Source of the DNA: a virus
Direction: 5' to 3' (one strand)
IMG/VR virus record: IMGVR_UViG_3300002123_000001
DNA: 64,000 bases
The position numbers were made by a program, and so were the translations under genes. Each line of letters begins with the position of its first letter. Positions within the stretch are counted from its first letter, which is position 1. This document shows, piece after piece, positions 1-64,000 of the stretch. Under the pieces are notes generated by a model. That model was given only the letters and a program-made list of their open reading frames with translations, did no database searches and was not told the origin of the DNA.

Positions 1-45
1 TCGGTGGGCGACGTGCTGTTGCACGTCGCCATCTCCTTCAAGTGA
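1..45 (+). CDS. 3' end of a plus-strand gene that starts left of the window (partial)
   Basis: Frame 1 reads ...SVGDVLLHVAISFK then TGA at 43-45; GC-rich third positions; followed by hairpins. Confidence 0.45.
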   Translation, partial: SVGDVLLHVAISFK

Positions 46-80
46 TGACGGGGCCTTCGGGCCCAGGCCCGTAAGGGGCC
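7..80 (+). terminator. Three tandem GC hairpins at the end of the partial gene
   Basis: GGCGACGTGC-TGTT-GCACGTCGCC (7-30), GGGCC-TTCG-GGCCC (51-64), GGCCC-GTAAG-GGGCC (66-80); no U tract. Confidence 0.5.
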
Positions 81-83
81 CTT

Positions 84-130
84 CACTAGCCACAAATATC
101 CTAGCCGATTAGGCATAAAAGCTGTGGAGG
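84..130 (+). promoter_or_regulatory. P1, cassette promoter motif
   Basis: CTAGCC 86-91, CACAAA 91-96, 17-nt spacer, CATAAA 114-119, 4 nt, GTGGAGG 124-130, ATG 137; same layout at 7 other plus-strand sites. Confidence 0.6.
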
Positions 131-136
131 TAGAAC

Positions 137-607
137 ATGAAGACGAGGCAATGGGCACACCCATTCGATAGGTCTCTGAAGGATGAGGAGGTACAGGCGC
201 TGGGGAAGGACCCCAATGCAACGTACGGGGTACAACCGTCGTCCGACGCCATCGGCGGGTACTTCGGCATGGGGTGGGTGTCGTACTTCAAAGATCACGA
301 GACGGGCGAGGTGTACGGGGTGCACTGCTCAGACGGCGTATACGGTGGTAAAGGGTCCCACCACCCCAAGCACGAGGTGTGGATGCACACCGCCTTCCAT
401 ACCATCTCCGAGGTGATGTGCGAGAAGGGAGGCAGCGATCTCTCCATGCTGGATTGGAACCTGATGTCCAACTACACGAAGATGTGGATGGACGTAGGTA
501 AGGCGGCCGGCGAAGCCCCTGGCGTGGTGGGCACATGCAAAGGCATGGAGGTCGTGGTCAAGGAGGGCATTCCACCGGTGGTTGGTGAGCCACCAAGCAT
601 AGCGTGA
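137..607 (+). CDS. hypothetical protein, 156 aa
   Basis: ATG 6 nt after GGAGG; own promoter motif and own tandem hairpins; no family recognised. Confidence 0.75.
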   Translation: MKTRQWAHPFDRSLKDEEVQALGKDPNATYGVQPSSDAIGGYFGMGWVSYFKDHETGEVYGVHCSDGVYGGKGSHHPKHEVWMHTAFHTISEVMCEKGGSDLSMLDWNLMSNYTKMWMDVGKAAGEAPGVVGTCKGMEVVVKEGIPPVVGEPPSIA

Positions 608-612
608 TTACG

Positions 613-646
613 GCGCCCTGAAGGGCGCAGGGGGCTTCAAGCCCCC
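613..646 (+). terminator. Tandem hairpins after 137..607
   Basis: GCGCCC-TGAA-GGGCGC (613-628) and GGGGGC-TTCAA-GCCCCC (630-646); no U tract. Confidence 0.55.
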
Positions 647-648
647 GT

Positions 649-701
649 CACTATCCACAAAAACGTGGTGGAATAGGGCATAAAAACAATGAAGAAGGGA
701 C
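649..701 (+). promoter_or_regulatory. P2, cassette promoter motif (long-leader variant)
   Basis: CTATCC 651-656, CACAAA 656-661, N17, CATAAA 679-684, then ATGAAGAAGGGAC variant box; real SD GGAGG 735-739. Confidence 0.55.
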
Positions 702-745
702 ACGACCTTCCTTAGAAAACCAACAACGTTCTGTGGAGGAACACC

Positions 746-1129
746 ATGTACATCCGTAAGATCGAGAACCGGTTCGAGACCAGCACCAACGGCAAGGACT
801 ACACCTCGTTGAACGAGCCGCTGCCGGCGAAGATCATGCGCTGCTTCGAGAAGACTGATGCGCGGACAGTCTACTGCGCGTCCAGCTTCTTGGGAGTGAA
901 CGAGGCCCACATGATCACCCCCCTCGATGGGAAAACGTCAGCATGGGCCACCGAAGCGCTTCCGGCGCGCACCCCCACCCGGGTGCGGTACGTGCAGGTT
1001 CGCAGCCACGCGGACACCGAGGCCGAGGTGTGGTGGCTGTGGGCCGGGTTCACCTTCGTGTGGATCTGGGTGCTGCTCATCTACGCGGCAGCGGCCGCTG
1101 GCAGCGCCAAGAGCGACACCGCGACGTGA
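746..1129 (+). CDS. hypothetical C-terminally membrane-anchored protein, 127 aa
   Basis: SD GTGGAGGAACACC 733-745 then ATG; C-terminal hydrophobic helix WWLWAGFTFVWIWVLLIYAAAAA. Confidence 0.75.
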   Translation: MYIRKIENRFETSTNGKDYTSLNEPLPAKIMRCFEKTDARTVYCASSFLGVNEAHMITPLDGKTSAWATEALPARTPTRVRYVQVRSHADTEAEVWWLWAGFTFVWIWVLLIYAAAAAGSAKSDTAT

Positions 1130-1152
1130 ACAACGACACCCGCAAGGGTGCA

Positions 1153-1166
1153 GCCCCTTCGGGGGC
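1153..1166 (+). terminator. Hairpin after 746..1129
   Basis: GCCCC-TTCG-GGGGC. Confidence 0.5.
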
Positions 1167-1172
1167 CGTTCG

Positions 1173-1231
1173 CTACCCCCATTTCAACGCCTGCAAAAGT
1201 GGGGGTAAAGAAGAGATAACAACTGTGGAGG
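1173..1231 (+). promoter_or_regulatory. P7, orphan cassette promoter with no ORF behind it
   Basis: TGCAAA 1192-1197, N17, GATAAC 1215-1220, 4 nt, GTGGAGG 1225-1231; no ATG/GTG at SD distance. Confidence 0.5.
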
Positions 1232-1269
1232 GAAAAGCCCGCGTTGTTGGTCCCCCCGGCTTGAGTCGG

Positions 1270-1304
1270 CTGCCCAGGTGTTCCTCCACCTCCTTCCTGG
1301 GCAG
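1270..1304. other. Hairpin CTGCCCAGG-N17-CCTGGGCAG whose loop carries CCTCCACCTCC
   Basis: Perfect 9-bp inverted repeat; 1277-1289 is the exact reverse complement of 733-745. Confidence 0.8.
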
Positions 1305-1311
1305 TCGGCTC

Positions 1312-1329
1312 GGCCCCTATCTAAGGGCC
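1312..1329. terminator. GC hairpin between convergent units
   Basis: GGCCC-CTATCTAA-GGGCC, 5 nt from stop of 1335..1715. Confidence 0.45.
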
Positions 1330-1334
1330 TTCTT

Positions 1335-1715
1335 CTAGCCTTCGATTTCGGTGAAGGCCAAGCCGGTGATTGCACAGACGTATGGGGCTCCAGTCGCCTC
1401 TCGGTACTGAACCAGCATGTTCTCCGTGATGGCCTGATACTCTCCCCAGTTCAGGTCCTTTGGGACTGCGCATCCATACTGCCGCAGCCCCCATAAACTC
1501 ACGGCGCAGTTTGCCTGCAGGAAGTAGAACCCGATGACGGCCATCCCCTTCCCACTACTCCAGGTGACACCTGAGAAACGCTCGTGCCCGCACCCACCAC
1601 ATAGCCACGTTGAGATGCCGTTGGGGTTGGTGAAGCAGAACTCACGGCGCCTGCAACATGGGCAGGGGTCAAGAGGTAGCCGAGGCTCTCTTTGCTCCAG
1701 GTCTGGACTGGGCAC
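1335..1715 (-). CDS. zinc-ribbon-like small protein, 126 aa
   Basis: GTG 1715 with AAGGAG upstream; CPCC...CGGC motif; good codon bias from there to stop; overlaps upstream gene by 47 nt. Confidence 0.55.
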   Translation of the reverse strand: MPSPDLEQREPRLPLDPCPCCRRREFCFTNPNGISTWLCGGCGHERFSGVTWSSGKGMAVIGFYFLQANCAVSLWGLRQYGCAVPKDLNWGEYQAITENMLVQYREATGAPYVCAITGLAFTEIEG

Positions 1716-1956
1716 GTGCCCCCTTCTCCTTGTTGACGAAGCCGCGGATGGCCTCGACGGCGTGCTTCTTGTGCTCGTAGTACCTGCCGAACCCATCCTT
1801 CCCGGAGGCGTGCTTGGTCTGGTACGCAATCCAGCGAGCGAGGAGGGGCTTTGGCATCATGCGCTCCTCCAAGTCGGCGACCACCTGCAGAGAGTAGGTG
1901 ACGTACCACATACCATCGCGCAGGTCAGGAGTCAGAGTCAAGCTTCCGATCTTCAC
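1669..1956 (-). CDS. hypothetical protein, 95 aa
   Basis: ATG ORF; N-terminal 80 aa protein-like. Confidence 0.6.
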   Translation of the reverse strand: MKIGSLTLTPDLRDGMWYVTYSLQVVADLEERMMPKPLLARWIAYQTKHASGKDGFGRYYEHKKHAVEAIRGFVNKEKGARAQSRPGAKRASATS

Positions 1957-2146
1957 GATACTTCTCCTTCAGTTCGTAGTACCTCACTGACGCGGAGTAC
2001 CCGCGGTACAGCAAGAAGCTGATGCTTGCGCCATTGACCGCGTAGATAAACCACGGCGGACTCGTAGTAGAAAGCACGATAGTCATTATCGCAATAAGCC
2101 CAGCAACAACGTACAGGACTAGCATGTTGATCAGTTCAACGAGCAT
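1925..2146 (-). CDS. small membrane protein, 73 aa, two hydrophobic helices
   Basis: Internal ATG 2146 just after stop of upstream gene; LINMLVLYVVAGLIAIMTIVL and WFIYAVNGASISFLLY. Confidence 0.6.
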   Translation of the reverse strand: MLVELINMLVLYVVAGLIAIMTIVLSTTSPPWFIYAVNGASISFLLYRGYSASVRYYELKEKYREDRKLDSDS

Positions 2147-2160
2147 ATGACCCCGTACCG

Positions 2161-2370
2161 TCACCCGGACCTCCGGATACTTTCCTTCACTGCGAAGTAC
2201 GCCGACACCACGCTGGGAGCCATGACCAGAAGGCACGCAACCACCACGGTCTTCTGGACACTCGAGGCTTTGGAAGTAATGAGCACACAGATCACCGCAA
2301 TCGATGCTACGAACCCAATGACCATGGTGGCCAAGTTCACCCACATCTCGTCTCTATCCGCCCTGTTCAT
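2161..2370 (-). CDS. small membrane protein, 69 aa, two hydrophobic helices
   Basis: WVNLATMVIGFVASIAVICVLI and VVVACLLVMAPSVVSAYFAV; ATGA overlap with upstream gene. Confidence 0.65.
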   Translation of the reverse strand: MNRADRDEMWVNLATMVIGFVASIAVICVLITSKASSVQKTVVVACLLVMAPSVVSAYFAVKESIRRSG

Positions 2371-2612
2371 CAGTTCTTCCTCTCCTTAGCCGGATTGTAG
2401 TTGCTGAAGACCACCCCGAACATCTTGTACATGTGCCGAGCTCGTTCGATAGAGCGTTGGAGCTCTTCGAGCCCCTCTTGTCGGGCTATAGCCTGTCGTA
2501 TCGCATCACTCACCAAGAGGATGGCGGCCAGGTGCTCAGCTGCATCACCCTCGGCGTTGACGATGACGTCGAGCAGCTCCTGAGCCAAGCTCGTGATTCG
2601 GTTGTTGGCCAC
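2370..2612 (-). CDS. hypothetical helical protein, 80 aa
   Basis: GTG 2612 five nt after AAGGAGG; longer ATG start would run through promoter P5. Confidence 0.55.
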   Translation of the reverse strand: MANNRITSLAQELLDVIVNAEGDAAEHLAAILLVSDAIRQAIARQEGLEELQRSIERARHMYKMFGVVFSNYNPAKERKN

Positions 2613-2636
2613 AACCACCTCCTTTGCCGCTGTTGT

Positions 2637-2681
2637 TATACCGCAAAGTAGCGAGTACTTGTGGCATAAAAGAAGTGGAGG
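2637..2681 (+). promoter_or_regulatory. P5, cassette promoter motif
   Basis: TATACC 2637-2642, CGCAAA 2642-2647, N17, CATAAA 2665-2670, 4 nt, GTGGAGG 2675-2681. Confidence 0.6.
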
Positions 2682-2688
2682 AACAACC

Positions 2689-2880
2689 ATGAGCAACAAG
2701 GCAAGAGAAGAAGCTAAGTTGGTGGATGCTGTCTTCGAAGACGGCACATGGATAGCGCGCGTCAGTCACCGCCAAGTGCGGGAGTACCTGGTGGGGATCG
2801 CCTCCACCCGGGAAGAGGCGATCAGAAACGCCTTCGCGCGCGTCACCATGCGCGCGCGAGGAGCGCAGCAGGGCTGCTGA
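2689..2880 (+). CDS. hypothetical protein, 63 aa
   Basis: ATG 2689 after GTGGAGGAACAACC; lone plus-strand gene between minus-strand genes. Confidence 0.65.
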   Translation: MSNKAREEAKLVDAVFEDGTWIARVSHRQVREYLVGIASTREEAIRNAFARVTMRARGAQQGC

Positions 2881-2884
2881 ATGG

Positions 2885-2917
2885 CGCCGCGCAAGCGGTG
2901 CGGCCCCACCCGGGGCC
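2885..2917. terminator. Tandem hairpins between convergent genes
   Basis: CGCCGC-GCAA-GCGGTG (2885-2900) and GGCCCC-ACCC-GGGGCC (2902-2917). Confidence 0.55.
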
Positions 2918-2933
2918 TTCAGCTAGCCCCACT

Positions 2934-3407
2934 TCACTCTTCTTCGAGTGACTCGAGAGAGACCATCTCTACAGAGTATTCGCTGTAGTAGGAGTTGTCG
3001 CACCCATCCTGCTTCTTGCGACGCTCCGCTGGTCTTCCCGCCATCTTGATGGCCCGTGGGGTGAACAGCTTCACCTTCTCACGAACGTAATCGGGATCGA
3101 GGTCCAGCTGCTCGCACGCGCACAGGAAGCTGGTGAGCTGCATCCCCTCTTGCTCACGCTGTATCCACCAAGGATGCCCTGGCTTCTCCTCGAACAGCCA
3201 CGTGTAGGCGTTGTTGGCCAGCTCGAGCTGCTCGAGACGGCTGCTAGAGCGGTAGAGCACCCAGTCGTGCGCAGCGCGACGAATGAGCTCAAGAAGCAGA
3301 GCTCGTGCGTGTTCAGCCTCGTAAGCTGCATCCAGCGGCTCTGGTCCCCATGAGGACTCATCTACCGCTGCGTCTTGTTCCTCTGCCAGCTCTTCCTGCG
3401 ACGGCAC
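2934..3407 (-). CDS. hypothetical protein (minimum extent; frame stays open and protein-like up to 3587)
   Basis: First canonical start after upstream stop is GTG 3407; helical C-terminal domain, acidic tail. Confidence 0.5.
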   Translation of the reverse strand: MPSQEELAEEQDAAVDESSWGPEPLDAAYEAEHARALLLELIRRAAHDWVLYRSSSRLEQLELANNAYTWLFEEKPGHPWWIQREQEGMQLTSFLCACEQLDLDPDYVREKVKLFTPRAIKMAGRPAERRKKQDGCDNSYYSEYSVEMVSLESLEEE

Positions 3408-3583
3408 CTTTACAGGAGCAGGAGTGGGCTGAGGTGTGGGGCGTGGGCCCCACAGTAGCTCCAGCGTCTCAAGTATCTCGGCCCCAAACGACTCTAAGAG
3501 GTCGTCCCTGCCTAGCCCCTTGGCTATCTTCGCGACTACCCGAAGCGCGCCGAAGGCTACTTCTTGAAGCTGTTGGTTGTGGG

Positions 3584-4480
3584 TCAGACCACGGAGATCT
3601 GAACTTCGGATCCCAAGATATACGTCACGTACGGGATCTGGACGATTGTCTTGTCTCGGCGCGACGCACGCAACGTGGTCGTTCCTGCTTTCAACCCCCG
3701 CAGCGACAACTGCGTCTGGTTTGCTGTCAACGACACCACTGTCTTGTCGCTCATCTCCCACGTCACGTCGGACAGCGCCGTCCCCTCGAGGAGGATGCCA
3801 CTCGACGTGCGGACGGATGGGGTGATCGAAAGTGTACTTCCAATCGATAGCTGAGTCGGAAGTGCCTCCAGGTAGGAAATGGAGCTCACCACTGCGAAGA
3901 GCAGATCTGGCAAGTTCACACTCGAAGAGTCCGGTACGGAAACCGTTCTCCCTTGGTCTTCCCAAGCCTCCACTGTCACTGAGTACTTCGCGCATCGGAT
4001 GAGGTCTATACAGGCGTACCCGCTGCCGTCGGTCCGAATCGCCCTCTTGTCAGGGAGGACTCCTGCCTGGTCTAGCAGAACTGGACCGAATGCTCCAGTG
4101 AAGATGATGTCCAGCCCGCTGTGCGCTTGACCCGTCACCGTCCTGAAGTATCCAGACGCCCGGCACAGCAACGGGTCCCTCGAAACAGGTCTGTTGAGCT
4201 CCTGTGCGTACACCTGAAATGAGTTGAGCAAAGGCGCCCCGTTTGGTCCCTCTTGTACAGAGATGAGCTGCGGTTGTTGTACCGATGCCTTGAACTTGTA
4301 GAACCGAAGGCTGTACTCGAGGGTGTACAAAAGGAACCCAGCCCTACCCGCAGAGTCGGTGGTCCCCTCGGTGTAGAGCATGGTCCCACCCTTGTCGTAG
4401 ACGCGTACGAGCACCCCCGACACCGGCTCCCTCGTCTCGGAGTTCAACACGTACACGTCGACTTGCTGGTAGCTGGCCAT
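3584..4480 (-). CDS. virion fibre/decoration-like protein with C-terminal Big_2-like Ig domain, 298 aa
   Basis: C-terminal LSIGSTLSITP...VTWEMSDKTVVSL...GLKAGTTTLRAS resembles bacterial Ig-like group 2; ATGA overlap upstream. Confidence 0.65.
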   Translation of the reverse strand: MASYQQVDVYVLNSETREPVSGVLVRVYDKGGTMLYTEGTTDSAGRAGFLLYTLEYSLRFYKFKASVQQPQLISVQEGPNGAPLLNSFQVYAQELNRPVSRDPLLCRASGYFRTVTGQAHSGLDIIFTGAFGPVLLDQAGVLPDKRAIRTDGSGYACIDLIRCAKYSVTVEAWEDQGRTVSVPDSSSVNLPDLLFAVVSSISYLEALPTQLSIGSTLSITPSVRTSSGILLEGTALSDVTWEMSDKTVVSLTANQTQLSLRGLKAGTTTLRASRRDKTIVQIPYVTYILGSEVQISVV

Positions 4481-5529
4481 CAGATGCTCCTGCGCTCGGC
4501 GTAGACGACGTTGGGGACCTGCACAGTGAAAACGTCGTCCATCGTACCGAAGTCATCCCCCAAAAGCGGGAAGGACTGCACCCCCTGGTCTTCAGGGGCC
4601 ACGATGTCCCTCACGATGTCCGTCCCCGAGATGGACACCGTGTACTGAACCCCCCTCACCAAGGTGAACTGCACGTTACCGTTACGGTCCGTGACCTTCG
4701 TGTCCTGGTAGCCAGTAACCAACTTGCCCTCCACCAAGCTGCCACGCGTGGGCGAATAGACGCTCACCCGGCGCCCAGTAAGGGGGCGACCGTCGGACTT
4801 TACCAGGTAGAGGTAGCCAACCACCGTGCTGGCCTGCGTGAGCCCCATGGACCCGGTGACGGGCAGCGGCAGACTGAACTCGCTCGCCGTCCCCAGCGCC
4901 TGGTTGAAGAGGCGTGTGCGGTAGTAGCTGTCCTGCGTCCCCCGCAGGTCGACGAACCGGTAGGTGGCCCTCCCGTTGATGATGTTGATCCTGGCGTCCT
5001 GCCCCACACCCTGCGAGCTGGGCAGTTCCATGGGTAGGTTGAAGAGGGCTGCAGCCTCCCCGCCCACCACCTCGAGGACTGCCCCCGTGCCCGGACGAAC
5101 ACCTTCCAGTACCAGCAGAATCTCACCGGTGGTCGCCACCTGGGCCACGTAAGCCCTGAAGCGCCCCACCCCTGCAGCTGTGAGCTCCGCCGCCGCCTCC
5201 GCGTAGGTAATGGGGTCTGGCCCCGCCAGCACCACCTCGATGTCCTCGCTGTCGTCCAGGCGAAGAAGGAAGCTGGTGCCAGCTGCAAGGACCTGCGGCC
5301 CCACCACTGGCACCGCTGGCTCATCCGGCGCGTCACGAGGCACGCGTGCCGGGCGCCAAGCATCAGAGGTGAGCTCATAGTACGGACCATTGGCAGTGGA
5401 GTCAGACCTCCACACCTGAATCTGGTCAAAGCCTTGTACTTCTTCCTCACGCACTACCACGGTGAGGGTGACGACCTCGGAGATGGCCGCTTCATCTCCT
5501 ACGATCGGCTGGATGATGATGGTGCTCAT
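4480..5529 (-). CDS. virion fibre-like protein, 349 aa, with one IN-like repeat unit
   Basis: Beta-rich; aa 85-165 match the repeat found 5x in the sheath gene. Confidence 0.7.
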   Translation of the reverse strand: MSTIIIQPIVGDEAAISEVVTLTVVVREEEVQGFDQIQVWRSDSTANGPYYELTSDAWRPARVPRDAPDEPAVPVVGPQVLAAGTSFLLRLDDSEDIEVVLAGPDPITYAEAAAELTAAGVGRFRAYVAQVATTGEILLVLEGVRPGTGAVLEVVGGEAAALFNLPMELPSSQGVGQDARINIINGRATYRFVDLRGTQDSYYRTRLFNQALGTASEFSLPLPVTGSMGLTQASTVVGYLYLVKSDGRPLTGRRVSVYSPTRGSLVEGKLVTGYQDTKVTDRNGNVQFTLVRGVQYTVSISGTDIVRDIVAPEDQGVQSFPLLGDDFGTMDDVFTVQVPNVVYAERRSI

Positions 5530-5538
5530 GCGAGTATT

Positions 5539-5760
5539 CTACTCGCTGCCGGTCAGGAATGCCTCGATTTCATCCACCAGCAAAGCGGACGCTTGCTTCG
5601 TGGTCTCATCCTGCAGCCGCTGAGGTCCATTGCGCCCCTTCAGGATGTTCTGCGCAAGCTTGACCTGGTCTTCAAGACGGCGCCGGTGCTTGTCCCGCCA
5701 TTGCTTGGTGGCCACCTCCAGCTCATCCAGAACCTCGTCCCGTCTCTGTTTGTCCGTCAT
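5539..5760 (-). CDS. small charged coiled-coil protein, 73 aa
   Basis: ATG ORF; first gene after the 242-nt non-coding gap. Confidence 0.65.
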   Translation of the reverse strand: MTDKQRRDEVLDELEVATKQWRDKHRRRLEDQVKLAQNILKGRNGPQRLQDETTKQASALLVDEIEAFLTGSE

Positions 5761-5823
5761 TTGTCACCGTAACGCTGAGCGCTGTAAGCCCGACGTTTTG
5801 CGCAGGGCCGTCGTGGTGGGCGA

Positions 5824-5849
5824 GTCTCGGAGTCAGCCGAGCCTGGTAA
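5824..5849. repeat. 26-nt hairpin element, copy 1
   Basis: GTCTCGGAGTCAGCCGAGCCTGGTAA; stem CTCGG/CCGAG. Confidence 0.85.
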
Positions 5850-5902
5850 AGATTGAAAGATTGTGAGCTGGGCGCGGCGCGCGATCGATTCCGAAGTCTG
5901 CA

Positions 5903-5927
5903 GTCCCGGAGACAGCCGGGTCTGGTA
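5903..5927. repeat. 26-nt hairpin element, copy 2
   Basis: GTCCCGGAGACAGCCGGGTCTGGTA; stem CCCGG/CCGGG (compensatory change). Confidence 0.8.
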
Positions 5928-5973
5928 TGTGCTGTGAAGTGGCGAACAAGAGCGGGCCGGGGATGTGGTTCAA

Positions 5974-5999
5974 GTCTCGGAAACAGCCGGGCCTGGTAA
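5974..5999. repeat. 26-nt hairpin element, copy 3
   Basis: GTCTCGGAAACAGCCGGGCCTGGTAA; 3 nt from the rnhB stop codon. Confidence 0.85.
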
Positions 6000-6002
6000 G
6001 TA

Positions 6003-6647
6003 TCAGCAAAACTTGTAGCTGCGGCGATGAATGGGGCACATCCCATGTAGGCGAATGCCCTCTGCGTGCTTTGGGGTACCGTAGCCCTTGTTGCTCTCCC
6101 AGTCGTACTGAGGATAGCACTTGGCGTACTCCAGCATGTACCCGTCACGAGTGGTCTTGGCTACTACGCTAGCCGCGCTCACCGCCGGAACAATAACGTC
6201 TGCCTTCGGCACCAGCACGGGCTTGATGCTGCTCCACGACGGCAAGTTCATCTTGTTGCCGTCCATCACCACCACGTAGGTGGCTTCTGGTGGGAGCGTT
6301 CCAATCAGGTGCTCTGCCACACTTTGGTTCAAGCGGCTGAGGGACACGGTCACGCTCTCCTCATCCAAGAGAGCAGCCTCACAGCTAAGAGTAAAGACGG
6401 GGATGCCTTGCTCCCGAAGGGTTACAACGGCCTTCTCCCTGCGCAGCTCCGTGAGCTTCTTGGAGTCGCGTACTCCGTCGCAGCGCCAGCCGCAGGGGGT
6501 GATGGAACCCCCCACGACTAGCGGCCCAGCCCAGGCGCCGTACCCTACCTCATCAAGCCCGATGATGACGTCTGGACGCACCTCGTGCTCGATTACGTAC
6601 AGCGCCAGGCGCGCTTGGAAGTAGTCCTTACTCGAGGGCTTGCTCAT
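6003..6647 (-). CDS. rnhB: ribonuclease HII
   Basis: GLDEVGYGAWAGPLVV, DSKKL, VVVMDGN, KADVIVPAVSAASVVAKTTRD, GYGT..H motifs of RNase HII. Confidence 0.85.
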   Translation of the reverse strand: MSKPSSKDYFQARLALYVIEHEVRPDVIIGLDEVGYGAWAGPLVVGGSITPCGWRCDGVRDSKKLTELRREKAVVTLREQGIPVFTLSCEAALLDEESVTVSLSRLNQSVAEHLIGTLPPEATYVVVMDGNKMNLPSWSSIKPVLVPKADVIVPAVSAASVVAKTTRDGYMLEYAKCYPQYDWESNKGYGTPKHAEGIRLHGMCPIHRRSYKFC

Positions 6648-7047
6648 AGAGCCACTCGTACAACCGGTTGAGACGAGGGTCCATGCTGCTCATCTCCGTG
6701 AGCGCATCGAAGGCTTCCTTCTTCGCCTTCTTGGTGAACGCCTTCGACCGCTTCCCCGTCTCCTTCCCGCTGTCCGCGCCGAACACCGTGGTCTGGGGCT
6801 GTTGAGGCTGCGCCACTCGGTAGTGAGACCCAGACCTGGACACGAGGACGAAGTTGATCTCCCCGCGCTGCTTCATACCCTTGAGCACCTCGCCCGCTGT
6901 GTCCGGAGCGGTACCCGGCACGCATGCCTTCACGTACTCCAGAAGGTCGCTCATCGTAAAGTCGACGACACCGCTGCGCAGAGCATCTTCGCAGAAACTC
7001 TTGATGACTGCAGCAATACTCGTCTCTACTTGTCCCTCATCGGCCAT
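6628..7047 (-). CDS. hypothetical protein, 139 aa
   Basis: ATG ORF, 20-nt overlap with rnhB start. Confidence 0.65.
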   Translation of the reverse strand: MADEGQVETSIAAVIKSFCEDALRSGVVDFTMSDLLEYVKACVPGTAPDTAGEVLKGMKQRGEINFVLVSRSGSHYRVAQPQQPQTTVFGADSGKETGKRSKAFTKKAKKEAFDALTEMSSMDPRLNRLYEWLYEQALE

Positions 7048-7453
7048 CTTGTAACTCCTCTCGTAGTGCGTCCAGCTTGTCCCACACGGCCCATTGGAGG
7101 CGCTTGTCCTCTCTCATAGCAGTAAACGCCAGATGTTTCACCACCTGAATGAGTGCCACCCTCTGGTCCGTGAGGAGCTTGCGAATCTGCGCACTCGCCT
7201 TTCTACGGTACAACCTCTGCACGTCCACCATCAGCTCGGGGAGTGAAAGAAGCTGCGGGCTGAGCGCTGGGTGGTGCGCGCTGTCAAGTATCTCAAGCTC
7301 ATGACATGGCCTGTCCGGCCCGCCTATGGACGCTGGTCTGAAGGGCGGCTTTGGGCACTCCTTGTCGGGCGTTACGGAGGTACGTCCGCAGTACCTGCAG
7401 ATGAACTGCGCCTTCCCGCTTGGGCTGGTGGCGAATATGTTTACCCAGCGCAT
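7037..7453 (-). CDS. hypothetical protein with N-terminal CRYC motif, 138 aa
   Basis: ATG ORF; Cys cluster then helical region. Confidence 0.6.
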   Translation of the reverse strand: MRWVNIFATSPSGKAQFICRYCGRTSVTPDKECPKPPFRPASIGGPDRPCHELEILDSAHHPALSPQLLSLPELMVDVQRLYRRKASAQIRKLLTDQRVALIQVVKHLAFTAMREDKRLQWAVWDKLDALREELQDGR

Positions 7454-8013
7454 CCGTCCACCAGCTCGTGGAGCACCTCCACAACCTCGCTATCGTCCTC
7501 TTCAACTTCCGACATGGTTACATCCCCAAGTATGAGGCCGTCCAGTTTGCCATTGATCAATACCTTGAGTGTGAAGTCCAGATCAGTATCTACTCCGTTC
7601 TCCTCCTCACTGTGGATTACCAGCGCACGTGGAACGTCGAACGATACAACCCTGGTGTAGTTGACGCGCTCAAACCCAGAGGTTCGTCTCTCAACGCGAA
7701 CGGTGTCTTGACGGAGTAGCCGAACCTTGCCGTCACGCATAAACTGCGCTACCGCTGCATCTACACACTCCTGCATCTGCACGCTATCAGGCTTGATGCC
7801 ACAAAGAAGCACGTTATGCGCGTTTTCCAGCACAGCAATGGCGTTCCGCACTTCTTCAGCGATGTGCACTTGTTCAACAAGCTCGTAGCGCGTGCCCGCT
7901 TCATCACCTTCTACCGAAGGCCGTCTTTCTTTTACGAACTTCAGGAACCTGGACTTCAGCTTCGCCAAGTCCAGCTCCTCCAGATTCTTCAGTGATTCTT
8001 CCAGGTAGTCCAT
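7441..8013 (-). CDS. hypothetical acidic protein, 190 aa
   Basis: ATG 8013; upstream part of the long ORF is Cys/Pro-rich and overlaps the next gene. Confidence 0.6.
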   Translation of the reverse strand: MDYLEESLKNLEELDLAKLKSRFLKFVKERRPSVEGDEAGTRYELVEQVHIAEEVRNAIAVLENAHNVLLCGIKPDSVQMQECVDAAVAQFMRDGKVRLLRQDTVRVERRTSGFERVNYTRVVSFDVPRALVIHSEEENGVDTDLDFTLKVLINGKLDGLILGDVTMSEVEEDDSEVVEVLHELVDGCAG

Positions 8014-8236
8014 CAAACACTCCTTGTGGTAGTTCCCCAATGTGGTCCAGCCGCTCCCCGCGGCGCAGCTGTTCCCTTGCTGCTTCCAGCACAGACTTGG
8101 AAAACAGCAGCTTGCGCTCTGCGGCGTCGGCAATGCAGGTATCGAAGGTTGTCTCTGCCCGCGCACGGTCCTTGTTCCACAGGTGCTCTAGCGCGGGCAG
8201 AAGAACGGTGAAGTCATAGCCTCTGGGGTTGCTCAT
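7904..8236 (-). CDS. hypothetical protein, 110 aa
   Basis: ATG ORF; last ~35 codons overlap 7441..8013 with poor codon bias. Confidence 0.55.
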   Translation of the reverse strand: MSNPRGYDFTVLLPALEHLWNKDRARAETTFDTCIADAAERKLLFSKSVLEAAREQLRRGERLDHIGELPQGVFDGLPGRITEESGGAGLGEAEVQVPEVRKRKTAFGRR

Positions 8237-9402
8237 TTCAGGAGAAGCCCCCCTGCCAGCTCCATCAGGTCGGACTTTCGTTCATCGTCTGTCAGCAGGT
8301 CGGCGATCTCCGCCACCGCGTTGCTGGCAAACCATAGGTTGATCACCGGAGCACCGCTGACGTCGTGCTTGATGGGAGGCAACGTGGTGGACCTCTTCCC
8401 CTCGATGACCGCTTCAATACTCAAGATCTCGTCCTGCGTGAGCTTCCCTGCGAAGTAGTTCTGCAGCCGCGGCCAGGAGATGGCTTCCGTCATCGCCTTT
8501 GCGACCACCTCCAAGAAGGTGTTGACCGAAGCCGTGCTCAACGATTCGATCACGGCGTCCTTCACTTGGCCCTTAGCGGCATCGATCATCTTCTCAATGG
8601 TCTCGTTGCTGATGGTGGAGCTCATCTCATCCAGGTCCTTGCGGGCCGCGCCGTTGTGCCGCTTGGACATGATGGGCTTCACCACGCAAAGACTCGTGCC
8701 ACCACCGTTGAGCCGCAGCACGTTCATCTTCACCTGCATCGAGCCAGCCCCGAAGTCGCTGTTGCTGAAGCTGCACCCGAGCGCAATAAACTCCCCAGCC
8801 GCTGGCTCGAACACGTGTGGCAGCGCTGAATGGAACGTGAAGCTCAGGTCAGACCCCGTAGCGGCCACAGGCATCGCCCCGAAGCTGTAGCAAGCTGTGG
8901 CGAACTCCACCAAGAGCGGCGGGGTGGCGAGGTGTATCTTGAACGATGGGCTGACGAACCCGCGCACCTCATCTGATACCGTTCGGTTGATGAAGGACGC
9001 ACGCCTACGGAACGAGCGCTGCTTGAACTGGCTCTTCTTGAAGCGCTCGTTCAGCAAGTACACCAACTCTTGCCACTCCCACGCCTCACTGGATGAGACT
9101 AGGGTGTTCACAAACGAGGCGGGGATACTCACCTCAGACGCCATCTGCCGCAGGGCATGCGCGTGAACCCGAAGGTTAATCTCGGCGCCGTTGATCGTGA
9201 CCTTGTACTTCGGGGTGGCTCCAGCCGCATCCTGCACATCGAAGTGCATGTCGTCGACGATGACGTCGTGGTCCACGATCACCATCGTTCGAACCTTGTC
9301 CCAAACCTCAGCCGCCCTCTGCTGGCTGAACTTGAACCTGTGGCTCAAGGTGTCCTGCGCTTTCCTAGCCGCTTCTGAATCTAGTGCTTTCTGATAATCC
9401 AT
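8233..9402 (-). CDS. DUF932-like protein, 389 aa
   Basis: Central FSNSDFGAGS...RLNGGG...KRHNG resembles the DUF932 signature (NSxDGSxA...R.vCsNG...rH); ATG 9402. Confidence 0.45.
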   Translation of the reverse strand: MDYQKALDSEAARKAQDTLSHRFKFSQQRAAEVWDKVRTMVIVDHDVIVDDMHFDVQDAAGATPKYKVTINGAEINLRVHAHALRQMASEVSIPASFVNTLVSSSEAWEWQELVYLLNERFKKSQFKQRSFRRRASFINRTVSDEVRGFVSPSFKIHLATPPLLVEFATACYSFGAMPVAATGSDLSFTFHSALPHVFEPAAGEFIALGCSFSNSDFGAGSMQVKMNVLRLNGGGTSLCVVKPIMSKRHNGAARKDLDEMSSTISNETIEKMIDAAKGQVKDAVIESLSTASVNTFLEVVAKAMTEAISWPRLQNYFAGKLTQDEILSIEAVIEGKRSTTLPPIKHDVSGAPVINLWFASNAVAEIADLLTDDERKSDLMELAGGLLLK

Positions 9403-9406
9403 ACGC

Positions 9407-9434
9407 AAAAAGGCGGCAAGTTGCCTCGCCGCCT
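9407..9434 (-). terminator. Intrinsic terminator after the sigma gene
   Basis: Minus strand: AGGCGGC-N10-GCCGCCT then TTTT; ends 4 nt before ATG 9402. Confidence 0.65.
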
Positions 9435-9456
9435 CTCCTCACAGGTTGTTGTTGCC

Positions 9457-10221
9457 CTACTTGTACTGCTCGTACTTCTTGATGATGCTGCCCTTCAAGC
9501 GGGACACCTTCGAAGGGCTCAAGCCCAATCGCTGAGCAAGCACCCCAGTGCTGGTGACCGGCATCCCGCCCTGTTGCGGGTACATCAAGTCGTACAGCCG
9601 CTGCTCTTCTGGCCCCAGGCTATGCCGGAGCAACCCAATCACCTCAGACTCGCGCTGCGCCGCGATCGGTACTGGGTCGCTCTCGAAGGGAGTTGATAGA
9701 ACGTCCCTCCGCTGCATCCCCTGAATCTGCTGTATCCTACGCGCCGTGAGCTGCCTTTGCTGCGGCAGCCCAATGTTCATGCGCTGGGCAATCTGCTCGT
9801 GTGAGGGCTCAGCCCCAAGCTCGTCTGACAGCTCCTCTTGTGCAGCCTGAATCTTGCCGATGTAGCCCGCTGGCGTCTCAGCAATGCGCGCCATGTTCTG
9901 ACGCTTCTTGTTCGTGCGGCTCACCCGGCGCAGCTGATTGTGCAAGTGCGTGCTGAACGTGGCCCCACGGTCTGGGTCGTACGTCTTCAACGCGTCGATG
10001 GCCAGATTCATCATGTTCCCACGAAGCCCCACCGCACTGGTCTGCGGCGCCTTGTGGACGTTCTGATGGTGCCTGAACACCGGCTCGAACTGCTGTAGCA
10101 CGGACTTCGTGTTGTCTGGACTTGGGTCCGACTTCCAACGCATCACCAGCTCGTGCTCCGCCTTCGTCCTATCGGCGGCCACCTTCTCCCTCTCTTGGAG
10201 ATATGCGTCGATCGGGTTCAT
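9457..10221 (-). CDS. sigma-70 family RNA polymerase sigma factor, group-3-like, 254 aa
   Basis: Region 2 (YDPDRGATFSTHLHNQLRRVSR), region 3 (LGAEPSHEQIAQRMNI), region 4.2 HTH (STGVLAQRLGLSPSKVSRLKGSIIKKY); ATG 10221. Confidence 0.8.
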   Translation of the reverse strand: MNPIDAYLQEREKVAADRTKAEHELVMRWKSDPSPDNTKSVLQQFEPVFRHHQNVHKAPQTSAVGLRGNMMNLAIDALKTYDPDRGATFSTHLHNQLRRVSRTNKKRQNMARIAETPAGYIGKIQAAQEELSDELGAEPSHEQIAQRMNIGLPQQRQLTARRIQQIQGMQRRDVLSTPFESDPVPIAAQRESEVIGLLRHSLGPEEQRLYDLMYPQQGGMPVTSTGVLAQRLGLSPSKVSRLKGSIIKKYEQYK

Positions 10222-10247
10222 GCTGCTCCGCTTACGAGCGCGCTTCT

Positions 10248-10754
10248 TCAGTGCTCGAGGAGGCGCTTGGTCCGGCTCAGGAGTGTCGGTGCTTCCACCG
10301 GTCTCCGGTTGGCGTTCGCCTGCGGCATCGCATGGCTTGCTTCGTAGTCGCCGGTTGCGGCATGGCTTAGCTGCCCTGCCAGCAGCTTGCGGTCCGCCTC
10401 CTGCGACGGCTTCTTGCCGTCGAAGTGCCGGTTCAGGAACTCCTCGCGCCCTCGTCGGAACTCCTCCAGAACGACGTTCGAGTGGTGTACCGCCGTCCCC
10501 GTCGGGTCGCTCGGCTTCATGTCCGGGTCCCCCCACAGTGCGTCGATGTTTCCTGACGCCCTCCCCTCCGGCTTGGGGTACTGGTCCGGGTTGGTTCCCA
10601 CGGTGCTTCGCCCGTTGTCTCCCGGTGCCTCCACCTCGGCTTGCTTCAGGAAGGCGTACAACTTGTCCGCGTCCTCCTGCGGGTCCGTGAGGGGAAGGCA
10701 GTCGCTCATGCTGCGTCCGTTGTATGCCATGCACGTAGCGTACCACGACCCCAC
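10248..10754 (-). CDS. hypothetical protein, 168 aa, directly upstream of sigma
   Basis: ATG ORF with better composition than the overlapping extension of the sigma ORF. Confidence 0.65.
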   Translation of the reverse strand: MGSWYATCMAYNGRSMSDCLPLTDPQEDADKLYAFLKQAEVEAPGDNGRSTVGTNPDQYPKPEGRASGNIDALWGDPDMKPSDPTGTAVHHSNVVLEEFRRGREEFLNRHFDGKKPSQEADRKLLAGQLSHAATGDYEASHAMPQANANRRPVEAPTLLSRTKRLLEH

Positions 10755-11156
10755 CTATTTGTGCAGCCCCAACGACGCCACGTACTCATTGAGGCTGAAG
10801 AGCTCACTGTTCAAGCTGTTCACCTGATGGTTAGCGCTGGCCAACGACTGCTGGTTGAAGGACAGCTCCGCCTTAAGCCGGTCAATCTCCAGCCGAGCCT
10901 CTTCGCTCACCACCGCTAGATTCTGCTCAGCTTGGTCCGCACGGCGGCGAGCGGCGTCAACAAGCGTGGCTGTGATCGTGCTCTTCGTGTGCACTTCCAT
11001 CCCATCCAACTTGGTGATCACGTCATCCCAAACAGCTAGGTCGTACACCGTAGCCGTCATCGTGACCTTACCAATCGCCACATGGTCTTCCCCAGCGGGT
11101 GGAGTCAACTCCTTCTCATTGATGTGGAAGATCAGACCTAGAAGTTCGTTCGCCAT
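10755..11156 (-). CDS. coiled-coil protein, 133 aa
   Basis: C-terminal heptad-like LEIDRLKAELSFNQQSLASANHQVNSLNSEL. Confidence 0.65.
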   Translation of the reverse strand: MANELLGLIFHINEKELTPPAGEDHVAIGKVTMTATVYDLAVWDDVITKLDGMEVHTKSTITATLVDAARRRADQAEQNLAVVSEEARLEIDRLKAELSFNQQSLASANHQVNSLNSELFSLNEYVASLGLHK

Positions 11157-11757
11157 ACGGATGCTCCATTGTTACGGACAGTAGTCGCCGTAGGTATTGC
11201 TGCACATCGCCGGGTGCAGTTGACGTCTCGATGAAAGCCATGCCCATCAACGACCCCAGCTTGTGGAGTGTAGATTTTAGATCTTGTATGCGAAGCGCCG
11301 TGCGGAGTATGGCGGTGCACTCGAGGCACTTCTTTATCAAGCGCTCAGGACGATCCAGCAGCTGCACCTGTTGCTGGTACCCTGCCCGCTTCCTGAGCGC
11401 CAAAGCCACCTTGTACGAAGACAGCTTCATGAGCATCGACTTCAAGTACGTGTCGATGTACGTCAGCCCGTCGATGGAGCGGATAAGAACAAGAACTCCA
11501 CTCTCGTGAAGTACGTCCTCTCTACCGGCTGTGTGCATCAGCTGTGGAATGGTGTGCTTGCAGGTCCATTCAAGGACGAAGAACGCACGAAGTATCTGCG
11601 CATCGGGGCTAGGATTGTTCTCTTGGATGAGCTCAGCCAACTCATCCCAGGCTTCGTCGTTGTCCTCGAGGACGAAGATGATGTCCTGGTTGACGGCTCC
11701 CTTAACGGACTGCATGCACGCCCAACAAACGGGGCATGCTCCTTCTGGTGTAGCCAT
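11116..11757 (-). CDS. hypothetical protein with CPVCWAC motif, 213 aa
   Basis: ATG ORF. Confidence 0.65.
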   Translation of the reverse strand: MATPEGACPVCWACMQSVKGAVNQDIIFVLEDNDEAWDELAELIQENNPSPDAQILRAFFVLEWTCKHTIPQLMHTAGREDVLHESGVLVLIRSIDGLTYIDTYLKSMLMKLSSYKVALALRKRAGYQQQVQLLDRPERLIKKCLECTAILRTALRIQDLKSTLHKLGSLMGMAFIETSTAPGDVQQYLRRLLSVTMEHPYGERTSRSDLPHQ

Positions 11758-11775
11758 GGTTTCCCATGGCTCTTA

Positions 11776-14334
11776 TCACGCGGCGCCGTCCCTATTTGCC
11801 CAGTTCTTTGCAAACAGCGGCTTGCCGAACCCTACGGGCTTCATGTCATTTCCAGCTGCCAAGCCAGGGCGACTGAGGCGACGTGCACCCTCCCTCTGCG
11901 ACGTGGAGAGCTGTGCTGCAGGCGACAGCACGTTCGCCTTCTTCTCCTTCAGCTTGTCCCCTGGAGGGCCGCCGTACTTCAGCTGCGGGTCTCTAGCTAT
12001 CGGCAGCGTGGGCGCCTCCCCAGACACTGGCAGCCGCATGGACCGGGGGCTTGGGTAAAGCTGACCGCCCGCAAAGTCTGACGTGGCAAACCCAAGCGCC
12101 AGCTTTTGAACCGACGCTATCTTCGGTGGCTGCAGCATGTTCAACGGACGAATCTTAGGACCGTTGGGGTCCTGCGGCGTACCCACCTTCTGCGCTCGCG
12201 CCAACCGCTTCTCGGGCGTCTCCAAAGAAGAGCCTATCGGCGATGGGGTGGTGGGGATCATGGCCTGCTTCACGCTGTACTTCGGGTTGGGAGGAGACAC
12301 CGAAGCCGCACGCACCTTCTCCTTGCCAATCTGACTCAAGAGATACGGGTTGCTTCCCGCGATCTTAAACATCTCGTCTAGCCACCCAGAGGAGCCCACC
12401 TTGGCGATGTAGTCGTGCAGCTTCATTGCCTTGGGGTCGATCTCCCCAGCAACAGCCGCTTGACGCATGCGCCTATGGTACTCGTTCATCCCCTGGTGCA
12501 GGGCCTCTGCCTCGCTCATGCCACCCCTCACCCGCTGCTGCACCCCGGATGAACCGCGCAACGCCTCAAGAGATTGAGTGGGCAAGTTGGGTGCAGGGAG
12601 ACTGGCCAAAGCTTGCTGCTGGGCACGGCCCACCACGGACGGTGCAGAAGGGGTCTTCACACCAACCGCTGTTCCAGCAAGCTCATGCTTGATGTAGTCG
12701 CCAAGTGGCATCTGTGCGTCAGCGGCACCCATGTGCATCAGCTGATATGCAGCATTCTCATCCATCCCCTTGCCCATCTGTGCGGCGCGCCCCCCCAGAG
12801 CACTGCGCACAGCGGGGTCTAGAGAATCCAGCCCCTTCTTCACATAGTCCGAGCTGCCCTGCGAAATCCTGGTGGCCGCGTACGGGTCTGCTGCCCGCAG
12901 CGCTGGAGCAGCATGGGCTGCTGGAGTGGCCACCTGTTTGGCCACCTGCTGCGCGGCCTGCCCAGCTCCACGCCCACGGCGAAGAAGCGTGGCACCGAGA
13001 GCTCCTGCTCCCACGCCCAGCGCTCCAATGCCGGCTCCAATGCCGGCAAGTGCACCCGCGCTCAACGGCTTGCGAACTGGTTGCGTCTCCGGCTGCCCTT
13101 GCTGAGGTGCCGTGCCTGGGTCGACCGCATCGAACCCGATCTTGAACAACTCATCAGAGAACGCCGCCGCCTTTACAGAGCCCATCGAGGGACCAAGCAA
13201 AGAACCGCCCTCTGCCCACTGCATCGTATCGGGGCTGTACCCGTCGTCCGCCGAAGACTTCTTGGACTTCATCGGGTCTTCGCCGAGCTTCTTCGCCCGC
13301 TGAGCCAGGGCTACAGCCAGCTCCTCTACAGAAGGAGTCGTCGCTGCCTTCTTCTCAGCACCCGCCTCCATATTCTTCAGGCGCGTGTAGTAGTCATCCA
13401 GCTCCACCAGATGATCCCTCACGATCTCCTTCACCTTCTCAGGGTCCTTGGTGTGCTCTTGCTCCACCTTCTTGCCCATCGCCACTTGCTTCTTGTCGAA
13501 GCCAGCGTCGGTCATGCCGTCCGCTTTGCCCCCCACCAACTGCTCGGCAGAAAGCTTGGGCAGCATCATCAAGTCGCTGAACTCATCGAAGAATGCCGAG
13601 GCAACTACCTCCTTGGCCAGCCCGCTCGCCTGATCCTTCAGTTGCTTCGCCGGGGCAACTCCCCGATGGCGGATGCCGTGAATGATCTCTCCGGTAGCCC
13701 CCAACCCATACCCGGCGGCTGCTCCAGCCAACGGGTTTATACCCAGAGCGTTGGCAGTACCAGCGCCAAGAACGGCGCCAGCTGCAGGACCCAACTCCGC
13801 CTTCATCGCCTCCAGCGTGGCGGGGCTGATTGAGAAAGCCTGCTTTCGAAGAGTGTCGTTGGCGTTGTCGGGGATCATCCCCGGGGTCTTCTCCAGCGGA
13901 CTCGCCGCCTGGTTGCCTCGGTGCCGAATAGCATGAACCACCTCGGGAATGGCACCAACCCCATACCCCGCGGCAGCACCAGCCAAGGGGTTGATGCGCA
14001 GCGCCGCACCAAGGCCAGCCCCCAGCACAGCACCAGAGGCTGGGCCCAGCTCAGCTAGAGCCGCTTCTCTGAACTTCTTCCTGGCGTCCATGGACACGAG
14101 CTCAGCCAACTTGGGGCTGTCCAGCCCGCCAGGGTTTGCCTTGGACTCGTACGACTTCTTTGGCTCGTCGTACTTCTCCTTGGCCTCCCGCTTACCCTGC
14201 GCAGTACCGTAGCTCTTCGGAGACTTACCCTGGGCGTGCGACTGCTGCGTTGCGACGGCAAAAGCCTGCGACTTCGGCATCGAGGGGCTCTTCGCCAGAA
14301 GATGTTCGGCCCTGTTATGAATCCACGCCGGCAT
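11776..14334 (-). CDS. large glycine-zipper virion protein with DUF5661-like segment, 852 aa
   Basis: ATG 14334 one nt after upstream stop; duplicated NPLAGAAAGYG(V/L)GA units; GKADG..FD..Q...G..VE.EHT.DP...EIV.DHL.E...YY..L..ME. Confidence 0.7.
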   Translation of the reverse strand: MPAWIHNRAEHLLAKSPSMPKSQAFAVATQQSHAQGKSPKSYGTAQGKREAKEKYDEPKKSYESKANPGGLDSPKLAELVSMDARKKFREAALAELGPASGAVLGAGLGAALRINPLAGAAAGYGVGAIPEVVHAIRHRGNQAASPLEKTPGMIPDNANDTLRKQAFSISPATLEAMKAELGPAAGAVLGAGTANALGINPLAGAAAGYGLGATGEIIHGIRHRGVAPAKQLKDQASGLAKEVVASAFFDEFSDLMMLPKLSAEQLVGGKADGMTDAGFDKKQVAMGKKVEQEHTKDPEKVKEIVRDHLVELDDYYTRLKNMEAGAEKKAATTPSVEELAVALAQRAKKLGEDPMKSKKSSADDGYSPDTMQWAEGGSLLGPSMGSVKAAAFSDELFKIGFDAVDPGTAPQQGQPETQPVRKPLSAGALAGIGAGIGALGVGAGALGATLLRRGRGAGQAAQQVAKQVATPAAHAAPALRAADPYAATRISQGSSDYVKKGLDSLDPAVRSALGGRAAQMGKGMDENAAYQLMHMGAADAQMPLGDYIKHELAGTAVGVKTPSAPSVVGRAQQQALASLPAPNLPTQSLEALRGSSGVQQRVRGGMSEAEALHQGMNEYHRRMRQAAVAGEIDPKAMKLHDYIAKVGSSGWLDEMFKIAGSNPYLLSQIGKEKVRAASVSPPNPKYSVKQAMIPTTPSPIGSSLETPEKRLARAQKVGTPQDPNGPKIRPLNMLQPPKIASVQKLALGFATSDFAGGQLYPSPRSMRLPVSGEAPTLPIARDPQLKYGGPPGDKLKEKKANVLSPAAQLSTSQREGARRLSRPGLAAGNDMKPVGFGKPLFAKNWANRDGAA

Positions 14335-14335
14335 A

Positions 14336-14860
14336 TCACACTCCAGTGTACTCGGTGATGCTCTGGCGAACAGGGCCACCAGCACCCTCGCCCAAGTAGC
14401 CTCGAATGCGTGCCATCTCAGCACGCTCATCCGCCATCCGCTTGGCGATGGGGGCCATCGTACCTACAACAGCTGAGCTAGCTGCGGTGCCCATCATGTT
14501 CTTTCCCATGGTGAGCGCGCCCTTGCCGATTCCAGATGCGAGCCCACCCCAGCCAGGTCGACGGTCCTTCAGCGCTGTTCTGAAGGCATCGACGGCTTTA
14601 CCACTAGCCAGCTGGTTCGTGGCGGAGGCGATAGTTCCCACACCAGACCCAATGACGCTGCCGCGCACGAGGTCACTTGCTTGGGGCTTGCTCTCCTGCA
14701 GCTGCTGAAGGCGCTGCAAGGACTTCTCTGCTGTCTCCTGCGTCACCGGAGCTGCCATCTTCTGCAGCACGCGTTCAGCGTCCGCATCAGTGAAGCCAGA
14801 CAGCTTCATGAACTCGTTGACGAACGAGCTGAAGTTAAGCTCTGGAGTACGCATCGCCAT
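14336..14860 (-). CDS. Gly-rich small virion protein, 174 aa
   Basis: ATG 14860 after GTGGAGA; N-terminal SSFVNEFMKLSG motif. Confidence 0.6.
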   Translation of the reverse strand: MAMRTPELNFSSFVNEFMKLSGFTDADAERVLQKMAAPVTQETAEKSLQRLQQLQESKPQASDLVRGSVIGSGVGTIASATNQLASGKAVDAFRTALKDRRPGWGGLASGIGKGALTMGKNMMGTAASSAVVGTMAPIAKRMADERAEMARIRGYLGEGAGGPVRQSITEYTGV

Positions 14861-15386
14861 CTGTCTCCACATCAGTGACTGGCCTTGGGTCTTCGGACAG
14901 GGCTTGGTGCCGGTAGACGTCGTGCTCCCCACCGATACGCTTGGGGCCAACAGAGTCCCCGCGGTCAGGGTGAGTGTCGGTGGGGCTCCTCACCATCCTT
15001 CCCAGCTCAGCCAGCTTCATCGCGACCTTCGGTGCGATTGAAGTCTCTGGGTGCTGCCAGTTGGGACCGCCGCGTTCTAGTCCATACTGCGAACCCTGGT
15101 CCACAGATGGAACGTCGCCCCTGGCCTTCTTCCCGATCACGGGAGTGTTGCCCATGGCGGTTTCACCTGCGGTCTGCGGAAGCTCAAGAAACTGCGTGGG
15201 CAGGTACGACAACTTCTGCGCTTCCATCGCAGCCTTGGTGAACTTGTAGAGCGAGCCTTCCTTCTCCTTGCGCAGCATCGTGTCAACGCTCATCGAGCGT
15301 CGACCCTTGCGGGACTGGGGGATGGTAAATCTCCCCTTGGAAGCTCCCAGCTTGAGGAGCTCTTCGGCGAAGGCGGAGAGGGGCAT
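14835..15386 (-). CDS. hypothetical virion protein, 183 aa
   Basis: N-terminal SAFAEELLKLGA motif. Confidence 0.65.
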   Translation of the reverse strand: MPLSAFAEELLKLGASKGRFTIPQSRKGRRSMSVDTMLRKEKEGSLYKFTKAAMEAQKLSYLPTQFLELPQTAGETAMGNTPVIGKKARGDVPSVDQGSQYGLERGGPNWQHPETSIAPKVAMKLAELGRMVRSPTDTHPDRGDSVGPKRIGGEHDVYRHQALSEDPRPVTDVETDGDAYSRA

Positions 15387-15393
15387 GCGGCTA

Positions 15394-18300
15394 TTATCCC
15401 AGAATAGCGGTGGAGAAGAGGAGCGAGGTGACGTAGCGCTCCACCTGCTGCCGCTTTTCCAGCCTAGTATCCAACTGAGCCGCTGCCGTATCGTCGCGCT
15501 TGACGCCGATGATAGTAGAGATTTCTGCGTCCACCAACCCGAACAAGTTCTGGTACGGGCCGAACGCCCTCGAGTGAAACCCCTCCACTCCAGACACTAT
15601 GACTTCCCCGTCTGCTGAGTACTCCAGGTCGTGGCTGCCGAACATGTCCAACATCGAAGCGATTGGACGCCACGTGTAGGCACCAATGAACTCATCCACG
15701 TCGATGCCAGCGCGCTTGATGTAGGAGTACAACGTGGTCAGGTACTCAGACGCGTCCTGAATGGAGGCGCCTTCATCCAGCAGAGGAAGCTGCGAAAACG
15801 ACTCATCCCCCGTGGGCCTTCCACGCTCCTCCATGTCAACCCACATGCCCTCATCGTGTAGCTGAGCATCGGTGCGCCCATAGTCCTGCACTACCTGTGG
15901 GTCCGTGATGGCCCCGGTGGATAGTAGGTCCTGGTACACGCCCCCAATCTTCTTGTTGGTCCATAGCGAGCCGTACCATCCGGGCCTGATGTACTCCTCT
16001 GCTGGTAGCTTCATTTCCTCTACGCGGTACCTGGGTATCTCTTCCGTTATCTTGTACGCGCTGAAGATGATCGACCTATCTGGGTCATCCACCACCGCCA
16101 TCACAGCTTCAGAGCCTGTCTCATTTGCGGTTGTTGGGATGCCCACAGGCACATTCGCCCTGCGCCAGATGGTTGTCTTCCTCTCGCCAGACGAGAAGTA
16201 GGGGACGTCGCTTCGCCCCATGTACTCCATTGTGGCGTCGACAACGACCACGATCTTCCCACCGTTGGGCCCCAGCGAGAACAACGCCGGCGGCGTGAAC
16301 GCGGCGATGACCGTTGTCTTCCGCGCATCTCCGCCATCAACACGACGGCGCACGCGGTCTGCCTCCGGCACAGTGCCAAGGAGCTCCACGTTCTCTTCTG
16401 GCTGACGAGGGAAGGTGATGGTGATGTTGGTGGAGCCCACCTGTTCTGGGTTGGATACCTGGTGCACCACCTGCGTGAAGTTTCCCAAGAAGCTGGTCCC
16501 CAGCGCTGCAGAGCTCTCTATGGTGGGCAGGTCCTTCCCCGTCATCTCCGCCACCTGAGCTCGAAGCTCCGCGTGCCTGGCCAGGCTTTCTTCATCTACC
16601 CACCGGTCTAGTATCAACCCCGGCATCCCTACGGCCACGTACGGGTTGAACTTGCCGTCTACAGTCATCCGGCGAGCGTTAAACCGATGCCTGAAGTACA
16701 GGAAGTTGGCCGTACGCTGCGCCAACCCCACCTTCTCTAGCCCGTCTCTCTTCTCCCCGAACGTACGAGAGGCGAAGACGTTGAACTCCCCCATCTTCTC
16801 GAACACCGGGAGGATGCCGGTGAATCGCTCGTGCATCAGCAGCCCATTCTTCAGAATGGTCTGCCACTTCAAGCGGTCCTTTGCTGTCGTGTCCCCCTTT
16901 GGAGAGAAGTAGAACTGGTCGGTGAACATGTTCTCACCAAGCAGCTCATCGTTGGTCTTGAGCATGAAGCGCGTGGGCTCCTGCAGCAGCATCCGTTGAT
17001 AGCTCAGCGTGCCGTACTGCTCTGGGAATAGCACGTTGCATCGAGGAGGCGCGCAGAACCACACGTCTGGTCGGAACAAGTGCTGAAACAGCTGAGCTGG
17101 GCGGCGGTCGGCGCCCGTGCCCATCAGCGTGGTCGACTCAAATGCTATCCGCAGCTCATCGATGGATGCCTTCAGCTCCGCCTCCGCCTCCGTAAACTTC
17201 AACTTCTGAACGGCGGTGACAGCACGACCGAACTTGGTAGCCGCCACGCTGAACTTCGATGGCATCGGCTCCGGTACGCCGCTCATCCTGGCACGAGACT
17301 GCAAGAGCTGCTTTTGCATGTCCCGGATGCTGTTCACCCAAGAGCTCATGATAGCTCTGTGCTCAGACGGTTCGAGCGGTGGCCCCACGCGAACGCCAGC
17401 AATGTCCTCCATCGTAAGTTGCGCGGCGCTGGCAATGTCCTGCGCCACCGTACAGAACTGACCGAACTGCGGGTGGTCCTTCATCGATACGCGGCGCGTA
17501 CCCGTTGGTGAGTTGTTCGAGCCGGGGCGGTACTTTGGGCACGGCTGAGGGTACATCTCGTAGAAGATGATCTTCGACAGCGACGTGATCGCCTTGCGGA
17601 TACTAGTGAGCCCTCCGCCACCGCCAAGAGAGCGGTTGAATAGCCCCGTGTACCCCTGAACTCGTAGCAGCCTCTCACTGGTTTCATCCTTGCCGGCGCA
17701 GCCAATGAGCTGCGTCAGATGCACGCGCAGCTCGTTGTAGCTGAAGAAGATGTTCTGACCCGCTACCCGCTGTGGTGCTTGCTTGCGGTCTCCACCAGGG
17801 AACACGTAGTAGCTGCCTCCCACCGCCTCCACCAAGCGGATGATGCCGGCAGCCAAGCCCTTCAGGTCTGGGTACGTGTTGCATCGCCCAGAGGATACGA
17901 TCTGCGTAATGATGTGCGACTGCCCTGGGAAGAGCATGTCGGTGAACAAGTTGGTGGAGGCGCCGCTGAATACCGCTTTGATGTCGGGGCCAAAGATGCT
18001 GGTGTTGTCCGCCTGGTACGCGGTGTCCCAGTAGTTGGACCAGTCCTCACACTGGAGGATGATAGAGCGGTTAACCGGTGTCTTCGTCCACGTCCAACCA
18101 ACGATCTCTCCTCCAAACAGCAGCTTCCACTGCGATGCTGCTGCGTCCTGTTGAGAGCCGGACATGGAGCCCTCTTGACCAGGCGTTACTGGCTCCACTT
18201 CATTCCTTGGTGAGTCGGTGGACAGCCCGCTCTGAAAGGTGGAGTCAGACCCCGTCGTGAAGATGGCCGGTGACTCCTTATAAATGTCCAAGAAGAACAC

Positions 18301-18471
18301 GTGCACCATGGTTCGCGCATGGAAGCGCGTGGCTTCAGCTAGTGGTGGTATCTGAATGGTGGCTACCGTGGGGCTGTTGGGAGCGGACTGCGTTTGGATA
18401 GCAACAACTGGTACCTCGATACCCTCAAGGAACATCCGCAGCTTCAGTACTTGTGCGTGCGCATTGCTCAC
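15394..18471 (-). CDS. large baseplate/tail-tip-like protein, 1025 aa
   Basis: Long clean ORF downstream of tape-measure-like and hub-like genes; function inferred from position only. Confidence 0.6.
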   Translation of the reverse strand: MSNAHAQVLKLRMFLEGIEVPVVAIQTQSAPNSPTVATIQIPPLAEATRFHARTMVHVFFLDIYKESPAIFTTGSDSTFQSGLSTDSPRNEVEPVTPGQEGSMSGSQQDAAASQWKLLFGGEIVGWTWTKTPVNRSIILQCEDWSNYWDTAYQADNTSIFGPDIKAVFSGASTNLFTDMLFPGQSHIITQIVSSGRCNTYPDLKGLAAGIIRLVEAVGGSYYVFPGGDRKQAPQRVAGQNIFFSYNELRVHLTQLIGCAGKDETSERLLRVQGYTGLFNRSLGGGGGLTSIRKAITSLSKIIFYEMYPQPCPKYRPGSNNSPTGTRRVSMKDHPQFGQFCTVAQDIASAAQLTMEDIAGVRVGPPLEPSEHRAIMSSWVNSIRDMQKQLLQSRARMSGVPEPMPSKFSVAATKFGRAVTAVQKLKFTEAEAELKASIDELRIAFESTTLMGTGADRRPAQLFQHLFRPDVWFCAPPRCNVLFPEQYGTLSYQRMLLQEPTRFMLKTNDELLGENMFTDQFYFSPKGDTTAKDRLKWQTILKNGLLMHERFTGILPVFEKMGEFNVFASRTFGEKRDGLEKVGLAQRTANFLYFRHRFNARRMTVDGKFNPYVAVGMPGLILDRWVDEESLARHAELRAQVAEMTGKDLPTIESSAALGTSFLGNFTQVVHQVSNPEQVGSTNITITFPRQPEENVELLGTVPEADRVRRRVDGGDARKTTVIAAFTPPALFSLGPNGGKIVVVVDATMEYMGRSDVPYFSSGERKTTIWRRANVPVGIPTTANETGSEAVMAVVDDPDRSIIFSAYKITEEIPRYRVEEMKLPAEEYIRPGWYGSLWTNKKIGGVYQDLLSTGAITDPQVVQDYGRTDAQLHDEGMWVDMEERGRPTGDESFSQLPLLDEGASIQDASEYLTTLYSYIKRAGIDVDEFIGAYTWRPIASMLDMFGSHDLEYSADGEVIVSGVEGFHSRAFGPYQNLFGLVDAEISTIIGVKRDDTAAAQLDTRLEKRQQVERYVTSLLFSTAILG

Positions 18472-20501
18472 CGTGGACGTCCTTCACTTTGACGCTGCGC
18501 TCTCCCCATATCCACTTCCCACAAGCGGCTATGGCTGATGTACACGGTGCCATCTGTAGAAGCTCTTGCCTCGTCGATCACCCACTCCTCGAGGGTGCCG
18601 CTCACAGACAACAAGGCGAAGGCGCTCTGCCTACCGCGCACGGAGATTGAACCAGATCCCGAACCGCCGTGAGCCCCCAGTTGCTCCCCACTCGTGAGCG
18701 CCGTGTTGTCTGAGCGCTGCCGCATGAACCGTGAGAACCCCTCCTCTGGGTCATCACTACTTCGAACCTGTGCCGACCGGCTGGCTATTTCCTCTGTCGT
18801 GGGGTTCCTTACCTTACGGTACGTAAACAGGTCTGGGTCGCGGAACCCCGGGTCCCCCGCCCCATTCGCGGAACCGTAGCCGTTGCCCCCGAAGTCGCCA
18901 TACCCAGCCTGCCCGAAGCCCACGCCGCCGTAGGCAGCCCACAGCCCGTAGCCGTACTCGTAGTCCCCTGTGCCCTCCAGATACCGAGGGCGGTTGGCAC
19001 TGAAGCGGTAGCGGGCGGTGTCCGAGCGGCCATACACCTGACCCAGCGGGTCGACGCCGCCATCCGCTCGAGCAACCACCCCAGCCCCCCGAAACCCGCG
19101 GCTGTCGTCCGCGTAGTAGCCGGCGCTCGCGCTGGCCGTAGCCCGCAGCCCCCCGGATGCGCTAGCCCCCAAGCCGGCTGAAGCGGAGGCGGAGGCGCCA
19201 AAGGTCACCAGGTCCGAGCTGCGCCTCCCAGCGCTGAGATTGACGCCACCCGCCCCGCCGGCGCCGCCCCCCATCGAGTACGCGTTCGACGTCGACCTCC
19301 ACGTGTCCGAGAAGTTGGGGCCCAACCCTAAACCAGCCACCACCTGCGGGTCATCGGCTCTACATCCGATGGACTCGAGCGTGTTGATACACGACTGCGT
19401 CAAGTCCTCACATTCCGTTTGCCCAAGAACGGCGGCTTCATTGCCGAGCAGCACTGGCTGCGACTGGTACGTATCCGTGGAGTACCCAGTCCCAGAGAAG
19501 TACGCGCTCAGCACAGGCTCAACCTCCGACTGGCTCACGAACTCATCGCGGTTGTCGGCAATGAGCCCACGAACAGAACCCTGGTTTTGAGCTTCAGTGC
19601 CCCACGGGTCCACGATGCCGTAAGTATCCACCAGCGTCTTCCATACCGCAGGGTCTTGAAGGAACGAGGGTGGCAGCTGCCGTACAACACCAGTGATAGT
19701 GGTTCCTGGATTACCCGGGCTGGATGGGTTGCCAACCAACGTCTTGATCCGCTGCACTTCTCGAGGTATCGCAGTTACTCCATGCGCTGTTTCAGCGGCG
19801 CCCTTGTACGCGCTTTGCAGCTGATAGAACGAGTCCGGAGCCGTCAGCTCAATGCCGTCTGGAATACGCGCTGAGGCACGAACTGGAAACTGCTCCACGC
19901 TATGCAGGCTGATGTTGGTGTACTTGGTGACGAAGAACTTGAACTGCAGCTGAATCTCAGCGGGGAGCTCAGCGTTCTCACCGCACGCGGCCTGAACGAT
20001 ATACCCCTCCACTATGACGTCGTCCCAGAACATGTAGCAGCGAGCACCTAACTCTACTAGTCGCGTGCCGCGCAGGTACTTCTCGTAGTTCTCCCACCAC
20101 TCCGCACGCCAGTTGAAGTCGTGCGTGTTGATTAGCTTGGCCTGACAATCGAGAAACCTGGGGTGCTCCCCAAAGAAGAAGATGTAGGCGTCCCCGAACG
20201 TCTCCACTATCTGGTGACGCTCCATGCGCATCTCCTGCACAGACTGCAGGATGAAGTTGGTGTACTCGCTGGCGTACCCTGTCCTAGAGCTCGAAGTGAG
20301 AAGCGGTAGGTCTCTTCCGTTCGGCAGCACAACGCGCAAGAAGGCGTACGTGTCATCCTTGACCTCGATGCCGCGCGTGGGCCGCCGAACGCTGGGCAAG
20401 CCCGCCCTAGAGCTACGTCCTCCACCAGAAGCCCGACCAGCAGCTTGACTAGCGAAGACCGAGTCGAATGCGTCTGTGACGAGCTCGATGAAAACGGTCA
20501 A
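18468..20501 (-). CDS. tail hub/baseplate-like protein with Gly/Ala/Tyr-rich C-terminal third, 677 aa
   Basis: ATGA overlaps on both sides; position after tape-measure-like gene. Confidence 0.6.
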   Translation of the reverse strand: MTVFIELVTDAFDSVFASQAAGRASGGGRSSRAGLPSVRRPTRGIEVKDDTYAFLRVVLPNGRDLPLLTSSSRTGYASEYTNFILQSVQEMRMERHQIVETFGDAYIFFFGEHPRFLDCQAKLINTHDFNWRAEWWENYEKYLRGTRLVELGARCYMFWDDVIVEGYIVQAACGENAELPAEIQLQFKFFVTKYTNISLHSVEQFPVRASARIPDGIELTAPDSFYQLQSAYKGAAETAHGVTAIPREVQRIKTLVGNPSSPGNPGTTITGVVRQLPPSFLQDPAVWKTLVDTYGIVDPWGTEAQNQGSVRGLIADNRDEFVSQSEVEPVLSAYFSGTGYSTDTYQSQPVLLGNEAAVLGQTECEDLTQSCINTLESIGCRADDPQVVAGLGLGPNFSDTWRSTSNAYSMGGGAGGAGGVNLSAGRRSSDLVTFGASASASAGLGASASGGLRATASASAGYYADDSRGFRGAGVVARADGGVDPLGQVYGRSDTARYRFSANRPRYLEGTGDYEYGYGLWAAYGGVGFGQAGYGDFGGNGYGSANGAGDPGFRDPDLFTYRKVRNPTTEEIASRSAQVRSSDDPEEGFSRFMRQRSDNTALTSGEQLGAHGGSGSGSISVRGRQSAFALLSVSGTLEEWVIDEARASTDGTVYISHSRLWEVDMGRAQRQSEGRPR

Positions 20502-20788
20502 GGCTTCTCCTTGTCGAGATCTACTGCCTGCAGGGCTGGCACAGAGTCATTGTAGTCCACCACATGCACCAGTGGGTGCTGCTGCAGAGCAAGACGGTAG
20601 TTCATCAACATCCTGCGTATCTTCTCATCAGACAGCGTACTCAAGCTGTACATGGTGACGGAGATGTGTGGCATCGGGTGCCTATCCTCATCGAGCTCCA
20701 AGGAGAGAGACTTGATGCACCCAACAATCATACCGTCCACGCTGACCGTGACGGAACCGTCGTCCTTTATGAAGATGGAGAGGGCCAT
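20498..20788 (-). CDS. hypothetical protein, 96 aa
   Basis: ATG ORF, coupled overlaps. Confidence 0.65.
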   Translation of the reverse strand: MALSIFIKDDGSVTVSVDGMIVGCIKSLSLELDEDRHPMPHISVTMYSLSTLSDEKIRRMLMNYRLALQQHPLVHVVDYNDSVPALQAVDLDKEKP

Positions 20789-21057
20789 CAGATGACCACG
20801 CTGCTCTTCAACAGGAAGTCCTTGACGGCTCGAGGCGGCGTTCTTCCTGCGTAGGGCTCTCCCTGGTCCAATGCAAAGGCGGCAGCCTTCACCAGCACGA
20901 AGTAAGGGTCCTCCGGTGCCACCTTATCGCGCGCCACGAAGCGGTAGATGCGCCCGTTCTTCTGCAGAGCGAAGCGCACCTCCGTTCTACACGGTGCAAT
21001 GGCGCACGAGGGTGGTTCAGCGAAAGGCGTGACGCCTTGAAACAAGAGTGACTTCAT
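20788..21057 (-). CDS. hypothetical protein, 89 aa
   Basis: ATG ORF. Confidence 0.6.
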   Translation of the reverse strand: MKSLLFQGVTPFAEPPSCAIAPCRTEVRFALQKNGRIYRFVARDKVAPEDPYFVLVKAAAFALDQGEPYAGRTPPRAVKDFLLKSSVVI

Positions 21058-21059
21058 GG

Positions 21060-24000
21060 CTACTCCAGCTTGATGCCCTTCTCGATCCTTTGATTCAACT
21101 GTTGCAGCTCCGAGTAGATCCCCTTGTCCTTCAAGTCAATGATGCTCTGGTTGATGGTAGTAAGCATCCGGAAGTTGGGGTCCGTCTCTTTGGCCTTGGT
21201 GTCCTGCTTCTCTTGCCCAGCTAGTGTGAGGTCCTTCGAGAAGTCGCGACGCAAGCTAGCCAGCTTCTCCGCCTTCTCTACCTCACCGCCCTTGCCGCTG
21301 AGCACCTCTTGAATGCGCGACGAGAACTCACGCTGCCGATCTCTCCCCACCTTGTCTGACGAAGATAGACCCGTCTCTTCCATCACCCGCTGCGCCAAGT
21401 CAGCAGCCGACATCTTGCCAGCATCCTTGAAGCTGACGCCAGCACCCAGCTGAGACGCAAGGTACTGCCGCTCACCCGCAGCTCCCTTCACCCGGCTGGC
21501 ACTTCTGAAGCCCATGCCGAGCGTGGCGATCTCCACATCCTCAGCTCCCTCTGTCCCAGAGAAGCCCGCTCGTATCTTCTCCTGCCCTACCTTCAGTAGG
21601 TCCTCGAGGCTGAGTCCGGCTCGCCTCTTCCTGTCCGCATCCGCATACCCCGTCGTCAGGCCAGCGTACTCTCTAATGTTGGCCTGCAGCCCTTCAGCCT
21701 CTTGACCAGCTCCCTTACCCAAAAGGGCAGCCCTTTCTTGCGCGCGCTGCCGCTGTCGACGCGCGGCTTCTTTCACCGCCGGAGAAGCATCCGACTTCTC
21801 TATCTGCTCGATTTCCTCCCCGATGTTGATCATGTCGCGCATAGCGCCTTGACTGAGCTGGTTGTGCATGTCCGACAACCGCTCCTTCTGCGCCTGCCCA
21901 ACCCCACCACCAGCCGCGCTGATCAAACCAGCTGCACTTGAACCGCTGGTGCCAAAGCGCTTGCCGAGCTTGTCCATCCAATCCGCAGGGGGCTCCTTGC
22001 CCTGATGCTTCATCTTGTAGTCCATGTACTCGCTGGTCATCAGGAGACCCTTCATGCGAGCCATCTCTATCTGATTGGATGGAAGCTTCATGTCCCCTTC
22101 ACGAAGCTTGATCATCTTGTTCAACATGTCTTCTCTGGCCACCGCTCGATCGGCAGTACTTCCCCCAACCAGACTCTGGAAGTCCTTGAACGATTCGTCA
22201 GAGCGGAACGCCGCATTGAGCTCAGAGAGTTGCCCAGACGTGGCTCCCTGCCCCAGCTGCCCATACAACTGATTAGTCAGGTCCTGCTGAGCACCGCCGA
22301 GGTAATCCTGCGCCAGTGCTCCAGCACGCCCTACTATTCCAGCGGTCATGCCGCCGGTTGCGTAGTTCAACGCCCCACCAGCAGCTCCAAGTATCGACCC
22401 AGGAGCGCCAGCAATCGACTTCGCGCTTCCGTAGGACAGCCCAGAGCCCCACCAGTTCTCAGCCCCTTGAACCCGGTCGCGCATCCCACCAAGAAGCTGG
22501 CCAGCAGCCCCCTTCCTGCCAAAGAGGAAAGCGCCCCGGTCCAAGATGGTCGACGCCGTTCTATCCGGCTGACCACCAACACCAGCCAACCCCTGCAGGT
22601 TGAGCCCAGACATCAGCTGCCTACCAACTACCGAGTCCGCCTCTTCTGAGGACCCGAAGCGCGAGGTACCAGCGCCGAACATCTGCCCTACGCCTCGAAC
22701 TCTATCTCGGTACAAGCCTGCCCCACCGCCGGCATTCATCATCCCGCGAGCTAGACCAGCGCGCTCTTCATTCGTTGCGGCGCCGGCGTAGGCAGCGCTC
22801 AATCCACCGCCTCCCTCCACGCCCTGAAGGAATGAACCGAAGTTGTTCAGGAAGTCTCCGCCAGTACCCTCCACGCCCTGAAGAGCGAGCCTTTCACGCA
22901 TGGCTCCGCGGATGCGGCTTCCATCAGCACCCATCAGTGCACCGCCAGCGACGCTGCCACCTCCAGCGAAGGCAGCTGCAGTACGGGCTGCTTCTAACTG
23001 AGCACGGCCCAAGTCTGCCACGCTGTTGACCTTGGAGAGGTCTACGCCTGCCGCTTTCAGCTCGCCGTACTTGCCGAAGATCATGCGGTCTACTTCACGC
23101 TCTCCAGGTGCCCCATACGAGGACGTTGCTTGAGCTCTGGCGATGCCAAAGGCAGCGTCCATGTTCGACCCGCCGCCGATACCCAAGTCCCTGACCATTG
23201 CGCTCTGGGCTCCCGCTCCACCACGCTCGATGGCGCGGATGGTGCTGGCCAGGTTTCGGTTGATGCGGCGCTCGTACTCCCCAGACATCTTCTTGATGGC
23301 GCCGTCCACCTGTGCAGACCAAGTCTTGTAGAGGTCGGCTCCAAAGCTTCGCAGCTCGTTGTTCACGCGCTGCCTAGCCATGTCGATATCCTTCATCAGG
23401 TCTTCGGGGCTGGCCTTCCGCTCCTGCGTCTCCACATCCTTCAGGTACTGCTGCTCCCCAGCCTGTTCCTCTCTGAAGGTTTGCATGCGGCCGAGGTTTC
23501 GGATCTTCTTCATCATGTAGTCGGCTTCTTCGCGATTCATATTGCCGATGCGCTGAAGAGCCAGTCCACCACGTCCGTCTTTATCATTTACGTCGATGCC
23601 CCTCTTCTGTAGTTCCATGGAGTAAAAGCTAGCTTCAATATTGCCCCCTCCAGCGGCCAGCGCTTGACCACGAAGCTCGCCCTCTCTACCCAAGAACCCG
23701 TACACGTTCTTGTTAACGTTCTGGCGCCCCCTAGCATAAATATCAGAGGCGGATGCGCCCCCGGATAGTATGGTCTGTAGAGCTCCTTGATCTACGTTGC
23801 CACCTTTACCTGTTGTGGCTGCCAAGAAGTAGCGGCCGTGAGTGCTCTTCAGGAAGCGGGCGTCACGCTCCATGTCCTGTTGAGCCAAAGCCATGCGCCC
23901 CTCGGCGCCGCTCATGCCAGTGACGTTGTACACGTCCTGCTCACCGATGATGCCCATGTTACGCATGACGCCGATCTGCGTCATCGTCTCCACGCCTGCC

Positions 24001-24788
24001 ATCGCACCGTGGATTCCCTTACCACCGATGCTTCTTGAGATCTGAGACCCCATGAGCGCTGCGCTGGAGAGCTCACCCATCGACATGTGCTGCCCACCAG
24101 CAAAGGCCCCGGAGGACATCCCCTTCAGAACCATCTGCTGCGTGCCCATGCCGAAGACGCCAGACCCCTTCATCGAGGTCATCATCTTCTGAGCTTCCTC
24201 GAGGGACGTGCCCAGGTCGGTGGCAACCTGCTTGACCGTCTTCAGCATCTCGCGGAACTTCTCGTTGAAGTCCTTCACCGAGCGCACGCTCTCAGACATC
24301 CCCATGCGTCCCATGTTCGACGCCAGCCGACCAAGCTCCTCAAAGGTGACCTGCTCCCCAGAGGGACCGCGCTGCATGGACATCTGCATCATGTCCCGTT
24401 GCATCCCACCCAACTGAGTGGGGGTGAACCCGGCGCCCCCGAACTGGTTCTGGTGGCGGAACGCCTGCCGCATGCTCGCGTCCATCATTTGCTGCTGCTG
24501 GACGCCGTAGGACATCTGCCCCAGCACGCCCCTGCCGATGGCGCTCACGCCGCCCATGAACCCCTGGTTCATCCCCGGCTGGGAGAAGGCGTTCATGGCC
24601 GCGTTCGTGCCGAACTGCATCATCCCCGCGGTGATGTTCTCTCCCTGGGTGGGGACGGGGTGAGTCGTTGCCCCCGGCGCGTAGCCCCCAAACTGGTTGG
24701 AGATCATGGCCGAGTGCTGCATTCCGATCATCGTCTGCTGGTTGAACCCACCAGTGAGCGCGGCAATCTCGGTTGAGGTAATCGGCAT
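21060..24788 (-). CDS. tape-measure-like / internal virion protein, 1242 aa
   Basis: Longest ORF; Gly/Met/Gln/Ala-rich low-complexity plus helical regions; followed by hub/baseplate-like genes. Confidence 0.55.
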   Translation of the reverse strand: MPITSTEIAALTGGFNQQTMIGMQHSAMISNQFGGYAPGATTHPVPTQGENITAGMMQFGTNAAMNAFSQPGMNQGFMGGVSAIGRGVLGQMSYGVQQQQMMDASMRQAFRHQNQFGGAGFTPTQLGGMQRDMMQMSMQRGPSGEQVTFEELGRLASNMGRMGMSESVRSVKDFNEKFREMLKTVKQVATDLGTSLEEAQKMMTSMKGSGVFGMGTQQMVLKGMSSGAFAGGQHMSMGELSSAALMGSQISRSIGGKGIHGAMAGVETMTQIGVMRNMGIIGEQDVYNVTGMSGAEGRMALAQQDMERDARFLKSTHGRYFLAATTGKGGNVDQGALQTILSGGASASDIYARGRQNVNKNVYGFLGREGELRGQALAAGGGNIEASFYSMELQKRGIDVNDKDGRGGLALQRIGNMNREEADYMMKKIRNLGRMQTFREEQAGEQQYLKDVETQERKASPEDLMKDIDMARQRVNNELRSFGADLYKTWSAQVDGAIKKMSGEYERRINRNLASTIRAIERGGAGAQSAMVRDLGIGGGSNMDAAFGIARAQATSSYGAPGEREVDRMIFGKYGELKAAGVDLSKVNSVADLGRAQLEAARTAAAFAGGGSVAGGALMGADGSRIRGAMRERLALQGVEGTGGDFLNNFGSFLQGVEGGGGLSAAYAGAATNEERAGLARGMMNAGGGAGLYRDRVRGVGQMFGAGTSRFGSSEEADSVVGRQLMSGLNLQGLAGVGGQPDRTASTILDRGAFLFGRKGAAGQLLGGMRDRVQGAENWWGSGLSYGSAKSIAGAPGSILGAAGGALNYATGGMTAGIVGRAGALAQDYLGGAQQDLTNQLYGQLGQGATSGQLSELNAAFRSDESFKDFQSLVGGSTADRAVAREDMLNKMIKLREGDMKLPSNQIEMARMKGLLMTSEYMDYKMKHQGKEPPADWMDKLGKRFGTSGSSAAGLISAAGGGVGQAQKERLSDMHNQLSQGAMRDMINIGEEIEQIEKSDASPAVKEAARRQRQRAQERAALLGKGAGQEAEGLQANIREYAGLTTGYADADRKRRAGLSLEDLLKVGQEKIRAGFSGTEGAEDVEIATLGMGFRSASRVKGAAGERQYLASQLGAGVSFKDAGKMSAADLAQRVMEETGLSSSDKVGRDRQREFSSRIQEVLSGKGGEVEKAEKLASLRRDFSKDLTLAGQEKQDTKAKETDPNFRMLTTINQSIIDLKDKGIYSELQQLNQRIEKGIKLE

Positions 24789-24809
24789 GGACCTACTCTA
24801 CCACGCCCC

Positions 24810-24856
24810 CACTATCCGAAAACGTTGAATGTTTTCGGGCATAAAAGCTGTGGAGG
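24810..24856 (+). promoter_or_regulatory. P3, cassette promoter motif
   Basis: CTATCC 24812-24817, CGAAAA 24817-24822, N17, CATAAA 24840-24845, 4 nt, GTGGAGG 24850-24856. Confidence 0.6.
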
Positions 24857-24865
24857 AACAACAGA

Positions 24866-24973
24866 ATGGAACTGATCTTCGCAGTGGAGACCGCTGTAAA
24901 GCTGGTCGCGTTTGCCCTTCACCTCGCCGCGGACGCGCGGGAGAAGAAGCCCGCCGCCAAGGCGGGCGCATAG
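24866..24973 (+). CDS. 35-aa hydrophobic peptide (MELIFAVETAVKLVAFALHLAADAREKKPAAKAGA)
   Basis: Below the ORF-track cutoff; ATG 9 nt after GGAGG; own promoter and hairpins. Confidence 0.5.
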   Translation: MELIFAVETAVKLVAFALHLAADAREKKPAAKAGA

Positions 24974-24985
24974 GCCCGTTGGGCC
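24949..24985 (+). terminator. Tandem hairpins at the end of the 35-aa ORF
   Basis: GCCCGCC-GCCAA-GGCGGGC (24949-24967) and GGCCC-GTT-GGGCC (24973-24985). Confidence 0.5.
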
Positions 24986-24987
24986 TT

Positions 24988-25034
24988 CTATCCCTGCAAA
25001 ACCGAGTAGATACGCGGCATAAGAGCTATGGAAG
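24988..25034 (+). promoter_or_regulatory. P4, cassette promoter motif (long-leader variant)
   Basis: CTATCC 24988-24993, TGCAAA 24995-25000, N17, CATAAG 25018-25023, 4 nt, ATGGAAG 25028-25034. Confidence 0.55.
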
Positions 25035-25074
25035 AGGGACCAACGCCCTCGCAACCTTCAAGGAGACCAACATC

Positions 25075-25398
25075 ATGCAGGCACAGCAAGCACTCGAGAC
25101 GGTGGCAGCGCAGAACGCCGGCGTCACCCCCAACAGCGTCACCCGCGCCCCCGAGGCGCCCCCGGCAGCCCCGGGGATGGTGAACCTCGCTCCGCCCACC
25201 GGGATCGCCGCGGGCGAGTCCTACGGGCTCGGACTCGGACTCGGCGAGGGGTTGGGGCGGTCGTTCAAGCCGAGTTCGTTCGGCGAGAACTACAAGACCG
25301 GCCTGAGCAGCGGACTCGGAATGGCCACGGCCGCCATCGCTGGCGGAGTCCTGTGGGTCGGGGGGAAGGCCGTCATCGGCTACTTCTTCGGCGACTAG
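25075..25398 (+). CDS. small glycine-zipper membrane protein, 107 aa
   Basis: AAGGAG 25060-25065; C-terminal GLSSGLGMATAAIAGGVLWVGGKAVIGYFFG. Confidence 0.65.
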   Translation: MQAQQALETVAAQNAGVTPNSVTRAPEAPPAAPGMVNLAPPTGIAAGESYGLGLGLGEGLGRSFKPSSFGENYKTGLSSGLGMATAAIAGGVLWVGGKAVIGYFFGD

Positions 25399-25429
25399 CG
25401 CCACCGAGGCGGCGACGGCGGAGAAGGAT

Positions 25430-25448
25430 TCCGGGTGTACAACCCGGA
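25430..25448 (+). terminator. Hairpin after 25075..25398
   Basis: TCCGGG-TGTACAA-CCCGGA. Confidence 0.45.
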
Positions 25449-25499
25449 GTTCTTCTTCGTAGCCCCTGTTTCATCTGAGTTCACTCTGAACAACCGGTA

Positions 25500-25530
25500 A
25501 GAAAAAGTTACGTGTCAGTTACCTTTTTCT
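25500..25530. promoter_or_regulatory. AT-rich inverted repeat with internal GTTAC direct repeats (operator-like)
   Basis: AGAAAAAG (25500-25507) / CTTTTTCT (25523-25530); GTTAC at 25507-25511 and 25518-25522; 6 nt before ATG 25537. Confidence 0.45.
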
Positions 25531-25536
25531 CTTGAA

Positions 25537-25845
25537 ATGGCAGATCTAAGGACGCACAACTACCTCGTGACCTCAAACCAGGTAGTACCGATGGACCGTC
25601 TCTACAACGCAGTCATTGCGCTCGAGGCGGCCCGCTCTACCCTCACCACCTACGGTGAAGATGGAGCAGCCGCCGCCCTTCGTGGGCTCGAGGTCTACTC
25701 GATCGAGTCCGCTGAAGTCGCTCTGGACGCTGTGCGTCATGCACCGGTGCGTACCCTCGAGGGTAGAATGGCGCTGGTAGATGCCGCGTACGCGCTGGAG
25801 TTTGCCGCTTCACGGCATTCCACCAAGATGCGCGCAGTAGCCTGA
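25537..25845 (+). CDS. hypothetical protein, 102 aa
   Basis: ATG ORF with good codon bias; no SD. Confidence 0.6.
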   Translation: MADLRTHNYLVTSNQVVPMDRLYNAVIALEAARSTLTTYGEDGAAAALRGLEVYSIESAEVALDAVRHAPVRTLEGRMALVDAAYALEFAASRHSTKMRAVA

Positions 25846-25851
25846 ACAGGC

Positions 25852-25908
25852 TGAAAACCTCACGTTGAACAGGGGATAAAACCTCTGGAGGGAGACGCGC
25901 CGTCTCCC
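25852..25908 (+). promoter_or_regulatory. P8, cassette promoter motif plus 5' leader hairpin
   Basis: TGAAAA 25852-25857, N17, GATAAA 25875-25880, 4 nt, CTGGAGG 25885-25891; GGGAGACG-CGC-CGTCTCCC 25890-25908. Confidence 0.55.
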
Positions 25909-25927
25909 GAACAACAGGAGGTGCATA

Positions 25928-26650
25928 GTGCGTGCATGGTACGTGACGATGGACGTCGCATCCCCGGGGATGCGGCTGAAGGAGGACGACTCGGGCGCCT
26001 GGACCATCGGTCCTGGCGTTCCAGTCGTAGGGCATGAGCACGTGCTCGAGCAGCTTCGGGAGTACCGAAGTACGCTCGAGCAGAGGGCTGCCGACTCCGT
26101 TGGCTTCATCCCCTCTCTGGATGTGAGGACCACGTCGGGGCACATTGACCCGACTCGTTGGATCTCCCCGCAGCAAGCGACCCGCATGCTGCGGGACGTC
26201 AAGATGAGAGGATGGCCGATAGGGGACGTACACCTGGACAGGAGCGACGAGGGGCGCCTGTGGGTACCGGTACACCCCATGCGGGGAAGGGACACAGGCG
26301 AGTGCCTACTCCACGTGGCCCCGGTGGCTGCAGACCCCGAATCGGTGCAGTTCTACTGCCCCGATGGTGTCTCGAAGGAGGTGCCAGACTCGAAGAATGG
26401 CGGGGTCAAAGTCATCAGGGAGTTCGACCCCGGGTTCGGGGCGGGTTGCACCGTCCTGAGCGCAACCAGCACGGCCTTCGGGCCGGAGCTGCTGGTGAAG
26501 ATGTCCCGGGGCGCCAGCTTCAGGATAACGAGGGGGTTCGACGAAACGAATCCCGAAGACCCGGTCGAGACGGTGGTGATCTGGACGGGAGGAGCCATCA
26601 AGCTCCAGCCATCCAAACGGGGTCTACCCCGCGCCTCAGCCGCCGCCTGA
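25928..26650 (+). CDS. hypothetical protein, 240 aa
   Basis: GTG 25928 six nt after AGGAGG. Confidence 0.7.
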   Translation: MRAWYVTMDVASPGMRLKEDDSGAWTIGPGVPVVGHEHVLEQLREYRSTLEQRAADSVGFIPSLDVRTTSGHIDPTRWISPQQATRMLRDVKMRGWPIGDVHLDRSDEGRLWVPVHPMRGRDTGECLLHVAPVAADPESVQFYCPDGVSKEVPDSKNGGVKVIREFDPGFGAGCTVLSATSTAFGPELLVKMSRGASFRITRGFDETNPEDPVETVVIWTGGAIKLQPSKRGLPRASAAA

Positions 26651-26944
26651 AATCCCACGGTCCCTGCCCTGCCTCTCTAGGCGGGGCGGGGGCTTGGGCG
26701 CTTCTTCAACTACCTCTGCTTTCTTCACCTTGAGGATGCTGTTGACGTAGTTCTTGACTGCCGTCGCGCACCCCTCGCACAGAACAGAGAAGGACCCGAT
26801 GCGGCTGCCGTCTGGGTCCCCAGGGTTGTCCAGATGAAGCTCCAGGCTGGGGGCAATAGGCAGCACCTGACCCTCCGTGTACTCGGCGTAGCTCACGGCG
26901 TGGCAACGATCGCACTCCACCCTGACGACCAGCTTGTTAGCCAC
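26636..26944 (-). CDS. zinc-ribbon protein, 102 aa
   Basis: GTG 26944 overlapping upstream TAA (GTGGCTAA); CDRC...CEGC. Confidence 0.6.
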   Translation of the reverse strand: MANKLVVRVECDRCHAVSYAEYTEGQVLPIAPSLELHLDNPGDPDGSRIGSFSVLCEGCATAVKNYVNSILKVKKAEVVEEAPKPPPRLERQGRDRGISGGG

Positions 26945-27185
26945 CCGAGTTCCCCTTTGCGGGCGCATTGCGTGGTCCGACGCCGAGCTTGTACGCCAGG
27001 TAGGTCTTGATGAGTGCACGCTCATGCCCTGACAGGGGTACTCCCACCATGGCGTCGTTGCCCGGATCCCAGTTCTTCAAGACGCGCTGTTGGTACGCGT
27101 CGAAGCCGTTGATGTCCGCGTCGACCGCCTGCTCCGTGGTCAGCCCTTGAGCCTTCGCTAGCTCTGAAACGTTGGTGGAGATCAT
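26937..27185 (-). CDS. hypothetical protein, 82 aa
   Basis: ATG 27185 in ATGA overlap with upstream stop. Confidence 0.6.
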   Translation of the reverse strand: MISTNVSELAKAQGLTTEQAVDADINGFDAYQQRVLKNWDPGNDAMVGVPLSGHERALIKTYLAYKLGVGPRNAPAKGNSGG

Positions 27186-27415
27186 AGCTTCTTGGTGGTG
27201 TAGGCATGCCCGCACGAGGGGCATGACATGATCTGCGTCGTCCCGTCCGCAGACACGCCAGGACGACAGATACCCCGGCAGCGTGTGCACCGAGCCTGTT
27301 GAACGGCGCCGTGAAGGACTGTGATGTCGCTACCCGGCAGCTTGTGCGCTGGCCGGTTCCTCGAGGCGCGAAGGTACTTCTCCGCTCCCGCTGGTGCGTT
27401 CCTGATCATGATCAT
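27182..27415 (-). CDS. zinc-ribbon protein, 77 aa
   Basis: ATG 27415; CTRCRGIC...CPSC. Confidence 0.55.
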   Translation of the reverse strand: MIMIRNAPAGAEKYLRASRNRPAHKLPGSDITVLHGAVQQARCTRCRGICRPGVSADGTTQIMSCPSCGHAYTTKKL

Positions 27416-27854
27416 CTTCCTTTCGGGGCGGCACATCACCGCCGAACACGAGCTCTTCTGCGTCTGCGGCGCTGATAAGCGTACCAGCTTCCTTCGCACT
27501 CGCTAGTTCCTTATCCCGCTCCTGCTGGATGAAGGCGTTGTACTGGTCGTAGTACAGCGCCCAGTGGATGCTTAGGTCCTCCAATGCCTGCGGACGTACC
27601 CTACCCCCGGTGGCGGCGCACATGTGCACGTCGTTGATCACCGCGCGCAGCACAGCCAGATGCCCATCCAGGTGGTGGATGGCGCCCGCATACACCTGGT
27701 GGTTGTGGTTGAACGCCTTCCGCATCTGCTCGTTAGCCGCCTTCAAGCCGGCCAGTTCAGCCTTCAGGGCATTGAGCTCACCCTGCGGTATGACGACCTT
27801 TCTTCCTCTTGACTCCTCGACTCGGCGCTGCTTGCGGTTGGGCTGATTGTTCAT
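27330..27854 (-). CDS. coiled-coil protein, 174 aa
   Basis: ATG 27854; LNALKAELAGLKAANEQMRKAF. Confidence 0.55.
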   Translation of the reverse strand: MNNQPNRKQRRVEESRGRKVVIPQGELNALKAELAGLKAANEQMRKAFNHNHQVYAGAIHHLDGHLAVLRAVINDVHMCAATGGRVRPQALEDLSIHWALYYDQYNAFIQQERDKELASAKEAGTLISAADAEELVFGGDVPPRKEDDHDQERTSGSGEVPSRLEEPASAQAAG

Positions 27855-28179
27855 CTTGTATCTTCGGTGGGTTGAGGACTCCAGGTAGCCGTGCAGATGG
27901 AGTGAGTACCTCCGGCCGGCGCACGAAGTCGAAGCAGTTGAGCTGGCGTTCGATGTCCAGTCGCCGTCCTTGGAGGTCTTGGATGAAGACCAAGATCTCC
28001 TCCTCCGGCACTGCAGCATCATCTCGCGGTAGGTCGTCGCTGTACATCACATCTTGCGGATCTTGAGAATCCGCTCCCAGGAAGCGCTCCTGGAGCAAGG
28101 CGATGGTGTGGGACAGTATCGCCTTGGTGCGCGCAAGATGGGCGTATGCTGGGTTTGTGCTTGTTAGACGCGTCGCCAT
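27778..28179 (-). CDS. hypothetical protein, 133 aa
   Basis: ATG 28179 in TGATG overlap. Confidence 0.55.
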   Translation of the reverse strand: MATRLTSTNPAYAHLARTKAILSHTIALLQERFLGADSQDPQDVMYSDDLPRDDAAVPEEEILVFIQDLQGRRLDIERQLNCFDFVRRPEVLTPSARLPGVLNPPKIQDEQSAQPQAAPSRGVKRKKGRHTAG

Positions 28180-28862
28180 CACATCCTCAGAAAGGCTAGG
28201 AACCTTCCGTAGAGGTCGGCTCCGTTCGATGCGTCCTTGATTATATTCCTCAAGGGGTACAAACGGGGAACCCGGCTGGATGGGCCGCGGATCTTACGAA
28301 GAACTTCTCCGCCCATGTTTCGCAGCTGCTCCTGAGCCGCGGCGTCTCTTACGTCCGCGTAGTTGTACTTCACGCGCACGTCAGCATCGTGGTCAAACTT
28401 CACGAACCAGTAGAGAAGAGCATCCGCCCAGTGCTGGATGGGCATGCGGTAGAACACCTCGGCGATCAGGTGCTCCGCCCTCCACAGCTGCTGGCAGGAG
28501 GGGCACACCACCATGTTCAACCCGTTGTAGCAATCTGGTATTGGACGCTCGCACTCGTTCACCTTGGACTTCTTGCCGGGGCAAACGTAGACCATGGCGT
28601 CCGCATCACCACCCAGCTGAGAGCCGCTCTCCCAGAAGTTGATGATGCCGTAGGTGGGGGTGTTGTCGATGTGGTGGTCCTTGCCGAAGTTGACCTCGAT
28701 CTTGTACTTCGCCTTCACCTCATCGGGGCGCTCTATCTTGTCGATCGCCTCCTTGACCTTGGCAACCTCTTGCTCCGTCAGCTTCTTCGAGACGTAATAG
28801 TCCTCGTTGATGAGACGAAACTCGTCGTCGCGGGGGCGCACCTTGGAGATTGAACCTCTCAT
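28179..28862 (-). CDS. hypothetical Cys-rich protein, 227 aa
   Basis: CPGKK..C..PIPDC...CPSC cluster. Confidence 0.7.
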   Translation of the reverse strand: MRGSISKVRPRDDEFRLINEDYYVSKKLTEQEVAKVKEAIDKIERPDEVKAKYKIEVNFGKDHHIDNTPTYGIINFWESGSQLGGDADAMVYVCPGKKSKVNECERPIPDCYNGLNMVVCPSCQQLWRAEHLIAEVFYRMPIQHWADALLYWFVKFDHDADVRVKYNYADVRDAAAQEQLRNMGGEVLRKIRGPSSRVPRLYPLRNIIKDASNGADLYGRFLAFLRM

Positions 28863-29362
28863 CGCCGAAAGAACTCCATAGCTGGGGAAGACTCGCCGCT
28901 TCCGGGTGTTGGTCGCGCTCCCTTGCCACGGGCTGCAGCTGCATTCCTTGAAGCGGTGGCGCCCGGGAGGTTCACCTCAGTGAGCTGCGCCGTAGCCTTA
29001 CGGGGAGCCTGCAGCTTAACCAGGCCCTTCAGATCAGCAAACGTCTTTGGCAGATCTCTCGACTTGAAGATCAACCTCCAGGCATACCGCATCTCTGCGT
29101 CGTCATCATCACCAAGCAAGAAGTAGAGCTTAGATGGGTCCAGGCTCCAATCAGACTTACGCTCCAACTGGCGCATCGCCTTTAGGAACTTAAGCCATTG
29201 TGCTCCGTTTGCTCCTGGGATCCTCGCCAAGATACGAACCTGGTTTCCATCAGGGCTCACGCTCACCTCTGCCGGCTCGAAACCGACAAGGGTGGACATC
29301 GCGTCGAAGAACGCCTTCATCCCATCGACGTGTGGGAACTCACCTTCTTCAGGGCTCGACAC
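28859..29362 (-). CDS. hypothetical protein, 167 aa
   Basis: ATGA overlap. Confidence 0.65.
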   Translation of the reverse strand: MSSPEEGEFPHVDGMKAFFDAMSTLVGFEPAEVSVSPDGNQVRILARIPGANGAQWLKFLKAMRQLERKSDWSLDPSKLYFLLGDDDDAEMRYAWRLIFKSRDLPKTFADLKGLVKLQAPRKATAQLTEVNLPGATASRNAAAARGKGARPTPGSGESSPAMEFFRR

Positions 29363-29858
29363 TGCCGCCTCCAGAGCTTGACGCCTCCAGGACCAGGAAC
29401 GCCTTCACGTCCCCGAAGAACAGCTCCTCGAAGGCGCTGAAGAACACCTTGGTGTTGCTGCCATCCTGCTCCTTGTAGATGAGGTAGCTCTCCCCGTTCA
29501 CCAGCAGGTCCGGGGAGTAGCTGCTCATCCATGGAAGGACGTAACGCTTGCCAAACGTGGGGCAGAAGGTGACAGACCTGCTGGCGCGGCTGCTGTCCTC
29601 CGGGTCGACAACCACTAGCCTGCCCTTCAACTGGCGCTCCGGTGTCAAATACAAACGTAGCAGGTCCAGGTCCGTCCTCTTCAGGCGCACCTGCTCTTCA
29701 CTGCTCAACGCTTCCTCGATTCCAGTCAGCGCCTCCTCCACACTTGTGTAGGGCTCCGCGTCCTCCTTGCTGCTGACGAAGCCCCAGTGATTGAGCTCAC
29801 GGAGCATCTCATCATCGATGAGTCCGGCGCGAATAGCGGCGAGTGCCACGGGTCTCAT
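29349..29858 (-). CDS. hypothetical protein, 169 aa
   Basis: ATGA overlap upstream. Confidence 0.65.
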   Translation of the reverse strand: MRPVALAAIRAGLIDDEMLRELNHWGFVSSKEDAEPYTSVEEALTGIEEALSSEEQVRLKRTDLDLLRLYLTPERQLKGRLVVVDPEDSSRASRSVTFCPTFGKRYVLPWMSSYSPDLLVNGESYLIYKEQDGSNTKVFFSAFEELFFGDVKAFLVLEASSSGGGSVEP

Positions 29859-30427
29859 AGAATCTCTACCTCCTCACCAGACAACACCTTCTGCATGGGA
29901 ATGTCAGCCTTCAACGACAGCCTTGTGTCCATGAGCGACGTGGTCCTACCCATGCCAGCGCACAGAACGATAACGGTGTCCGGAATCTGCCGGTCCGTAT
30001 AAAGCGTGAACCCCAACAGGCGGTCTCTTGTTGCTAGCTCCACGCCTGTTGAGAAGAAGTACCAAGACCACAGCGTTGTCCTTGCTCCCACCACGAATGC
30101 AATGGGGGATAGGTCTTGGTTGCACACCACATCCAGCATTCCGGTAAGCACCGTGGACGCGCTCATCCTGCTGGAGAATAGATGCTCTCGTACCATGCTG
30201 TTGCGGATTACGTGGTACGGGTGGATGTGCTCGAAGTCGACGTTGAGGTTCTTCTCCTCTTCGCCGTTGAGAACCATGCGCCTGTACGTGATCTGCCCCT
30301 GCGCGTCGATCACTATGCGCTGTACGTGTGACAGCGTAAGCAGCTCCGAGATGGCGTAGAGAAACCCGTCCTTCCCTGTGTTCTTCGGGACGGAGATGGT
30401 CCTCTGTACCTCCTTGAACTCGGCCAT
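29855..30427 (-). CDS. hypothetical protein, 190 aa
   Basis: ATG ORF; contains EHIHPYHVIRNS (only a partial JAMM-like pattern). Confidence 0.65.
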   Translation of the reverse strand: MAEFKEVQRTISVPKNTGKDGFLYAISELLTLSHVQRIVIDAQGQITYRRMVLNGEEEKNLNVDFEHIHPYHVIRNSMVREHLFSSRMSASTVLTGMLDVVCNQDLSPIAFVVGARTTLWSWYFFSTGVELATRDRLLGFTLYTDRQIPDTVIVLCAGMGRTTSLMDTRLSLKADIPMQKVLSGEEVEIL

Positions 30428-30606
30428 CAGAACTGCCTAGCCTCATGCTCCTTCTTCTCCTTCTCCAGCAGCTTGAGGAAGAAGCTGCGAACTAGACGGG
30501 ACAAGCACACGTCATTCCTCTCGGCGTACGCCTTCATTTCTTCCTTCAGCGACTCGTCGATGCGCAAGTACAACCGGTCGGTGCTAGTGCGGTTAGTCTC
30601 GGGCAT
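30427..30606 (-). CDS. ribbon-helix-helix (CopG/Arc-like) DNA-binding protein, 59 aa
   Basis: Not in ORF track; MPETNRTSTDRLYLRIDESLKEEMKAYAERNDVCLSRLVRSFFLKLLEKE = strand-helix-helix pattern. Confidence 0.6.
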   Translation of the reverse strand: MPETNRTSTDRLYLRIDESLKEEMKAYAERNDVCLSRLVRSFFLKLLEKEKKEHEARQF

Positions 30607-30856
30607 CTTTCACCGCCTGGATGGCGCACAGGTAATCCCGAAGACCCTCAATCTTGAACTCCTCTACGAGGAACAAGATGATTGCCTCGTCCACAGATTG
30701 AAGCAGCTCTTCGCTAATCGACTGCCCCACGGCGATGGGGATGATCTGCTCCTCCAGCCGCTTCTTCAACGGAGAGTTCATCCCGATGAACGTGGGCAGC
30801 CAGGTCCAGTTCAGCTCGAGAACGCCTTCACTTTCGATCCACACGACAAGATGCAT
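30593..30856 (-). CDS. hypothetical protein, 87 aa
   Basis: ATG ORF. Confidence 0.6.
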   Translation of the reverse strand: MHLVVWIESEGVLELNWTWLPTFIGMNSPLKKRLEEQIIPIAVGQSISEELLQSVDEAIILFLVEEFKIEGLRDYLCAIQAVKDARD

Positions 30857-31206
30857 CAGACAAGCTCCACTTGGGGGTCACCTTCCTCGATTACGAAGAG
30901 AATGTCACGCTCGTGAATCAGCGCATGACCGTCGGGCATGCGAGGACGAAGCGCTTCTCCTTGGCTGGTGTCCAAAACCCCAGCAGGGAAGCACACGCGC
31001 TCCCCCGGCTGAACCTGGGTACGGTAGTGCACCTGCCGATTCTCCGACGCCAGCGGCAGGATGCACCCGGGCCCCACACGAACGACGGTTCCCTTACGGA
31101 ACATCCGAGGGAGGACCACGAACAGCCCTCCCGGCGTCTGCCGCGTATCTTCGCCGTCGTCCAAGCGCACTAGGACGCGCTCACCTAGCGGCCGCACCGA
31201 CCTCAC
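30856..31206 (-). CDS. GroES-like co-chaperonin, 116 aa
   Basis: GTG 31206 six nt after GGAGG; VRPLGERVLVRLDDGEDTRQTPGGLFVV...GTVVRVGPG...VQPGERVCF follows the Cpn10 pattern. Confidence 0.6.
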   Translation of the reverse strand: MRSVRPLGERVLVRLDDGEDTRQTPGGLFVVLPRMFRKGTVVRVGPGCILPLASENRQVHYRTQVQPGERVCFPAGVLDTSQGEALRPRMPDGHALIHERDILFVIEEGDPQVELV

Positions 31207-31591
31207 TGGCGACCTCCGACGCGGCAGAGTCGAACACGTCGACCTCATCCTTCTTGGGGAGGTTCTGCTTCTTCTGCGACTCCTCGTTGATGACGTCCAT
31301 CACCAGCTTCTTGAACTGGGCACGGAACCGCTTCATCACGTCGGCAGCGAGCTGCTTCTTCACGACGCCGAAGGTCGCTGCCCACGTCTCCGAGTCCTTG
31401 GCCTGGTACACCGTGTCCCCCATGATGAAGAAGACATCGTTGTGCGCATTCCCGGATTCGTCGAACCACTGCAGCGGGCACATGAAGCCCAAAGCGCTCT
31501 GACCAACGGTCAGAGGCTCACCGCTGACGCCTTCTGGGCGCAGCTGACTGGCTGGGATACGTACTGGACCTTTTCCTCCGTAGCTCATCAC
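31181..31591 (-). CDS. hypothetical protein, 136 aa
   Basis: ATGA overlap upstream. Confidence 0.65.
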   Translation of the reverse strand: MMSYGGKGPVRIPASQLRPEGVSGEPLTVGQSALGFMCPLQWFDESGNAHNDVFFIMGDTVYQAKDSETWAATFGVVKKQLAADVMKRFRAQFKKLVMDVINEESQKKQNLPKKDEVDVFDSAASEVASEVGAAAR

Positions 31592-32316
31592 GCCTCCTTA
31601 CACGCTCGATGCTGCTGTAGCAGCCATTCCAGGTCCCCGCGGGAAATCCACGGGCCGTTGGTGTTCCACACCCGGTTCAAGAAGAACCGCTCGGCTTTGC
31701 TGTCAAGCAGGGCCTGAACGCTGATGGAGGCCCACCGCGCGAACGCCATCCTGAACGCGAGCTGTGTGCCCGCCGGGGCGTCGTCGATCAAGTCGATGGG
31801 AAGCCACCCGTCTGACTTGTTGTCGCCGGCGTTTATACGCCACCCTTGCTTCTCCCCGTACGCCAGCCCACGCCAGTCGCCAGTGATGGGATCGAGCACG
31901 TACCCGTTCTTCATGTCCAGGTACACGATCTCCCCAAACTTGCCCACCTGCCGTGCGGTCTCCTGAGAGAGCACGCGAATGACCGTGTCCCCAACCACGG
32001 GGTGTGGGTTGTAGGACATCGTCCGGTACGCGTCCAACGGGTTGTCTCGGATCAGCCTGATGAGGTCTGGCGCCAGCTGCATCGGGAGAATGTCTTCACG
32101 CTCCGTGCGCTGGAACAGCACCACCTTGATGTCCGTGTGCTCGTTCAGGACCTTGTGCAGAAGAGCCACGATGTCCTTGAACACCATCTGGATGAAGCAA
32201 ATGACCTCCTGGCCCTTGCTCTCCCCTTCCGTGAAGAGCACCAGCCTACCTTCGTAGGGGTACTCACCGCGGAGCTCTTCATGGAGTCTCTTGTAGAACA
32301 GCACCAGCTTCTTCAT
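31588..32316 (-). CDS. hypothetical protein, 242 aa
   Basis: ATG ORF. Confidence 0.7.
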   Translation of the reverse strand: MKKLVLFYKRLHEELRGEYPYEGRLVLFTEGESKGQEVICFIQMVFKDIVALLHKVLNEHTDIKVVLFQRTEREDILPMQLAPDLIRLIRDNPLDAYRTMSYNPHPVVGDTVIRVLSQETARQVGKFGEIVYLDMKNGYVLDPITGDWRGLAYGEKQGWRINAGDNKSDGWLPIDLIDDAPAGTQLAFRMAFARWASISVQALLDSKAERFFLNRVWNTNGPWISRGDLEWLLQQHRACKEA

Positions 32317-32743
32317 GATCCCTCGGTCGAGTTATGCGGTAAACGGTGACACCAAAGCCACCAGGTGCGAGGTAGAGCCGACTTCCGTCCTTGAAGGTAA
32401 CGCTCCTGAGTTCGCTATGCGGGGTGCCCGGGATGTCCGACACATCCACCGAGGACACCTCGCACGACTTGAACAGATCTCGTACTCTGGCGGCCGGGCA
32501 CTCACGCTCTTCAGCTCTCCCAAGCTGTGAAAGCATCATGTGCGCCTCATGGGGGGTCACCACTCGCGCGTTGGTGCTGGCGGCGTCTTCGACTTCCGGG
32601 CTGTGGTATCCGACCGCTCCAGTGCACCACGGGCAGTTGTAGATGGAATCCCGGTCTGGGTTGTTGGCGAAGAGATCGTCAATCTCTTTCGCAGGGCCGC
32701 GCACAAGAAGGGCCTGGCCGCATTGCTTGCACTGAATGCGCAT
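32279..32743 (-). CDS. zinc-ribbon protein, 154 aa
   Basis: CKQCG...CPWC at N-terminus. Confidence 0.65.
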   Translation of the reverse strand: MRIQCKQCGQALLVRGPAKEIDDLFANNPDRDSIYNCPWCTGAVGYHSPEVEDAASTNARVVTPHEAHMMLSQLGRAEERECPAARVRDLFKSCEVSSVDVSDIPGTPHSELRSVTFKDGSRLYLAPGGFGVTVYRITRPRDHEEAGAVLQETP

Positions 32744-33342
32744 CAGAACTGCCGGGCTCCGTCGTCATCGTCGTCATCGTCGGCTGCGGTCCGCTCTCCA
32801 GGATCTGGTTCATCCTGAGCAGCGACGTACGGGTTCCCGTGGTCATCGACGGACACGCGTGGGCCACCTGGGCTATCCACGCTCGCTGGGATGAGCTTCC
32901 CAGCCTGCTCTCTGCTGGCCTCGGTCGGTGTGCCCAACACCGTGGCCCAGTTCTCATCCGTGAACTCTCGGTCTATCCCGTCCACCAGGTTGCGCAGTAG
33001 GTGTAGCGGAAGCACGGGGTTGATGTTCCCCAGCGACTGAAGGGCGAGCTTGTAGTTGAGCGCCAGCGTCTCCTCCGGTAGGTGCATCCACTCGACCATG
33101 GTGTTCTCCTCGTCCACCTCCGGAGGCGGTTGAGGAGCCACGCGAACCGGTTCAGGTACCTCAACAGGCGGCGTAGGAGTTACATCCTGCGCAACATCCT
33201 GGATGTACTTGAGAAGCTCATCCGTGGCACCCACGTGAAACTCCAACCCGTTCGGGAGTTCGAAGGTGACAGCCTCTGGCATGTGCGTGCCAAGGCGCAG
33301 ATCGTGGATGTACGTGATCTTGGTGAGCGTCGCTTGAATCAT
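32743..33342 (-). CDS. hypothetical protein with poly-Asp tail, 199 aa
   Basis: ATG ORF. Confidence 0.7.
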   Translation of the reverse strand: MIQATLTKITYIHDLRLGTHMPEAVTFELPNGLEFHVGATDELLKYIQDVAQDVTPTPPVEVPEPVRVAPQPPPEVDEENTMVEWMHLPEETLALNYKLALQSLGNINPVLPLHLLRNLVDGIDREFTDENWATVLGTPTEASREQAGKLIPASVDSPGGPRVSVDDHGNPYVAAQDEPDPGERTAADDDDDDDGARQF

Positions 33343-33617
33343 GACTTCCCCGGAATGGCTGGGCGAGGGATGCTCGCCTCACGTGCTACGTCGGCTTCTC
33401 TGTTCCTTCTGTCAGTGAGCTCTTTGCGCACAGCCCCGCCGAGCACGACCACTCCGCGGCCGGTCTGCTCCAGGGATCGAAGCAGCACGCAATGCTGCTG
33501 AGCGGGCTCCAGGTAGGGGCTCTCCTCTTTTGGAATCCCCTGGTAGCAGATGCAGTCCCCGCTACACACGCGCCCATGATCTAGGAAGCAGAAGACCTGC
33601 TCGGACTCATCAGCCAT
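33339..33617 (-). CDS. small Cys-containing protein, 92 aa
   Basis: ATG 33617 (MADESEQ...), 8-nt overlap upstream; CSGDCIC. Confidence 0.55.
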   Translation of the reverse strand: MADESEQVFCFLDHGRVCSGDCICYQGIPKEESPYLEPAQQHCVLLRSLEQTGRGVVVLGGAVRKELTDRRNREADVAREASIPRPAIPGKS

Positions 33618-34026
33618 TGCGCTTCTCCTTGTCGAGCAGCTCGCGCTCCTCGATGACTGCCCTGAACAACCCGCGGGCCATCGCTGCGATGTATCGCGTG
33701 GCCAACTTGACGTCAGCGCGCCCGCTGTCATCCACAGGTACGAACCCCCACCTGGTGAGGAACCGAACAAGCCCTGTGGCCATCAAGGGGTTGCTGAACA
33801 GACCACGCAGGTCTGCAACCAGCGTGGCGGCTACCCCGTCGTCACCACCGAACATGTGGTCGAACGGCATGATCACGAGGCGGTCTTGAGGTCCTGCCCA
33901 GGAGCACACCCGGCACCGCGCGTCTCCCCCCTCGAGGGGAGAGAAGTCCACGGCGGAGCTCCCGCATTGAGGGCACATACGCACCCTCTTTTGCGGACTC
34001 AGGTCACCTACTTCCATCTTTTGCAT
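33610..34026 (-). CDS. zinc-ribbon protein, 138 aa
   Basis: CPQCG...CRVC. Confidence 0.65.
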   Translation of the reverse strand: MQKMEVGDLSPQKRVRMCPQCGSSAVDFSPLEGGDARCRVCSWAGPQDRLVIMPFDHMFGGDDGVAATLVADLRGLFSNPLMATGLVRFLTRWGFVPVDDSGRADVKLATRYIAAMARGLFRAVIEERELLDKEKRNG

Positions 34027-34402
34027 CCCCTAGCTTTCGGTATAGAGCGCTTGCCCTGCCACTATCAACCTCCGCCACACGGCGCACCATCTTGCTCTTG
34101 ATTCGGTGCATCTGCGCGGACGGTGTCACCTTCAATGGGCCTTGGCCGATCCATTCCTTCAAGAGCTGCTTGGTCACGTCCTCCCGCTTCTTCTTCTTCG
34201 ACTCCAGACCTGGGAAGGCCGTCTTCATGTAGTCGTCGAACGCCTTGACTCCTTCGTTCTTGGCATCAGCGCTGTCGACACCCACCGTCAGCATGATCTG
34301 AGCCAGCGCCCTGAACCGTGCGTGCTCAATGGTTTCTAGTCGGTCCAACACCAGGATGAGGACCCACTCTTGAAGGGACCCACGAGGGGGTGGTGCCTGC
34401 AT
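34004..34402 (-). CDS. hypothetical protein, 132 aa
   Basis: First ATG after upstream stop. Confidence 0.55.
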   Translation of the reverse strand: MQAPPPRGSLQEWVLILVLDRLETIEHARFRALAQIMLTVGVDSADAKNEGVKAFDDYMKTAFPGLESKKKKREDVTKQLLKEWIGQGPLKVTPSAQMHRIKSKMVRRVAEVDSGRASALYRKLGDAKDGSR

Positions 34403-34446
34403 GGTACGAAGGAGCAGCTGCGCCTTGTACCAGCCTTCAGGAGTGT

Positions 34447-35739
34447 TCAGCCATTTTTTGCTTCTTCGACTTTGAACAGACCCCTCACCCGTGCTTCGAA
34501 CCACGAGTAGTGAATGCCCAGTGAAGCCAACAAGTGCATCGGCCGCTTCGCCATCCACTTGTACTTCTCCCAGAACATGCCCTCGTTGAACTCTCCCCGC
34601 GCGTCGTACATTGAAGGGAGCCGGTTGCCGTTCAAGGCCACCACACCCGCAACCGTGTTCATGAGCGCGTACTTGTCCAACAGGTAGGCATCAGTGACGC
34701 GCACGGAGTCAGACTCCTTGGTGAGAAGCTGCTTCAGCATCATCTCCACCTCCGCCGTCTGCGACTCGAAGGTGGGCTCGAACCTGCCTGGGATCACGGG
34801 AACCCGCTGCTGAACCTTGTTGTTGGTGATGAGCTCATCAATGCTGAGAGGCTCACACCGCGCTTCCACAATCTCCCGCTGCCTGGGGTTCTTGAGGATG
34901 TCCTCCGCCATCTTCCGACGGAACATGTCAAAGTCGACATCGTCCATCTTCGAGAGAGCAGTCTTCATCTCCTCGCTCAGACGAGCTCGATCCTCTTCGG
35001 TGACCGTGGGAAGCGGAGCCATCGCCCCGGTGTTTGCAGCAGCTGCAGCACCCTCTCGAGCCGGCGCCGTCAGGGGGTGATCTACATCCCCAACATCGCG
35101 TATGGCCACTTGCTGCTGCAAAGCCGCGAGCTGGGCCAAGTCCGCCTGCGTCTCCGATGCCGACCTGCGGAGGTTCTTCCGGAAGTCATCAGGGGCAGCA
35201 GGCGCCACAGGCTGGCTGTTCACCAACATCTGAGGAGGAATGTGCTGCCCCGCGCGAATGACCCCGTACTTCGCAGCCATGTGCGGCTGGTTCATCGCCA
35301 GCTGGCTAGATGCCCCCTGGTGATAGTTCGGGTCCTTCATCGCCTCCTGTGGCAGGACATCGTTCGGAAGGATGGCCATAGCAGGCTGCCTCGTCTGGGC
35401 CCCAAGCGGAGTTCCACCCGCTGAGATGATCGACCCTGCCCTCTGCTCATGCTGCGCGAAAGCCGCTTGCTGCACCCTTCCGCTGTCCGCTCCCATCGTG
35501 CCCATCGCCTGCGCCGCCATGGGCATCCCCTCCCGGTGCGGCTGCTCCAACGCAGGGATGGGCGGTGGTGGACCACCCGCAATCGGCGTGGTGTACCGAG
35601 GAAGCGCCGACTGCTGCCGACGCACCGCAGAGGTAGCCGCCAGCGCAGCCGCCCTCGGGTTCCTAGCTGCCAGCGCAGGGTCGATGTACGCCTGATTTCT
35701 GGCGTCGTGCTGGTTCAAGTCAGTGATTCCTTTAGGCAT
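34447..35739 (-). CDS. hypothetical protein, 430 aa
   Basis: SD GAAGGAGAGG; disordered N-terminal half, folded C-terminal half. Confidence 0.75.
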   Translation of the reverse strand: MPKGITDLNQHDARNQAYIDPALAARNPRAAALAATSAVRRQQSALPRYTTPIAGGPPPPIPALEQPHREGMPMAAQAMGTMGADSGRVQQAAFAQHEQRAGSIISAGGTPLGAQTRQPAMAILPNDVLPQEAMKDPNYHQGASSQLAMNQPHMAAKYGVIRAGQHIPPQMLVNSQPVAPAAPDDFRKNLRRSASETQADLAQLAALQQQVAIRDVGDVDHPLTAPAREGAAAAANTGAMAPLPTVTEEDRARLSEEMKTALSKMDDVDFDMFRRKMAEDILKNPRQREIVEARCEPLSIDELITNNKVQQRVPVIPGRFEPTFESQTAEVEMMLKQLLTKESDSVRVTDAYLLDKYALMNTVAGVVALNGNRLPSMYDARGEFNEGMFWEKYKWMAKRPMHLLASLGIHYSWFEARVRGLFKVEEAKNG

Positions 35740-35792
35740 GCCTCTCCTTCAAGGGTGTACCATGTGCACCCATTCCAGGGCTAGAGAAAACG

Positions 35793-36224
35793 TCAGGCCG
35801 GCCGAAGTTTCCTCAGCTCAGAGAACAACTCCAACAGTTTCATGGTCTTGGGGACCTTGTGCAGAACCGCCACCTTGACCCCGCGCAAGTGGGGCCGCGG
35901 GGATGCTGCATCTCCGCATGCGGCGTCGAGGATCAGGTAGTTGGGCCCCAGCATCTCGGAGACCGGCATCCCTTGAAGCTGCTGCAGCCCGCGAGTGTGG
36001 TCCCAATAGAGCTTCTCGATCTCGAAGATGGTGACGACCACCTCCCCGTCGTGCAGCGTGCGTCGCTGCTGACGAACCCCCTCGGCTCGTGCCACGCGTT
36101 GGTTCAGCCGATAGAGTCCCCACCCGTTGGGGGTTTCCAGAAGCCGGGGTGCGGCTCTCCAGGTGATGGCGGTATTTCCGCCACTCGTTGCACTATCATG
36201 TTCGTGCGTTTGCATGCTGGGCAC
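35793..36224 (-). CDS. hypothetical protein (start uncertain: 36224, 36215 or 36095)
   Basis: ORF overlaps the 3' end of 36104..36379. Confidence 0.5.
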   Translation of the reverse strand: MPSMQTHEHDSATSGGNTAITWRAAPRLLETPNGWGLYRLNQRVARAEGVRQQRRTLHDGEVVVTIFEIEKLYWDHTRGLQQLQGMPVSEMLGPNYLILDAACGDAASPRPHLRGVKVAVLHKVPKTMKLLELFSELRKLRPA

Positions 36225-36379
36225 CTTCCAAAGTTTGGGTTTCCTGGGTCAGACCACAACTTGTCTCCGGGCTTCAAGTTGTTCCCGTACTTGAATGTGA
36301 GAATGACGACCCGCCCACAGCTGCACTTCGCCTCCAGCTCCTTGAAGAACTCCTGAAGAGGGACGCCGTTGTCGGTCAC
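36104..36379 (-). CDS. zinc-ribbon protein, 91 aa
   Basis: GTG 36379 in GTGA overlap, AAGGAG 5 nt upstream; CSCG...CPAC. Confidence 0.6.
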   Translation of the reverse strand: MTDNGVPLQEFFKELEAKCSCGRVVILTFKYGNNLKPGDKLWSDPGNPNFGRCPACKRTNMIVQRVAEIPPSPGEPHPGFWKPPTGGDSIG

Positions 36380-36690
36380 TGAATCTCCTTGCTGCTCCAC
36401 AAGCAAGTAGAGCCGCAGCTGACTTGGTCGATGATACAGAACGGCACCGACAGCAGTGAGGCGCTGATGTTCATGATCATGAGAGTTGGTTGGCTGCCCG
36501 GGGTGCGACCATTCTCTGGAAGCACTGCCTTCAGAGCCTGCAAGCTCATGTCAGGGAAGGTGTATACCGCCCCGGTGTGCGTTCGTATCTCCACAGTACC
36601 CAGGTCATCCAGCGGGTCCTTCGTCAGCCCTGGATGTCCAAATCCGATGGGGAACTCACTACTGGGTTTCGAAGAAGTAGTCATCGACAA
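36376..36690 (-). CDS. hypothetical protein, 104 aa
   Basis: ATG ORF. Confidence 0.6.
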   Translation of the reverse strand: MSMTTSSKPSSEFPIGFGHPGLTKDPLDDLGTVEIRTHTGAVYTFPDMSLQALKAVLPENGRTPGSQPTLMIMNISASLLSVPFCIIDQVSCGSTCLWSSKEIQ

Positions 36691-37042
36691 GCGTCCATCC
36701 TAGCCGCATCCCGCGGTCGTTGGTGACCATGACACTGGTGGGGTTACTGGCTTTAGAAGCCAGCAGTGTGTCGACGTCAGCACGAGCTATTGGCCGGGTG
36801 ATGAGCTCGATCGCGTCGCTCAACGAAGGAGGCCAACTGTCTGGGAAGCGAACGCCGGGAGGGAGCGGGGCGTTCATCTCCTGCCAACGGATGGCTAAAA
36901 AATGGCGCGTGATGCCATTCTTCGTTTCTATCATCGAGAGGTACGCTGCCAGTTCCCTGGCGTGGTTGGGTTTTCCCTCTACCCCAACGCGCGCCAGGGC
37001 TACTAGGGCCTCATACTCTTCTTGGGTCAGAGTGATGTCCAT
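36659..37042 (-). CDS. hypothetical protein, 127 aa
   Basis: ATG 37042 after the kinase stop. Confidence 0.6.
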   Translation of the reverse strand: MDITLTQEEYEALVALARVGVEGKPNHARELAAYLSMIETKNGITRHFLAIRWQEMNAPLPPGVRFPDSWPPSLSDAIELITRPIARADVDTLLASKASNPTSVMVTNDRGMRLGWTLVDDYFFETQ

Positions 37043-37059
37043 ACCGGCAGCGTACCACA

Positions 37060-38004
37060 CTACTTATTGCGCATGAACGGAGGAACGTACTCCAACTCCG
37101 GGTTGTACGGGCGAATCTTCCCAGCCCTGACGTCTTCCTCGCGCTTCTTCAGCAGGTCAGCTGGGAGCTTCACCCCCAACGCTGGGAAGTCCAGCATCAT
37201 GAGACGGGTCTTGTTCTGCAGGTCAGGAACATCCTTGGACTTGCCCTCGATGACGTAGTCGAAGGCGGAGTCAGGGACATCCACCAGGTCGTTCTCCGAC
37301 TGATGCTCAGAGCCTACGGAGATCTCCGGCACTGGCCTCTTGATCCTGACGATGTAGCCGCCCCCATCCTGCACGTAGTTCATCTCTGTCTTGAAGCGCA
37401 GGTCGTTGATGACCACGTTGACCTTCGGCCGCATCATGCTGTCCTGCACCACGTGGCTGGACACCGTTGATGAGAACTGCAGCCCACGCTTCTGGTCGTA
37501 GTGACAACCGCCTTCCTGCAGGCAAGCTGCTACGCGCATCAAGTACGCTGCCCACACGTTCTCATAACAGGCTCTAGCCCATTCCGTACCCAGTGTTTGA
37601 AGGGCGTAGCGCGGGGTAAGGTACTCGACGAATACTCTCTCGTACTCCGCCGCGATGGACGCCTCAATCTCTTCTTTGGTGGGATAACGACTCTCCACCG
37701 CGGCGTTAAGATAGGCGAGGCAACGTCCATCCTCGTAAGCCATGCCGTCTTCTACGCCGTGCGGCGCCCTCCGACGACGGATGTAGCGCTTATCGGGATC
37801 GTTACGGTACTTCGACTCACCCCACACCTGGTCGTCGCTGAAGTTGAACACGTCCTGCACGAAGCGCTTCATCGGATCGGCGAACCCGATCTTCACGAAG
37901 CTGAAATGCTCCAGCAGAACGTTCGCCACGGTGTCCTTACCGGCACCGGCGCTGCACTTGTTGCCTTGCGGGTCGTAGCAGAGACCGCTGAGTGCGATGA
38001 TCAT
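37060..38004 (-). CDS. deoxynucleoside monophosphate kinase (T4 gp1-like), 314 aa
   Basis: GAGKDT P-loop, TPRYALQTLGTEWAR, VINDLRFKTE, IVRIKRP, SEHQSEN - same order as T4 dNMP kinase. Confidence 0.7.
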   Translation of the reverse strand: MIIALSGLCYDPQGNKCSAGAGKDTVANVLLEHFSFVKIGFADPMKRFVQDVFNFSDDQVWGESKYRNDPDKRYIRRRRAPHGVEDGMAYEDGRCLAYLNAAVESRYPTKEEIEASIAAEYERVFVEYLTPRYALQTLGTEWARACYENVWAAYLMRVAACLQEGGCHYDQKRGLQFSSTVSSHVVQDSMMRPKVNVVINDLRFKTEMNYVQDGGGYIVRIKRPVPEISVGSEHQSENDLVDVPDSAFDYVIEGKSKDVPDLQNKTRLMMLDFPALGVKLPADLLKKREEDVRAGKIRPYNPELEYVPPFMRNK

Positions 38005-38417
38005 GAAACCTCCTCGCAGAAAACGTCGATGCCCATATCCTGTAGGGTTTGAAGACTGTCCCTTATCCGGTACTCACGGGCGTAGTAGAGGCGTTCTACC
38101 CCACCCAAGTTGATGAGGCGCTTGGCGCACATCGGGCAGGGAATATCGGTGACGAACACCACCTTCGGCACATACCTCGGCGTCGAGCAGTTGATGATGG
38201 CGTTCTCTTCAGCGTGCAGGTCCCCGCAGTCACCTGGTGTTGTTCGGTCACACCGGTTTGGAAGACCAGCGGCGTTGCCGTTGTAGCCGACTCCATAGAC
38301 GTACCGGTAGTCGTTACTAGTGATGACGCACCCAACCTGAAGTCGGGAGCACGTGCTTCGCTCAGCCAGCATGAAGGCCAAGCGCATGTAGATGCTTTGA
38401 AAGGTGGGTCTGCTCAC
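38001..38417 (-). CDS. dCMP deaminase, 138 aa
   Basis: HAEENAI and PCPMCAKRLI zinc-binding motifs; ATGA overlap with kinase. Confidence 0.88.
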   Translation of the reverse strand: MSRPTFQSIYMRLAFMLAERSTCSRLQVGCVITSNDYRYVYGVGYNGNAAGLPNRCDRTTPGDCGDLHAEENAIINCSTPRYVPKVVFVTDIPCPMCAKRLINLGGVERLYYAREYRIRDSLQTLQDMGIDVFCEEVS

Positions 38418-38929
38418 TGGTTTGGCTCCCCCATGTCATACAGGCGGTGAGACAAGATCATCTTTGTGGTTTCGGCAACGGTGCCACCAAACATCCCGGT
38501 TTGATGGAACGAGAGCAAGCGCTGAAATGCCAGTGGTTCAAGCGTGACCGTCACCGTCCACTCCAAGTCCTTGGGTTCTGCAGTAGGAAGGGCGCCGACC
38601 TTATCTAGATCTGTGAACACCGCGTCCAACTCACGAAGGTACCGAGCGTCGTGTGGCTTCAGCTCCAACTTATTGGAGAACCGATGGTGGTGATGGTACG
38701 GAGATTCATGAGTCGTGTTGAAGGCCGCTCCTATCTCTGTGTACCCCAGGGCTGTGCGCTCTCTGGCGTAGTACATGATGAGGGACCTGGACAACAGCAC
38801 GAGACGCTGACGCGCGTTAGAAAAGGCATCCTCTACGCGCATATGCAGGTGGTTACACACCACCATGGCGATCGGCATCAGCATCTCCCGGTAGTGCGCC
38901 TGCCGCTCTTCTGCTAGCTTACTGGGCAT
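38414..38929 (-). CDS. DnaA domain-IV-like DNA-binding protein, 171 aa
   Basis: RQRLVLLSRSLIMYYARERTALGYTEIGAAFNTTHESPYHHHHRF resembles the DnaA C-terminal HTH. Confidence 0.45.
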   Translation of the reverse strand: MPSKLAEERQAHYREMLMPIAMVVCNHLHMRVEDAFSNARQRLVLLSRSLIMYYARERTALGYTEIGAAFNTTHESPYHHHHRFSNKLELKPHDARYLRELDAVFTDLDKVGALPTAEPKDLEWTVTVTLEPLAFQRLLSFHQTGMFGGTVAETTKMILSHRLYDMGEPNQ

Positions 38930-39365
38930 GAACGACCTGACGGTGCAGGGTCATGAGTATGTCCTGCGGGACGCCCGTGAGACACTTCCCGCGTTGTACG
39001 ATGTGTGGAAGAAGGAGGGGCGCATCGACTCCTTCGTCCTGATCTGGCCGCGCAAGCGGGTCCAGTGGCTGGGGATGAACACCAACCAGTCCGTTGGCTT
39101 CGACATGCCAAAGGAACGAGGCGAGTGGGCCAAGTTCCTGGCGGAGAAGGCTCTGCAGAACGCAGCCTTCGCTCTTCTCCTGGTCGAGCAACGGGATCAT
39201 GAAGTAGTGGCCATAATGGAATCGAGGGCAGGCGCCAACAGCTGGCACCTGCCCATCGAAAACCATGGCGACGTCGCCATACTCGGAGCGCCCGAGGAGA
39301 AGGCCGACGCCGATCACATCGGCTTGCTGTGGTCGCCTACCGCACCGGCAGCCCGGGGAGCGTAG
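38928..39365 (+). CDS. hypothetical protein, 145 aa
   Basis: High third-position GC in this frame; start codon shares CATG with the divergent gene. Confidence 0.6.
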   Translation: MNDLTVQGHEYVLRDARETLPALYDVWKKEGRIDSFVLIWPRKRVQWLGMNTNQSVGFDMPKERGEWAKFLAEKALQNAAFALLLVEQRDHEVVAIMESRAGANSWHLPIENHGDVAILGAPEEKADADHIGLLWSPTAPAARGA

Positions 39366-40005
39366 ACGGCATTCCAGGCATCGCCGACTGCAGACCCTGC
39401 GGAGCCGTAGTCTCCGAGACCCCGTTCCCGCTCGAGGCCGCGTTGGCCACCGCGGTGTTGAGGTCGGTCTTCAGCGCACCCATGCCACCCACGATCTCGA
39501 GCAGCCGAGCTGACGCCGCGGCGGACAACTGCTCGTAGATGGTGTTGCTGTTGCCAAACACCTGCGCGGCGCTCCTGGACTCGTTCACGGCCCGGAGCAG
39601 AAGGTCCGCCTGAACACCGGCGCTGTTCACTGCGTCCACACCGGCCTGCACCACAGGGTCGACGCCCTCGGTGGTGGCCGCCCGCTTGGCCGCCGGACCA
39701 GGCTTCGACGCCGCCTTCTTCTTCCGACCACGACCCGGCCCCGGACCGGCCGCAGTTGCCGCCGCTGCCTTCGGCTCCGCCACCGGGGCCGCCTTCTTCG
39801 CGGCCTTCTTGGCCACCTTCTTCGCGGCCGCCTTCGGCGCCGCCGCAGCCGCCGGCTCCGCACCGAAATGCTTGTCCGCGATCTTGCGGGCCGCGTTCTT
39901 CTCTTCCTCGGTCATGTCCTTGAACTTGCCAATGCCCCGACGGGCACCGGTGACGCTCTCGTACTTGCCGTTCTTCAGGTTGTCCTTGAACTGTGCAAAA
40001 CTCAT
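39337..40005 (-). CDS. histone H1/AlgP-like Lys-Ala-rich DNA-binding protein, 222 aa
   Basis: AAPKAAAKKVAKKAAKKAAPVAEPKAAA...GRGRKKKAASKPGPAAKR. Confidence 0.6.
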   Translation of the reverse strand: MSFAQFKDNLKNGKYESVTGARRGIGKFKDMTEEEKNAARKIADKHFGAEPAAAAAPKAAAKKVAKKAAKKAAPVAEPKAAAATAAGPGPGRGRKKKAASKPGPAAKRAATTEGVDPVVQAGVDAVNSAGVQADLLLRAVNESRSAAQVFGNSNTIYEQLSAAASARLLEIVGGMGALKTDLNTAVANAASSGNGVSETTAPQGLQSAMPGMPSTLPGLPVR

Positions 40006-40241
40006 CTGTTCATCTCCTCGAGCAGTTCCTGATAGGCGAAAGAGGCCGCCTTTTCGCCTTGTTCCAGCGCCTCAATGATATGGCGCAACTTGTTGCGGGG
40101 TAGCGGCATCGTGCGGTTCCCAATGCGTAGCGCCACCCCAATCACGGTACGGTCCTGATAGTCCGTTCGGGTAACCAGAACTGCCCCGCTGTTCTTTCTG
40201 TCGTCGCTGAGAAACGGGATGGTCGTGAGTACCTTGTTCAT
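40002..40241 (-). CDS. hypothetical protein, 79 aa
   Basis: ATG ORF behind a sigma70-like promoter. Confidence 0.65.
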   Translation of the reverse strand: MNKVLTTIPFLSDDRKNSGAVLVTRTDYQDRTVIGVALRIGNRTMPLPRNKLRHIIEALEQGEKAASFAYQELLEEMNR

Positions 40242-40261
40242 GGTTCCACGGCCGAGGCTTT

Positions 40262-40290
40262 GGTATAAGTCCGCCGGCCCTATTGTTCAA
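40262..40290 (-). promoter_or_regulatory. sigma70-like promoter for 40002..40241
   Basis: Minus strand TTGAAC (40290-40285), 17 nt, TATACC (40267-40262). Confidence 0.4.
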
Positions 40291-40293
40291 CAG

Positions 40294-40315
40294 AAAAAGA
40301 AGAGCTTTACTCTTC
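40294..40315 (-). terminator. Intrinsic terminator
   Basis: Minus strand GAAGAG-TAAAG-CTCTTC followed by TTTTT. Confidence 0.6.
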
Positions 40316-40353
40316 CCCGGATGTTTTACCGTACTTTGGCTGGTTGTTTCAAC

Positions 40354-40389
40354 AAGTGGGCCGAGGCCCCGAAGGACCCCGGCCCACTT
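40354..40389. terminator. Long GC hairpin after 40418..41446
   Basis: AAGTGGGCCG (40354-40363) pairs with CGGCCCACTT (40380-40389), plus inner G-C pairs. Confidence 0.55.
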
Positions 40390-40417
40390 GTGCCGCTTTC
40401 TACGCGGAGGGCTCAGG

Positions 40418-41446
40418 TCAGGCCGCCACGCTCTCGTAGTAGATGGCGTAGTCCTGAGTGCCGTTCGGAGCCGAGTTCGGCCAGTACGAGCCGTACTGGC
40501 CGTTCCCCTCACCCTCGGTAACCGCTGCGGTCAGCCCGAGGATGGCGAGGGAAGTACTGGACGCCTTGATGTCGATCTTGCTGGTCGGCCCCGTCGTTGG
40601 GCTGGTCAACATCAAGTAGTTGGTGCTGGCCGTGGCGAACCCAGCTCCGCACACCGCGTTGATCGCCACCAGGATGGCAGCCAGGTCCGCCGGAGTGGCG
40701 AAAGTAACGGTGAGATCCGCCCCACCGTCGATCGCCACCACCAGCGTCTCCGTGGTCGGCATCGCCGGGACCGGGGTGACGAGGTCCACCGTGCCCGTGA
40801 CGGAAGCTGCCGTGCCCGCCGCCGCCGCCAAGAACGTACCGTTGGTGACCACGGAGCCAACCGCAATCTCCTTGATGGCCGTAGTCAGACCAGCTCGGGT
40901 CTTGATGGGCTGGCTGAGTCCGATCTTGCTCCCGAGACCGATGGCCAGCGTGGCACCCACGCCCTGACCGACGGTGAGCGTGATGCTGTCGATGTCGGTG
41001 AAGAAGTTGACGGTGTGCACCGCGCCCGCCGTCTGCATCAGCGTTCGAACCTCCGTCAGTGGCTCTCCCCGAAGACCCTTCCCCACAACAGTGGCCTGCG
41101 CCGGCTGATGTGCCGCAGTACCACCTGCTGTGGTGAACACGATCTGACGCGGGGCCGCCTGCAGGTTGGTGATGGTCGCCTGCGTGAGAACTCCCACCGC
41201 CGGCGTGACGCCGGGGAGCAGAGTCCGCGCCGCGGCCTGCGACGCGGTAGCTGCCATCATGTTGTTGGCTGCGGCTGCCAGCGCGTTGGTGAACTCCTCT
41301 ACCACGATGGAAGCAAGCGGAGCCAACGCGAGCGCGATGTCCCTTCGAAGGTCACCTACTTCACCCGGAAGACCCGACTTGCCCGGAGCGGCATAGCTCG
41401 GGTTCACGGCACGTGCATTGCTGAAAAGACCAGATCCGACTGTCAT
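40418..41446 (-). CDS. virion structural protein with one IN-like repeat unit, 342 aa
   Basis: ATG 41446 after AGGAGGAGCAAC; monocistronic between divergent promoter region and double terminator; aa 249-322 of the ORF match the sheath repeat. Confidence 0.7.
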   Translation of the reverse strand: MTVGSGLFSNARAVNPSYAAPGKSGLPGEVGDLRRDIALALAPLASIVVEEFTNALAAAANNMMAATASQAAARTLLPGVTPAVGVLTQATITNLQAAPRQIVFTTAGGTAAHQPAQATVVGKGLRGEPLTEVRTLMQTAGAVHTVNFFTDIDSITLTVGQGVGATLAIGLGSKIGLSQPIKTRAGLTTAIKEIAVGSVVTNGTFLAAAAGTAASVTGTVDLVTPVPAMPTTETLVVAIDGGADLTVTFATPADLAAILVAINAVCGAGFATASTNYLMLTSPTTGPTSKIDIKASSTSLAILGLTAAVTEGEGNGQYGSYWPNSAPNGTQDYAIYYESVAA

Positions 41447-41481
41447 GTTGCTCCTCCTGCTGGTGCAGCTTAGCTCGAGTA

Positions 41482-41534
41482 CACAGTTTCCCACCGGAAC
41501 CCGGCATAAGAGAATCGAGGGAAGAATAAGGAGG
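41482..41534 (+). promoter_or_regulatory. P6, weaker cassette promoter motif plus SD
   Basis: CACAGT 41482-41487, N17, CATAAG 41505-41510; AAGGAGG 41528-41534. Confidence 0.45.
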
Positions 41535-41538
41535 CTCT

Positions 41539-41790
41539 GTGGATCCCAACGAACTACTTCTTCGGCTGCTCACCAACTGCAAGGCCATGCGGGTCACGCT
41601 CGATAGAACGGACGACCCGGTGGCCGAGTTCGAAAGGCAGATGGAAAACGGCATCGTGGAGGACGTCGACCAGATTGTGGAAGACGTGCTCAACCTTACA
41701 ACTTGGCTTTCCAACGGCGGCTTCGCCCCCGACTGGGCAGCCCACCATGACACCCTGCCACCAGCTGCGGAGAGAGACGATGTCTACTAG
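41539..41790 (+). CDS. hypothetical acidic protein, 83 aa
   Basis: GTG start 4 nt after AAGGAGG. Confidence 0.65.
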   Translation: MDPNELLLRLLTNCKAMRVTLDRTDDPVAEFERQMENGIVEDVDQIVEDVLNLTTWLSNGGFAPDWAAHHDTLPPAAERDDVY

Positions 41791-42124
41791 AGCGAAGTAC
41801 GTCGCAAACGTTGAAGCCCTCAACGACAAGCATGAACCCACGCACGTCAGCAAGGTCGAGTTCACTACTTCGGAGTTCAGCACCAGAGACATGGTTGAGA
41901 TTGGACACCCGCTGATAGTCATCCTTACGAATGGAAGCGCGCGAAAACTTTACGTGTACGCGCTGAGCAGCGGGCATCAGAGCGTGGCCTTGTCAGATAT
42001 CGCCAGGGAGAACAGCGACAAGAAAAACAGAGGAGGGGGATACTCCCCGTTCAAGGTGGTTGGCTTCGTCCACGTCGAAGAAGACTTGTGGCAGAAGCAA
42101 GCCTGGGTCATCCTACCCGGGTGA
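41780..42124 (+). CDS. hypothetical protein, 114 aa
   Basis: ATG 41780 (MSTRAKYVANVEAL), 11-nt overlap upstream. Confidence 0.6.
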   Translation: MSTRAKYVANVEALNDKHEPTHVSKVEFTTSEFSTRDMVEIGHPLIVILTNGSARKLYVYALSSGHQSVALSDIARENSDKKNRGGGYSPFKVVGFVHVEEDLWQKQAWVILPG

Positions 42125-42711
42125 GCCGAATCCTACGCGTGTACAAGTTGCGCATGTCGGCCGAGCGCGTTTGGCGCTTGGTCGACATGTACGCGCAGAT
42201 TCTCTCTTACTACCGGATTCGAGACGATGAGCTACAAGTTACCGTCGGTCAGGTTGTCGCCGCCATCATTGAAGACTTCGTCGAGCAACACGAAAAGTGG
42301 ATCGTGGCCGAGCACGCCAGATGCACTCAGCGTTTTGCCGAGGCTGGAGTCGCCGCAGTTCTTGCAGATCCCTCCCTTGCAACCGCCGCTACCACCGGAA
42401 CCCCCGCGTTTTCCTACATTCAACGAGCTGCTTTCGCCGCCGGCTCCCGCGGTGCGAAAGCGGCAAGAAGGGCTTTTCACATCCTTGATAAGAGATCCCG
42501 CCATCCTCTATCAGGAATACCTGGAACAGCCGGATATGTTCGAGGAGGAGACGGGACACCTCCTCCTGAAACTCGTTGGCCAACAGAAGAAGCTGGAGGA
42601 CCTGACGGACGACGAGATGAAGAAGCTGGACGAGGCCGTCGTCTCCTTCATCCAGTACACCCCCAAGAAGCCCGAGCCGAAGGAGCTCCCCAAACCCCTG
42701 GAGCTCGATGA
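42121..42711 (+). CDS. hypothetical protein, frame A (only about the first 75-110 codons look coding)
   Basis: GTG in GTGA overlap with upstream stop; third-position GC collapses after about 42470. Confidence 0.4.
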   Translation: MSRILRVYKLRMSAERVWRLVDMYAQILSYYRIRDDELQVTVGQVVAAIIEDFVEQHEKWIVAEHARCTQRFAEAGVAAVLADPSLATAATTGTPAFSYIQRAAFAAGSRGAKAARRAFHILDKRSRHPLSGIPGTAGYVRGGDGTPPPETRWPTEEAGGPDGRRDEEAGRGRRLLHPVHPQEARAEGAPQTPGAR

Positions 42712-42817
42712 CGAGGAAGACGAAGAGGAAGTCCCGTGGGGCCACAACGGGCCGTCGCGCGGCTCCCTGTCCTTCGAACCCCCAGAGGACGTCTCCAGCT
42801 TCTGGTGGAAGGGCTAG
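42227..42817 (+). CDS. Pro-rich then acidic protein, frame B (start uncertain; may continue frame A)
   Basis: Strong codon bias from about 42335 to TAG 42817; in-frame TTG 42335 and GTG 42452 lack SD. Confidence 0.5.
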   Translation: MSYKLPSVRLSPPSLKTSSSNTKSGSWPSTPDALSVLPRLESPQFLQIPPLQPPLPPEPPRFPTFNELLSPPAPAVRKRQEGLFTSLIRDPAILYQEYLEQPDMFEEETGHLLLKLVGQQKKLEDLTDDEMKKLDEAVVSFIQYTPKKPEPKELPKPLELDDEEDEEEVPWGHNGPSRGSLSFEPPEDVSSFWWKG

Positions 42818-43638
42818 TAGCCGCCCCCACCAATGGCAATCCCGTACTCGTTGACGTTCGCTGCCGGGTGAATGCCCGCCCCCCAACGAACCGTGGGCTG
42901 CACCTCGCCCTGCATGAAGTCCTCAACACCGCGCCCAAAGCCGCCAAACAGACGGCCTGGAATGCCAGCAGCCCGCTGCAGAACCCCAGGCTGTCGAGCG
43001 CGCGCCTGAAGACGCCCTCCCAAGGCAACCGCTGTGTCTCCCATCCGGGCCCCGATGCGCCCCGACGACGACCCCAAAGCGTGCCCAGCACCCACAGCCG
43101 TCTGCCCCACTGCCTCCCCGACGTGCTGCCTGGCCGCTTGAAGATGCGGGGCAGCCATGTTGCGGGGCATCGCCCCACCGGCGTCTGGTTGAACCTCCGG
43201 CAGCTCAGGTAGGTTGTGGTAGGCGAGTTTGGCCATCGCGGCCCCACACCGGCGAGCCGAGGCCGTGACCACCTGCTCCCCCTCAATCCCCTGAAGGGCT
43301 GCCCCGGCCATCATGGGATGGACCATGTAGGGCTGGGACATCATCAGACGCTGGTAGCGGGCCCGCACCGTGCCGGGGCCGCCAAAGCGCTCGTTGGTCT
43401 CCTGCATCCGTGCCGCCTCGAGCTCACGGAACTGAAGGTTCAGCGCCTGCGCGTGGAGGCGCTGCCGGTCGACCTTCTCCTGCGTCCCCTTGGCTGTCAG
43501 CAGCCTACCCCACTCACCAGCGGTGGCTGCCGCCATCGGGATGGAGAACTGCGTGTCGGCTCTCTTCTCCAGGTTCTCGAAGTAGAGCTCGTTCGTCCCG
43601 TAGGCTTCCAGCAGCCGCGGGTCAGGACCACTTGTCAT
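42814..43638 (-). CDS. Gly-rich virion protein, 274 aa
   Basis: ATGA overlap upstream; stop shares CTAG with the convergent plus gene. Confidence 0.65.
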   Translation of the reverse strand: MTSGPDPRLLEAYGTNELYFENLEKRADTQFSIPMAAATAGEWGRLLTAKGTQEKVDRQRLHAQALNLQFRELEAARMQETNERFGGPGTVRARYQRLMMSQPYMVHPMMAGAALQGIEGEQVVTASARRCGAAMAKLAYHNLPELPEVQPDAGGAMPRNMAAPHLQAARQHVGEAVGQTAVGAGHALGSSSGRIGARMGDTAVALGGRLQARARQPGVLQRAAGIPGRLFGGFGRGVEDFMQGEVQPTVRWGAGIHPAANVNEYGIAIGGGGY

Positions 43639-44234
43639 GGCACCCTGCGGGGGATTGGAATCTCGGCCATGGCCGGTGCGTCTGCCGCAGGCGAGGGCAG
43701 CAGCGGCACACGGCTGAACACGGAGTCCCCGCTGGAGGATGGAGCAGCGCTGGGCGCGGCGTTCGTCACGCGTAGCTTCATCGGCGCAGATACCGCCTTC
43801 ACCGGGTCGGTCTCAGCCACGAGCTCCAACTTCGGTCGGTCTTCTTCCGCCTGCTTCACCTGCTTGACCGCCGCTTCCGTGTTGCTGGCAGTGCTCTTCA
43901 GCTCCCGCAGCTCGGACAGAGTACTGGCCAACCCGATGTCCAGCTGATGCATCTTGAGCGCGCTGGCGTCCATCTGGACGCGCGTACGGTCCATCACATG
44001 AATCGCCCATCCCACAGCAAGCAAGCTGACTACGCTGAGGGCCAGCAGCAAGAACTGCAGACGCAAGATCGAGCGCATCTGGGCGCCCGAACGGTCCCAG
44101 CGCGCGTTGAGCCCCTTCATGTGGTCGAGCACCCCAGACAACGGGGTCAACGCCTTCCTGAAGGCTTCACCCAGGTCTCGAAGGTCACGCCTTCGAATGG
44201 TCTGCTCGCTCTCTGCGCCCGCTACATCAACCAT
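43635..44234 (-). CDS. single-pass membrane coiled-coil protein, 199 aa
   Basis: LQFLLLALSVVSLLAVGWAI helix followed by heptad-like region. Confidence 0.65.
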   Translation of the reverse strand: MVDVAGAESEQTIRRRDLRDLGEAFRKALTPLSGVLDHMKGLNARWDRSGAQMRSILRLQFLLLALSVVSLLAVGWAIHVMDRTRVQMDASALKMHQLDIGLASTLSELRELKSTASNTEAAVKQVKQAEEDRPKLELVAETDPVKAVSAPMKLRVTNAAPSAAPSSSGDSVFSRVPLLPSPAADAPAMAEIPIPRRVP

Positions 44235-44436
44235 GGTTCACACCCTCCGGTGGCAGGGACATCTGTATACTATGCCGGTCCACCTCGTAAAGGATGTCGT
44301 CCAACTCTGCCCCCAACCTGTCTAGGTCGTGGTTGTTCGTTTCCATCCCGCTGAGATTGCGATGCAGGCGCGCTTCTTCAGCTGTCGTTGCCGCGTCTGT
44401 ACCCATGAGCCGCCTGTACAACGCGACTAGAGACAT
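44227..44436 (-). CDS. hypothetical protein, 69 aa
   Basis: ATG 44436 in TGATG overlap. Confidence 0.55.
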   Translation of the reverse strand: MSLVALYRRLMGTDAATTAEEARLHRNLSGMETNNHDLDRLGAELDDILYEVDRHSIQMSLPPEGVNHG

Positions 44437-44882
44437 CAAGCACCTCCCTTTGGTGGCGCAGACGTCGTTGTAGAAGAGGTCCTTCTGTACCCCGCGGCGT
44501 GCGCAGCGGTTCGTGCATGCTCACGAATCACTGAGTCCAAAGTGCTCTCCACTTTGCTCACCGCCTGCGTGTTCCTGGACAGCGCCTCCACTTGGTCTTC
44601 GCCCGTATCCTTCAACGCATCAAGCGAAGACTTCACCTGCTGGAACGTCTCGGTCATCTTCTCAACCAAGCGCCGCGTACTGTCCTCACGGGCTTCTACC
44701 CGCTCGTTCAGTTTCTGCAGGTCCGTAACGCGCTTGTCCTGGACCTTCAGCAGCTGCTGGACCAGTAGATAGAGCGCGGCTATGGCCACGACAAGTAGCG
44801 CCCCGAAGGCGCTATCCCGCACGATCACGTAAACAGCAGTCTCGGTGACCGACTTCACGTCCGAGACCGCTGCCAGCGTCAT
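44436..44882 (-). CDS. membrane coiled-coil protein, 148 aa
   Basis: ATG 44882 in ATGA overlap; SAFGALLVVAIAALYLLV helix then coiled coil. Confidence 0.6.
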   Translation of the reverse strand: MTLAAVSDVKSVTETAVYVIVRDSAFGALLVVAIAALYLLVQQLLKVQDKRVTDLQKLNERVEAREDSTRRLVEKMTETFQQVKSSLDALKDTGEDQVEALSRNTQAVSKVESTLDSVIREHARTAAHAAGYRRTSSTTTSAPPKGGA

Positions 44883-45268
44883 CCGTAGGCCCAAACCCAA
44901 AGGGATACGTTGGACGCGTGCGAGAACGTGAGCGCCGTGATGCCAACCGCAGGACGTGGGCTTCCCAAGGCGAGGAACCCACCCTGGGATATCTCGATGT
45001 CGTCCGTTCCACCGTTGGTTTGGACCTGAATCGGCAGCGCAGAAAGGCTGCTGTCCGGGTCGACCTGCACCACCACCAGCTTGGCGCCTTCAGCAGGCAG
45101 GTTGGAGAGGTCCACGGCATCCGTGCCCACCCCCGTCTTCTCGAATCGCTGTATGGTCTTCCGCGTGTACTGCGATGTGAAGTTGACGGGGATGGGGCAC
45201 TCAGGCTGCCCCGTGTAGGGCGGCGTCTGGAAGGTGCCGGAGAACTGAACGGTGAATAGAAGGGCCAT
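44879..45268 (-). CDS. small beta-rich tail protein, 129 aa
   Basis: Follows tube-like gene. Confidence 0.6.
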   Translation of the reverse strand: MALLFTVQFSGTFQTPPYTGQPECPIPVNFTSQYTRKTIQRFEKTGVGTDAVDLSNLPAEGAKLVVVQVDPDSSLSALPIQVQTNGGTDDIEISQGGFLALGSPRPAVGITALTFSHASNVSLWVWAYG

Positions 45269-45271
45269 TCA

Positions 45272-46030
45272 TTACCCCGGTAGGTTGGCGCCACGAACCG
45301 CGCGAGTGGAGTGAGCTGGAGCTTCTGGGATGCCCAAGAACGCGCTGCTCTGGTTGGCCCCACCGGCATTGGCGGAGTTGGAACTGATCAGGGTCAGCTG
45401 GCTGATGGACACCGGCACCATCCGCTCGAACTGCACGCTGACGTTCTCCTGCAGGAGCACGCCCTGTGCGTCCGTCGCCATGGCGTGGTTCGGCAGGTAG
45501 CACGCTTCGAAGTACCCGGCGCCGAGAGCATCGAGGTTGATGTCCCGGATGTACATCAAGAGCCCTATGGGCTGCGCGAAGAGGTCGGACGCCAGGTTGT
45601 AGAAGATGTTCTCGTACCCCGGCGGGATGATCACGTCGTGCTGGTTCACCATGTTCTGCGGTGACGAGCCGAGGTTCGGCCACATCGGAGCGACGATGGT
45701 GGGGCTGATCGTGTCGTTGTAGTAGGCGTACAGGATGCGCAGCAAGCTCGCACCGTGGTAGTAGACCCGCCCCAGGCTGAGCTGCCCCACAGTACGACCC
45801 GAGATGAAGTAGCTGCGCTCCGAGCCCAGCTCGAAGATGCGGCTGAACTGCCGGGTGTGCGTCACGTTGAAGTTCTGCAGCACCCCGATGGGGAGCACGA
45901 TCTGATTCGCGTTCTCACCCGTGCCGCTCAGCGCCTGCCCGAAGAAGGTGGCACCGCCGATGTTCGCGATGCGCGGAGGACCCGCGGCAATCATCAAGAA
46001 GCCGGCGTTGACGTACTGCCCGTCCACCAT
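45272..46030 (-). CDS. putative tail tube protein, 252 aa
   Basis: First structural gene after the sheath; beta-rich; assignment by synteny only. Confidence 0.45.
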   Translation of the reverse strand: MVDGQYVNAGFLMIAAGPPRIANIGGATFFGQALSGTGENANQIVLPIGVLQNFNVTHTRQFSRIFELGSERSYFISGRTVGQLSLGRVYYHGASLLRILYAYYNDTISPTIVAPMWPNLGSSPQNMVNQHDVIIPPGYENIFYNLASDLFAQPIGLLMYIRDINLDALGAGYFEACYLPNHAMATDAQGVLLQENVSVQFERMVPVSISQLTLISSNSANAGGANQSSAFLGIPEAPAHSTRAVRGANLPG

Positions 46031-46803
46031 CCCCGACTGAACGTAGTTGGTGTACGGTGCCCAGTCACTGAAGTTGCCGCTAATGTTCCTTACCTCCGGC
46101 TAGACGCCCTTCGGAGCGTCCGTCTCACTGTAATGAGGCTAACGTGAAACTGCGCGGCGAGGTCGGGGTGAGACAACCCGCCTAGCTGATACAGTTCCTT
46201 CATCCTCTGCTTCTCTGAGGGCAGCAGAAACACTTTACCGGTAGTAGCAGCTCTACCCTTACCGGCCATGTCGGCCATGTTGTCCGCATGCGTGCCCAGA
46301 AATAAGTGGTCCACTCTTACACACTTGCGGTTGTCACAGGTGTGAAGTACGAACAAGTTGTCCGGCACCAAGCCGTTGATCAACTCGTAGGAGAACACGT
46401 GCGCTCTGACGGTCTTGCCCAGCACCTTGAGAATACCGTATCCCTCATCGTGCAGAGCTCCAGTCCATTCCCAACAACCATCGCTGGACCCTGGGATGTA
46501 TACCTTCTCCCAAAAGCGACACAGGGGTTTACCACACGTGAAGAACTTACCGTGCCGCAGCTGATTAGCGCGTACTAGCTTCGTCTCCCCGCATTGGCAC
46601 GTGCAGTTCCAATAGATGGTGCCGAACTTATCGTTCGGCGCGCGTGAGACCGCCGTAAGAAGACCAAAGGTCTCCCCCGTAATGTCTCGCGTCGTTCCAT
46701 CCTCGTTACGCACTTACCGGTATCCTTCTACCTTGTAGTCTACCAGATGCCCGGGCATCCTCAGTCCCAGAGGCAGCTGGGCCTGGCGAGTATTGTGAAA
46801 TCA
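46031..46803 (-). mobile_element. Free-standing homing-endonuclease insertion between sheath and tube genes
   Basis: HNH gene with its own flanking non-coding DNA and palindrome GATGCCCGGGCATC upstream. Confidence 0.4.
46090..46713 (-). CDS. HNH homing endonuclease with C-terminal HTH, 207 aa
   Basis: CWEWTG...GYG...AHVFSYEL...VLHTCDNRKCVRVDHLFLGTHADN; GTG start. Confidence 0.8.
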   Translation of the reverse strand: MRNEDGTTRDITGETFGLLTAVSRAPNDKFGTIYWNCTCQCGETKLVRANQLRHGKFFTCGKPLCRFWEKVYIPGSSDGCWEWTGALHDEGYGILKVLGKTVRAHVFSYELINGLVPDNLFVLHTCDNRKCVRVDHLFLGTHADNMADMAGKGRAATTGKVFLLPSEKQRMKELYQLGGLSHPDLAAQFHVSLITVRRTLRRASSRR

Positions 46804-47049
46804 TTAGAAACCGCCCCAGTCCACTGCGTCAGGCGACATCTTTCCACCGCCAATCGCCGGGTGTGCCATGCCACCCAAACTCTTGGGCTGGATCAGCTTC
46901 TTTGCCGCTGAAGCCGCCGGCTTGCCCGCCCTCTCCGACCGCACGAGCGTGTCGGCCACGCCATGAAGGCGGGCCAACACCTCGGGTGGAAGGCCGGCGG
47001 CCTTCATCATCTCGTCACGCATCGCGAACATCATTGCGCTAGTGATCAT
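46804..47049 (-). CDS. small protein with N-terminal FAMRDEMMKAAG motif, 81 aa
   Basis: ATG 47049 after AGGAG. Confidence 0.55.
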   Translation of the reverse strand: MITSAMMFAMRDEMMKAAGLPPEVLARLHGVADTLVRSERAGKPAASAAKKLIQPKSLGGMAHPAIGGGKMSPDAVDWGGF

Positions 47050-47095
47050 GGCGGCTCCTGGCATCGATAGCGAGTCAACTCACTGCGCATCACAC

Positions 47096-48187
47096 TCATA
47101 CAAGTAAAGTCAACTTGACGTAGTTGCATGGAATCGGGACATCCAGCGTGGTGTCGATGAGCACCGTGTCCCGGTTGTTCTCGTCCTGGATGATGTTGTC
47201 GAGGTTGCCACCGATGAGCACGCCGTGCTCCACGAGGAATCCGAACATGCCCTGCACCGTGGTGCCGAGCGAGTCCAAGAACCCCTGGGTGATGTTGAAC
47301 CGGCCGATGAAGTTTCGAATCCCCTTGCGGAGGAACTTCGCCGTGAAGTCCACCACCTTCGTCACCGAGTCCGTGCGGGTCTCGATGCTGGTCTGGTCCG
47401 TGGTCACCGCCATGCGGGCGAAGATGGGGGTCCCGGTGCCTTCCTGGATGAAGATCCAAGTCCCGCCACCTGCCATGATGTCCAGCTGAGCTTCGCTGAA
47501 CGAGTCGTTCGAGCCGACCACCCCAGTGAACCCCGCGACCGGGAAGTTCGTGAACGACTGCTGCGGAGGCTGCTGCCCGATGCAGCCAACCACCGCCGCG
47601 TTCATGTAGTAGCCGTCGATCAGCTGCTCGAGACCTTCGATGCTGGCTCGGCACTTGTCGGGGAAGGTCATCCAGAACCGGCGGTTCGAGTACCCCTGTC
47701 CCATCTTGTTCATGGTCTCGGCGATGGCCTGCTTGTCGCGCGTGCCATCCACCGTCACCAGCTCACGGCCGCGGATGCGGATCGAGAACAACTCGCCCAC
47801 CAGCGGCAGAGGAAGTACATCCTCGGCGTAGAAGTCGTCGTCGTTCTCGCCGCTTAGGAACTCCGCTGGGGTGATGCGGACCGTGATCTGCTGACCACTC
47901 ACCGACTTGATGGAGTAACGCTTGTCGTCCGCCGACACGTCGAGGAACAACCCAGAGCTGACGGCAATCACCGGCTGCATCGGGTCGATTCCCGCGTTCT
48001 GCAACAGCGCCGCCAGGTTCCCGACCCCGGTGTTGAATGTGAACGTGTTGGTGGCTTCACCAACCGAACCGCTCGCTACCAGGGTGTCGATGTCCCGGGT
48101 GGGAACCGACGGGTTCCACATGACGATGCGCTCACCGCGCTGCGTCGGCTCGGACATGAAGTTGACGTGGGTGTTGAACACCTGCAC
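47096..48187 (-). CDS. tail sheath protein, C-terminal part (continues 48132..50900 after a +1 frame change; GTG 48187 only if independent)
   Basis: ERIVMWNP..., RRFWMTFPD, AGFTGVVG, and C-terminus NNRDTVLIDTTLDVPIPCNYVKLTLLV follow the conserved sheath layout. Confidence 0.65.
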   Translation of the reverse strand: MQVFNTHVNFMSEPTQRGERIVMWNPSVPTRDIDTLVASGSVGEATNTFTFNTGVGNLAALLQNAGIDPMQPVIAVSSGLFLDVSADDKRYSIKSVSGQQITVRITPAEFLSGENDDDFYAEDVLPLPLVGELFSIRIRGRELVTVDGTRDKQAIAETMNKMGQGYSNRRFWMTFPDKCRASIEGLEQLIDGYYMNAAVVGCIGQQPPQQSFTNFPVAGFTGVVGSNDSFSEAQLDIMAGGGTWIFIQEGTGTPIFARMAVTTDQTSIETRTDSVTKVVDFTAKFLRKGIRNFIGRFNITQGFLDSLGTTVQGMFGFLVEHGVLIGGNLDNIIQDENNRDTVLIDTTLDVPIPCNYVKLTLLV

Positions 48188-50900
48188 AACCGATCTCGTC
48201 GTGGGTGAGCGGCGCGATGGCGTACACCTCGTAAGCCTCGATGAACTCCGCCGCCCGAACGTACGCCTCCAACGTGCCATCCGGCATGTCGGCACTGATG
48301 GCGTCCACGCCAAGCCCCGTCACCTGTGCGGACGGAGCATTGATGAGAGCGTAGAACAACCCCAGCGCCAGCGGGTTGGATGCGCTGACCGGGGAGAGCG
48401 CATTGTCGAGCGCCACCGTGTCATCGAACCGAAGAAGCCCCTGCTGCGCCGCCAGTGCCGTCACGTCACGACGCAGGGCGGTGTAGCTGATGTACATCGA
48501 GGAGTTCACCGTGATGCGGGCGCCGCTCACCGCGTCGCGGACGATGCCGTCCTTGACCGTAACGTTGTTGTTCAGGTCGAGAATCATCTCCGGGAAGGGG
48601 CGGGTGAGGTTCGACACCGCATCCGTCAGGTTCATCGCCTGAATCCAGAAGCGGGCGCCCACATCCCCAATGACCACCGACTTGTCGATCTTCAGCACCG
48701 AGTTGACCCCCGTGGGGTTCACCTTCAGCACCGTGCCGTACTGCACGCCGTCGATGTAGAGAATATCCCCAGGGAGAGGGGGATGCGACACGCCAGTACC
48801 GACGGCGCCAGCGTAGATGGTACTGGCACCCGTTCGGGTATGCTCGAACAGTCCGAGCACGTTCATGGCGGTGCCGCCAACAATGCGAACGCTGGCGCCC
48901 TGACCAGTGGCCGTCGTGGTGAAGATGAGACCCAGCAAGCCGGACTGGCTGGCAGTAGTGCCGAGGATGGCCGCGTTGATCTCCCCCAAGAACGTCGCGA
49001 CGCTGACTGAGGCCGCCGTGAAGGTACATGTCTGAACAGCGCCGCCATCCACCGACACCTGCAGGGTCAAGCCCTGCACATCGGCAGGGAGCGTGATGCC
49101 GTCGAGGTCGACCGAGCCGATGATGGACACCGCTGCCGTGCCCGGGTCGATCTCCGCGAGAGCAGTGCCGCCGAGGATAGCGAAGTACCCGTCCTCTCCA
49201 TACTCGGTGTGCTGCAGGGTGACGACGCCAGCGTTCTGCGTGGCCGTAAGCTTGCCACCCGCGGCTGCACCCATGACGGCGTTGATCTGATCTACCGTCA
49301 ACGCTGGCGTGGTCGCCCCGTCAAACACCACAGTCTGCACCTGCCCACCGTCCGTCAGGATGAGCGTGGCGCCGTCCGTGACGCTCGTCATCACCGAAGA
49401 ACCGACCAGGCTGGGGCGAGTGGCGGCGGCCGTGAAGTTGTTGCCGGGGAAAGAGAGGAGCGGGGTAACCGCATCGCCATTCCCATCGTCGATGGCTTCG
49501 ATGGCCACGCCATCGTCGAACGGGCTGGTGCCTACTTCGAGATCACCCACCGTCAGCCCGAGCAGGGCAAGAGCAGTACCCCCGATCACGGAGATGCTGG
49601 CGTTCTCGCCAAGTGCGTTCGACGTCAGTACCAGAAGGTTCGTCACCGCCTGGAGACTGGCCGTCACGCCGGTGATACCAGACGTGATTTCCCCAGCCGC
49701 TGCCGCTGCACTGATCACGTCCGTGAACGTCACGGTCTGTGAGGCGCCGCTGTCGATGGACAAGATGAGCGTCAACCCCAACAGGTCAGCACCAGGGGCG
49801 TAGCCCAGCGTGGTCAGGTCCACCGTGCCGACCATGGCAGCGGCACCAGCGCTAAACGGGATGATGGGAACAGCCACCGTGCCCATCAGCGTGCCGCCAG
49901 TGATCTCCACCCGAGACGACCCACCCGGGGTAGAGCTGGTGATCCGAAGCTTGCCGAGATCACCACCAGCCACCGTGACGATGTCGACCGTGGCCCCCAC
50001 GATGCCGGCGTCGAGCTCCGCCGCCAGCTGGGCAGCCGTCAACACGTTCGAAGAAACCAGCACCGACTGCTCTTCACCACCATCGATTCGGACGAACAGC
50101 GTCTCCCCCTGAACATCGGTTGGGAAGACCACCGTACCGTCGATGATGCTCGCGTCGCTCAGAAGAACGGCCTGGCCACCGGTCACCGTTCCGTACCGAA
50201 GCAACGCCGAAGTACGGCTTGCCTCACGCACGCTCGTGCCCGTACCCATCGACATCCACACCCGCAAGCTGTCCTGCTCGAACGCCAGCTCGCTCAGGTT
50301 TCCGCGGGGGTCTGGGAAAGCCACCGGGGGGATGACCGTGTCGTACTGGTTGTACGCATCCAGCCCGTAGTACAACCTGCCGACGCCGACAGCGAAGGTA
50401 CTCGCCACCACAGCGTCCGTACCAGGTTGAACCTGGATGGTCTGAAAGATGCCGGTGCCGACCGTCTTCAGCCAGAACTTGTCGGACCCCACCACCTCCG
50501 CCCGAGCAGCCGTCATCGCCACCAACGCAAACGCGGCGTTGATCTGCCCGACCACCGAGGATGGAAGAAGCCCGCCACCGGCGGGGTCGCTGAACGTGAT
50601 CGTGATGTCGGGGGAGTTGTTGACGCTCACCACAAGGTCGAGCCCGTTCAACCCCATGTACTTCTTCACCACCGCGCCGGTGCCCGCCTTGGCGAGGAAG
50701 AACGCCGGGAGGGAGATGAGCGCATCCGTGTTCAAGAGCTGCCCGCCGGCGCCGTCGCTCTCCAGAAGTTCCACGATCTGCTTGCACACGCCGATGACGC
50801 AGGGAACCAGCGTAGGCGTGATGACCGTTGCAGTGACAGCACGGAACGCCTGGATGACCTGAACGCCTGGGCGCGGGAGGGTGTTTAGAGCAGTAGCCAT
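48132..50900 (-). CDS. tail sheath protein, N-terminal part with five inserted repeats, 922 codons
   Basis: N-terminus PGVQVIQ...TPTLVPCVIGV and ...EVYAIAPLTHDE match sheath motifs; the last 20 codons look out of frame. Confidence 0.7.
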   Translation of the reverse strand: MATALNTLPRPGVQVIQAFRAVTATVITPTLVPCVIGVCKQIVELLESDGAGGQLLNTDALISLPAFFLAKAGTGAVVKKYMGLNGLDLVVSVNNSPDITITFSDPAGGGLLPSSVVGQINAAFALVAMTAARAEVVGSDKFWLKTVGTGIFQTIQVQPGTDAVVASTFAVGVGRLYYGLDAYNQYDTVIPPVAFPDPRGNLSELAFEQDSLRVWMSMGTGTSVREASRTSALLRYGTVTGGQAVLLSDASIIDGTVVFPTDVQGETLFVRIDGGEEQSVLVSSNVLTAAQLAAELDAGIVGATVDIVTVAGGDLGKLRITSSTPGGSSRVEITGGTLMGTVAVPIIPFSAGAAAMVGTVDLTTLGYAPGADLLGLTLILSIDSGASQTVTFTDVISAAAAAGEITSGITGVTASLQAVTNLLVLTSNALGENASISVIGGTALALLGLTVGDLEVGTSPFDDGVAIEAIDDGNGDAVTPLLSFPGNNFTAAATRPSLVGSSVMTSVTDGATLILTDGGQVQTVVFDGATTPALTVDQINAVMGAAAGGKLTATQNAGVVTLQHTEYGEDGYFAILGGTALAEIDPGTAAVSIIGSVDLDGITLPADVQGLTLQVSVDGGAVQTCTFTAASVSVATFLGEINAAILGTTASQSGLLGLIFTTTATGQGASVRIVGGTAMNVLGLFEHTRTGASTIYAGAVGTGVSHPPLPGDILYIDGVQYGTVLKVNPTGVNSVLKIDKSVVIGDVGARFWIQAMNLTDAVSNLTRPFPEMILDLNNNVTVKDGIVRDAVSGARITVNSSMYISYTALRRDVTALAAQQGLLRFDDTVALDNALSPVSASNPLALGLFYALINAPSAQVTGLGVDAISADMPDGTLEAYVRAAEFIEAYEVYAIAPLTHDEIGCAGVQHPRQLHVRADAAR
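48843..50651 (-). repeat. Five tandem ~80-aa protein repeats (flagellin-IN-motif-like) inside the sheath gene
   Basis: Units near aa 84-176, 262-345, 371-452, 505-585, 605-686 share L.L.vDGG..QTvtF....t...v..IN......A.....L.LtS...G..s.i.i.GGTA...LGL. Confidence 0.6.
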
Positions 50901-50928
50901 TGACGCGCTCCTGTTGAAACCGCGGTTA

Positions 50929-51852
50929 CTAAGCAGATTCTTTCACGCAGGGGTCCGTTATGGGAACTCCCGGCACTCCCCGGAACCCAGGCCGGAAGGG
51001 ACGGGCAGATCTCACCGTCACTTCAACAGCAGGGTTTAGGGGATGTGGTTGCTTGGGCAGGAAGTAAGATCTCCTACCTCCTGGGTCTGGTGTTCTTCCA
51101 TACGCGTCACTAGCCGTTGTAAACGCGGCAGGTGGGCACGTCTGGACCAACAATGGAACAGACCCCTCATGCTCGTGCGACAAGTCTGGGGGGCCAGAAC
51201 TGTGCACGGATGAAAGCCTAGAGGATACGCGCGCCTCGATGCTCTGCACGATGCGCATGCCCAGCGGAGTAAAGGCTGAGGTGCGGATGAACTGGAACGG
51301 AAAGGACACTGATGTGCAGATCCACTCTCGTCCCTTGTCGTCCGCAACAATGCTGCCCGCTGGAGAGGGCGCGCTCATCTGCGGGCGCATCCCAGTGTCG
51401 AACAACAGGCTGTTGGAAATCAGGAGGTCTCTAAGTAGCCAGGTGTACTCCATCACCACCCAAGCCACGCTCTCACTCTCGATGGACTCCCGACTGCAGC
51501 AGTTCATCGTCATCGTACCCGCGACGAGAACCCCCTTGGTCTTTCTCCCAGTGTCCGCCTCGTACTGCATCATGTCGTCAAGGCCCAGCGTGGCGAACTG
51601 AATGGGACCTCGTGTCAGCGTCACCAACGGGCGCTTGGCGATCACCTCTTCCTTCACCGTTGCTTCGTCCCGAACAACTATCTCCGCGACGCTGTCGTCC
51701 TCATCCCAGTGCCAGCACCCAACACCCGGAGGAGCTGCACTGAACAACCCTTGAAGAAACCCCACGAAGGTCTCTCGAAGAGCGACCATCGGGTTGTACT
51801 TGAAGCTACCTGGGAACTGCCCAAGATGGGCTTCAGGTACCTTCGCCGACAT
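50929..51852 (-). CDS. hypothetical tail/neck protein, 307 aa
   Basis: ATG 51852 after AGGAGG. Confidence 0.65.
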   Translation of the reverse strand: MSAKVPEAHLGQFPGSFKYNPMVALRETFVGFLQGLFSAAPPGVGCWHWDEDDSVAEIVVRDEATVKEEVIAKRPLVTLTRGPIQFATLGLDDMMQYEADTGRKTKGVLVAGTMTMNCCSRESIESESVAWVVMEYTWLLRDLLISNSLLFDTGMRPQMSAPSPAGSIVADDKGREWICTSVSFPFQFIRTSAFTPLGMRIVQSIEARVSSRLSSVHSSGPPDLSHEHEGSVPLLVQTCPPAAFTTASDAYGRTPDPGGRRSYFLPKQPHPLNPAVEVTVRSARPFRPGFRGVPGVPITDPCVKESA

Positions 51853-52168
51853 TGGCCGCCTCCTGCTCTCGCGCAGCCCAGTTCTCCCGAGCCTTACCCA
51901 GCATGTGCTCCTGCAGCCCAGAGGCCGCCAGCCCAGCAATCCCTCCAGCGATGGGCACCCCGTAGTTCAACCAGGCGGGACTGCTGGCTCTGCCCTTCAA
52001 CGCGTAGCGGTTCAAGGCTTCCATCCCGGCGTACCCAAGCCCAGACCCAATCGCCATGCCAGCCACGCCCTTCACGTAGGGCATGATGGGATGCTCAGCG
52101 CGCGGAGGAACTTCTCCCTCCGCGATCTTCAACATCTCATCGGCAAAGCTTCGAAATGAAGGCGTCAT
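51833..52168 (-). CDS. small glycine-zipper protein, 111 aa
   Basis: N-terminal SFADEMLKIAEG; GVAGMAIGSGLGYAG and IAGGIAGLAASG. Confidence 0.65.
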   Translation of the reverse strand: MTPSFRSFADEMLKIAEGEVPPRAEHPIMPYVKGVAGMAIGSGLGYAGMEALNRYALKGRASSPAWLNYGVPIAGGIAGLAASGLQEHMLGKARENWAAREQEAANVGEGT

Positions 52169-53109
52169 GGGTTTCTCGGGTAGCCCCCAGGGTACAGCTG
52201 AAAGATGAAGGGGAAGTCGGCCTCTCGAACGGTGTCGTTGGTCAGGTTCTGCGGGTTGATGTAGTTGCGCTTCGGGTTGAACGAGATGTTCTTCAGGTCG
52301 TCGTCGAAGATCAGAGGTATCAGGTACTCGATATCCGTCGTTGGTAACAAGTGTAGCCCCAGATTCTGAAGAATCGGAGCTCGCCCTTGTTCGGTCTCAT
52401 CCACGGTACGAACTACCCACCGCTTGTTCTCACCCTCGATCACGAGATCATCCGGCTTCACGGGTGGGAATGCCCCCATCCTGGCCGTCGTACTCGTCTG
52501 CTGTAGCCGCCCCTGTGTAGAAGCCTGCTCGTTCTTCGCCGTGGGGTCGAACTGCACCCATGCCTCGATGGGGTGGTGGTACCCACGGATGAACCCAGTG
52601 TCGTAGCAAGTACGGCAACCGGATATCGTGCGCTTCTGCAGCTTGGGGTTCCAGCACTCCGAGCACCGCTGGCCCATGGTGCGCGCCGGCAAAACCCAGC
52701 ATCGTCGGCCGTTGAACTCGCTGAACAGCAATCCCAGATGCCTCCGCAGCTCCTCTGCCACCAAGTCTGGTACGGGCTCCTTCTGTTCCGGGCCAAAGTC
52801 GAAGGTGTTCCCCGTCTCCTTGTGCTTCACCCGGAGCAAGTAGAACCACTTGCGGTAGATGTTGCCGACCTTGACCCGGTTGTCGACGAACATGTACCGG
52901 TCTTCTAGCTCCGGTGACAACTCCTCCCACGGCCCCATCGGGGCCTCGCTGCGCAGCACCTGGAACGTGAAGTCCAACACGTCCGTCATCGTGTCGGCGA
53001 GGTCCCAGTAGACCTCGTTGTAATCGATGCTCAAGGACAGAATGCGCAGCCGTACAATGCGCAGGGGGCAGCGCGCAGGGCCTTTGATGTAAAGCCCATC
53101 ACCACTCAT
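52165..53109 (-). CDS. hypothetical virion protein with CSEC...CRTC motif, 314 aa
   Basis: ATGA overlaps on both sides. Confidence 0.7.
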   Translation of the reverse strand: MSGDGLYIKGPARCPLRIVRLRILSLSIDYNEVYWDLADTMTDVLDFTFQVLRSEAPMGPWEELSPELEDRYMFVDNRVKVGNIYRKWFYLLRVKHKETGNTFDFGPEQKEPVPDLVAEELRRHLGLLFSEFNGRRCWVLPARTMGQRCSECWNPKLQKRTISGCRTCYDTGFIRGYHHPIEAWVQFDPTAKNEQASTQGRLQQTSTTARMGAFPPVKPDDLVIEGENKRWVVRTVDETEQGRAPILQNLGLHLLPTTDIEYLIPLIFDDDLKNISFNPKRNYINPQNLTNDTVREADFPFIFQLYPGGYPRNP

Positions 53110-54011
53110 CGGACGGCAGCCATCCTCGCACCAGCTGATGCAATGGGCGGAGTGTTGGGCATCGGAGCTCCTGTCTCAGCAGACTCCGATCGCATCTTTT
53201 CCATCTGCTCCTTGTAGCCCTTCATCCCGCCGCCGATGACGCCAGTGAGCATCCCCGTCGCACCTCCCATGGCGGCACCTGGGGCTGCACCTACTCCGCC
53301 GAACAGTGCGCCTCCCGCGGCGCCACCTGCAGCCCCAACACCGGTCTCGTAGGCTCCGCCCTTCAGGGCCCCCTTGGTAGCCCCGATTGCACCTTGCCGG
53401 GCACCCTCCAGCCCCCCTTGGCGATACCCAGCCAGTCCACCGGCTGCAGCTGGAAGAAGAACAGGGAGAAGGGCCACCTTCTGAAGGAAGGCCACCTTTT
53501 CTCCTCGCCACCACTTGTTCGCGTCTTGCAGACCACTCTGTACGTCATCAGAAGACAAAGATCTAAGAGAGGACCCAATACCCTCCGCGTCCTGACGAAG
53601 CTTACCAGCAGTGGGGCTAGCAAGAGCTCCTGTAATAGCTCCTGCGCCTGCTCCGACACCCGCTCCAAGCGCGGTGCCAATGCCCGGCTTACCTAAGAAC
53701 ATCCCTGCTCCTCTACCAATCACCCCACCAGCGATTCCACCAGGTATGCCAAGAGCTAGAGCATTAGGGGCTCTGTAAAGAAACGGATGCTTCTCCGCAT
53801 AGTCTGCGGAACGCGCCTTCGACTCCTGCACCTGCTGAGCACTAAGACGAAACGCCCTCTCTGCAGCCGACAGCTGTTCCGGCGTGATACTTCCTTCCAT
53901 AGGAAGGAGCTCACTGGCCTCCCACATATCTGGTGTCTTCGCTACCTTCTCAGCGTTCACGGCGTTCGAGCTCAACGCAGAAGGCTTGGGCGCAGGCTTG
54001 TTAGCCTGCAT
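53106..54011 (-). CDS. glycine-zipper protein, 301 aa
   Basis: GIPGGIAGGVIGRGAGMFLGKPGIGTALGAGVGAGAGAITGA and a second Gly-rich block. Confidence 0.7.
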   Translation of the reverse strand: MQANKPAPKPSALSSNAVNAEKVAKTPDMWEASELLPMEGSITPEQLSAAERAFRLSAQQVQESKARSADYAEKHPFLYRAPNALALGIPGGIAGGVIGRGAGMFLGKPGIGTALGAGVGAGAGAITGALASPTAGKLRQDAEGIGSSLRSLSSDDVQSGLQDANKWWRGEKVAFLQKVALLPVLLPAAAGGLAGYRQGGLEGARQGAIGATKGALKGGAYETGVGAAGGAAGGALFGGVGAAPGAAMGGATGMLTGVIGGGMKGYKEQMEKMRSESAETGAPMPNTPPIASAGARMAAVR

Positions 54012-54082
54012 GGAAGACTGCTGCTGTACGAGCTGGGCTACTGCCTGCTCGCCACCCGCTACTCCTGAGACGGCGGCGAGCT

Positions 54083-54589
54083 TCAGGCTTTTGGGAGGAT
54101 CTCTGCAGCCGCCTTCCTCATCGCGGAGGCAGCCTTCTCGCTCACAGGCTCTGCAGTGGTGGGAGGCTCCTTCATTTCACCCGCGGATTCTTCTGTGTGA
54201 TCCTCCCCGGGTTCCTTCACCGGCTCCTCTGCCGCCTTTCCTCCGTGAGACATGGCCAGCTGAAGCTCCAACAGCTTCTTCTTTAGCCGGATCTTGTCCT
54301 TCTGGTCGTAGGTGTCGTCCCGCTCGGACGTGATTCGCTTCTCCAGCTCTGCAGCCTCCGCTTGAAGCAGCTCCTTCTCCAGGGCAACCGCCTGGTTGTA
54401 CAACGGGGTTCCCTCGAACTGGGTCAGCCACTTCGGGTCCCCGTCGTAGTACGACAGCTTGATCTTCCCGGAGGCGATCTTCTGAATCTCCTCCAGCGGA
54501 AGGTCCTTCATCACCGCAGTCAGCTCATCGACTGAAGAGGCGGTCTTCTCACGCTCGGCCAACACGTCCAGGAAGGTGTCCAACATCAC
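54083..54589 (-). CDS. coiled-coil acidic protein, 168 aa
   Basis: GTG 54589 or ATG 54586 overlapping the upstream stop. Confidence 0.65.
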   Translation of the reverse strand: MMLDTFLDVLAEREKTASSVDELTAVMKDLPLEEIQKIASGKIKLSYYDGDPKWLTQFEGTPLYNQAVALEKELLQAEAAELEKRITSERDDTYDQKDKIRLKKKLLELQLAMSHGGKAAEEPVKEPGEDHTEESAGEMKEPPTTAEPVSEKAASAMRKAAAEILPKA

Positions 54590-56010
54590 GCTCTCCCAAG
54601 TCGACGAATGCTCCCCTCGATGCCTGCACCGCGCAGACCAAAGTTGAGAGCTGTCCCTGCTGCACGGCGAGCAGCTACCTGCGTGGGAAACTGCTGCGCC
54701 ATCTGCGTGTCCACGATCTGCTTCTGCAGACGAGCTGATGCCGCCGCCTGCGCGTAGCTGCCATCAGTTGTTCGCTGCAGCTCGCTGAGACGCTCCTGCA
54801 TCTCACCAACGTTCTTCCCGCGGTCGACAGCCACCGAGCCAGCGCCAACCGCTGCCCCGAGGGCTGCCCCGCCAAGGGCTCCGTAGAACGCGGTCTTCAC
54901 CGAGCTCGTCTTCTCCCCCATGGGAGGAACGCCCCCGGCCGGGTGCGCCGTCGAGGTGGGTGGTCCAGGAGGCCCCCCGGCCGGGGCGTTCATGTCTTTT
55001 GCCCCCGCCGGCGGCGAAGCCCCAGGAGCCGTCTTCTGGTCCGGGGCTTTCCCAGCCCCAGGAGCACCGCCCTCCGGCGCCATCGCCTGCCCTTCCATCG
55101 GCGGTTCAGCAGGCGGTGCCGGGGGCAAAGCCCCGCCGAGAGAGCCACCCAGAGCCCCCGCAGCGTCCGCCGCCGGGTCCTGCGAAGCCACCTCCATCAT
55201 CATCTGCCGCTGCTTCTGCATCGCCATCCGCAGATTGGCGGCAATCTCCGTCTGCTGCAGCGCCTCATCCCGGGCCTTCATCGCCTCCTGCAAAGACGCC
55301 TGAATGCGCTGAGCAGTGCTATCAGCCTCCGCTTGAAGCTGCTCCGTGCCAGCCGACATCTGAAGCGCTTGATCTTGAGCCTGCTGAACAGCTTGCTCCG
55401 CATCCCGCGCCTTGCTCTTGAAGTAGTCGGCCTCATTGGAGTTCTGCGCCTCCTGCCCCATCGCCTCAGCCTGCAGGTAGTTCGCGGGCATGAGCTCTGG
55501 CTTGTCCGTCGGAGCCGTCATCTGGGCCTCTGGACCTCCCTGCGCCAAGGCTGGTTCATCAGCAGCCGACTTCACCCAAGCAGCCATCCTGGCAGCCGCC
55601 GTCTTCAGTACGGCATCCACCGGAGATGCAGCAGAAGCAGACCGAGCAATGTCGACCTCCGTCCCCAGCTCCCCACCAAGGCTTCTTCCAGCCAGCCCCC
55701 CAATGGCAGCTCCCCCCAATGCACCCATCGGGCCCCCAACGAGACTGCGCCCAAGAGCTCCGCCAGCGGCCAGCCCACCGATTGCCCCAAGAGCCTTTCC
55801 GGTGCGCTCACCACGGCGAGACTTGTCCCGCTCATGTTCGGCTGCCGTAGAAGAAACCCCGCGCTGACGACCAGTCTCCTTGAGCTCGTCGTCCGTGGGC
55901 GTCTCCTTTGCGGCCGTCTTCGGAAACTCACGAAGCTCGAGGAAGTACTCACTCGCCTCCGACAGCGGGATGGTACGAGCCTCGAGCAGCAACTTCTCTA
56001 GTGAGCTCAT
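54586..56010 (-). CDS. glycine-zipper / Ala-Gln-rich virion protein, 474 aa
   Basis: ATGA overlap; GKALGAIGGLAAGGALGRSLVGGPMGALGGAAIGGLAG. Confidence 0.7.
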   Translation of the reverse strand: MSSLEKLLLEARTIPLSEASEYFLELREFPKTAAKETPTDDELKETGRQRGVSSTAAEHERDKSRRGERTGKALGAIGGLAAGGALGRSLVGGPMGALGGAAIGGLAGRSLGGELGTEVDIARSASAASPVDAVLKTAAARMAAWVKSAADEPALAQGGPEAQMTAPTDKPELMPANYLQAEAMGQEAQNSNEADYFKSKARDAEQAVQQAQDQALQMSAGTEQLQAEADSTAQRIQASLQEAMKARDEALQQTEIAANLRMAMQKQRQMMMEVASQDPAADAAGALGGSLGGALPPAPPAEPPMEGQAMAPEGGAPGAGKAPDQKTAPGASPPAGAKDMNAPAGGPPGPPTSTAHPAGGVPPMGEKTSSVKTAFYGALGGAALGAAVGAGSVAVDRGKNVGEMQERLSELQRTTDGSYAQAAASARLQKQIVDTQMAQQFPTQVAARRAAGTALNFGLRGAGIEGSIRRLGRA

Positions 56011-56453
56011 GTCACCTCCACCACAGCAACGAAGCCGTCCATCCGGGGGCTGATACTGAAGTCGATCAGGCGTGGGGCAGCCCCATCCGGTGGGTTGTAT
56101 ACGGTCCCCGAGATGTCCTTGGCCTTGCTGAACCCAAAGTACGCATTGGCCGTGCCATCCTTGTCCAGCACCACCGCGGACGAAACGTCCGTGTCCCGGA
56201 TGCGCAAGGACCCTTCGTAGAACTGCACCGTGAGCGTTGCGTGCACAGCCACGATCTGATCTTTGATGTCCCCGACGGACAACCCCTCCCCCGTTGGGTC
56301 GTTGAACGTCACCGTCCCAGCAGGCGTGCCGAAGATGAGTGTGAGACCATGCAGCCCCAGCAGCTTACCGCTCATCTGCTTGCCGCTGACGATGCCACCG
56401 TTGAGGGTGTGCTCTGCAGCGTCCGTGTCGCCAAACCGTAGAATCTTCAACAT
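56007..56453 (-). CDS. small beta protein with one IN-like repeat unit, 148 aa
   Basis: aa 34-108 match the sheath repeat. Confidence 0.65.
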   Translation of the reverse strand: MLKILRFGDTDAAEHTLNGGIVSGKQMSGKLLGLHGLTLIFGTPAGTVTFNDPTGEGLSVGDIKDQIVAVHATLTVQFYEGSLRIRDTDVSSAVVLDKDGTANAYFGFSKAKDISGTVYNPPDGAAPRLIDFSISPRMDGFVAVVEVT

Positions 56454-56463
56454 CTTTTGGCCC

Positions 56464-56970
56464 CTAGTAGCTGAGATAGGACGCGTTCACGGCAAAGAGT
56501 TCCGAGTGCACCCCAACATTTCCGGGGCCGAGGATACCCTCGATGTTCGCGGCCACCTTGACCTTTTGCTTCATCTGGTCAGTGCTGCTCTTGAAGTACT
56601 GCAGCCAGTTCATGATCAACGGGGTCTTGTCATTGACACCCACGTTGATGCCGCCGTTCGAGTAGTTGATGTGGTTCCTCGTCTGAAGTAGACCCACCGA
56701 CTCGAGCAGCGTGATGACCGTCATGCGAAGAAGAAGAGCTTGCTGGCTCTTCCCAAGAAACGTACTGATGTCCCAGTTGCCAATCCATGGAGGCGTCCCG
56801 TTGAAGTCCGCCATCGCATCCATCACCGCCCAGGCAATGATGCGATCGTTGGACTCCTCACCAGCTATGAGCCGGTTGAGCTGCGCGAAGTCACGCGTGT
56901 ACAAGCGTACCGTCTGAACGAACGCCTGCATCGCGGGGCTCAGCCCCTGAACGCCTTCTAGAACGGCCAT
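56464..56970 (-). CDS. hypothetical head-tail joining region protein, 168 aa
   Basis: ATGA overlap; position after capsid genes. Confidence 0.6.
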   Translation of the reverse strand: MAVLEGVQGLSPAMQAFVQTVRLYTRDFAQLNRLIAGEESNDRIIAWAVMDAMADFNGTPPWIGNWDISTFLGKSQQALLLRMTVITLLESVGLLQTRNHINYSNGGINVGVNDKTPLIMNWLQYFKSSTDQMKQKVKVAANIEGILGPGNVGVHSELFAVNASYLSY

Positions 56971-57572
56971 CAGTGCCTACGGTGCTTGGAGTGCGACCGC
57001 TGAAACGACGGGCGGTCATCCTTGGTGTCAGCCGGCGCTTCCGCGGGAACCAACTCGTCCAAGAACGGGTTCTCCTCGATCAACATCGGGGATTCGACCA
57101 CCTCTTCCACAGGCGGTAGCTCTGGTTCGGGCACTGCCTCCGGAGCTGGCTCTGCCACGGGTTCCACCACCGGCTCCTCGACCGTCGGCTCAGGTGGAAC
57201 TGGCGGCTCTTCCTTCTTCTCCTCTTCCTTCTTCTCTGGTTCTCCACCTCCCGCTGGGTCTGGTGTCCCCGTGGGGGCAACGGAAGGAGCTGCGGGCAGA
57301 GCGGCCGCAACCACCGCGGGGGCGAAGTCGCTCATGAGCACGCGCCGACGGCTGTTGTTCGTTATCTCCACCAGCCCCTTGACCTCCAGGTCCAGCAGCT
57401 GTGCGTAGTTGCGCCGCAGAAAGTTCTCGCTGACTTCGACTGGCTGCCCTCGTACGACGCGAATGGAGCCTCCGATGAACAGGTTCTTGGTGCTGTTCAT
57501 GGGGCCGGCTTTTGCGGACCGTGTAGCCCGGGTGTGGGGGGAACGTGTGGTGTTGTGAATGATGTAGGTCAT
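56970..57572 (-). CDS. protein with Pro/Glu-rich C-terminal half, 200 aa
   Basis: ATG ORF; weak SD, alternative ATG at 57500. Confidence 0.6.
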   Translation of the reverse strand: MTYIIHNTTRSPHTRATRSAKAGPMNSTKNLFIGGSIRVVRGQPVEVSENFLRRNYAQLLDLEVKGLVEITNNSRRRVLMSDFAPAVVAAALPAAPSVAPTGTPDPAGGGEPEKKEEEKKEEPPVPPEPTVEEPVVEPVAEPAPEAVPEPELPPVEEVVESPMLIEENPFLDELVPAEAPADTKDDRPSFQRSHSKHRRH

Positions 57573-57647
57573 CGTGGATACATCCTACCGCAGATACACG
57601 AAAAGGGCACCAGCCACCCAGGGCCGGCGCCCTCTTCGGGCCGACGA

Positions 57648-57673
57648 GTCTCGGAGACAGCCGAGCCTGGTAA
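57648..57673. repeat. 26-nt hairpin element, copy 4
   Basis: GTCTCGGAGACAGCCGAGCCTGGTAA, 15 nt after the capsid gene stop. Confidence 0.85.
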
Positions 57674-57688
57674 TCAAGCAACCGGAGA

Positions 57689-58810
57689 TCAGTTGCTGAC
57701 GACCTGCGGGAACTTCAGCCCCTGGTCGACTCGGTTGTTCACCGCGCCCAGAGCCTCCTCATCCACCGGGATGAAGCTGGCACGGAGACCCTCGTTGTCG
57801 TGCTCGGTGGCGTCCGCCGAGTAGAGCTCGACCTTCCGGACCGCGGCGATGTTGATCACCGACATGGCGATGTCCTCCCACGACTGGAAGGTGATCATGT
57901 TCGCCACCTTGTCGATGTAGAACTTCGTCTGGTTCAGGACGTAGAACTTGCCGAAGAACTCGGGCGACGTGAAGAAGTACATGTTGCCTGGGCGCAAGAT
58001 GTCTGTCTTCACCGTGCGGACGAACGGGCGCCCCAGCAGGGTGTTGTACTTGTACCCGTCGACCGTGGTCTCCGACTGGATGCGGTCGCCCTGGTCCTCC
58101 ACCGTCCAAGACAGCTGGTCGTCCCAGTCCACTTCGGTTACGAGCCACCGCTCACAGCGGAGCCGGTTGCCGTCCAGGAGCTTGAACCCCGAGACGATGT
58201 CCCGCCTCTGCAGCGGACGAACCACGGCGTCATCCGTGAGAGCCACGCGCGCCAGCTCGCCCTTGCGAACGCTGAACTCCACGAGGCCGCCCGCGCCGAT
58301 CGAGGTGGCGTTGAGAATCGGCGCCGCAGCGACGCCGTTCGCTTCCGCCTGAAGCGCCTGGCACGCCGCCTCGATGTGGAACGTGAACTCCCGGTCCTCG
58401 ATCTCCTGGATGTCCTTCACCGAGTTCTCCTCGATGACCTTGGTGATGGGCATATCGTAGGCGAGGAGCTCCTGCTCGGTCTTCTGGAAGACCTCGCTGG
58501 AGATCGTGAAGAACGCCACCTCGGCACGCGGCCCGCGGATGAACCGCGCCGTGGGCTGGCCACGGAAGGAAAGCGCCATCGCCCGGCTCCGGGGCTCGAC
58601 GTTCACGATCTTGACCAGAGTGTCGTGCCGCGTGCTGACCTGGCAGTCTGCACGCGTCACCTGCTCCGGCGGGACCAGCTTGCGCACGTAGCAGACCTCA
58701 CGGAGCTTGTCGCGGATGTACGACCCTCCGAACTGCGCCAGCTTCTCCTTGCCACCCGGCTCACTCAGCCGAGTGTTGAACAGCTCATTGACCTGTCGGC
58801 CGCTTGCCAT
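57689..58810 (-). CDS. major capsid protein (HK97-fold-like), 373 aa
   Basis: Size, position after scaffold- and decoration-like genes, strong SD GAGGAG, C-terminal LLGRPFV...MYFFTSPEFFGKFYVL...ITFQSWEDIAMSV pattern. Confidence 0.6.
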   Translation of the reverse strand: MASGRQVNELFNTRLSEPGGKEKLAQFGGSYIRDKLREVCYVRKLVPPEQVTRADCQVSTRHDTLVKIVNVEPRSRAMALSFRGQPTARFIRGPRAEVAFFTISSEVFQKTEQELLAYDMPITKVIEENSVKDIQEIEDREFTFHIEAACQALQAEANGVAAAPILNATSIGAGGLVEFSVRKGELARVALTDDAVVRPLQRRDIVSGFKLLDGNRLRCERWLVTEVDWDDQLSWTVEDQGDRIQSETTVDGYKYNTLLGRPFVRTVKTDILRPGNMYFFTSPEFFGKFYVLNQTKFYIDKVANMITFQSWEDIAMSVINIAAVRKVELYSADATEHDNEGLRASFIPVDEEALGAVNNRVDQGLKFPQVVSN

Positions 58811-58861
58811 GTCGTTCTCCTCTTCTCGTCGTCGTCAGTTGATTGTACCGCCTCGAACGGA

Positions 58862-59398
58862 TCAGCCGAAGCCGCCGCGAATGCGGAGCCAACCACCGTT
58901 GCTCGTGTGTAGGCGCTCCACGTACGCCACGATCAGAACCGTGTCGGCCGCACCAGCGCCCACGAGGCCGCTGACGATCTTGCCGTCGATGCTGATGCTC
59001 GCCACCTTCAGCGGCTGGTGAACATCCGTGATGGCAGCTCCGGCTCCGATGACGGCCGCTGCGTCGAAGATGCGGGTCTCGAACTCCCACTGGTTCGCCC
59101 ACAGCAGCGGGCACTTCCGCTCGAACATCGCCTGAACGTCGTACCGCCCAGACTCCCCCCACAGCGGGTACAGCCGCTTCAGGTAGCCGTTGGGGGTGGT
59201 CGCCGGTGCGTTGCCAGCAGCCGCGATGTCGACGGCGCGCTCCAGCTTGTTCGACTGGTTCACCGTCATCCACTCGCCGTCCACGAGGAACGTCAAGCTG
59301 CGGGGGTTCGCGAGAGTCTTGTCTGCGAGTCCAATATCCCGGCGAACCACGGGCAGGACATCTCCGACTGGTCGGAAGTTCTCGATTTCGATGGTCAT
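58862..59398 (-). CDS. putative head decoration / capsid-associated protein, 178 aa
   Basis: Between scaffold-like and capsid genes. Confidence 0.35.
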   Translation of the reverse strand: MTIEIENFRPVGDVLPVVRRDIGLADKTLANPRSLTFLVDGEWMTVNQSNKLERAVDIAAAGNAPATTPNGYLKRLYPLWGESGRYDVQAMFERKCPLLWANQWEFETRIFDAAAVIGAGAAITDVHQPLKVASISIDGKIVSGLVGAGAADTVLIVAYVERLHTSNGGWLRIRGGFG

Positions 59399-59431
59399 GA
59401 TGTTGTTCCTGTTGCTGCGGTTCTAGCCGGG

Positions 59432-59803
59432 TTAGCCGACCGTTCCCAGAATGAAGTTCTCGAAGTCTGAGCCGGACTGCGATGCCATGCCGTCGGACAG
59501 CCGAGCGCCATTCATCATGTCGCCCGGTTGCATCTGCAGCGCGGCCTTGATGATCTCGAGCCGCGAGTCGTCCTCCTGCTCGAGCGCCGCGGCCAGCTTG
59601 TCGAAGCTGGTGTCCAGGTTGACGCCCTTGTCGTGCATGGCAGCGGCGATCTTCTCCGCCTCCATGCGCTTCAGAAGTAGCGCGTTGTTCGCCTCGGCCT
59701 GCGCCAGCTTCACAGCCAGCCCATCACGCTCCGAAGCAACCTTTTGCAGCGCATGCCCAGCGTCAACGAGCACCGCTGCAGCCTTCTCCATATCCAGGTT
59801 CAT
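59432..59803 (-). CDS. putative scaffolding protein, 123 aa
   Basis: Helical, Ala/Lys/Glu-rich; immediately upstream of the capsid module. Confidence 0.45.
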   Translation of the reverse strand: MNLDMEKAAAVLVDAGHALQKVASERDGLAVKLAQAEANNALLLKRMEAEKIAAAMHDKGVNLDTSFDKLAAALEQEDDSRLEIIKAALQMQPGDMMNGARLSDGMASQSGSDFENFILGTVG

Positions 59804-59818
59804 CGTGATGCCTTTCCG

Positions 59819-61861
59819 TCAGACGTTGGTCTTGGCTGCTTGCTGCCCGTTCATCGCCGCTGTCGGTGCCGGTGGGGTCACTCCCATCTGCGCCTTCTTG
59901 GTCTTCTTGTCACTGGCGCAATCGGCCGCCGCCATCTTCGAGATGATGGCACGGGCTGAAGCCAGCTTCACACTGTTCGAAGGCTCCTCATTCGCAGCCG
60001 GGGCCTTGAGAGCCTTGAGCACGCTCGAGATCTTGGACCCCGCCTCGTTGTTGTGAGACAACGTCTGCTGAAGAACCGTGTCAGTGCCGGCGTTGAGCGC
60101 TGGCTCGTGCAGGATGTCCTTCAGGTCCGACTTCGGGTCGCCCTTGGCATCCCGCCGGGTGAAGTTGATGGCAGCCTCGTTCGAGGCGAGCATCTTCCGC
60201 TTCTGCGCCTGTACGTCCGAAGGCTCCGAGGGGACACCCTCTTCACTCGGGGCCGCACCCTGCGGAGGAGTGGCGCCGAACTGCGTGCGGCCAGCCGACA
60301 CCTGCGCCGGGTTGATGGCATCCTCAGCCGCCTTGAGAAGACCAACCGTCGTCCGGTTCTTCTCGTAGAGGTCTTCGGCGGACGCCTGCTTGACCCCGCC
60401 GCCCATGCGCTGACCGATGGCACCACCAATGGAACGACCGGCGAGAATGCCCACGGGACCTGCCGGGATACCGGCTACGGCACCCGCGATACGACCTGCG
60501 TTGCGACCCGGAGGAGCCACGGCCGGAGTGGGCGCACCGGGAGAGGGGAGAGCCGCCGCCGCAGTGACCTGCATCTCTTCCTGTGGCGCTTGCTGCGCAG
60601 CAGCTTGCTGACGAAGGTCCTTGATCTCGCGGTACGGCCGCATCGCCGCTTCGTACCCCTTCTGTCGGCCGTAAAGCCCGCCGCCGATGGCTCCGCCCGT
60701 GGCACCAAGGCTGGCACCGGTGAGCGCGCCGAGACCGCCGCCTATTAGCGGAGCGCCGGCGAAACCACCAGCCAGGGTTCCGATGGCACCACCGGCAAGT
60801 CCGCCGAGGCCAGCACCCATGGCACCACCACCGATGCCACCGGCAAGCCCACCAAGCTGAGTTCCTGCTTCGCCGGCACCAGCACCACGCATGCGGTAAC
60901 CAGCCGGAGATTCTGCAGCACCCATGGCGCCACCGATGAGGGCAATCTTCTCCACGCCGTCCGCTGGTACAACCACCACGGACCCATCCTCGGCCATCGC
61001 CACCTTGGCCAACCCGCAGGCGACCAAGTTGGTGAGGTAGGCCGAGCTCGCCTTGACGTTCTCGTTGGTGAGCGTGGTCTTCTCGTTGGCGATGGGCTCC
61101 ACCGGCTGCGAAGGATGCTGCATCTTGTCGTTGGTCTGCAGCTGGTTCGAAGGTCCAGGCCGCGTTGGGTCACTCTGCATCGGCGGATTGAGTGGCGGCT
61201 GATTCGCGGGAGTGGCCTTGCCCGACTGCCCGGCTTCCAGCGACCCGTCGCCGTCGGCCTTCGCTGGAGTCACGGGAAGTGCGCCCGGACCAGATCCGGG
61301 GCCCACCCCGTTCGAAGAACCCGCGGCGAGGTCAATGTTCGCGAGCTTCGGGTTCAGCTCCTTCGCCATGAAGTACATCGCCGAGGCGAGCTTCGACGTG
61401 AGCTCAGTGGGGATGGAATCGATTGTCTCCGCTGCCGCAGCTGTCTTCACAACGGCGGGTGGAGTATGGCCATCGCTAGCCATTTGAAGAGCCGCTTCGA
61501 GCGAAAGGTCGATCTTCGCCGCGGACCCTTCCATCGCGACCTTGATCAGGTCTTGGAGGCTAGGCTGCCGCATGTAGGTAGAAGAGGTCATGGGGATCTC
61601 CGCTTGGGCCATCTTCAGAGACTCCATCCCGCGAGGCGGTTGAGACTTCTGGGAAGCGGCGCCAGCATCGGGGGTGGGAGGGGTTCCGGTGTTCACGCGA
61701 GAGTACGTCGTTCGTCCGTGCATGCCTCGAGGGCCTATTTGACCTGGGGCGGGCTTGTTCTCGATTCCGATCTGAGGGACCGGTGCCGAAATGTTGGACT
61801 GTGCCACAGGGTCTGGAACCCCTGACCCCACGGCTACAGCCTCTTTCAGCCACAAGCTCAC
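59819..61861 (-). CDS. large glycine-zipper virion protein, 680 aa
   Basis: GTG 61861 after GGGAGAA; LGGLAGGIGGGAMGAGLGGLAGGAIGTLAGGFAGAPLIGGGLGALTGASLGATGGAIGGG. Confidence 0.7.
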   Translation of the reverse strand: MSLWLKEAVAVGSGVPDPVAQSNISAPVPQIGIENKPAPGQIGPRGMHGRTTYSRVNTGTPPTPDAGAASQKSQPPRGMESLKMAQAEIPMTSSTYMRQPSLQDLIKVAMEGSAAKIDLSLEAALQMASDGHTPPAVVKTAAAAETIDSIPTELTSKLASAMYFMAKELNPKLANIDLAAGSSNGVGPGSGPGALPVTPAKADGDGSLEAGQSGKATPANQPPLNPPMQSDPTRPGPSNQLQTNDKMQHPSQPVEPIANEKTTLTNENVKASSAYLTNLVACGLAKVAMAEDGSVVVVPADGVEKIALIGGAMGAAESPAGYRMRGAGAGEAGTQLGGLAGGIGGGAMGAGLGGLAGGAIGTLAGGFAGAPLIGGGLGALTGASLGATGGAIGGGLYGRQKGYEAAMRPYREIKDLRQQAAAQQAPQEEMQVTAAAALPSPGAPTPAVAPPGRNAGRIAGAVAGIPAGPVGILAGRSIGGAIGQRMGGGVKQASAEDLYEKNRTTVGLLKAAEDAINPAQVSAGRTQFGATPPQGAAPSEEGVPSEPSDVQAQKRKMLASNEAAINFTRRDAKGDPKSDLKDILHEPALNAGTDTVLQQTLSHNNEAGSKISSVLKALKAPAANEEPSNSVKLASARAIISKMAAADCASDKKTKKAQMGVTPPAPTAAMNGQQAAKTNV

Positions 61862-61873
61862 CTGTTCTCCCGC

Positions 61874-62740
61874 TCAGCCGAGGATGTCGTCCCACGCGAT
61901 GGGGTACCCCGCCGCCTCGAGCAGTTCGAGTCCTCGAAGATTGAGTGCCGTGGCGTAGTCGCCCTTGGCGTGCGCGATCTTCTCCGACTCCGCCGGGCCG
62001 AGGGTGAGAACCGCGTTCAGCCTCTCCGTAGCCTGGTCACCGTCGTAGCCGTACTCCATCGCGATCTTGACGCCCTGCTCGGCCGCCGCGAGGTCGAGCG
62101 CGCTCGCACTCTTGTCCTTTTCCTTGTCCTTCTTCGCCCGCGAGGCCAGCGCAGCGCCCACGGCACCAGCCGCCACACCACCTCCGACCAGAGCTGCCTT
62201 GCCCTTGTTCTTGTCGGCGGTCTCACCCACCTTCTTGGCGCCCTCACCAAGACGCTTGCCCACGGCACGGGCAGCCTCACCAGCCTTGGCGACAACCGAC
62301 GCCTTCGCTTCCTTCTCGATCTCGCTCTTCTCCGCCATGAAGGCGTGCGCCATCTGGCGCCCGAGGAAGTCGGCCTCGGCAGTCTTCTGCTGCCACTCAG
62401 CCTGCGCAAGGAACTCGGCGCGAGCAGCCGCTTCCTTCGCTTCCTTGTCGTCCTCCTTCTTCTCTTCCTTCTTCTCTCCCTTGTCCTCCTTCTTCATGAA
62501 CGGAGGAGCCTTGTCCTTGTCGCCGCCCTTGTCGTCGGCATCCTTGTCGTCGCTGGCGAGCTTCTCGCAGAAGTTCTCGAAGAGCTGAGCACGCACATCC
62601 TCGGTCATCGTCGAGAGGTCGATGCCCTCGGCAGCTGCAGCCTTGCAGAACAAGTCCACATGGGCGATCTTGGTCTGCTCGGCTTGCACTGCTTCTCCGT
62701 AGCCGTTCGTGTTGTACATGGCGGCGAGGTGGGGGTTCAT
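61874..62740 (-). CDS. Lys/Glu-rich protein with Gly-rich segment, 288 aa
   Basis: ATG 62740 after AGGAGAAACC. Confidence 0.65.
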   Translation of the reverse strand: MNPHLAAMYNTNGYGEAVQAEQTKIAHVDLFCKAAAAEGIDLSTMTEDVRAQLFENFCEKLASDDKDADDKGGDKDKAPPFMKKEDKGEKKEEKKEDDKEAKEAAARAEFLAQAEWQQKTAEADFLGRQMAHAFMAEKSEIEKEAKASVVAKAGEAARAVGKRLGEGAKKVGETADKNKGKAALVGGGVAAGAVGAALASRAKKDKEKDKSASALDLAAAEQGVKIAMEYGYDGDQATERLNAVLTLGPAESEKIAHAKGDYATALNLRGLELLEAAGYPIAWDDILG

Positions 62741-62831
62741 GGTTTCTCCTGATCGGTTCTTCCAGTCGGTGTCGGTTCTTACCACGCTTCCTCGAGGGGA
62801 ATCCCCTCTCCGCGCCGGCTTGCGCCTGTCA

Positions 62832-64000
62832 CTACGGTTCTACCACTACCTTCCCGCTCATGGGAACGCCAAGCTCATCTAGAAAGGCGTCCCGCAAATA
62901 GCAGTAAGACAGCGGCGTGAACGTGTCTTCGGGTGTCGCGCTGGACAGCTTGTCGAAGTCCTCCCCCGTGGAGGCAACCTTCTGCAGGCAATCCTTCGTG
63001 TGCGCGACGTATTCCATGAGCTGAGCTCGGTACCCGTTGTATGCAGCTCCAATCTTACGGAGTAGCGGAGAGCTATGGGAAGTAGGGGGGTTTTTCTTCA
63101 CAGAAGGCGACATGGAGATCATTACAATCCGGCGTTCTATCACCGGACCCAGCATTGAGCGGTCGCCCATCATCGGCTCCAACGCCTTTGCCAGCGCTGG
63201 AGAGAACTTCTCTGGTCCCAGCTTCGTACTCCTGTCGACTTCATCTACCTTTGGGAAGGTTACTCCAGCATCCTCTAGCCCGTGCGCCAGTGGAGAGTGC
63301 CCCATCCGGATGAGAGTGATCTTCTGAAACTCGCGCGGCCTCAAGATGATGCCCAGCGCCCCTGATGTGCTCAGCGCCTCATCCTCGGGACGTGAAGCAA
63401 GTGCGCGCAAAAGGTCCGAGGGCAAGTCCGGCTCGCTACGGTTCAACACGGGGATGGCTTTGCCCGCCATCTGGCTCGGCACCACATCCTTGTCGATCTC
63501 CGCCCGCTTCAACTCCGCGCTCTTGAGACCAAACGCCTCCGCCAACACATCATCCGCACTGGCTTCCTTCATCAGCTGAAAGTACTTCAGGGGAACGTCA
63601 GTATGCCCGTAAGTACCTTCTTCAGGCGTTCCTTTAGCAGCCAGCGCTCCTTCTCTAGTGACCATAGTGACGGGAAGAAGAATCCCAGCCTTAGCCGCGG
63701 CTTGTGCCCTACTACCCCCGTCTAGTATCTGTACCTTTCCCTCAACAGGATACCCCACGGTTGGCGGCTTCTCTGGGTCATATCCGCTCCTCACGAATGC
63801 GTCGGATAGCTGCTGCACCTTTTTGGCTGAAGCGCTGCGAGGGTCTTTGGAGTACTCGTGCGGCAGGAATACCTCATTGGGGTTTACAAGGCGATACTCC
63901 TTGCTACTAGCACTCGCTTCCTTCGTATCCTTGGCCAGCTCCTGCTTCAGCTCCTCTTTGCTGTCGACGTAGATTATGCGATCGGAGACTTCCTTGGGAG
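62832..64000 (-). CDS. ParB-like nuclease-domain protein (5' end beyond the window)
   Basis: Frame has no stop from 63819 to 64000; LVNPNEVFLPHEY...VQQLSDAFVRSGYDPEKPP.V......VQILDGGSRAQAAAKAG follows the ParB N-terminal domain pattern. Confidence 0.5.
   Translation of the reverse strand, partial: PKEVSDRIIYVDSKEELKQELAKDTKEASASSKEYRLVNPNEVFLPHEYSKDPRSASAKKVQQLSDAFVRSGYDPEKPPTVGYPVEGKVQILDGGSRAQAAAKAGILLPVTMVTREGALAAKGTPEEGTYGHTDVPLKYFQLMKEASADDVLAEAFGLKSAELKRAEIDKDVVPSQMAGKAIPVLNRSEPDLPSDLLRALASRPEDEALSTSGALGIILRPREFQKITLIRMGHSPLAHGLEDAGVTFPKVDEVDRSTKLGPEKFSPALAKALEPMMGDRSMLGPVIERRIVMISMSPSVKKNPPTSHSSPLLRKIGAAYNGYRAQLMEYVAHTKDCLQKVASTGEDFDKLSSATPEDTFTPLSYCYLRDAFLDELGVPMSGKVVVEP

Follow-up and report, generated by a model that had tools for sequence, protein, structure and literature searches.

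Phages such as SPO1 (gp28 and gp33/34), T4 (gp55) and phiEco32 (gp36) use sigma-family proteins to redirect the host core polymerase and have no polymerase core of their own. SPO1 gp28 and T4 gp55 act on middle or late genes, and in SPO1 and T4 the sigma gene normally lies behind a promoter class that is read by a pre-existing enzyme. In phage N4, a packaged polymerase reads unusual early promoters and the host holoenzyme reads the late ones, whose -10 is sigma-70-like and whose -35 element is poor. The packaged enzyme of N4 is T7-like with a single subunit; it recognises DNA hairpins and needs no sigma factor. The promoter-early stem-loop (PeSL) promoters of T4-type phages are near-consensus host sigma-70 promoters. 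Multisubunit polymerases are found in phiKZ and AR9, where they consist of four to five very divergent polypeptides and use the specificity subunits gp68 and gp226, which have no sequence similarity to sigma-70 (PMC7598289, PMC13282480). Reviews of the field describe a dichotomy: phages with a multisubunit polymerase lack a sigma homolog, and phages with a sigma homolog have no polymerase and borrow the host core (PMC7824862, 2021; PMC13282480, June 2026).

Here, we describe the genome of an uncultured phage of about 191 kb that encodes a sigma-70 homolog plus its own bacterial-type polymerase. The presence of both in one phage genome contradicts this dichotomy, and the isolated phages Arash and Vibrio D69 likewise have both. 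New in our analysis are the beta-beta' polymerase on the same contig as the window, a second (class-II) promoter and the conservation of both promoter classes. The window is the whole stretch of 64,000 nucleotides that was analysed, and it corresponds to positions 83,946-147,945 of Logan contig SRR3990168_10907. About 12 kb beyond its right end, at 160,384-168,294 of this contig and on the same strand as the sigma gene, we found the gene of a beta-beta' RNA polymerase that is made as one chain of 2636 aa, intein included (P0396). It lies upstream of terminase, about 66 kb from the sigma gene.

The polymerase was found by walking along a 97%-identical strain and then via cluster membership. It contains the domains Rpb2_3, Rpb2_6 (181 bits), Rpb1_1, Rpb1_2, Rpb1_5 and LAGLIDADG, and the catalytic GADFDGD motif was read in a strain of about 97% identity (L298). 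In the intein-free homologue from that strain (P0276, 2151 aa), residues 57-999 correspond to bacterial beta in the alignment and residues about 1127-2117 to beta', and the latter part covers E. coli beta' 184-516. The intein-free copy shares 33% identity with Arash gp206 and 22% with Arash gp216. Searches with these two Arash proteins gave no polymerase match in the window or among the top 120 database matches, and none on sigma-bearing IMG/VR contigs or at up to 10 kb from the capsid gene of 80 relatives.

The sigma ORF comprises 254 aa plus stop, starts with ATG and is preceded by GGAG 5 nt upstream (Table 1). Searched as a single sequence, it matches Pfam Sigma70_r3 (PF04539) over aa 121-158 with 33.7 bits (gathering score 25.3) and stays under the Pfam threshold for r2 (13.2 bits) and r4 (12.2 bits). 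Regions 2 and 4 are present by a profile of 78 family members, in which residues 54-246 align with regions 2-4 of solved SigA structures (E = 7e-20), and by an AlphaFold model (pLDDT 91.5). With this model, Foldseek returned full-length sigma factors at probability 1.0, the top matches being B. subtilis SigB and SigD and SigA holoenzymes. The model helices map onto the three domains sigma2, sigma3 and sigma4, neither region 1.1 nor the non-conserved insert was found in the ORF, and alignments to WhiG and S. aureus SigB cover almost its full length. The Pfam r3 match, the family profile and the model thus bear out the preliminary description of this locus, which had recognised regions 2, 3 and 4.2 and no region 1. 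Residues 171-185, ahead of sigma4, form a 3.2-like linker that is disordered or of low confidence in the model. Across the family, the sigma2 motif YDPxxG..L.TH.xN..R..QN is conserved with an invariant T91; H92 and N95 presumably sit at the positions of E. coli sigma70 Y430 and W433, by hand alignment. The sigma4 recognition helix SPSKVSRLK is kept in the clade of the window and has diverged in Arash and D69, which have a 4-aa insertion. Overall, the ORF is a genuine but highly divergent sigma-70-family protein.

Directly 3' of the sigma stop codon, a 9-bp G+C-rich stem with a GCAA loop is followed by a U5 tract. Its fold (-26.3 kcal/mol, z = -3.6) was equalled in stability by 0 of 200 shuffles, and a simple terminator scan had passed over this hairpin (9433..9407). 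In L216, whose sigma is 76% identical, a different stem sequence with a T5 tract occupies the same position. The structure is therefore kept, and the clean intrinsic terminator that had been proposed after the sigma gene was confirmed.

The assignment of the ORF to the FliA/SigD/SigF type, made in the same description, did not survive the HMM search. The best NCBIfam match, though weak, is FliA_WhiG (TIGR02479) with 30.5 bits against a cut-off of 189.6, and the SigB/SigF/SigG model (TIGR02980) gives 23.7 bits against 234.35. FliA/SigF membership is not supported by these scores, which lie far under both curated cut-offs. Among the 78 family members, 56 match TIGR02479, all weakly (best E = 1.6e-11), and 59 match TIGR02980 weakly; the SigBFG, FliA, ECF and RpoD models are matched with similar weakness, and the family profile scores higher with SigA (75 bits) than with FliA (42.7 bits). 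An ECF (group 4) identity, which had been considered as an alternative, is not supported either, given the presence of sigma3 and a TIGR02937 score of 23.7 bits against a cut-off of 42.9. Since no curated subfamily cut-off is reached, the ORF has a group-3 architecture, yet is not a FliA/SigF member. It falls within a large uncharacterised clade of phage sigmas, the family counting 506 representative clusters at E <= 1e-10.

Some phage sigma homologs act on the host, for example on host dormancy, according to a preprint (bioRxiv 10.1101/2021.11.12.468384). With this precedent, and with FliA/WhiG as its weak best match, the protein might serve as an anti-sigma decoy in the host, or imitate a host alternative sigma and so reprogram host genes. 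We consider such a role highly improbable, as the family is distant from every cellular subfamily and co-occurs with the phage polymerase, and as the position of the sigma gene inside the virion-gene block is kept across very distant phages. Moreover, no relatives were found in 185,579 reference bacterial and archaeal genomes, which also gave no prophage or host clue.

Among isolated phages, the sigma family is known only from Arash and Vibrio D69, D181 and D148. A tblastn search with the sigma ORF gave E = 4e-15 for Arash and E = 3e-10 for D69, with the sigma2 motifs kept in the alignment. In 4/4 of these isolates, the sigma family coincides with a related beta-beta' enzyme and a related capsid, and no other isolated phage carries the two. 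The neighbouring proteins of 852, 1025, 677 and 1242 aa gave no informative Pfam or PHROG match save DUF5661, and the 677-aa protein weakly matches the Arash structural protein gp6. Mass spectrometry of Arash virion preparations revealed sigma gp10, with 100% coverage, along with the polymerase subunits (PMC10585845). The same virion list also holds ribonucleotide reductase, a kinase and a pyrophosphatase; with such non-structural enzymes present, contamination is possible, and the authors raise it themselves (PMC10585845).

In agreement with the reviews (PMC7824862, PMC13282480), the sigma might redirect the host core only, the beta-beta' enzyme then using another specificity factor or none, like the enzymes of phiKZ and AR9. 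The distance between the sigma and polymerase genes would fit this explanation. We nevertheless regard it as quite unlikely, since sigma family and beta-beta' enzyme occur together in all four isolates and in this genome, as well as in the Arash particle preparations (PMC10585845). Furthermore, judged by sequence, the phage enzyme appears to align end to end with beta and beta', including the E. coli clamp-helix stretch. As the genome encodes its own polymerase, the sigma probably steers the phage enzyme and not just that of the host. Our analysis covered about 104 kb of the 191-kb genome, and a second sigma or another specificity factor may lie elsewhere.

The cassette promoters (class I) follow the consensus tGCAAA-N14-GGCATAA-N7-GGAGG; the window contains 8 of them, and the roughly 104 kb of the genome 13. 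In the window, GGSATAARANNNNYGRRGR was matched 7 times against 0.20 expected and AAAA-N14-GGSATAA 7 times against 0.27 expected, and no shuffle gave more than one match for either. All these matches lie on the plus strand, just 5' of a plus-strand gene. The cassette promoter that had been proposed is thus a real, non-canonical, strand-biased promoter class. Its restriction to one strand holds for the strong copies, all of which are on the plus strand, but two weaker variants lie on the minus strand (11798..11760 and about 2661..2624), and in close relatives the motif is found on either strand, also directly 5' of the sigma gene. We could not reproduce the much closer likeness to the sigma28 than to the sigma-70 promoter: 12 class-I copies (the 13th, found later, was left out) match TAAA-N14-16-GCCGATAA at a mean of 7.1/12 positions and TTGACA-N16-18-TATAAT at 6.75/12. 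Compared with the sigma-28-type promoter TAAA-N15-GCCGATAA, the class-I spacer is 14 nt long and only ATAA is consistent in the -10 octamer; T at -7 is absent from every copy. No canonical sigma-70 promoter (at least 9/12 positions) was found in the intergenic regions of 82.6 kb (window plus L213/L214 flanks). The suggestion of a self-contained sigma-plus-regulon module has to be given up as well: the same genome encodes the beta-beta' polymerase, and the sigma probably does not pair with the host core.

All proteins encoded in the plus-strand cassettes are ORFans, one small HNH endonuclease excepted. The promoter at 2644 and a minus-strand GGTATAA (2642..2636), which faces an 80-aa gene, stand back-to-back, and the same divergent layout is found in L014 and L216. 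Within the spacer of the promoter at 24819 lies an inverted repeat of 7 bp, CGAAAAC/GTTTTCG. For class-I transcripts starting at 690, 25029 and 25886, folding of 5'-terminal hairpins was no better than in shuffles (z -0.3 to -1.6). An exact scan for GGCATAAAAGNNGTGGAGG gave 3 chance matches in IMG/VR and at least 118 chance matches, mostly coding, in the metagenome collection.

Class-I elements are also conserved in more distant genomes. In relatives with 55% polymerase identity, GCAAG-N14-G(G/C)GATAAGA-N4-TGAAGG is kept in a diverged intergenic region. Arash has about 18 copies of a GGyATAAr..GTGkA core on the non-structural strand, mostly with G at -7, and canonical TTGACA-N17 promoters at its tRNA genes. 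A coarse co-variation was found, in that sigma2, sigma3 and the -10 core are common to the clade of the window and Arash/D69, whereas the two groups diverge in the sigma4 recognition helix and also in the -35 element. The class-I promoters are the best candidate target of the sigma, a link that we infer.

It is also conceivable that the roles are swapped, so that the host holoenzyme reads class I early (cassettes and sigma operon) and the sigma, with phage polymerase or host core, reads class II at the polymerase, capsid and further structural genes. In two relatives, a class-I motif lies directly 5' of the sigma gene (L216 at 1739, L014 at 9966), and in the window a class-I-like variant heads the sigma operon. 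This variant has a counterpart in L216 (position 154), and similar motifs are found at the same place in L011 and L013-L016. Together with the precedent of SPO1 and T4, these motifs would make class I host-read. The variant overlaps the stop codon of the 852-aa gene, and part of the match could be explained by the arrangement of stop codon plus SD; likewise, some class-I matches in relatives may be partly coincidental, as they overlap stop codons followed by an SD. Further points in favour of swapped roles are the class-I -10 of Arash and L011, TGGTATAA(G/T), which is near an extended -10 for host sigma-70, and the middle or late targets of SPO1 gp28 and T4 gp55.

The second promoter class has the form GGTAsnnTA(GA) and is host-like. 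It has a near-leaderless geometry, with a canonical TAnnnT hexamer and, in two cases, 6 nt to the ATG without an SD. Class-II elements stand in front of the polymerase and capsid genes and of the gene directly 5' of sigma, and the element at 24795 heads a minus-strand gene block of about 15 kb whose end is the sigma terminator. The GGTACGCTA element is common to the polymerase gene and the neighbour of sigma, which argues against a sigma that serves the host core only; the element is kept at the polymerase in relatives. At the capsid position, GTACAcTAGA is kept in relatives with 77-86% capsid identity. TGGTA is tenfold enriched 5' of minus-strand genes (7 observed, 0.68 expected), and a Gibbs sampler run on the minus-strand upstream regions did not beat its controls (7.1-7.8 bits vs 6.7-7.5 for shuffles). 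Support for class II therefore comes from the TGGTA enrichment and from the conservation in relatives. Both promoter classes are conserved in diverged relatives.

Table 1. Coordinates of the features discussed, in positions of the window.
Feature	Position	Strand	Context or basis
Sigma-70-family gene	9457..10221	-	Pfam r3, family profile, AlphaFold/Foldseek
Sigma2 domain	9892..10221	-	about aa 1-110; N-terminal helix region-1.2-like
Sigma3 domain	9712..9879	-	about aa 115-170; model helices 115-135, 141-148, 160-169
Sigma4 domain, helix-turn-helix	9460..9666	-	about aa 186-254; family profile and model
Intrinsic terminator after sigma gene	9407..9433	-	GGCGGCGAG-GCAA-CUUGCCGCC-UUUUU
Class-I promoter	93..130	+	156-aa gene (137-607); 30.9 bits
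Class-I promoter	658..695	+	127-aa gene (746-1129)
Class-I promoter, weaker -10 GAGATAA	1194..1231	+	no clear ORF downstream; 24.1 bits
Class-I promoter	2644..2681	+	63-aa gene (2689-2880)
Class-I promoter	24819..24856	+	35-aa ORF (24866-24973)
Class-I promoter	24997..25034	+	107-aa gene (25075-25398)
Class-I promoter, GGGATAA	25854..25891	+	240-aa gene (25928-26650)
Class-I -10/start region without conserved -35	41484..41521	+	5' of small HNH gene (41539-41790)
Class-I-like variant CAAA-N15-GTGATAAGAGCCATGGGA	11760..11798	-	heads four-gene unit ending with sigma
Class-II element GGTACGCT	10737..10744	-	6 nt 5' of ATG 10730, gene preceding sigma; no SD
Class-II element GGTAGAGT	24795..24802	-	6 nt 5' of ATG, 1242-aa gene; no SD
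Class-II element GGTACAAT	58842..58849	-	5' of major capsid gene (57689-58810)

These observations bear on the swapped roles in both directions. The TGGTA enrichment and the conservation of GTACnCTAGA 5' of the capsid and polymerase genes in relatives would suit them, and class II could equally be the target of the sigma. However, only class II precedes the polymerase gene on its own strand, so that a pre-existing phage enzyme would be needed to make the polymerase. Moreover, class II with its canonical A-11/T-7 and leaderless spacing looks host-type, whereas class I lacks T-7 throughout; the sigma lacks the sigma-70 aromatics at the Y430 and W433 positions (hand alignment); and the Gibbs search was no better than shuffles. 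On balance, a swapped cascade appears rather unlikely.

By elimination and by analogy, the best model is that the sigma and the phage polymerase read the class-I promoters, and we give it a probability of roughly 55%. The sigma would bind the phage beta-beta' polymerase, and possibly the host core too, and guide the enzyme to class I. There, sigma4 would read GCAAA, sigma3 and sigma2 would read the GG at -14/-13 and the yATAA -10, and transcription would start about 7 nt downstream at a conserved G(G/T)A. Class I would drive the hairpin-bounded small ORFan genes and some genes of nucleotide metabolism; the genes for structural proteins, sigma and polymerase have the opposite orientation. Of these, the sigma and polymerase genes stand behind class II, together with the capsid gene and other large minus-strand genes, and because class II is shared with the capsid gene, sigma and polymerase would be made together with the virion proteins.

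Two courses of infection may follow from this model. Sigma and polymerase may be packaged and start the next infection, as in N4 or phiKZ, or the host polymerase may make both, after which class I would be switched on in a T7-like manner. The analysis shows the sigma fold with its domains, the polymerase gene on the same contig and the two promoter classes with their conservation; the assignment of an enzyme to each class and the packaging of sigma and polymerase are what we infer here. Only tentatively do we propose the more specific reading in which the sigma is the dedicated initiation factor of the single-polypeptide beta-beta' enzyme, both are packaged, injected and transcribe the class-I early genes, and the host holoenzyme reads class II later.

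If this packaged form proved true, phage transcription machineries would comprise a third type, in addition to the sigma that hijacks the host core and the sigma-less multisubunit polymerase of the phage, and this type would be common throughout an abundant clade of environmental phages of 185-200 kb. For reconstitution, no smaller arrangement of a bacterial-type core than the single-chain beta-beta' fusion could be hoped for. Should the sigma work with the phage enzyme, the two would make up a compact orthogonal two-protein transcription system and give a new view of how sigma-dependent initiation may be transplanted between cores. As test material, the window offers two sharply defined promoter classes that are kept in diverged relatives, and two model phages can be grown in culture, Arash on Salmonella and D69 on Vibrio.

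Among known systems, those closest to the sigma are its homologs from isolated phages, Arash gp10, annotated as a sigma factor, and Vibrio D69 VPHD69_0011, annotated as a hypothetical protein (23-30% identity, depending on the method). As in the present phage, their sigma gene lies within the structural-gene block on the main strand; their genomes of 180-187 kb encode a related capsid as well as a bacterial-type beta/beta' polymerase of their own, and Arash also has GGTATAAG..GTGTA promoters on the opposite strand. Both differ in the sigma4 recognition helix, and the Arash promoters have no conserved -35. The Arash polymerase is split into a beta-beta'N fusion and a separate beta'C and encoded between portal and capsid, whereas here it is one chain with an intein.

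Compared with FliA/sigma-28 (group 3), the sigma shares the sigma2-sigma3-sigma4 order without region 1.1, and the promoter shares a short xAAA -35 and a G+C-rich extension before ATAA; the class-I spacer of 14 nt, against 15 for FliA, and the FliA_WhiG score set the two apart. With the sigmas of SPO1, T4 and phiEco32 it has in common that a phage sigma-family protein gives a phage promoter class its own reader, but the present phage encodes a polymerase core, and unlike T4 gp55 the sigma ORF keeps all three DNA-reading domains. The T4-type PeSL cassettes resemble ours in that small ORFan genes are flanked one by one by a hairpin and a strongly conserved promoter in many repeats, although class-I promoters are not near-consensus host sigma-70 promoters. 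The scheme of N4 provides a possible logic for the present phage. As in phiKZ and AR9, a beta/beta'-type core of the phage is found along with a dedicated promoter-specificity protein, and their virion-packaged early enzyme is a possible parallel; here, however, the core is one chain that is readily recognised by Pfam, and its putative partner is a sigma-70 homolog recognisable from its sequence.

In the preliminary description, a sigma-factor ORF of 254 aa had been placed at 9457-10221. Its coordinates proved exact; the frame of 254 codons lies on the minus strand, and GGAG lies 5 nt upstream of the ATG. When the protein was searched on its own against Pfam, Sigma70_r3 was the sole domain to pass (33.7 bits, threshold 25.3), with sub-threshold matches for regions 2 and 4. 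Over its positions 54-246, a profile of 78 family members matched solved SigA structures in their regions 2-4 (E = 7e-20), followed by WhiG, S. aureus SigB, SigF and FliA. The AlphaFold model built on this alignment has a mean pLDDT of 91.5 and three helical domains, residues 171-185 forming a disordered linker. Its top Foldseek matches were the models of B. subtilis SigB and SigD and SigA in holoenzyme structures, each with probability 1.0. Profile, model and Foldseek matches thus bear out the proposed group 3 layout, in which sigma2, sigma3 and sigma4 are present and region 1.1 is absent. The assignment to the FliA/SigD/SigF type, however, did not hold, since the FliA_WhiG model requires 189.6 bits and gave 30.5, and SigBFG requires 234 and gave 23.7. 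An ECF identity was rejected as well (ECF superfamily model 23.7 bits, cut-off 42.9). The 78 members match the SigBFG, FliA_WhiG, ECF and RpoD models about equally often and weakly throughout. With E limits of <= 1e-3, <= 1e-10 and <= 1e-30, an exhaustive phmmer search returned 1291, 506 and 32 representative clusters, respectively, and a search of 185,579 reference genomes of bacteria and archaea yielded no relatives. Judged by sequence, the ORF is a new member of a separate, uncharacterised phage sigma clade and is neither FliA- nor SigF-type.

The intrinsic terminator described behind the gene is real, with a 9-bp G+C-rich stem, a GCAA loop and a U5 tract (fold energy -26.3 kcal/mol, z = -3.6). 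The relative L216, whose sigma factor is 76% identical, has another stem sequence and a T5 tract in the same place. The 389-aa gene downstream (window 9402-9411) starts 4 nt past the U-tract without SD, and its L216 counterpart has GGAGG; its expression may need read-through or an unseen promoter. Directly upstream of sigma, a 153/160-aa gene opens with ATGGCATAC, as the polymerase gene does, and adjoins sigma in relatives too (in L014 with 32% identity). Its product may act together with sigma or regulate it.

The window belongs to a metagenomic contig of ~191 kb, recovered in several independent assemblies (191,046 to 191,157 bp), and is 100% identical to Logan contig SRR3990168_10907 across most of its length. 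No nucleotide match of the window to any isolated phage was found. By protein similarity, the only isolated relatives of sigma, the major capsid protein and one structural protein are in Salmonella phage Arash and the Vibrio phages D69, D181 and D148 (23-32% identity). At least 250 IMG/VR contigs, many of them 185-195 kb long, encode a capsid protein with 70-86% identity to this one, and on this count the phage is a representative of an abundant environmental clade. Within 44,585-54,235, window and Logan assembly differ by one indel and two mismatches. A single 1267-aa Logan ORF is two overlapping ORFs in the window, which could reflect a frameshift, an assembly difference or strain variation.

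The promoter reported before the plus-strand cassette genes (class I) was confirmed, with seven matches against 0.2-0.27 expected and never more than one in shuffles. In ~104 kb (window and same-contig flanks) we found 13 copies, all on the window's plus strand and each directly upstream of a plus-strand gene, with the consensus tGCAAA-N14-GGCATAA-aAGctGT-GGAGG. Several copies carry an extra CACTATCC element further upstream, and the usual upstream neighbour is the hairpin of the preceding cassette. The hallmarks are an invariant GG at -14/-13, the -10 core ATAA, a purine and never T at -7, and a conserved start region. The closer likeness to sigma-28 promoters that had been claimed amounts to a mean of 7.1/12 to TAAA-N14-16-GCCGATAA versus 6.75/12 to TTGACA-N16-18-TATAAT; by this measure class I is not sigma-28-like, and the resemblance is modest. 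No canonical sigma-70 promoter (at least 9/12 positions) was found in the intergenic regions of 82.6 kb made up of the window and its L213/L214 flanks. Strand confinement stands for the strong copies, but as an absolute rule it is contradicted by minus-strand variants (Table) and by L216 and L014, which carry the motif on both strands and also directly upstream of the sigma gene.

Class-I-driven genes are small ORFans and, outside the window, a 596-aa nucleoside deoxyribosyltransferase-domain protein. The latter belongs to a cluster of nucleotide-metabolism genes with a dCMP deaminase, a dNMP-kinase-like gene and a DnaA_C-like helix-turn-helix protein, which hints at modified DNA bases. The spacer of one class-I promoter holds a perfect 7-bp inverted repeat, CGAAAAC-N7-GTTTTCG, within a 77-nt divergent region common to the class-II promoter of a 1242-aa gene; the repeat could be an operator. 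A 35-codon ORF, served by a full-strength class-I promoter of its own and followed by a hairpin, may specify a micro-protein; alternatively, its transcript may act as a small RNA.

The promoter core recurs in distant relatives. Arash has ~18 copies of GGTATAAG.A..GTGTAaAC on the strand opposite the structural and sigma genes, most with G at -7 and with the -35 not conserved; its tRNA genes have textbook TTGACA-N17 promoters. The D69 version is GTTATAAG..GGAG and that of the relative L011 is GGTATAAT. The sigma2 motifs are kept from the window to Arash and D69, whereas the two groups have different sigma4 recognition helices; in the same way, their promoters share the -10 core and diverge in the -35 element. 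Late-looking motifs also precede tail genes in D69 (ctAAAATATAg; 20243-20298, 34762-34942 and 41127-41230 of L215) and gp228 and gp229 in Arash (TTAAACTA; L018). The D69 annotation includes an Srd-like anti-sigma factor.

The earlier idea of a self-contained sigma plus regulon missed a larger point, namely that the phage has its own bacterial-type polymerase on the same contig. No polymerase gene was found inside the window; it was located by walking along a 97%-identical strain and then by cluster membership. The gene of that strain has Rpb2_3, Rpb2_6 (181 bits), Rpb1_1, Rpb1_2 and Rpb1_5 domains and the catalytic motif GADFDGD. The cluster member on the window's own contig, P0396, is a single-chain beta-beta' fusion split by a LAGLIDADG intein, and its intein-free form of 2151 aa can be aligned over its full length with the beta and beta' subunits of bacteria. 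More than 120 polymerase clusters share 51% identity or above, on contigs of up to 200 kb, and more distant full-length fusions are common in IMG/VR among the matches listed. In Arash the enzyme is divided between gp206, a beta-beta'N fusion, and gp216, which is beta'C. Of the isolated phages, exactly four encode a member of the sigma family, and these same four encode the polymerase. After P0396 follow a VgrG/baseplate-like gene, genes for 210 and 712 aa and the terminase region. A 1222-aa gene between terminase and capsid contains a second intein, with a Hint splicing domain and a LAGLIDADG homing endonuclease.

Features on the contig (window numbering unless stated)
Feature	Position	Strand	Context
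Sigma gene	10221..9457	minus	
Sigma terminator	9433..9407		
153/160-aa gene	10248-10730		directly upstream of sigma
Polymerase P0396, 2636 aa	~76,439-84,349 (SRR3990168_10907 160,384-168,294; L316 10001-17911)	as sigma	
Major capsid protein gene	57689-58810		
Class-I variant CAAA-N15-GTGATAAGAGCC, weaker	11798..11760	minus	heads four-gene unit ending with sigma; kept in L216
GGTATAA		minus	back-to-back with class-I promoter at 2644
Class-II element GGTACGCTA	10744..10730	minus	upstream of gene directly before sigma; 6 nt from ATGGCATAC start, no SD
Class-II element GGTAGAGT	24802-24786	minus	upstream of 1242-aa gene heading 15-kb block ending at sigma; 6 nt, ATG, no SD
Class-II element GGTACAAT	58849-58842	minus	upstream of capsid gene
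Inverted repeat	24823-24843		in class-I promoter 24819-24856
35-codon ORF	24866-24973		
26-nt element CCAGGCTCGGCTGNCTCCGAGACTCG	5821-5846, 5971-5996, 57645-57670	minus	one copy just downstream of capsid gene
ORF split	47097-50900		window ORFs 48132-50900 and 47096-48313
1222-aa gene	62832-64000 and on to ~66,500		
Nucleotide-metabolism cluster	~36,600-38,900; L214 2386-4176		L214 part left of window

Upstream of the polymerase gene, a divergent region of 102 nt holds a class-I promoter toward small opposite-strand genes and, on the polymerase strand, GGGGTACGCTAGAgcgagcgcATGGCATAC. Related elements of the pattern GGTAsnnTA(GA), which we call class II, also precede several other minus-strand genes, including approximate sites at 46740-46750 and 57590-57600. 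TGGTA occurs seven times in minus-strand upstream regions against 0.68 expected, a tenfold enrichment of a pattern picked after inspection of the data, and an unbiased Gibbs search of these regions performed no better than shuffles. In relatives whose polymerase is only 55% identical, this intergenic region has diverged around conserved islands, namely GTACGCTAGA on one strand and, on the opposite one, GCAAG-N14-G(G/C)GATAAGA-N4-TGAAGG; GTACAcTAGA upstream of the capsid gene is conserved in relatives. This conservation supports class II more strongly than the TGGTA enrichment does. The 26-nt element (3 copies against 0 expected) can fold into a CTCGG/CCGAG hairpin and may serve as a terminator or processing site.

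Two promoter classes and two potential readers are present. In class II, A at -11 and T at -7 belong to a canonical TAnnnT hexamer, and the spacing is leaderless or near-leaderless. Housekeeping-sigma promoters of Actinobacteria-like hosts combine this hexamer with such spacing. From its sequence, class II looks host-type and seems to drive the polymerase gene, the gene next to sigma and virion genes; the polymerase may be co-regulated with sigma. Class I is non-canonical, abundant, strand-specific and common to distant phages with related sigma factors. The most economical model, to which we give a probability of roughly 55%, is that the phage sigma reads class I, most likely in complex with the phage's own beta-beta' enzyme. 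What speaks most against it is the presence of class-I motifs in front of the sigma gene itself in relatives; by precedent, class I would then be served by a pre-existing enzyme. This would fit packaging or autoregulation, but also a swapped arrangement, with class I read by the host and class II by sigma; we consider that arrangement rather unlikely.

If the phage sigma does read class I, the sigma and polymerase pair might be packaged and then injected, as in N4 or phiKZ. Such a route would be consistent with co-regulation with structural genes and with the phage-encoded polymerase subunits and sigma reported from Arash virion preparations (PMC10585845). Alternatively, the host polymerase might make the pair first, in a T7-like manner. 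According to two reviews (PMC7824862, PMC13282480), phages that encode polymerases have no sigma homologs and phages that encode sigma factors have no polymerases; contrary to this division, the genome of the window carries both.

Follow-up and report, generated by a model that had tools for sequence, protein, structure and literature searches.

A contractile-tail sheath from an uncultivated phage with five predicted domains related to the flagellar IN motif

Introduction

The sheath protein gp6 of Vibrio phage XM1 (PDB 7kh1; 495 aa) carries one insertion domain (InD) that resembles domain D3 of the flagellar cap protein FliD and lies at the periphery of the solved sheath; it was described as unique to XM1, and its authors proposed that it was acquired from a host flagellar cap gene (PMC10457771). 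In our literature search, the XM1 paper was the only one found that links FliD D3 to a phage sheath. Extra domains nested between an N-terminal piece and a C-terminal core are also present in the sheaths of T4 (gp18, domains I-II), phiKZ (gp29) and phage 812. The T4 protein is 659 aa long. Small autonomous domains that vary in number and occur in several proteins of one phage are also known from T4 Hoc and from the Big_2/FN3 domains of tails, and the Ig-like accessory domains of tailed phages are generally read as mediating weak carbohydrate adhesion. On the flagellar side, FliD D3 (PF07196, Flagellin_IN; also found in FlgK and some flagellins) is a domain of about 80 aa with (a)IN(a) at the end of a helix, followed by L.LtS..tG. 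Domains D2-D3 of FliD build the oligomeric cap plate of the flagellum, and we know of no single agreed function for D3.

Here, we analysed a window of 64,000 nt from IMG/VR virus record IMGVR_UViG_3300002123_000001, which belongs to an uncultivated phage clade (roughly 185-200 kb). Its sheath contains units with the size and motif pattern of FliD D3, but unlike FliD and FlgK it lacks the FliD_N/FliD_C or FlgK terminal domains. Compared with XM1 gp6, it is far longer (1267 aa, about twice the length of T4 gp18), has five copies of the domain at three sites instead of one, and has a core that is only distantly related. It shares the nested arrangement of T4 gp18, phiKZ gp29 and the phage 812 sheath, whereas the outer domains of those proteins are neither IN-type nor variable in copy number.

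Results

The tail-sheath gene (47096..50900, minus strand) is divided over two ORFs, one of 922 aa (48132..50900) and one of 405 aa (47096..48313), each of which holds one half. The joined product is 1267 aa, which is exactly the length of the 98% identical relative P0001 (locus L052), where the sheath is a single ORF; the first-pass annotation had put the joined protein at about 1,290 aa. DNA alignment and three-frame translation showed one extra T at ~48193 in the window compared to L052/P0001 (GAGA-CGG vs GAGATCGG), so that a 1-nt insertion at 48191..48193 (minus strand) splits the ORF, and the junction reads ...APLTHDE(I)|VVQVFNTHV. Upstream of this site (48194..50900, minus strand, within ORF 48132..50900), joined residues 1 to ~902 begin with the N-terminal core piece, run through five IN-type units and a beta-rich middle domain, and extend into the conserved core. 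This part aligns colinearly with P0001-P0120, homologs in which the sheath is a single ORF. Downstream (47096..48190, minus strand), residues 904-1267 comprise the conserved sheath core and the C-terminal domain. A programmed frameshift was considered and rejected: the site (GAG ATC GGT) is neither slippery nor a homopolymer, the extra T is absent from the 98% identical relative, and the sheath is one ORF in all of the 49 IMG/VR relatives. An error in the assembly or a recent mutation is the likeliest source of the insertion, and the frameshifted gene may be non-functional in this copy of the genome.

The downstream part of the sheath matched the PHROG tail-sheath family phrog_279 (E 3.6e-4), and a tblastn search matched residues 801-1267, which span the junction, to Vibrio phage D181 and Salmonella phage Arash, while blastn against GenBank phages gave no match. 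We also used the structural model of a full-length homolog (1145 aa; pLDDT 89.1, pTM 0.75), a monomer model in which residues 1-29 are unstructured (pLDDT <50) and the C-terminus finishes in beta-strands, as would be compatible with the extended terminal arms that form the inter-subunit beta-sheet "handshake" of sheath proteins. Foldseek matched this model to the solved sheaths of phage 812, DSY3957 (3hxl), Lin1278 (3lml) and diffocin (6gkw), and also to the pyocin (3j9q), PVC, AFP and T4 gp18 sheaths, with E-values from 2.7e-7 to 1e-2 and probabilities of ~1.0. As judged from the homolog model, 47096..50900 encodes a contractile-tail sheath protein with a canonical sheath core. A gene of 252 aa without a Pfam or PHROG match follows the sheath in 48 of the 49 loci and is assumed here to be a putative tail tube gene.

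Five units of about 77-92 aa each come after the N-terminal core piece (~80 aa) and before the conserved core (from ~aa 700), a topology that would fit that of XM1, and their starts are 99-179 aa apart. All are on the minus strand. Unit U1 (50376..50651; aa 84-175; QINAA) occupies site A and is followed by a conserved, beta-rich, non-repeat segment (50115..50375; aa 176-262) with the motif FPDPRGNL. Units U2 (49863..50114; aa 263-346) and U3 (49551..49781; aa 374-450) lie at site B, where most homologs have one copy, and a second conserved non-repeat segment (49377..49550; aa 451-508; IEAIDDGNGDAVTP / IEAIDDGNGDAVTPLL) separates them from U4 (49143..49376; aa 509-586; QINAV) and U5 (48846..49079; aa 608-685; EINAA) at site C. 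Thus, one unit precedes the FPDPR segment, two lie between the FPDPR and DDGNGD segments, and two follow DDGNGD. The five repeats of ~80 aa reported earlier were therefore all recovered where they had been placed, but two conserved non-repeat segments are interspersed among them and the array is not strictly tandem. An all-against-all alignment, which the first-pass annotation had proposed as a check, showed significant similarity between the units at 17-47% amino acid identity. A recent tandem duplication was rejected, since the units show no likeness at the DNA level and their amino acid identity is just 17-47%; judged by this divergence, the units are old duplicates.

Next to this internal similarity, the units showed kinship with flagellar proteins. 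When the unit alignment A1 was compared with PDB sequences using hmmsearch, the top four matches were all FliD (HAP2) structures (5fhy, 6.6e-4; 6sih, 7.1e-4; 9gsx, 8.6e-4; 5xlj, 7.9e-3), while the fifth-ranked match had an E-value of 0.47. Using hhalign, the unit was aligned on residues 137-194 of E. coli FliD, around DAINNA. A search of 1.8 billion proteins with the unit profile gave 2817 protein clusters at E<=1e-3 and recovered a true FlgK, P0130, with six units (TIGR02492, 211.5 bits vs a cutoff of 170.75) and a FliD, P0253, with five units, whose N- and C-terminal regions match those of E. coli FliD at 1e-14 and 1e-17, respectively. A homologous-protein search with the unit alignment returned nothing, probably because its word prefilter is limiting for short domains. 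The family consensus is A..IN...........L..T....G....I; the literal "IN" is kept in four of the eight window units (U1, U4, U5 and, as AINAV, the unit of the 40-kb protein) and is substituted in U2, U3 and the units at 5 kb and 56 kb. Identity to the FliD domains is only 15-25%.

The profile search for Flagellin_IN gave a divided answer. This family was the sole Pfam family that matched more than one unit, and it matched 11 of 58 related units (best E 2.6e-4), but none of the window's own: it was absent from the five sheath units in a scan at E<=10, and a scan of whole proteins, including the three other unit-bearing proteins, also gave no Flagellin_IN match. The gathering threshold of PF07196 is 22.7 bits, which the window units did not reach, and P0122 (20.0 bits) and P0129 (18.2 bits) both scored below it. 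The IN region of E. coli FliD itself was likewise unreported in the Pfam scan at E<=0.01, and the null result in the window was thus not taken as a refutation.

The AlphaFold2 model of U5 is a compact fold (pLDDT 94.2) of about 80 aa with a predicted beta-beta-alpha-beta-beta-beta order, and the same secondary-structure pattern was seen four times in the full-length homolog model. In Foldseek searches, the top match of the U5 model was the XM1 gp6 sheath (7kh1_A6). FliD domains from E. coli, Bdellovibrio, Serratia, Salmonella and Campylobacter were also matched, with TMq values of 0.59-0.67; the closest was 5h5v (TMq 0.67, rmsd 3.2 A over 75 columns), and 6kty, 5xlj, 9m6i, 6sih and 9gnz gave 0.59-0.65. 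E-values for the single unit were weak (0.1-2), while the TM-scores and probabilities were good. Matches in BFVD were tail sheath and baseplate-J-like proteins. In its model, the unit is a compact alpha/beta domain superimposable on the FliD D3 fold. Taken together, the FliD matches in the PDB, the retrieval of FlgK and FliD and the FliD fold match support homology between the sheath units and the flagellar IN motif, in sequence profile as well as in fold, where the first-pass annotation had spoken only of a pattern reminiscent of flagellin, FliD and FlgK.

Single units were also found in three other proteins of the window, all on the minus strand. An HMM of the five sheath units matched the ORFs 4483..5538 (E 2e-8), 40421..41569 (E 2.9e-8) and 56010..56486 (E 0.005), and the family-wide unit HMM matched the same ORFs at E 2.5e-7, 3.9e-16 and 5.4e-6, respectively; among 5370 decoys, reversed or shuffled, none did better than E 0.5. 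The unit at 40529..40750 is near the C-terminus of a 358-aa protein (40418..41494), and some relatives have a second copy of the N-terminal domain in place of the unit in orthologs of this protein, which is a domain swap. The unit at 5032..5280 is in a 349-aa protein (4480..5529). The third, at 56127..56354, is a divergent unit nearest to U1 in a 148-aa protein (56007..56453); the family-wide HMM match covers the full unit length, the gene is three genes downstream of the putative major head protein, and orthologs are present in 39 of the 49 related loci. These positions agree with those proposed earlier (near 40529-40750, 5035-5277 and 56130-56354). The first-pass annotation had counted four other virion proteins with the unit; the unit HMM searches of the window revealed no fourth at E <0.5, and the count is corrected to three.

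Almost all neighbouring genes were without annotation in Pfam, PHROGs and NCBIfam. PDB sequence searches with the 4480..5529 and 40418..41494 proteins yielded nothing beyond a weak match between the 5-kb unit and PknB PASTA (E 0.045). The C-terminus of the 349-aa protein weakly matched a prealbumin/CarboxypepD_reg-like beta-sandwich. The products of 40418..41494, 4480..5529 and 56007..56453 are putative virion proteins.

The sheath family has more than 200 metagenomic members of 940-1280 aa with 2-5 copies of the unit. Among 120 homologs the number of copies per sheath ranged from 2 to 5, and in the classified homologs the three insertion sites A|B|C were occupied by 1|0-2|1-3 units. U1, present once, and one site-C unit were found in every classified homolog, and these two may be structurally required and not decorative. 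This variation in copy number at three sites, together with the swap seen among orthologs of the protein at 40 kb, supports the earlier description of the unit as a shuffled module.

Discussion

The sheath described here is a multi-copy version of an insertion that has already been seen once, in Vibrio phage XM1. A heavily decorated tail surface is a reasonable expectation for this phage, because the units have the topology of insertions and the insertion domain of XM1 is peripheral. We think it probable that the 1267-aa sheath carries five domains homologous to FliD D3/Flagellin_IN that project outward and are adhesive, reinforcing or both, and that at least three further proteins of this phage acquired the module. 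The units would project from the exterior of the tail as the single FliD-D3-like domain of XM1 gp6 does at the sheath periphery, would be carried along as rigid bodies when the sheath contracts, and would give the tail a thick coat on its outside. They would most likely serve to bind polysaccharide or other surface polymers weakly, to reinforce the sheath lattice laterally, or both, and the module would be gained, lost and swapped within the clade. We infer both the outward exposure of the units and their adhesive or stabilising function. Adhesion by the unit is putative, and the likeness to Ig-like decoration does not extend to the fold, which is predicted to be alpha/beta and FliD-D3-like and not a beta-sandwich.

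A possible but distinctly less probable explanation is that the units are mainly structural, without adhesion, and make lateral or inter-ring contacts that either stiffen an extended sheath of unusual length or width or determine how metastable it is. The invariant number of U1 and of one site-C unit across homologs would fit such a role, as would the capacity of FliD D2-D3 to form an oligomeric plate, and the pTM of 0.75 for the 1145-aa multi-domain model suggests defined packing and not beads on a string. However, the copies at sites B and C vary from 0 to 3 among close relatives with the same core, which fits an accessory role more easily, and the module is also present in small unrelated phage proteins. 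It is very improbable that the phage is flagellotropic, with IN-type domains on the sheath and other virion proteins binding filaments or caps by homotypic FliD-like contacts. Although FliD, FlgK and some flagellins share the module and the XM1 insertion was proposed to come from a host flagellar cap gene (PMC10457771), nothing found here points to a particular host, to flagellar binding or to a recent transfer; the units have only 15-25% identity to FliD domains and diverged from one another long ago, and the sheath is an unusual place for primary receptor binding. A compositional artefact of a high-GC protein was also considered, given the high A, G, T and V content of the units, and given that the window's own units lack a Pfam match and that the homolog search with the unit alignment was empty. 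It is effectively refuted: decoys made from these sequences do no better than E 0.5, whereas the real matches lie between 1e-6 and 1e-16, AlphaFold2 gives a compact fold with a pLDDT of 94, sequence and fold searches converge independently on the FliD domain, and FlgK and FliD were recovered with 5-6 full-length units each.

The finding by itself reveals no new mechanism. It ties Flagellin_IN, a Pfam motif of unknown function, to a defined, autonomously folding domain that flagellar cap and hook-associated proteins have in common with contractile phage tails. Because the unit profile matches 2817 protein clusters at E<=1e-3, the FliD-like insertion called unique to XM1 is one case of a widespread module. 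Another family with the unit, P0125 and about 90 related clusters, consists of proteins of 1400-1850 aa with about 8 units each. A broader idea, which we regard as improbable, is that IN/FliD-D3 moves as a surface module between the axial proteins of flagella and contractile-tail proteins, and that the sheath arrays form an adhesive coat that acts as an adsorption organelle. If so, the exchange would link FliD, FlgK and flagellin outer domains with sheath, baseplate-J-like and other virion proteins; with 2-5 copies per subunit, a tail would carry hundreds to thousands of units; and the coat would bind flagella or polymers of the host surface over the full length of the tail, making the sheath more than a contractile motor. 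The clade also offers a natural experiment on how much extra mass a sheath tolerates and which insertion sites are permissive, which would be useful for the engineering of contractile injection systems.

Sheath gene and sheath identity

The sheath region lies in a minus-strand gene block of the window and was called as two overlapping ORFs in different frames, an upstream half of 922 aa (48132..50900, -) and a downstream half of 405 aa (47096..48313, -). Three-frame translation showed a clean hand-over of frame at ...YAIAPLTHDE(I)/VVQVFNTHVNFMSEPTQRGERIV, and the two ORFs joined give 1267 aa. P0001, the best database relative, is 98% identical, has exactly 1267 aa in one ORF and reads THDETVAQVFN at the junction; thus, the first-pass annotation was right to join the pieces, but its length of ~1,290 aa needed correction. 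DNA alignment with L052, the 98%-identical contig encoding P0001, revealed one extra T (~48193) in the window at ~48191..48193 (-). Since the insertion site has neither a slippery sequence nor a homopolymer and the sheath gene is uninterrupted in 49 of 49 related IMG/VR loci, the split is a 1-nt insertion, probably caused by a sequencing or assembly error or by a recent (inactivating) mutation. A programmed frameshift was ruled out by the same observations and by the absence of the extra T from L052.

Among PHROG tail-sheath families, the C-terminal part of the sheath gave a weak match (phrog_279, E 3.6e-4), and residues 801-1267, which span the frameshift, matched Vibrio phages D181/D148/D69 and Salmonella phage Arash with 26% identity by tblastn. 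In GenBank phages, the sheath had four weak tblastn matches only, and window 46000..52000 had no blastn match. A full-length AlphaFold2 model was made for the homolog P0005 (57% identical, 1145 aa, four units) using A2, an alignment of 120 sequences (mean pLDDT 89.1, pTM 0.75). This model matched the solved sheaths of phage 812, DSY3957, Lin1278, diffocin, R-pyocin, PVC, AFP, Streptomyces CIS and T4 gp18, with E values down to 2.7e-7. Judged by the modelled homolog, the window protein is a sheath with a canonical core.

Repeat units in the window

Five units of ~80 aa (U1 to U5 from the N-terminus) occupy 48843..50651, exactly the span first assigned to them, at joined residues 84-175 (U1), 263-346 (U2), 374-450 (U3), 509-586 (U4) and 608-685 (U5). 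They had been described as tandem; repeats they are, but they are interspersed with conserved non-repeat segments between U1 and U2 (aa 176-262, FPDPRGNL...) and between U3 and U4 (aa 451-508, IEAIDDGNGDAVTPLL). The window was searched with an HMM of the five sheath units and with a profile from the units of 120 sheath homologs, and unit-bearing ORFs were detected at 4483..5538 (-; E 2e-8 and 2.5e-7, respectively), 40421..41569 (-; 2.9e-8 and 3.9e-16) and 56010..56486 (-; 0.005 and 5.4e-6). Of the four other virion proteins in which the unit was said to recur, these three hold copies at the expected positions (5032..5280, 40529..40750 and 56127..56354), but a fourth was not found among the window ORFs by the unit-profile search. 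All-against-all comparison of the eight units confirmed their similarity (17-47% pairwise identity). In the profile searches, the best E value among 5370 reversed or shuffled versions of the window's own ORFs was 0.5. U3 and U5 form the closest pair, and the unit of the 56-kb protein is nearest to U1. Because blastn detected no DNA similarity between the window units, their sequences indicate ancient copies, not a recent expansion.

Relation to the flagellar FliD-D3/IN module

The AlphaFold2 model of U5, built with A1 (an alignment of 58 units), shows a compact domain of beta-beta-alpha-beta-beta-beta(-short helix) topology (pLDDT 94.2). When A1 was searched against all PDB sequences with hmmsearch, the top four matches were FliD (HAP2) chains from Pseudomonas (5fhy, E 6.6e-4), Campylobacter (6sih, E 7.1e-4; 9gsx, E 8.6e-4) and Serratia (5xlj, E 7.9e-3), each spanning profile positions ~4-69; the match after these had an E value of 0.47. 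Foldseek with the unit model returned 7kh1_A6 first and then FliD of Bdellovibrio, E. coli, Serratia, Salmonella and Campylobacter (TMq 0.59-0.67, rmsd ~3 A over ~75 columns), and the full-length P0005 model matched H. pylori FliD (6iwy, E 3.3e-7). With hhalign, the unit aligned to E. coli FliD residues 137-194, around DAINNAKAGVSASI...YRLSVTSNDTG.

In individual Pfam scans, Flagellin_IN (PF07196) matched 11 of the 58 A1 units (best E 2.6e-4) and was the only family matched by more than one of them. The window's own units, scanned singly and within their proteins, fell below the Pfam reporting level and thus lie outside strict Flagellin_IN membership, so the Pfam check bore out the motif for some related units but not for those of the window. 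When A1 was searched against 1.84 billion cluster representatives, 2817 clusters matched with E<=1e-3 and 670 with E<=1e-10. Among them are P0130, which has six full-length units and is a bona fide FlgK (TIGR02492, 211.5 bits; cutoff 170.75), and P0253, which has five units and matches both the N- and the C-terminal region of E. coli FliD. The resemblance to the IN motif noticed at first pass therefore holds at profile and fold level, and four independent lines, from PDB sequence, fold, Pfam and large cluster searches, provide good support for homology of the unit to the flagellar FliD-D3/IN module.

Copy number in the sheath family and module swapping in another protein

More than 211 homologous sheaths (940-1280 aa) occur in metagenomes, many on 180-200 kb contigs. 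The best 120 homologs carry two (1 protein), three (90), four (13) or five (16) units, and length grows by ~100-110 aa per unit. Insertions fall at three sites, A, B and C, set by two conserved anchors, and occupancy was scored in the 74 homologs in which both anchors were located (the other 46 were unclassified): site A always holds one unit, B none to two and C one to three. Since the window has the pattern 1/2/2 (A/B/C) and other five-unit proteins have 1/1/3, the sequences indicate that the five-unit state arose by different routes.

Orthologs of the 148-aa protein (56007..56453) and the 358-aa protein (40418..41494, -) were present in 39 and 38 of 49 loci, respectively. The IN-type unit is present in the 358-aa protein of the window and L017, whereas in some relatives (L020:16014-17117 and L016:16333-17385) the N-terminal ~120-aa domain is tandemly duplicated in its place; the two forms share a conserved end of ~25 residues. 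By sequence comparison, these orthologs illustrate module swapping directly.

Of the top 148 unit-profile matches, the largest group consists of 1400-1850-aa proteins that are not sheaths (P0125, P0122, P0134 and ~90 related clusters). Their ~8 IN-type units lie between a conserved N-terminus of ~170 aa (ILGYLPGTFR...) and a C-terminus of ~500 aa, neither with a Pfam or NCBIfam match; the sole PHROG match, over the unit region, is to a family of unknown function. Sequence composition suggests a high-GC source.

Overall, sequence searches place the phage very distant from GenBank phages, in an uncultivated clade of which few members are in culture, with dozens of relatives on IMG/VR and 180-200 kb metagenome contigs.

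Neighbouring genes

Between the sheath gene and a conserved downstream 252-aa gene lies a free-standing HNH endonuclease with a C-terminal HTH (46090..46713, -; Pfam HNH_3, E 2.8e-11). It is absent in most relatives, such as L001, where the 252-aa gene directly follows the sheath, and only two of the 49 loci (L035 and L030) have a homolog at this position; the gene appears to be a mobile homing-endonuclease insertion. A few kb downstream from the tail genes, the window encodes a deoxynucleoside monophosphate kinase (37060..38004, -; phrog_139, E 1.2e-31), an arrangement shared with L001. Inside the head-tail module, 53106..54011 (-) encodes a 301-aa Gly/Ala-rich low-complexity protein with long GGxxGG runs and no PHROG match. 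The adjacent 3584..4480 (-) and 4480..5529 (-) matched CarboxypepD_reg/prealbumin-like beta-sandwiches weakly and under the Pfam cut-offs (E 4e-7 and 0.014, respectively), and the IN-type unit of the latter weakly matched a PknB PASTA domain in the PDB (E 0.045). A 429-aa protein among large unannotated ORFs (9457..10746, -; Sigma-70 region 3, E 1.6e-7) is possibly a phage-encoded sigma factor.

Discussion

Five autonomous FliD-D3/IN-type domains are inserted after the N-terminal core piece and before the sheath core, which begins near aa 700, and their copy number is evolutionarily labile. By analogy with XM1 gp6, the Vibrio phage XM1 sheath (PDB 7kh1), and other decorated sheaths, the units would face outward and would move as rigid bodies on contraction; five per subunit may form a thick outer layer. 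Their likeliest role would be weak adhesion to surface polymers and/or reinforcement of the lattice. A purely structural, stiffening role is unlikely, though it deserves some weight, and flagellum-directed binding is a good deal less probable than that. The idea that the repeat signal is a compositional artefact is effectively refuted.

In BFVD, the unit matched tail sheath proteins and 'baseplate protein J-like' proteins of 927-1306 aa, the sheath matches including an uncultured phage's 'tail sheath protein' (1117 aa) and the sheath of Shewanella phage SppYZU05. Besides the XM1 paper (PMC10457771), our literature search found none linking FliD D3 to phage sheaths. Like XM1 gp6, the window sheath has a FliD-like insertion, but it differs in being multi-copy and multi-site and in belonging to a large uncultivated phage clade. 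The FliD-like sheath insertion, described as unique to XM1, is generalised to further sheaths. Although a new mechanism is not thereby demonstrated, the Flagellin_IN motif gains a structural identity that holds for both flagella and phage tails.
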